Shown piece after piece: positions 1 to 18,162 of a stretch of 18,162 bases of DNA. The DNA lies in contig JANMQV010000090.1 of the NCBI GenBank assembly GCA_031370645.1, forward strand, positions 1-18,162, read 5' to 3'. Under the pieces are notes generated by a model. The model did not search any database, was not told where the DNA came from, and worked only from the letters and a program-made list of their open reading frames with translations. The position numbers and the translations under genes were made by a program. Positions within the stretch are counted from its first letter, which is position 1. Every line of letters starts with the position of its first letter. Origin of the DNA: Candidatus Eiseniibacteriota bacterium. Its GTDB lineage: Bacteria; Eisenbacteria; RBG-16-71-46; SZUA-252.

Positions 1-1593
1 GCACCGCAGGGACTCTTGCGCGATGCGGGGCTCATTCTTCTCGCGGTCGCGCTGCAGGGTGTTTTCCTCTTCACCATGCGCTGGTCGCTCATCCGCGCGT
101 CACGGATCATGGAGTACGAACTTCGGAACGACATCTTCAGCCACATCGCGCGGCTCCCCGCACACACCTATCGGACGCGGAAGGTGGGCGATCTCCTCTC
201 CCGCGCCACGAACGATCTCGATGCCGTCCGCAACTTCCTCGGACCGGGCATCATGTACTTCGCGAACACCGTCATCACGTTCATCATGGCCGTCACGGTG
301 ATGTCCCAGATCGACTGGCGCCTCACCCTCATCGCCCTCATCCCGCTCCCGATCCTCTCCTTCCTCGTCGCGCGCCTCGGCGCGAAGTTGCATCACCACT
401 ACGAAGCGATTCAGGACTCCTTTGCCTCCATGACCGCGAAGGCGCAGGAGACGATGACCGGAATCCGCGTCGTCAAGGCCCACGTGGAAGAGGAGGGGGA
501 GTACGAGGCATTCAAGAAGATCCACGACGTCTACCTCGAGCGAAACCGCGAGATGATCAAATTGCAGGCCGGCATGTGGCCCACGATGTCGCTGGTCGGC
601 GGCATCGCGGCCGCGGTGGTGCTATGGGTCGGCGGTTCGGCGGTCGTGACCGGGAGGATTTCCCTCGGTTCGCTCGTGGCGTTCCAGATCTACCTCGCCA
701 TGCTCCTCTGGCCGATGATCGCGCTCGGCTGGGTGACGAATCTCTTCCAGCGCGGCGCCGCCTCCATGGGACGTATTCAGTCTGTTCTGGATGAGCCCGC
801 AGAATCCGATGTGGATGAGGTCGGGCCGCTTCCCACTCCGGACGTGACCGTGGAGTTGCGCGGCGTCGGCTACCACTATCCCGGCACCGATCGAGATGTG
901 CTCCGCGACGTGAACCTCACGATCCGTCCCGGCGACCGTGTGGCGCTGGTCGGACGGACCGGCGCGGGGAAGACGACGCTTCTCCAGTTGATCGCGCGCC
1001 TGGATGAGCCGACGGCGGGCGTCATCACCGTCGGCGGCGTGCCCACTGCGGAGTGGATGCGGAGCACGCTTCGCCGGCGCTTCGGCTTCGTGCCGCAGGA
1101 GACCTTCCTCTTCTCCGACACCATTCGCGCGAACATCGGCTTCGGCACCACGGAGGATGTGTCGGCGCCCGACGCCTTGCTGGTCGCGCGCCGCGCGGGG
1201 CTCGAGAGTGACCTCACGCAATTCCCGCAGGGGCTCGACACGACGATTGGAGAGCGTGGCATCACGCTGAGTGGCGGCCAAAAGCAGCGCGTCGCGCTGG
1301 CGCGGTCGCTCGCTCTCGAGCGCCCCGTGCTTCTCCACGACGACTGCTTTGCCTCGGTCGATCCCGGAACCGAAGAGCGCATTCTGGAGTCGCTCTTCGA
1401 ACTGCCGACGAAACCGACGATCCTCCTCGCCACGCACCGCCGTTCAGCGCTCCTTCGCGTCGATCGGATCGTGGTGCTCGACGGCGGTCGAATCGTCGCC
1501 ACCGGGTCGCACGAGGAACTCCTGAAGGCCGGCGGCCTCTACGCGGAGCTCTACCACCGAGAGGAAGTCGTCGAGGAGCTGGAGGCGCTATGA
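1..1593 (+). CDS. ABC exporter, fused permease/ATP-binding subunit (MdlA/YheI/TM287-like, degenerate-site half); 5' end truncated by the window
   Basis: Frame 1 is open from base 1. TM domain followed by an NBD: Walker A GRTGAGKT, Q-loop VPQE, signature LSGGQ, non-canonical Walker B VLLHDD, switch ATHR. Stop overlaps the next start (ATGA 1590-1593). Confidence 0.93.
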   Translation, partial: APQGLLRDAGLILLAVALQGVFLFTMRWSLIRASRIMEYELRNDIFSHIARLPAHTYRTRKVGDLLSRATNDLDAVRNFLGPGIMYFANTVITFIMAVTVMSQIDWRLTLIALIPLPILSFLVARLGAKLHHHYEAIQDSFASMTAKAQETMTGIRVVKAHVEEEGEYEAFKKIHDVYLERNREMIKLQAGMWPTMSLVGGIAAAVVLWVGGSAVVTGRISLGSLVAFQIYLAMLLWPMIALGWVTNLFQRGAASMGRIQSVLDEPAESDVDEVGPLPTPDVTVELRGVGYHYPGTDRDVLRDVNLTIRPGDRVALVGRTGAGKTTLLQLIARLDEPTAGVITVGGVPTAEWMRSTLRRRFGFVPQETFLFSDTIRANIGFGTTEDVSAPDALLVARRAGLESDLTQFPQGLDTTIGERGITLSGGQKQRVALARSLALERPVLLHDDCFASVDPGTEERILESLFELPTKPTILLATHRRSALLRVDRIVVLDGGRIVATGSHEELLKAGGLYAELYHREEVVEELEAL

Positions 1594-3494
1594 GCGGACC
1601 GTTCGGATCGGCCGCCGACGACGTCGACGGCAAGGGCAAGATCTACGACCAGCGCCTCGCGCGCCGGCTCCTGCAATACCTGAAGCCGTACAAGAAGGAA
1701 GTCACCATCTCGGTGATCCTCCTTGGGGCGATCTCGCTCCTGGAGGTGGCCGGGCCGTATCTGACGAAGGTCGCCATTGATCGCTACGTGAAGCCGGCGT
1801 CCGGCATAAGCGTGGCGCAGGCCGAGGCGATGCGCGGCCTCATGATGATCGCGGGTGCTTACGTCGGTGTCTTGGCGGGCGCGTTCGTGCTCCGCTACTG
1901 GCAGACCTACATCATGGGAATGGTAGGGCAGAAGGCGATGCAGGACCTTCGGCTCGGAATTTTCCGCCACTTAGAGACGTTGACCCCGGGGTACTTCGAC
2001 ACGCGACCGGTGGGCCGGATCCTCACGCGCGTTACCCAGGACGTGGCGGTGCTGAACGAGCTCTTCGCCCAGGGGGTCGTGGCGGTGATCGGGGACCTCT
2101 TCATGGTCGGCGGCATTGTGGCGGCCATGTTCTACATGAACTGGCGGCTCGCGCTCGTCACGATGACGACCGTCGTGCTCCTGGTCGTCGCCACCGCCAT
2201 CTTCCGCGCGAAGGTGCGCGTCTCCTATCGCCGGGTGCGGACGCGGCTCGCGAAATTGAACGCCTTCCTGCAGGAGCATCTCCAGGGACTCGATGTTTTG
2301 AAGCTCTTCAACGTCGAGGCGAAGCAGTCGCGGAAATTCGACGAGGCGAACAAGTCGCACTTGGACGCGCACGTACAGAACCTCTTCTACTACGCCGTCT
2401 TCTTCCCGGCGGTCGAATTCATCGGCGCCATCGCGCTCGCGTTGATCATCTGGTACGGAGGCGCGGGCGTCCTCGCGGGGACGGTGACGTTCGGCGTCGT
2501 CGTCGCGTTCATCCAGTACGCGGATCGCTTCTACCAGCCGGTGCGTGACCTGAGCGAGAAGTACAACGTCTTCCAGGCGGCGATGGTCTCGAGCGAGCGA
2601 ATCTTCGAGACGTTCGACACGGTTCCCGCGGTGACCGACCCGCCGGGCGAGCAGGCCGTGGCGGTCCCGGCGAGGCTGCGGGGCGAGGTCGAGTTCGACC
2701 ACGTCTGGTTCGCCTACAAGGACGAGGAGTGGGTGCTGCGCGACGTCTCGTTCAAGATCGCGCCGGGAGAGAAGGTGGCGATCGTCGGGGCCACGGGGGC
2801 GGGGAAGACGACCATTTCAAACCTCCTGACCCGGTTCTACGAGTTTCAGCGCGGCACGATTCGCGTCGATGGGAAGGACGTGCGGCAGATCATGGGGGCC
2901 ACCCTTCGCCGCCAGATCGGCCTCGTCCTGCAGGATGTGTTCCTCTTCAGCGGCACGGTGCGGGAGAACATTCGATTCGGCGCTCGTGAGCGGCCCGAGG
3001 GGGACGCCGATCTGGCGCTCGCGCAAGTCGGCGGCGAGCGGTTGAAGGCGCGGCTCCCGAACGGTCTCGGCGAGGAAGTCGGTGAACGGGGTGGTTTCTT
3101 CTCCATGGGGGAGCGGCAGATTCTCGCCTTCGCGCGGGCGCTTCACTACGATCCGTCGATCCTGATCCTGGACGAGGCGACCTCGAGCGTGGACGTCGAG
3201 ACGGAGCGCGTCATTCAGGAGGCACTTCACCGCCTGTTGGAGGGGCGGACGTCGCTCGTCATCGCGCATCGCCTGAGCACGATTCTCGACGCCGACCGAA
3301 TCCTCGTCATGCACAAGGGCGAGGTGCGGGAGCAGGGAACGCACGAGGAACTGCTGGCCAAGGGCGGCATCTACGCGCGGCTCTACGAACTGCAGTACAA
3401 GAACGCGCGCGGGGCGGCGGGCGGAGAATCCGCGGCCTTCGTGGGCGGTGTGGCGATGCCCTCGGCCGTCGCGGCCGAAGGGGAGAGCGCGTGA
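1590..3494 (+). CDS. ABC exporter, fused permease/ATP-binding subunit (MdlB/YheH/TM288-like partner)
   Basis: 634 aa. TM domain, Walker A GATGAGKT, degenerate signature FSMGE, canonical Walker B ILILDEATSSVD, switch IAHR. GGAGG precedes the ATG. Confidence 0.95.
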   Translation: MSGPFGSAADDVDGKGKIYDQRLARRLLQYLKPYKKEVTISVILLGAISLLEVAGPYLTKVAIDRYVKPASGISVAQAEAMRGLMMIAGAYVGVLAGAFVLRYWQTYIMGMVGQKAMQDLRLGIFRHLETLTPGYFDTRPVGRILTRVTQDVAVLNELFAQGVVAVIGDLFMVGGIVAAMFYMNWRLALVTMTTVVLLVVATAIFRAKVRVSYRRVRTRLAKLNAFLQEHLQGLDVLKLFNVEAKQSRKFDEANKSHLDAHVQNLFYYAVFFPAVEFIGAIALALIIWYGGAGVLAGTVTFGVVVAFIQYADRFYQPVRDLSEKYNVFQAAMVSSERIFETFDTVPAVTDPPGEQAVAVPARLRGEVEFDHVWFAYKDEEWVLRDVSFKIAPGEKVAIVGATGAGKTTISNLLTRFYEFQRGTIRVDGKDVRQIMGATLRRQIGLVLQDVFLFSGTVRENIRFGARERPEGDADLALAQVGGERLKARLPNGLGEEVGERGGFFSMGERQILAFARALHYDPSILILDEATSSVDVETERVIQEALHRLLEGRTSLVIAHRLSTILDADRILVMHKGEVREQGTHEELLAKGGIYARLYELQYKNARGAAGGESAAFVGGVAMPSAVAAEGESA

Positions 3495-4672
3495 GCGCTT
3501 CGAACGAGAAGGACCTCGCGCTCGCCCTATCGCTCGCCCGGGAGGCTGGTGCGCTCCTGAAGAAGAATTTCGGGGAAGCGCAGGAGATCGACTATAAGGG
3601 GCGGATCAACCTCGTGACGAGGATGGATCACGAGTCGGAGCGCCTCATTGTCGGCCGCATCCACGACGCACATCCGGGCGACGACGTCGTCGCCGAGGAG
3701 GGGCACGGCAAAAGTGGCGGCGCCGAGCGCGTCTGGATTGTCGATCCGCTCGACGGCACCGTGAACTACGCGCACGAATACCCGGTTTGGTCGGTTTCGA
3801 TCGCACTGCAGATTTCGGATCGGCTCGAGGTGGGCGTGGTCTATAACCCCCTCCTCGAGGAGATCTACGCCGGACGCCGGGGCGGCGGGGTCACGCTGAA
3901 CGGGAAGCCGAGACGCGTCACGACGTGCGACACGCTGGAGAAGGCAATGGTCGCGACGGGGTTTTCGTACGACCTGAGCGGCGACCACGAGAAGAACAAT
4001 CTGGGACCATTCGGGCGGTTCCTACTTCGCGCGCAGGCCGTGCGGCGCGCCGGTTCTGCCGCGCTCGCGATCGCCAAGGTGGCGGTGGGGCGGACGGATG
4101 GGTTCTGGGAGCGAAACCTCCAGCCCTGGGACATGGCCGCCGCGGCACTCCTGGTCGAGGAAGCGGGCGGGCGGCTCTCCGACTACCAAGGCGGCGACGG
4201 CTGGATGGAGGCAAAGCAACTGGTCGCGACAAACGGCCCACTCCATGATCAGGTACTCGCCGTCCTTCACGACGGACCTCCGGCGGATTGGGGGCTCCCT
4301 TCGTTAGCAGGGGATCCGCCGCCGCGCGACCAGATGATGGTCTATTTCGTCGGATATCTCTTCCTCGGTCCCAACCGGGATCTCTCGGAGGCGGAAGGGG
4401 ATCGGATTCAGCGCGAGCACCTTGCCTACAACCGGCGCCAGAGGGAACTCGAACACTACGTCCTCGTCGGCCCGTTCGCCGACGGAGGCGATCCGCGCGG
4501 GCAGATCGTGATGCGCGCGGAGTCGATCGAGGCGGCGAAGGCGATCGTCGCGGGCGATCCCGCCGTTCTTGCGGGAGTGCTTCGCGTGGAGCTTCGGCCG
4601 TGGTACGCCGCGAAGGGGATCACCGTCGTGCCGCCGACTCAGAGCGTGCCGGAAGAGTCCATCAAGTCGTAG
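3491..4672 (+). CDS. suhB: Inositol monophosphatase family protein (SuhB-like) with a C-terminal YciI/YCII domain
   Basis: IMPase motifs AEEG, WIVDPLDGTVNYAH, RRAGSAAL and PWDMAAA. After a Pro-rich linker comes a YCII-like domain (EHLAY...LVGPFADGGDPRG...GDPAVLAGVLRVELRPW). GTGA overlap with the upstream gene. Confidence 0.88.
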   Translation: MSASNEKDLALALSLAREAGALLKKNFGEAQEIDYKGRINLVTRMDHESERLIVGRIHDAHPGDDVVAEEGHGKSGGAERVWIVDPLDGTVNYAHEYPVWSVSIALQISDRLEVGVVYNPLLEEIYAGRRGGGVTLNGKPRRVTTCDTLEKAMVATGFSYDLSGDHEKNNLGPFGRFLLRAQAVRRAGSAALAIAKVAVGRTDGFWERNLQPWDMAAAALLVEEAGGRLSDYQGGDGWMEAKQLVATNGPLHDQVLAVLHDGPPADWGLPSLAGDPPPRDQMMVYFVGYLFLGPNRDLSEAEGDRIQREHLAYNRRQRELEHYVLVGPFADGGDPRGQIVMRAESIEAAKAIVAGDPAVLAGVLRVELRPWYAAKGITVVPPTQSVPEESIKS

Positions 4673-4682
4673 GGAGCGCTCG

Positions 4683-4862
4683 ATGACCGAGATGCGGTAC
4701 TACGTGATGGTCTTCCTCCGGACGGGTCCCATGCAGCCGACCGACGCCGAGGAGAAAAAGGCGCTTCAGATGGCGCACTTCGGAAACATGGAACGCTACT
4801 CGGCGAAGGGGATCGGAATCTTTCCAAGCACGGACTCGAACGAACCGGAAGGAGCGAATTGA
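4683..4862 (+). pseudogene. Short (59 aa) YCII-family paralog lacking the central ~55 residues
   Basis: GGGAG RBS before ATG 4683. MRYYVMVFLRTGP...AHFGNMER resembles a YCII N-terminus, and YSAKGIGIFPSTDS resembles the C-tail of the upstream YCII domain (YAAKGITVVPPTQS). GPF and DP motifs are absent. Confidence 0.6.
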
Positions 4863-5305
4863 GCGCGGCCGCCGTGAAATGTCGCGAGATGCGCGCCGCC
4901 GACGCACCGCGCGTCGCGGAGTTGGCCGGGGAGCTTGGCTATCCGTCGACGGCCGATCAGATCCTCGCGCGGAAGGCGGTGCTCGATCCGCAGGGGATGT
5001 CCGTGGTGTACGTCGCGGAGTCGGCCGACGGCGCGATCATGGGCTGGATCATCGTCTGCGAAATCTGTTCTTTGGAACTCGATCCGCACGCGGAAGTGAA
5101 GGGGCTGGTCGTGGCGGAGAGCGCGCGAAGTGGCGGAATCGGGGCCAGACTGATGGAAGTGGGAGAGGCCTGGGCTCGCGCGCGTGGACTTCGAGAAATG
5201 GTGCTCCGAAGCAACGTCATTCGCGACCGAGCCCACGCCTTCTACAAGCGAATCGGGTACGAGGAACAGAAACGGCAGGTCAAACTCAGAAAGCGCCTAT
5301 CCTGA
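4859..5305 (+). CDS. GNAT family N-acetyltransferase
   Basis: Acetyl-CoA motif LVVAESARSGGIGARLM and C-terminal NVIRDRAHAFYKRIGY. GAAGGAG RBS and TTGA overlap with the upstream ORF (alternative ATG at 4889). Confidence 0.9.
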   Translation: MSAAAVKCREMRAADAPRVAELAGELGYPSTADQILARKAVLDPQGMSVVYVAESADGAIMGWIIVCEICSLELDPHAEVKGLVVAESARSGGIGARLMEVGEAWARARGLREMVLRSNVIRDRAHAFYKRIGYEEQKRQVKLRKRLS

Positions 5306-5743
5306 GGCCGCTTCGCCGAGCCTAGCCACCTTTCGCAAGTCCTCCGCCCACCCCGCCGCATCTTCCTGCGGCTCGAACGAAAAAATCTCCGATACACGCT
5401 CCCCGACCACACGAACTCGGACTCGGCCCCCCTGGCGCCGGATCTCGACCATGCGCTGCGTACGCGAGGTCACTTCCAGGAGCACGCGGTCGTTTTGGTG
5501 GATGAGGAGCGACCCTTTGGTCACGAGGATCGACGCGAGCCGGTCCTTGTACCCCTGATCGTAGGGACCGGCGAGCCGCGTGTGGCGGACGATGACATTG
5601 TCCGCGCGGCGAATGATGCCTTCCGTCTCGAATCGTTGATTCCACTCGGGGGTGAGAGCGCTCGTGTCGCGGGCGCAGCCTCCGGCGCCCGCGACCGCCA
5701 GGACGCACCACGCGACAGCGACAACCAGCCGTGTGGTGCGCAT
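5297..5743 (-). CDS. Hypothetical lipoprotein (148 aa), possibly PH-like fold
   Basis: CAGGAGG RBS before ATG 5743. Signal peptide MRTTRLVVAVAWCVLAVAGAGG-C has a lipobox-like Cys. Beta-rich body ends in the helix EDAAGWAEDLRKV. Confidence 0.75.
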   Translation of the reverse strand: MRTTRLVVAVAWCVLAVAGAGGCARDTSALTPEWNQRFETEGIIRRADNVIVRHTRLAGPYDQGYKDRLASILVTKGSLLIHQNDRVLLEVTSRTQRMVEIRRQGGRVRVRVVGERVSEIFSFEPQEDAAGWAEDLRKVARLGEAASG

Positions 5744-5802
5744 GCCAACCTCCTGGATCGGTCGAGGGGGATGGCGGCGTTGCTTGGGCAAATTTGCCCG
5801 GC

Positions 5803-6303
5803 CTAGCCCCCCGTGACGGAAGCCATGCTGTCGGCACCAAGGGCTGCCGTCAAGAACTCGGCGCGGAGCGCTTCCATTTCCGCTTCGCCCGAAGCGGGAT
5901 CGAGTCGCCTCGTCAGACGCACCCACGCGAGGAGGGCTTTCGCCTCCTGCTTCGTGAATACCGAAAGGGCCGCCGCGGGAGTCTTGGAGCGGCCTTCCCA
6001 AACGACGGCGCACGCGTAGCGAAGGCACTGAGAGGAATTTTCCGGATACTTCGGGCGGATGGCCTGACCCAGTAGTCGCATGCTGCGCGCGAGCCAACCG
6101 TAACCTTCGTCCCGGCCACCGTTGATGCGAATCGCGGTCTGGAAGTGGGTCATCGCGGTTCGAAGTTTCTCCGTGTACTGCTCTGGTGATTCCGTCCTCG
6201 TCGCCTCGTCGACCAAGACGCGCCCGCGCGTCATGGCATCGTCCCACTCTTTCGTCCCCTCCTGTGCGAGGGCCAGCACCTCTTCGATCTTGTCACCTTG
6301 CAT
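5803..6303 (-). CDS. Hypothetical alpha-helical protein with a TPR-like repeat (166 aa)
   Basis: AAGGAG RBS before ATG 6303. The segment AMTHFQTAIRINGGRDEGYGWLARSMRLLG fits the TPR pattern. Confidence 0.72.
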   Translation of the reverse strand: MQGDKIEEVLALAQEGTKEWDDAMTRGRVLVDEATRTESPEQYTEKLRTAMTHFQTAIRINGGRDEGYGWLARSMRLLGQAIRPKYPENSSQCLRYACAVVWEGRSKTPAAALSVFTKQEAKALLAWVRLTRRLDPASGEAEMEALRAEFLTAALGADSMASVTGG

Positions 6304-6345
6304 GATGATCGCTCCTTGGGTGGTGGGTCGAGGTGACTGGAGAGA

Positions 6346-6361
6346 AGCAAGATCGGGGCCG
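6346..6361 (-). promoter_or_regulatory. Candidate sigma54 (-24/-12) promoter
   Basis: Minus strand CGGCCCCGATCTTGCT = GG-N10-GC with TTGCT at -12, 42 nt upstream of ATG 6303. Confidence 0.55.
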
Positions 6362-6523
6362 GGGTGGCGGGGCGGAGACCGAGTGGGCGAGGTGCCTCGG
6401 AGTGGGCTAAACCCTTGCGGGGCAGGGCGTCGCAGATCGCGACGGGGACTCGAAGTTGCAATGCCCGGCAATGTGAACGACGGGGCGCGCAAGGCTGCAC
6501 CGCAAGGAAGCGAAGGGGGCGAT

Positions 6524-7504
6524 TTAGGAGGTGGAGGATGCTTCTCGCGCTGCCAGGGCGCGGAGATGCTCCTCGTACTCCTCCACGAAGCGCCGCACCA
6601 CTTCCGCGGCGGGGATTACGTCGTGGATGAGGCCGCTCGATTGGCCAGCCTCGAGTTCACCCTCGGTGACGTCACCTTCCAGGATTCCGAGGCGCGCGTG
6701 TTTCACTCCATAGACTTCGGCTAGTTCTTCGCGCGTGGCGCCGCGCATTTCGGCTTCACGCACGCGATCGACCCACGGGTTCCGCAGTGCCCTGACCGGA
6801 GCGATCTTCTTCGCGAAGAGGGCTGTGGCGCCGTCCGAGGCTTCCACCACGGCGCGTTTGTAGTTTTCGTGCGCGCTCGACTCTGTCGTCGCGGCGAAAC
6901 GCGTCCCGACCGAAATCCCTTCGGCGCCGAGCGCCATGGCGGCTAGGAATTGTCGGCCATCGGCGATTCCGCCGGCCGCGACCACCGGGACTTTCACCGC
7001 ATCCACCAATTGCGGGATGAGGGAGAGGGTCGTCACTTCATCGATGCCGTTGTGACCGCCGGCTTCAAATCCTTCGCCGACGATGATGTCGACGCCGCAC
7101 GACTCGGCCTTCTTGCCATGCTTCACGCCGGGGACGACATGGATCCATGTGACGCCCGCGCGCTTGATTCGCTCCGCGAAGTTCGCGGGATTTCCGGCGC
7201 TCGAGACGATCACGTCGATACCGCCCGCCAGTGCGACCTCCAATAATTCCGCCGCGTCGCCTCGGAGGAGCGGCACGTTCACCGATAGCCGCCCCTTCGT
7301 CAGAGCCTTCGCCTTCGCGATCTGCTCGCGGAGCAACTCCTGCTTCATGGAGCCGGCGCCGATGCAGCCGAGAATGCCGGCCTCGGCGCAGGCGACGGCA
7401 AGGCGATAGCCGGAAGCCCAGACCATTCCCGCTTGGAGGATGGGGTAGCGGATGCCGAGGATTTCAGTGACGCGGGTTCGGAGTGATCCTGGCCCACTCG
7501 TCAC
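6524..7504 (-). CDS. fabK: FMN-dependent enoyl-ACP reductase II (FabK) / nitronate monooxygenase family protein
   Basis: LGIRYPILQAGMVWASG, GEGFEAGGHNG, PVVAAGGIADG and VGTRF motifs, resembling Bacteroidetes-type FabK. GTG start at 7504 overlaps the aroC stop (GTGA). Confidence 0.85.
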   Translation of the reverse strand: MTSGPGSLRTRVTEILGIRYPILQAGMVWASGYRLAVACAEAGILGCIGAGSMKQELLREQIAKAKALTKGRLSVNVPLLRGDAAELLEVALAGGIDVIVSSAGNPANFAERIKRAGVTWIHVVPGVKHGKKAESCGVDIIVGEGFEAGGHNGIDEVTTLSLIPQLVDAVKVPVVAAGGIADGRQFLAAMALGAEGISVGTRFAATTESSAHENYKRAVVEASDGATALFAKKIAPVRALRNPWVDRVREAEMRGATREELAEVYGVKHARLGILEGDVTEGELEAGQSSGLIHDVIPAAEVVRRFVEEYEEHLRALAAREASSTS

Positions 7505-8616
7505 GCGCGACCTTTGCCGGGCGCCCCGTCGGTGGGGGGCCACTTCAGCCCCGGATCGGGGCGCGTCGCTTCGACCGCGCGCTGACGAAGCATGTGATCC
7601 GCGAGCACGAGGCAGGTCATCGCCTCGGCGACGGGGACGACTCGGGGGCAGAGGCAGGGATCGTGGCGGCCGGTGATCGCGAAGTCGCGTTCGGCTCCCG
7701 TGCGATCGACTGTCTTCTGGGGTACCGCGATCGACGACGGTGGCTTCACCGCAATCCGCGCGACGATCGGCTGGCCGGTGGAGATGCCGCCGAGAATTCC
7801 GCCGGCGTGATTCGTTTCGAATCCTCGCGGCGTCATCCGGTCGTTCATCTCCGAGCCCTGGAATTTCGCGGAGCCGAATCCTTCGCCGATCTCGAATCCC
7901 TTCACCGCGCCGATCGACATCAATCCGTGCGCCAGCGTCGCGTCGAGTTTGTCGAAGATCGGATCGCCCCAACCGGCGGGAACGCCGGTCGCAACGATCT
8001 CCACGATGCCGCCGAGCGAATCGCCGCGCTCGCGCGCGGCGAGGATGGCGGCCTCCATCGCGACGGCTGCCTTCGGGTCGGGGGAGCGAACCAGGTTCGA
8101 CTCGGCCGCCGCCCAATCGCGCGCGGACGCGACGATGTCGCCGACCGCGACCGTGCCCGCCTGCACCACGACGCCGGTGCGGGCCAACAACGCTCTTGCC
8201 ACAGCACCTGCAGCGACGCGCGCGACCGTTTCGCGTCCCGAGGAGCGTCCGCTCCCGCGGTAGTCGCGCACCCCATACTTCGCGAGGTAAGTGTGATCGG
8301 CGTGGCCGGGGCGGAACAAATCCTTCAGGTTGGAATAATCCTGCGAGCGTGCGTCCACGCTACGAACGATCATCGCGATCGTGGCGCCGGTGGTGACGCC
8401 CTCGAAGAGCCCTGAGACGATTTCAACGGTGTCGGGTTCGCGGCGCTGCGTCGTGACCGCGCTCTGGCCGGGGCGCCGGCGGTCGAGATCGCGCTGCACC
8501 ATCGCCTGATCCAACGCCAGGCCGGGAGGGCAACCATCCAGGACGACGCCGACGGCGGGACCATGGCTCTCGCCGAACGTCGTCAGCGTGAGAATCTTGC
8601 CGAAGACGCTGCTCAC
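7501..8616 (-). CDS. aroC: Chorismate synthase
   Basis: TTFGESHG, RPGHAD, RGSGRSSGRET, GDSLGG, NHAGGILGGISTG and GRHDPC motifs. GTG start at 8616 overlaps the upstream stop (GTGA). Confidence 0.97.
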   Translation of the reverse strand: MSSVFGKILTLTTFGESHGPAVGVVLDGCPPGLALDQAMVQRDLDRRRPGQSAVTTQRREPDTVEIVSGLFEGVTTGATIAMIVRSVDARSQDYSNLKDLFRPGHADHTYLAKYGVRDYRGSGRSSGRETVARVAAGAVARALLARTGVVVQAGTVAVGDIVASARDWAAAESNLVRSPDPKAAVAMEAAILAARERGDSLGGIVEIVATGVPAGWGDPIFDKLDATLAHGLMSIGAVKGFEIGEGFGSAKFQGSEMNDRMTPRGFETNHAGGILGGISTGQPIVARIAVKPPSSIAVPQKTVDRTGAERDFAITGRHDPCLCPRVVPVAEAMTCLVLADHMLRQRAVEATRPDPGLKWPPTDGAPGKGRA

Positions 8617-9104
8617 CGGGAGTGCTTCTTCGGTTTCTTCATCTTCACGCTCTTCGGCGGCTTCGCTCCCTTGCGGCTCAGTTTCGAGCCCGCCTCGATC
8701 ACGTCGCCCGCCGTGGCGTAGGTGCTCTCGCGCCACGCGAGGTGGCGCCGCACCAACTGCTCGAGATTCCAGAGGTAGGTCGGCCGGATCTTCGCGCGCG
8801 CTCCCGGCACGATCGCCTTGATCTTGTTCCAGACAACCACGTGCTCGCCGGTCGAGTCGAAATAGAGATCCTCGTTCAGCACGCCGCGATTCACCATGCC
8901 CGCGACCATCTCCCAATACGAGGTGACCATCCGGAAGAAGCGATCGAACTCGGTGCCGGACAGATACTGAGCCTCGACTTCCTCCCACGACGTCGCCTTG
9001 AATTCGGAGAGCATCCACTGCCGCGCCTTTCGGAGTTCGGGATCGCGGCGAATTTCGTAGAGGCGGAGCACGAGCTCGGCGTCGGCGGCGGAAGGCTTCG
9101 ACAT
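8613..9104 (-). CDS. Conserved hypothetical protein (DUF4760-like) with a Lys-rich C-tail
   Basis: GGAGG RBS before ATG 9104. ADAELVLRLYEIRRDPELRKARQW...FRMVTSYWEMVAGMVNRG pattern. The family assignment is from recall and unverified. Confidence 0.75.
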   Translation of the reverse strand: MSKPSAADAELVLRLYEIRRDPELRKARQWMLSEFKATSWEEVEAQYLSGTEFDRFFRMVTSYWEMVAGMVNRGVLNEDLYFDSTGEHVVVWNKIKAIVPGARAKIRPTYLWNLEQLVRRHLAWRESTYATAGDVIEAGSKLSRKGAKPPKSVKMKKPKKHSR

Positions 9105-9143
9105 GGCGGGTTCCTCCGTGGATGGATGGTCGGTTCGGGGCCG

Positions 9144-9172
9144 ATTGTGGCGGGGGGATGAGACGTTGTCAA
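9144..9172 (-). promoter_or_regulatory. Sigma70-type promoter for the hypothetical-aroC-fabK operon
   Basis: Minus strand TTGACA (9172-9167), 17 nt spacer, CACAAT (9149-9144). Confidence 0.65.
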
Positions 9173-9195
9173 ACCACGGCGCGGCCGCGTACCCT
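9166..9195 (+). promoter_or_regulatory. Sigma70-type promoter for a probably leaderless rnhA
   Basis: TTGTCA (9166-9171), 18 nt spacer, TACCCT (9190-9195), 6 nt, ATG 9202. No SD sequence. Confidence 0.55.
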
Positions 9196-9201
9196 GCGTC
9201 C

Positions 9202-9621
9202 ATGCGCTATCGCGTTCACACCGACGGAGCCGCGCGCGGGAATCCCGGCCCCGCGGCCATTGGAATCGTGGTCCAGGACGACGCCGGTCACATCATTTAC
9301 GAGGCGAGCCGCTCGCTCGGAACGAAAACGAACAACGAGGCCGAGTATCTCGCGCTGATCGCGGCGCTCGAGTACCTGATGGAGTCGCGGATCGGCGAGG
9401 CCGACTTCTTCCTCGACAGCGAGCTGGTGGTGAAGCAACTGAACGGAGTCTATCGCGTGAAGGAGCCGCGGATGCAGAGCCTTCACGCCCGCGTGACGAT
9501 GCTCTTGAACGCCGTACCGAAGCACTCCTTCAAGCATGTCCGTCGCGCGGACAACGCCCGCGCCGATGCCCTCGCCAACGAGGCGCTCGATGCCGAGGCC
9601 GGGCCGACCCAGCCGGCCTAG
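9202..9621 (+). CDS. rnhA: Ribonuclease HI (short type lacking the basic protrusion)
   Basis: HTDGAARGNPGPAAIG, TNNEAEY, FLDSELVVKQLNG and HVRRADNARADALAN; acidic catalytic residues are present. Confidence 0.93.
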   Translation: MRYRVHTDGAARGNPGPAAIGIVVQDDAGHIIYEASRSLGTKTNNEAEYLALIAALEYLMESRIGEADFFLDSELVVKQLNGVYRVKEPRMQSLHARVTMLLNAVPKHSFKHVRRADNARADALANEALDAEAGPTQPA

Positions 9622-10268
9622 GGAGTCAGGCGCTCCACGAGTTCCGCGAGTTCCACCAAGTCTCGCACTCGCAGGTCCGCCGCACCCGGCCTCGCGTGCG
9701 GGCGCTCCACGAACACGCAGGTGAGCCCGAGCGTCTGGGCGGTGGCGAGGTCGTAGTCGGCGTAGGCTGAGACGTGCCACCACGCCGGGCCGAAGTCCAC
9801 GCCCACTTTCCGCGAGACGTAGCGCCAGACCTCCGGAGATGGCTTGTAGTAACGCGACTCCTCCGCGCAAATCCACGCGCTCAGCCGAAGCCCTAGCCCT
9901 GCTTGCGCCTGGTCGCCATGCTGGCGATCACTGTTGGTCATGGCGGCGCAGGGCGCGACGGCCATGAGCCGCCTCAATCCCTCCGCGGAGTCGGGGTAGG
10001 GCGGCCACGATCCCACCGACGCACCGATGGCATGAGCGGCAGTCGCCGGAAGACTCGCGACTTCCCACAAACTATCGGCGGTGATCTCGGCGTAGCGCTG
10101 AAATGCGCCTCCCTCGGCGCGAGCCTGCGCGTCGATGATCCGATCGAAGCTCCCGTCGTCCCACGCGCCGCCCGCCTCCTCGACCGCGCGGCGCATGCCG
10201 AGGCGCCAGTCGAGGACGGTGCCGAAGATGTCGAACGTCAGAAGCGATGGCCGCGCAACAGGCTGCAT
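9618..10268 (-). CDS. HAD-superfamily hydrolase (2-haloacid dehalogenase-like)
   Basis: Motif I TFDIFGTVLDW, motif II MTNSD, motif III YKPSP and motif IV WHVSAYADYD. The stop overlaps the rnhA stop in CTAG 9618-9621. Confidence 0.88.
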   Translation of the reverse strand: MQPVARPSLLTFDIFGTVLDWRLGMRRAVEEAGGAWDDGSFDRIIDAQARAEGGAFQRYAEITADSLWEVASLPATAAHAIGASVGSWPPYPDSAEGLRRLMAVAPCAAMTNSDRQHGDQAQAGLGLRLSAWICAEESRYYKPSPEVWRYVSRKVGVDFGPAWWHVSAYADYDLATAQTLGLTCVFVERPHARPGAADLRVRDLVELAELVERLTP

Positions 10269-10271
10269 CCC

Positions 10272-10303
10272 TTGATTCTTGGGTGTCCGGACCCTAAGAT
10301 CAA
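10272..10303. promoter_or_regulatory. Quasi-palindromic bidirectional promoter (rnpB on +, HAD gene on -)
   Basis: Plus strand: TTGATT(10272-77)-17-TAAGAT(10295-300). Minus strand: TTGATC(10303-298)-17-AAGAAT(10280-75)-6-ATG 10268. Confidence 0.6.
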
Positions 10304-10334
10304 CCCCGGCAACAAAGGCGGAATTCGATGACTT

Positions 10335-10697
<363 letters not shown>

Positions 10698-10745
10698 AGT
10701 CTCGAATTCGCCTCACTCTCTCCCGCGCGAGGAATCGTCCAGATC

Positions 10746-11669
10746 ATGACCGCCCCCGATCCGGTGCCGGCGCCGGCGCCAGCCGCGCCCGCGACGGGCG
10801 ACGCCAACGCTGCGCGCGCCGCCGTCCCCTCGATCACGCTCGGCCCCTACACGGTCCGATTCGTCTCCGGCGGCCGCTTTCGTCTCGACGGGGGGGCCAT
10901 GTTCGGCGTTGTGCCGAAGACGCTCTGGAATCGCGTGGCGCCGGCGGACGAGAAGAACCGCATTCGAATGGGAATGAACTGCCTTCTCATCGAGGGCAAC
11001 GGAAAGCGGGTTCTCGTCGACGCGGGATCGGGCACGAAGAACGACCCGAAATTCCGCGACATCTACGCCATCGAGCGCCCTGAGGGGTTGCTCGAGGAAC
11101 TCGCGTCGTGCGGCGTTGCCCCGGAGGGGATCGACACGGTGGCGCTGACGCATTTGCATTTCGATCACTGCGGCGGCGGCACCACGCGCGATCCCGACGG
11201 CTCGGTTCGCCCCACGTTCCCGAAGGCGCGATACCTCGCGCGCCGTCAGGAGTGGAACGACGCGCATCACGCGAACGAACGGAACCGCGCCTCTTATTTC
11301 CTCGAGAATTACGATCCGCTTGAGGCCTCGGGGCAATTGACGATCCACGACAACGACATCGAGATCCTCCCCGGCGTCTCCATGAGGTGCCTCCCGGGGC
11401 ACACTCTGGGGCACCAGGGGGTCTTTTTCGACCTGCCGTCGGGGCGGGCGCTCTACACCGTCGATCTGATCCCGACGGTGGCGCACCTACCCCTTCCGTA
11501 CATCATGGGTTACGACCTCTATCCCATGATGACGCTGGAGACGAAGCGTGCGATCCTGGCCGACGCCACCCGGGAGAACTGGCTTTTCCTCTTCGAACAC
11601 GATCCCGACACCTTCGCGGTGCGCGTGGCGGGGAGCGTGGAGAAGCCCGTTTCGGAGAAAGTGGCTTGA
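10746..11669 (+). CDS. Metallo-beta-lactamase-fold hydrolase (YtnP-like)
   Basis: FRLDGGAMFGVVPK, THLHFDHCGG metal motif, PGHTLGHQ, DLIPT, MGYD and FEHDP. Pro/Ala-rich N-terminal extension; GAGGA RBS. Confidence 0.92.
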   Translation: MTAPDPVPAPAPAAPATGDANAARAAVPSITLGPYTVRFVSGGRFRLDGGAMFGVVPKTLWNRVAPADEKNRIRMGMNCLLIEGNGKRVLVDAGSGTKNDPKFRDIYAIERPEGLLEELASCGVAPEGIDTVALTHLHFDHCGGGTTRDPDGSVRPTFPKARYLARRQEWNDAHHANERNRASYFLENYDPLEASGQLTIHDNDIEILPGVSMRCLPGHTLGHQGVFFDLPSGRALYTVDLIPTVAHLPLPYIMGYDLYPMMTLETKRAILADATRENWLFLFEHDPDTFAVRVAGSVEKPVSEKVA

Positions 11670-11695
11670 CAGGGGGAGGTGCAACTTCCTATCCT
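11666..11695 (+). promoter_or_regulatory. Sigma70-type promoter of the nuo operon
   Basis: TTGACA (11666-11671, overlapping the upstream TGA stop), 18 nt spacer, TATCCT (11690-11695). Confidence 0.6.
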
Positions 11696-11702
11696 GCCGC
11701 GA

Positions 11703-11722
11703 TTAGCACCTTTTTTCACGAA
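11703..11722. promoter_or_regulatory. Putative Rex-type operator
   Basis: TTAGCACCTTTTTTCACGAA (reverse complement TTCGTGAAAAAAGGTGCTAA): one good TCGTGAA half-site and one degenerate half-site, at the predicted TSS. Confidence 0.4.
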
Positions 11723-11775
11723 CTAGCGGCGGTCTGGTCGGCGGGCGATAAGCGCCCGGGGAGGCAAGGGAGACG

Positions 11776-12153
11776 GTGGGCCCGGTAGATCCCAATAGCG
11801 TCGCCGCGTTTATCCCCATTCTCATCATGGTGGTGGTGGCGACCGGCTTTGCCGGTTTCACCCTTTTCGCGTCGCATTTCCTCGGGACGCGGATCGACAG
11901 CGTGGCGAAATCGATGCCCTATGAGTGCGGCGTCACCCCGGTCGGCAACGCCCGCGAGCGCTTCAACACGCGCTTCTATCTCGTCGCCATGCTCTTCATC
12001 GTGTTCGACATCGAGACGGTCTTCCTCTACCCCTGGGCCGTCGTCTTCAAGCAGTTGAACGTCTTCGGCCTGATCGAGATGGGCATCTTCCTAGTGGTCC
12101 TCCTCATCGGCTTCTTCTGGGTCTGGGGAAAGGGAGCGCTCGAATGGGATTGA
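11776..12153 (+). CDS. nuoA: NADH-quinone oxidoreductase subunit A
   Basis: KSMPYECGVTP, RFYLVAMLFIVFDIETVFLYPWA and KGALEWD. AAGGGAG RBS before the GTG. Confidence 0.97.
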   Translation: MGPVDPNSVAAFIPILIMVVVATGFAGFTLFASHFLGTRIDSVAKSMPYECGVTPVGNARERFNTRFYLVAMLFIVFDIETVFLYPWAVVFKQLNVFGLIEMGIFLVVLLIGFFWVWGKGALEWD

Positions 12154-12674
12154 GACCCGAACCCGACCAGTTGGACGCTCTCACCGACGACCAGAAGATG
12201 GTCGTGGAGCGGCTTCGCGCGAAGTTCGGCGACGCGGTCCTCGATTCGCAGTCGTTCCGAAAGGAACTATCGATCTGGATCCGGAAAGACGCGCTCCTCG
12301 ACCTGCTCCGCTACGCCAAGGACGACCCGGAACTCCTCTGCGAGATGCTGACCGACGTCACGTCGGTCGACTACCTCGAGCAGCGCGGGCCCGACGAGCC
12401 GCGATATGAACTGATCCACAATCTCTACTCGCTCACCTTCAACCGCCGATTCCTCCTCAAGACGCCCGTTCGCGAGAACGAGACCGTTCCTTCCGCCGTG
12501 TCGGTCTGGAAGAGCGCGGACTATATGGAGCGGGAGGTCTACGACCTCATGGGGCTGGTGTTCGACGGGCATCCCTATCTGGAACGCATCCTGACGCCGG
12601 ACGGCTGGCTGGGGCATCCGCTTCGCAAGGATCACCCGACACGTACGGATCAATTCCCGAACGTCGAGAACTAA
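12144..12674 (+). CDS. nuoC: NADH-quinone oxidoreductase subunit C
   Basis: LTDVTSVDY and SAVSVWKSADYMEREVYDLMGLVFDGHPYLERILTPDGWLGHPLRKD. ATG 12144 lies inside the nuoA end with GGGAG upstream (alternative ATG at 12198). Confidence 0.93.
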   Translation: MGLRPEPDQLDALTDDQKMVVERLRAKFGDAVLDSQSFRKELSIWIRKDALLDLLRYAKDDPELLCEMLTDVTSVDYLEQRGPDEPRYELIHNLYSLTFNRRFLLKTPVRENETVPSAVSVWKSADYMEREVYDLMGLVFDGHPYLERILTPDGWLGHPLRKDHPTRTDQFPNVEN

Positions 12675-12680
12675 GACACC

Positions 12681-13145
12681 GTGCTATCCGCCCAAGCCCG
12701 CCACTCGATCGAAGCGCTGACGACGACGTACGAGACGAACCAGTCCGCGATCATTCCGGCCCTGCATATCGCCCAGGACGATCAGGGGTGGCTGAGCGAG
12801 GAGACGCAGCGCGAGGTGGCGGAACTTCTCGCGCTCACCGAACAGTCGGTGCGCGGCGTGGTGTCGTTCTACACCATGTTCTATCAGCGCCCGGTCGGCC
12901 GGCACGTCTTGCAGGTCTGCCGCAATCTGTCGTGTTGCGTGAAGGGCGGGCATCGCCTCCAGCAGCAGATCGAGGAGAAGCTGGGCATTCACGAAGGAGA
13001 GACGACCACGGACGGCCGCTTCACGCTGATGTCGGTCGAGTGCCTCGGTTCATGCGGCACCGCCCCCGTTTTGATGGTCAACGACGACTATCACGAAAAT
13101 CTGACGGCCCAGGATGTGGATCGTCTCCTAACGGAGCTCAAGTAG
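12681..13145 (+). CDS. nuoE: NADH-quinone oxidoreductase subunit E (2Fe-2S)
   Basis: SAIIPALHIAQDDQGWL, VVSFYTMF, CRNLSC and ECLGSCGTAP, giving a complete 2Fe-2S ligand set. Confidence 0.95.
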   Translation: MLSAQARHSIEALTTTYETNQSAIIPALHIAQDDQGWLSEETQREVAELLALTEQSVRGVVSFYTMFYQRPVGRHVLQVCRNLSCCVKGGHRLQQQIEEKLGIHEGETTTDGRFTLMSVECLGSCGTAPVLMVNDDYHENLTAQDVDRLLTELK

Positions 13146-13151
13146 CCGCCC

Positions 13152-14138
13152 GTGGATCTCGCCCTCTTCATCGAAGCGGTCATCAAAGTCCTCATCGTGC
13201 TTGGATTCACGCTGGTGGCCGTTCCGCTCATCGTTTGGATGGAGCGGAAGGTGCTGGGGCACATGCAGGACCGGATTGGCCCCGAGCGCGTCGGCCCCTT
13301 CGGGATTCTCCAAACGATCGCCGACGGGATGAAGCTCTTCATGAAGGAAGACCTCGTCCCCGCGCAGGCGGACAAGGCGGTCTACTTCCTCGCCCCGGCC
13401 ATCTCCATCATCACGGCGCTCGTCGCCATGACGGTCATTCCGTGGGGCGACACGTTCACCCTCTTCGGCCGGACAATCGGGCTCCACATCACCGACGTGA
13501 ACGTCGCCGTGCTCTTCCTCCTCGGCACCACGTCGATGGGGGTCTACGGCATCGTCCTCGGCGGCTGGGCCTCGAATTCGAAGTATCCGCTCCTCGGCGG
13601 CCTTCGCTCCTCGGCCCAGATGATCTCCTACGAATTGGCGCAGGGGATCGCGATCGTGCCGATCATCATGATCACCGGGAGCCTCTCGCTCGCGGAGATC
13701 GGGCGCGCGCAGGCGAAGATGTGGTTCGTCGTTCCACAGTTTTTCGGATTCCTGATCTTCCTCATCTGCTCCGTGGCGGAGACGAATCGCGCGCCCTTCG
13801 ACTTGGCCGAGGCCGAATCGGAGCTGGTAGCGGGGTTTCACACCGAGTTCTCGAGCATGAAGTTCGCGCTCTACTTCCTCGCCGAGTACGCGAACATGAT
13901 GGTCGTGTCGGGCGTGGCGATCACCTGCTTCCTCGGCGCCTGGTTCGGGCCGGTCTTTCCTGGCCCGGTCTGGTTCCTCATCAAACTGACGCTCTTCCTC
14001 TTCTTCTATATCTGGCTGCGGGCCACGTTTCCGCGGCTTCGCTACGACCAGCTGATGAGTTTCGGCTGGAAGGTCCTGCTGCCCGCGTCGCTTCTGAACA
14101 TGGCGGTGACGGCGGTCGTCCTGGTGTTGAAGGGATAG
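13152..14138 (+). CDS. nuoH: NADH-quinone oxidoreductase subunit H
   Basis: ERKVLGHMQDRIGP, AQMISYE, AETNRAPFDLAEAESELVAGFHTEFS and RATFPRLRYDQLM. Confidence 0.98.
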   Translation: MDLALFIEAVIKVLIVLGFTLVAVPLIVWMERKVLGHMQDRIGPERVGPFGILQTIADGMKLFMKEDLVPAQADKAVYFLAPAISIITALVAMTVIPWGDTFTLFGRTIGLHITDVNVAVLFLLGTTSMGVYGIVLGGWASNSKYPLLGGLRSSAQMISYELAQGIAIVPIIMITGSLSLAEIGRAQAKMWFVVPQFFGFLIFLICSVAETNRAPFDLAEAESELVAGFHTEFSSMKFALYFLAEYANMMVVSGVAITCFLGAWFGPVFPGPVWFLIKLTLFLFFYIWLRATFPRLRYDQLMSFGWKVLLPASLLNMAVTAVVLVLKG

Positions 14139-14142
14139 TCTG

Positions 14143-14661
14143 ATGGCCCTCGAGCCCATCCTGTTCGTCTTCTTCGCCACGGTCGCGATCCTGAGCGCGC
14201 TCGGCGTCATCTTTCATCGGAATCCGGTCCACTGCGCGCTCCTTCTGGTCGCCGTGCTTCTATCGTTGTCGGGTCTCTTCGTTCTCTTGAACGCGCAGTT
14301 CATCGCGGCGCTCCAGGTGATCGTCTACGCGGGCGCCATCATGGTGCTCTTCCTCTTCGTGCTCATGCTCCTTAACTTCCGCGGCGAGTCGAGTGTCCTC
14401 TCGCCCGGGGCCGCGAAGGGATTCGGATTCCTCTTCGCACTCCTCGTCCTGGTGGAACTCCTCTGGACGGCGCTCTCGCCGAACGGCGGGGAAGGCGGTG
14501 GGATGGCCCCGCCGGCGACGCTGCCGGCCGATTTCGGGTCGCCCGCGGCCATCGGACGAATCCTCTACACGACGTGGCTCTATCCGTTCGAGATCACCTC
14601 GATCCTGCTCCTCGTGGCGGTGATCGGCGCCGTGGTCTTGGCCAAGAGGAAGTTCGCCTGA
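14143..14661 (+). CDS. nuoJ: NADH-quinone oxidoreductase subunit J
   Basis: [34 protein letters not shown] and [21 protein letters not shown]. Confidence 0.97.
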
Positions 14662-14975
14662 TGCAGACGCTCGCCGTACCGCTCGTCGCCTACCAGATTC
14701 TGGCCGCGGTCCTCTTCACGATCGGGGTCGTGGGAGTGCTGGTGCGACGGAGCGCGCTCATCATTTTCATGTCGGTCGAACTGATGCTGAATGCCGTAAA
14801 TCTCTCGTTCGTGGCGTTCTCGCGGCAGCACGGCTCCATGGACGGCCACATCTTTGTCTTCTTCGTCATGGCGGTCGCCGCGGCGGAGGTGGCGATCGGG
14901 CTCGCGATCCTGGTCGCGATCTTCCGCAAGAAGGAAACCGCCAACGTGGACGAAGTCCACCTCTTGAAGGGTTAG
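14661..14975 (+). CDS. nuoK: NADH-quinone oxidoreductase subunit K
   Basis: [19 protein letters not shown] and [20 protein letters not shown] overlap with nuoJ. Confidence 0.97.
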
Positions 14976-14981
14976 GCAACG

Positions 14982-16937
14982 ATGTCCCTGAATCTGCTCT
15001 GGCTGGTGCCGGCGCTTCCGCTCTTCGGGGCCGTGATCAACGGTCTCGGCGCGGGGAAGTTGCCGCGGAAACTGGTCAGCGCGATCGGTGTCGGGTCGGT
15101 CGGCGCGGCGTTCGTCATCGCGCTCGGCTGCCTCCAGTCGCTCTTGAAACTCCCGGCCGAAGACCGCTTCTTCCTCCAGACGCTCTTCTCGTGGATCGAC
15201 TCGGGCGATTTCTCGGCCGCCATCCGGCTCGGGCTCGACCCGCTCTCCGCCGTCATGATGCTCGTGGTGACCGGTGTCGGCTTCCTGATCCACATCTACT
15301 CGACCGGCTACATGAGCCACGAGAAGGCGTACGGGCGCTACTTCGCCTACTTGAACCTCTTCACCTTCTGCATGTTGATGCTCGTCCTCGCCGACAACTT
15401 CCTCGTGATGTTCTTCGGCTGGGAGGGCGTCGGGCTCTGCTCGTACCTCTTGATCGGCTTCTGGTACCAGAAGCCCTCGGCCGCGGAGGCCGGGAAGAAG
15501 GCCTTCATCGTCAACCGAATCGGCGACTGGGGCTTCCTGATCGGTGTGTTCCTCATCTTCGTCACCTTCGGCACGCTCGACTTCGGCCGCGTCTTCGCCG
15601 AGGCGCCGGGGCAACTCGCCATGGGCGGAGCGCTCGCCACGGCCATCGCCCTCTTCCTCTTCGTCGGAGCGACCGGTAAGAGCGCGCAGATCCCGCTCTA
15701 CGTCTGGCTCCCCGACGCCATGGAGGGCCCGACGCCGGTCTCGGCGCTCATCCACGCCGCCACGATGGTCACGGCGGGCGTCTACATGATCGCGCGCTGC
15801 CACATCCTCTTCACGCTCGCCCCGACGGCGCTCCTGGTGGTCGCCATCGTGGGCGCCGCGACGGCGCTCTTCGCGGCGACGATCGGGTTGGTGCAGAAGG
15901 ACATCAAGCGGGTGCTCGCCTATTCCACCGTGAGCCAGCTCGGTTACATGTTCCTCGCCATGGGTGTCTCCGCCTTCACCGCGGGGATCTTCCATCTCAT
16001 GACGCACGCTTTCTTCAAGGCGCTCCTCTTCCTCGGCGCCGGAAGCGTGATTCACGCGCTCTCCGGGGAGCAGGACATGGACCGGATGGGGGGGCTGAGG
16101 AAGCACCTCCCGAAGACGCATCTCACGATGCTCATCGCGACGCTTGCCATCGCCGGTGTGTTCCCGTTCGCGGGGTTCTTCTCGAAGGACGAGATTCTCT
16201 GGAAGGCGTTCAACTTCCCGCACGGCGGCCCGATCCTCTGGGCCTGCGGCGTGATCGGCGCCTTCATGACGGCCTTCTACATGTTCCGCCTCTACTTCAT
16301 GACCTTTCACGGAGCGGAGCGGCTGACACCCGAGGCGAAGCATCATCTGCATGAGTCGCCGAATAGCATGACGCTTCCGCTCATGCTCCTCGCGGTTCTG
16401 AGCGCCATCGGGGGATTCATCCAGATCCCGCTCCTGGCCGGGGGGCAGCGGCTCGACGCGTTCCTGGAGCCGGTCTTCGCCGATCTCGGGCACGTGGGTG
16501 GGGGACTGGCGGAGGGCGCCGCCGCGGGGCACGGCGCGGCCGTCCACAGTTCCGTGCCCGAACTCACGCTCATGGTGATCTCTCTCGCGATCGCGCTCCT
16601 CGGCATCTTCGTGGCGCATCGCTTCTACGTGAAGGACCCGCAAGCGCCGCATCGCCTCGCGGAACGGGCGCGCGGTCTCTACGAGCTCCTCTGGAACAAG
16701 TGGTGGGTGGACGAGATCTATGACGCGCGGATCGTTCAGCCGATTGTCCAGCTTTCGAATCGGCTCTGGAAAAACGTCGACGTCGCCGTCGTGGACGCCG
16801 CGGTGAACGGTGTGGCGAAGAAGGTGGAACAGGGTTCCGGCTGGCTTCGATTGGCGCAGACCGGTTACGTGCAGCTCTACGCGCTCATCATCACCCTGGG
16901 GATGGTGGTCGTGTTCGGCTACCTGGCGCTCCGATGA
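14982..16937 (+). CDS. nuoL: NADH-quinone oxidoreductase subunit L
   Basis: [51 protein letters not shown] and [14 protein letters not shown]. The lateral helix ends QTGYVQLYA. Confidence 0.98.
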
Positions 16938-18162
16938 CCCCTACGATCTCGATCCTCGGCATTCCGCTCCTGACACTGGTGACCTTCCTGCCGACGGTGG
17001 GGGCGCTCCTGCTCCTCTTCGTGCCGTCGTCGAAGGTGGCGCTCGTGCGGGGCTTCGCCTTCGGCGTCACGGTCCTGACCTTCCTCGCCTCCTTGCCGCT
17101 CTTCACCATGTTCCACTTTGGGCAGCGCGGCATGCAGTTCGTGGAGAAGGCGCCGTGGGTGCCGAATCTCGGCATCCAGTATTACCTCGGCGTGGACGGC
17201 GTGAGCGCACTCCTCATTCTCATGACGACGCTCCTCTCGGCCGTCGCCGTTCTGTCGTCGTTCACGGCGATCACGGACAAGGTGAAGCCCTACATGGCGC
17301 TCCTCCTCGTCCTCGAGACGGGGATGATCGGCGTCTTCGCGGCGCTCGACCTGGTCCTCTTCTACATGTTCTGGGAAGTCGTCCTCATTCCCATGTACCT
17401 CCTGATCGGCGTCTGGGGCGGCCAGCGCCGCGTCTACGCCGCCGTGAAGTTCATTCTCTACACGGTGGTCGGAAGCCTTCTCATGCTGGTCGGCATCCTC
17501 TACCTCTACTTCGCCTATCACGCCGCCTTCGGCGAATACACGTTCGACCTGATCCGGCTCTACGACACGCCGCTCGCGCGCTCGGCGCAGCTCTGGCTCT
17601 TCGGCGCCTTCGCGCTGGCGTTCGCCATCAAGGTGCCGATGTTCCCGTTCCACACCTGGCTCCCCGACGCGCACGTGGAAGCCCCCACGGCCGGCTCCGT
17701 GATCCTCGCCGGCGTTCTCCTCAAGATGGGGACGTACGGATTCTTCCGCTTCGCCATGCCGCTCTTCCCGGAGGGCGCGCTCGCCTTCACGCCGTGGCTG
17801 ATCGCCCTCTCGGTGATCGGGATCATCTATGGGGCTTTGGTCGCGATGGTGCAGACCGACGTGAAGAAGTTGGTCGCCTACTCCTCGGTGAGCCACCTCG
17901 GCTTCGTCATGCTCGGCCTCTTCGCGCTCAACATGCAGGGGGTGCAGGGAAGCGTCCTCCAGATGATCAACCACGGCCTCTCGACCGGCGCCCTTTTCCT
18001 CGCGGTCGGAATCCTCTACGAGCGCCGGCACACGCGTGAGATCAAGGAATTCGGCGGGATCACGGAGATCATGCCGTGGTTCGCCGCGCTCTTCCTGATC
18101 GTCACGCTCTCGAGCCTCGGGCTTCCGGGGTTGAACGGCTTCGTGGGCGAGTTCCTGATCCT
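16934..18162 (+). CDS. nuoM: NADH-quinone oxidoreductase subunit M (3' end truncated by the window)
   Basis: Translated by hand from ATG 16934 (ATGA overlap): [13 protein letters not shown]..., [57 protein letters not shown] and [12 protein letters not shown]. Open to the window end. Confidence 0.96.

Follow-up and report, generated by a model that had tools for sequence, protein, structure and literature searches.

How can a bacterium whose nuo operon skips nuoB, nuoD, nuoF, nuoG and nuoI make complex I, and is the product an ordinary complex I at all? The question is raised by the window analyzed here, an entire contig (C108) of 18,162 bases from an uncultured member of Candidatus Eisenbacteria whose source is metagenome bins only; its genome is a 95% complete bin of 247 contigs, with a median contig of about 5.4 kb. 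The original prediction offered three explanations: (a) operon duplication with reciprocal loss that left a complementary B-D-F-G-I locus elsewhere, (b) a membrane arm that shares or swaps the catalytic module of another complex or (c) an unusual complex. We consider it very probable that the genome encodes one ordinary enzyme, that its genes are divided between two complementary loci and that this layout is a trait of the lineage.

The operon in the window and its complement

Assignment of the open reading frames by Pfam and NCBIfam models gives nuoA-C-E-H-J-K-L-M on the forward strand, the content and order originally proposed, and NuoB, D, F, G and I were not found among the frames of the window. 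The series opens with nuoA (11776..12153, GTG start, 125 aa; PF00507, E = 2.9e-37) and nuoC (12144..12674; PF00329, 1.5e-38; TIGR01961, 125.3 bits against a cut-off of 122.45). The latter has two possible start codons, an in-frame ATG at 12144 (176 aa) and a TTG at 12150 (174 aa), and the best solved relative of its product is the NuoC chain 8qby_C (E = 2.3e-26). The 2Fe-2S subunit gene nuoE (12681..13145, 154 aa; PF01257, 6.6e-54; TIGR01958, 174 bits, cut-off 142) encodes a protein that aligns with NDUFV2 (5xtb_O, E = 5.9e-36) over 146 residues. Then come nuoH (13152..14138, 328 aa; PF00146, 3.8e-123), nuoJ (14143..14661, 172 aa; PF00499, 1.6e-41), nuoK (14658..14975, 105 aa; PF00420, 6.7e-30; NF004320, 129 bits, cut-off 57), nuoL (14982..16937, 651 aa; TIGR01974, 800 bits; NF005141, 803 bits, cut-off 556) and the first 409 codons of nuoM (16934..18162; TIGR01972, 543 bits), which is open at its 3' end where the contig stops. 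As to the earlier statement that motifs are intact, family-model matches run end to end for all eight proteins, and the residue-level alignment, which is that of NuoE, includes the C-x4-C and C-x3-C cysteine pairs.

The junctions are as tight as had been claimed. The nuoA stop codon (TGA, 12151-12153) lies within nuoC, giving an overlap of 10 nt from the ATG or 4 nt from the TTG; gaps of 6 nt separate nuoC from nuoE and nuoE from nuoH, and 4 nt separate nuoH from nuoJ. Overlaps of 4 nt join nuoJ to nuoK, where the ATG at 14658 overlaps the nuoJ stop, and nuoL to nuoM. The A/C, C/E, E/H and H/J junctions leave no space for gene remnants.

Because the window is a whole contig, we sought the region 3' of nuoM on other contigs. 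The last 440 nt recur at the end of contig C236 with 97.7% identity, short of a perfect match, and C236 completes nuoM and then carries nuoN (C236:3872-5254, reverse strand). No nuo gene follows nuoN on C236, where the next frame is an unrelated one of 410 aa. This search, which had been suggested earlier, thus recovers only the rest of nuoM and nuoN, with B, D, F, G and I absent.

A genome-wide search, also suggested earlier, places the five genes together on contig C131, in the order nuoI-ZIP transporter-nuoB-D-F-G; the genome has one NuoD and one NuoB, and they are neighbors there. NuoI, B, D and F score above NCBIfam cut-offs (for NuoF, which matches PF01512 and PF10589, TIGR01959 gives 620 bits against 559). 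NuoG is short (542 aa) and falls just below its cut-off (TIGR01973, 462 bits against 470); it has Fer2_4, NADH-G_4Fe-4S_3 and Fer4_Nqo3 domains. By tblastn of all subunits against the window's genome, 14 of 14 Nuo subunits are present in one full copy each. Option (a) was therefore right that a locus with all five genes, each single-copy, lies elsewhere, but its order is not strictly B-D-F-G-I, because nuoI leads the cluster and is followed by a metal-transporter gene.

Other partitions and the origin of the interleaving

Five types of partition were seen within the phylum; the comparison included a set of 20 regions from 16 genomes and 13 families, hand-picked for long contigs and so non-random. 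The window's family is here called f1, and f2, f3, f6, f9, f10 and f14-16 are other families of the phylum. Family f3 has A-C-E-F-H-J..N and B-D-G-I; f14, f15 and f16 have A-E-H-J..N and B-C-D-F-G-I; genome G084 of f2 has A-H-J..N and B-D-E-F-G-I; and f2 and f10 have A..H-J..N and a lone nuoI. A closed Bdellovibrionota chromosome carries A-C-E-F-H-J-K-L-M-N and D-G-I..B. These partitions are complementary and colinear, as in the window's family, and the second-locus gene sets of the phylum are nested: I (f2 and f10), B,D,G,I (f3), B,D,F,G,I (f1), B,C,D,F,G,I (f14-16) and B,D,E,F,G,I (G084).

We give about even credence to an origin by reciprocal loss, in which a nuo operon and a second one, be it a duplicate or a co-resident operon, would have lost complementary genes; in the window's family, nuoI and the ZIP gene would additionally have come to stand before nuoB. 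Reciprocal loss would explain why canonical order is kept at both loci. We infer it, together with duplication, from the colinear and exactly complementary partitions of other families; in the window's own family the trees are no proof, giving no sign of two origins and placing both loci in the same broad clade, with deep nodes unresolved. The B+D+G+I tree sets this family outside the Bdellovibrionota/f3 group. Two points count against reciprocal loss: the position of nuoI-ZIP before nuoB breaks strict colinearity and requires an extra rearrangement, and several partitions in one phylum require repeated duplications or long-lived redundancy.

Tree evidence for a putative second-operon origin comes from other families. 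The B, D, G and I genes of f14-16 group with the complex I clade of the second operons of f6 and f9, apart from the main clade (support 99/99), and forcing them into the main clade was rejected (p-AU 8.6e-06) in a test whose group had been picked with the tree already in view. For the membrane-arm data of the same families, the alternative placement was not rejected (p-AU 0.13), and the incongruence is one-sided.

Stepwise relocation, by which single genes or small blocks moved into a growing second locus with no duplicate or second operon, is a possible but doubtful alternative. The nested gene sets look like a progressive series, a second origin is unseen in the f1 trees, and both the lone nuoI of f2 and f10 and the separation of nuoI from B-D-F-G in f1 indicate that a single gene is able to sit alone. 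However, relocation would require exact canonical insertions of C between B and D, F between D and G, and E between D and F. Such exact independent transpositions are unlikely, and colinearity holds in all examined second loci except for nuoI of f1. The clean junctions of 4-6 nt at the first locus would likewise call for four precise excisions, and in f14-16 the B, D, G and I genes fall in a different clade.

Building on reciprocal loss, a wider reading that we put forward only tentatively as a whole is that the window represents one state of a recurrent, so far undescribed process, in which two nuo operons (duplicates or isozymes) would pass through reciprocal loss to a chimeric complex I encoded by two colinear, exactly complementary loci. 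The outcome would show a bias, with the membrane arm never broken up and the 4Fe-4S wire subunits (I, B and G, then D, F, C and E) collected at a second locus that has promoters of its own. Were this reading true, the iron-costly half of the enzyme could be separately controlled or supplied, and arms from different complex I lineages would be interchangeable in nature. If the second-locus genes of some families truly come from another complex I clade, peripheral and membrane arms could be exchanged between isozymes, which would bear on the modular evolution of complex I.

Probably one enzyme from two loci

The five genes on C131 and the single copy of all 14 subunits point to one ordinary complex I encoded by two complementary, interleaved loci. 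The 14-subunit set is complete, with A, C, E, H, J, K, L and M in the window, N on C236 and I, B, D, F and G on C131. The window would supply NuoC, NuoE and, but for NuoN of contig C236, the membrane arm (NuoA, H, J, K, L and M), and the second locus would supply the FMN/NADH site in NuoF, the 4Fe-4S chain in NuoF, G, I and B and the quinone-site subunit NuoD. Judged by their domains, all parts of the N-module are present: FMN/NADH and 4Fe-4S domains in NuoF, a 2Fe-2S site in NuoE and N-terminal Fe-S domains in NuoG. The predicted function is that of the complex I class: NADH oxidation, quinone reduction and proton pumping by an L-shaped complex. At least two and probably three transcription units (from nuoA, nuoI and nuoB) would be involved, and their products would assemble post-translationally into one complex I.

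Separate control of the two loci is plausible because conserved promoter-like sites stand before nuoA, nuoI and nuoB, those 5' of nuoI and nuoB being conserved across relatives of the window's family. The candidate before nuoA is sigma-70-like (TTGACA-18-TATCCT, 11666..11695, forward strand, about 80 nt 5' of the gene) and matches the consensus at 10 of 12 positions. It is the only such site in 11400-18162, a count not above chance (shuffle mean 0.8), so its position is suggestive only. A search for a Fur-box-like site found none.

With its two loci on different contigs, the set is not a single-operon NUO14; it corresponds to a 'split' NUO14, complete and divided into two sub-clusters, with nuoI-ZIP making a third if set apart from nuoB-D-F-G. 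It is also not the 11-subunit complex, as the original prediction rightly held. The operon resembles NUO11, which has no NuoE, F or G, in having no nuoF or nuoG, but in NUO11 the genes B, C, D and I are retained and E is missing, whereas the window's operon has E without B, D and I, and F and G lie elsewhere in the genome. Elsewhere in the phylum, other families do have a true 11-gene operon as a second system (L150, L153, L157 and L161).

The likeness to the canonical one-operon complex I (nuoA-N or nqo; E. coli, Thermus thermophilus and Paracoccus) is close: all 14 core subunits occur once each and cover their family models over the full length, each locus preserves the relative gene order, and the closest solved structures are chains of complex I. 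What differs is that the window's family alternates between loci (A|B|C|D|E|FG|H|I|J-N) and has a ZIP gene between nuoI and nuoB, and that NuoG of the window's genome is short. Cyanobacterial and plastid NDH-1 has no NuoE, F or G and has extra subunits of its own, and its gene groups are blocks of neighbors, not an every-other-gene partition. NDH-1 is similar in that several transcription units together yield one membrane complex. The NDH-1 genes fall into several syntenic groups (PMC4758237).

The closest parallels are the 'split' NUO13/NUO14 systems of Bdellovibrio and other deltaproteobacteria, whose operon is divided into sub-clusters according to Degli Esposti 2015 (PMC4758237). Earlier caution that split nuo loci exist elsewhere was thus well placed; our literature search found no paper on the exact partition of the window's family. 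The closed Bdellovibrionota chromosome described above has the same kind of interleaved, complementary split, and the window's family differs from it in having also moved nuoF out, placed nuoI before nuoB and gained the ZIP gene.

Options (b) and (c) would make the membrane arm with NuoC and NuoE a distinct complex, fed by an electron-input module other than NuoB/D/F/G/I, and this is very improbable. The nuoC and nuoE genes do stand apart from those of their structural partners NuoD and NuoF, and many genomes of the phylum have two or three NuoH homologues, which makes module mixing conceivable. Against this, the quinone-reducing site of complex I requires NuoB, D and H together, and a second NuoB, D or H was not found in the window's genome. 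Both options go unsupported: NuoB, D, F, G and I each occur once in the genome and are typical complex I members; indeed, all 14 subunits are typical of the family and single-copy, and the complement is exact.

The enzyme thus looks ordinary and the mechanism of complex I is unchanged; what we describe is a gene-order curiosity on operon splitting, no new enzyme, and its value lies in genome evolution and annotation. The exactly complementary, colinear series in one phylum neatly illustrates, from nature, how a 14-gene operon whose products form an obligate complex can be divided, presumably with function kept. It agrees with an E. coli experiment (by Oppermann, 2022) in which gene order was reportedly not essential for complex I assembly. 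Pipelines that expect complex I in one cluster would call the window's family and similar lineages incomplete or "complex-I-like"; one survey method calls complex I from one gene cluster (PMC12361115).

Conservation within the family

Mis-assembly does not account for the split layout, which characterizes the lineage. A comparison of gene order in relatives, proposed with the original prediction, found the same two-locus layout family-wide. The order A-C-E-H is present at 7 of 7 NuoE loci of at least 71% identity, all from independent public records. A NuoH match was obtained in 24 other genomes of the window's GTDB family: 23 have A-C-E-H-J-K-L, the remaining one has H-J-K-L clipped by a contig end, and deviating orders number 0 of 24. 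Among NuoD loci of at least 79% identity, the full I-ZIP-B-D-F-G is found at 18 of 31 and contiguous parts clipped by contig ends at the other 13, with none deviating.

An origin of this gene order in faulty assembly or binning, as the fragmented metagenome bin with its many short contigs, the end of the window inside nuoM and the imperfect overlap with the next contig might suggest, is next to impossible given the same order and tight junctions in independent assemblies (23 other family genomes and 7 public records), the recurrence of the second locus at 31 loci and a closed family genome (G054) with both loci on its single contig of 3.1 Mb. There, NuoH lies at 1.2895 Mb on the forward strand and NuoD at 2.1936 Mb on the reverse strand, so that the two nuo loci are about 0.9 Mb apart on opposite strands. 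The second locus of the window's family also holds the ZIP metal transporter gene.

Two complementary loci for one complex I

The genome that carries the window is a bin of 247 contigs and 3.0 Mb with an estimated completeness of 95%, and the window is the whole of its contig C108. Pfam and NCBIfam assignments identify eight co-oriented nuo genes from position 11776 to the window end: nuoA (11776–12153), nuoC (from 12144 or 12150 to 12674), nuoE (12681–13145), nuoH (13152–14138), nuoJ (14143–14661), nuoK (14658–14975), nuoL (14982–16937) and nuoM (16934–18160), whose 3' end is open. nuoA and nuoC overlap by 10 nt if the latter starts at ATG 12144 and by 4 nt if it starts at TTG 12150, and the gaps that follow are 6 nt (nuoC–nuoE), 6 nt (nuoE–nuoH) and 4 nt (nuoH–nuoJ). 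These assignments and measurements bear out the original prediction of a tightly packed nuoA-C-E-H-J-K-L-M run. NuoB, NuoD, NuoF, NuoG and NuoI are absent from the window, and the junctions leave no space for remnants. The retained NuoE aligns over its full length to NDUFV2 and bacterial NuoE chains, both cysteine pairs included, and NuoC aligns to solved NuoC chains. The region 5' of the nuo genes (1–11669) holds unrelated genes, for two ABC exporters, an inositol monophosphatase–YCII fusion, a GNAT protein, a nitronate monooxygenase-like protein, chorismate synthase, a DUF4760 protein, a HAD hydrolase and an MBL-fold hydrolase.

The five absent genes lie together on another contig of the same genome, C131. 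A whole-genome search returned one match each for the NuoD and NuoB families, adjacent to each other, with NuoI 1 kb upstream. The cluster, in coordinates of the fetched locus L003, runs nuoI (6405–6860), a ZIP-family metal transporter gene (6887–7657, equivalent to G000:C131:12886-13656; PF02535, E 9.8e-24), nuoB (7782–8312), nuoD (8323–9540), nuoF (9543–10829) and nuoG (10840–12468), and it is flanked by genes for a sigma-54 activator and an adenosine deaminase. NuoI, NuoB, NuoD and NuoF score above their NCBIfam cut-offs; NuoG, short at 542 aa, reaches 462 bits against TIGR01973, just under the cut-off of 470. Its Fe-S domains are present and its molybdopterin-like domain is partial, and the short length is conserved in the window's GTDB family (f1).

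By tblastn, each of the 14 subunits has one full copy in the genome, and the extra matches are only the expected weak cross-matches among NuoL, NuoM and NuoN. Single full copies, distributed over C108 and its continuation C236 on the one hand and C131 on the other, mean that one complete complex I is encoded at two exactly complementary loci. The apparently missing catalytic core thus has an ordinary explanation, namely five genes at a second locus, and the suggestion that a complementary nuoB-D-F-G-I locus would be found elsewhere was right in substance.

The first locus continues on contig C236, the end of which matches the last 440 nt of the window (17723–18162) at 97.7% identity. C236 carries the end of nuoM, then nuoN overlapping the nuoM stop, then an unrelated 410-aa frame, so the five genes do not follow nuoN. 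The nuoM–nuoN adjacency recurs in relatives with longer contigs (L017, L019 and L020). The assembly break within nuoM coincides with this imperfect overlap, and strain variation in the sample is its likely cause. A 2M-type complex I, which a second NuoM-like piece on C236 might have indicated, was rejected, as that piece is the same gene as the window's. On the reverse strand of C236, the translated NuoM has a low-complexity C-terminal tail of ~60–70 residues after its conserved domain, rich in Pro, Ser, Asp and Glu; M–N spacing in relatives, 360–480 nt past the aligned part, suggests such a tail there too.

Partitions across the family and phylum

This every-other-gene partition, one of several complementary ones within the phylum, is fixed in the whole of family f1. 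All seven NuoE loci at 71–90% identity, among 19 fetched, have the order A-C-E-H-(J-K-L-M-N); the remaining 12, at 46–49% identity, belong to other lineages and have different orders. A NuoH search of a sample of 120 phylum genomes matched 24 of the 25 other f1 genomes, G017 being the one without a match to the query (the tally includes one unpublished genome, G015, on which our claims do not depend). Within 1.5 kb either side of NuoH, 23 of these 24 show A-C-E-H-J-K-L and the 24th shows H-J-K-L, cut by the contig start, with no deviations. The second locus is equally stable: among 31 loci with NuoD of at least 79% identity, 18 carry the full I-ZIP-B-D-F-G, and the remaining 13, truncated where their contigs end, have contiguous parts of it, again with no deviations. 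In G054, a single-contig f1 genome, a distance of 0.9 Mb separates NuoH (1.2895 Mb, plus strand) from NuoD (2.1936 Mb, minus strand). The layout is no artefact.

Several further observations concern this family. The ZIP gene begins 26 nt after nuoI, between nuoI and nuoB, and keeps this position in all close relatives with contig coverage (26 loci with ZIP and nuoB together); its product matches ZupT weakly, at 65 bits against a cut-off of 252, and the second loci examined in other families lack a ZIP gene. Two f1 genomes contain a weak NuoD-like stretch, at 26–27% identity, within a ~1000-aa open frame (G054:C1:3090122-3090949 and G115:C11:1070396-1071229), a counterpart of which was not found in the window's genome by a PF00346 search. 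A third, G073, has on a separate contig a second NuoH with 74% identity to the window's (G073:C119:6310-7284), which may come from a second strain in the bin or represent a genuine duplication. The nearest public loci have titles naming Candidatus Eisenbacteria, along with a few near-identical records under other phylum labels. The nuo loci of several public bins (L016/L035, L020/L040, L039, L042, L043, L045, L051 and L055) are 79–90% identical to Eisenbacteria ones and have the same order, under the labels Acidobacteriota, Bacteroidota, Hyphomicrobiales, Limnocylindrales, Latescibacterota, Omnitrophota, Dormiibacterota and Binatia; the labels of these bins look inconsistent.

Beyond f1, we surveyed 20 NuoH regions; they come from 16 genomes that represent 13 other families of the phylum and were selected because their contigs are long. 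NuoD or NuoI regions were added for nine of them. For the primary complex I, three f2 genomes and f10 have A-B-C-D-E-F-G-H-J..N with a lone nuoI as the second locus; f3 has A-C-E-F-H-J..N with B-D-G-I, and f4, known here from its first locus alone, shares that of f3; f14, f15 and f16 have A-E-H-J..N with B-C-D-F-G-I. The window's family, with A-C-E-H-J..N and I-ZIP-B-D-F-G, belongs to the same series. Each pair of loci examined is exactly complementary, and canonical order is kept at both, with nuoI in f1 as the sole exception. Of the partitions seen, the single-contig f2 genome G084 (L146 and L179) has the most extreme, with A-H-J..N and B-D-E-F-G-I. Its D, F and G frames are in several pieces, which could reflect sequencing indels or decay; it gave no NuoD match at E 1e-30, and NuoC was not detected with the query used. 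One f8 genome has E-F-G-H-I-J..N, and second systems in the phylum include canonical 14-gene and 11-gene operons.

Other phyla offer related arrangements. Leptospira (L093–L112, including L. interrogans, L108) and Vicinamibacterales and Solibacteraceae (L023–L032) have A-B-C-D-E-F-H-J-K-L-M-N, in which the F–H and H–J junctions are too tight to hold nuoG or nuoI. A Binatia locus reads A-C-D-E-H-J..N, and a closed Bdellovibrionota chromosome has A-C-E-F-H-J..N together with D-G-I..B.

Oppermann and colleagues reportedly found in 2022 that gene order is not essential for assembly of E. coli complex I. One survey clusters Nuo matches by distance and states that split and single-cluster complex I are mixed in most clades, with no description of the partitions in the part available (PMC12361115); a second source defines 'split' operons and names Bdellovibrio (PMC4758237). 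Terms for split or scattered loci do not occur in Spero 2015 (PMC4453560), and passages of PMC3578206 and PMC3879981 have no bearing on the partition. Searches of the literature on Eisenbacteria complex I, on nuo gene order and splits, and on nuo duplication or reciprocal loss found neither the partition nor the complementary series, and those on nuoG or nuoI 'elsewhere in the genome' found no description of the partition. Both the every-other-gene partition and the series appear to be undescribed, and the remaining interest lies in the evolutionary pattern of nuo partitions.

Origin of the interleaved layout

We favour reciprocal loss between two operon copies, at about an even chance of being right, because exact complementarity and colinearity at both loci arise from it automatically. 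Many genomes of the phylum have two or three NuoH homologues, so the starting material for such loss exists. Stepwise, gene-by-gene relocation is the rival route to the same layout and seems to us rather unlikely: each gene would have to land in its own canonical slot, and every excision would have to leave a clean 4–6 nt junction.

Phylogenetic trees lend partial support to reciprocal loss. In the B+D+G+I tree, with a finished bootstrap, the f14–f16 genes group with a clade of f6 and f9 second operons, Elusimicrobia and spirochaetes (100/100, 100/97 and 99/99). A constraint that places them in the main clade is rejected (p-AU 8.6e-06, for a group picked after the tree was seen), which makes the evidence from these four subunits strong. 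In the membrane-arm tree, from a quick search, they fall with the main clade (SH-aLRT 91 and 98), and the reverse constraint is not rejected (p-AU 0.13). The pattern is suggestive of a complex assembled from two operon lineages, one represented by the B-C-D-F-G-I regions L164, L165 and L166 (G096, G061 and G082, respectively) and the other by the A-E-H-J..N regions L159, L160 and L162.

For f1 we built trees of the concatenated membrane arm, of B+D+G+I and of NuoF, NuoE and NuoC singly. Separate origins for its two loci were not upheld: no tree separates them, and both lie in the same broad clade, with deep nodes unsettled. The closest neighbours of f1 in the NuoF tree are a Vicinamibacterales row and an unclassified 'S139' row (91/93 and 95/83), a grouping that we do not take as evidence of transfer.

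Putative promoters and the idea of iron control

The idea of iron control has as its basis gene content and the ZIP neighbour only. No Fur-box-like site was found upstream of nuoI, nuoB or nuoA, the best having 9/19 matches to an E. coli consensus; the chance level is 12 sites with 11/19 matches in the 20-kb locus, and Fur-type control has no support.

Promoter scans by themselves performed at chance level, with one site per region versus 0.6–0.8 expected. A TTGACA-18-TATCCT site lies upstream of nuoA (11666–11695). Alignment of 24 relatives' sequences reveals a conserved promoter-like TTGACC-N18-TATCGT/TATACT that follows closely on the sigma-54 activator gene and precedes nuoI, and alignment of 30 sequences reveals a conserved TTGAC...CTGCTAGGCT block directly 3' of the ZIP stop and before nuoB, which the consensus scan did not list. 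Because promoter-like sites are conserved, transcription of the complex I genes probably starts at three promoters.
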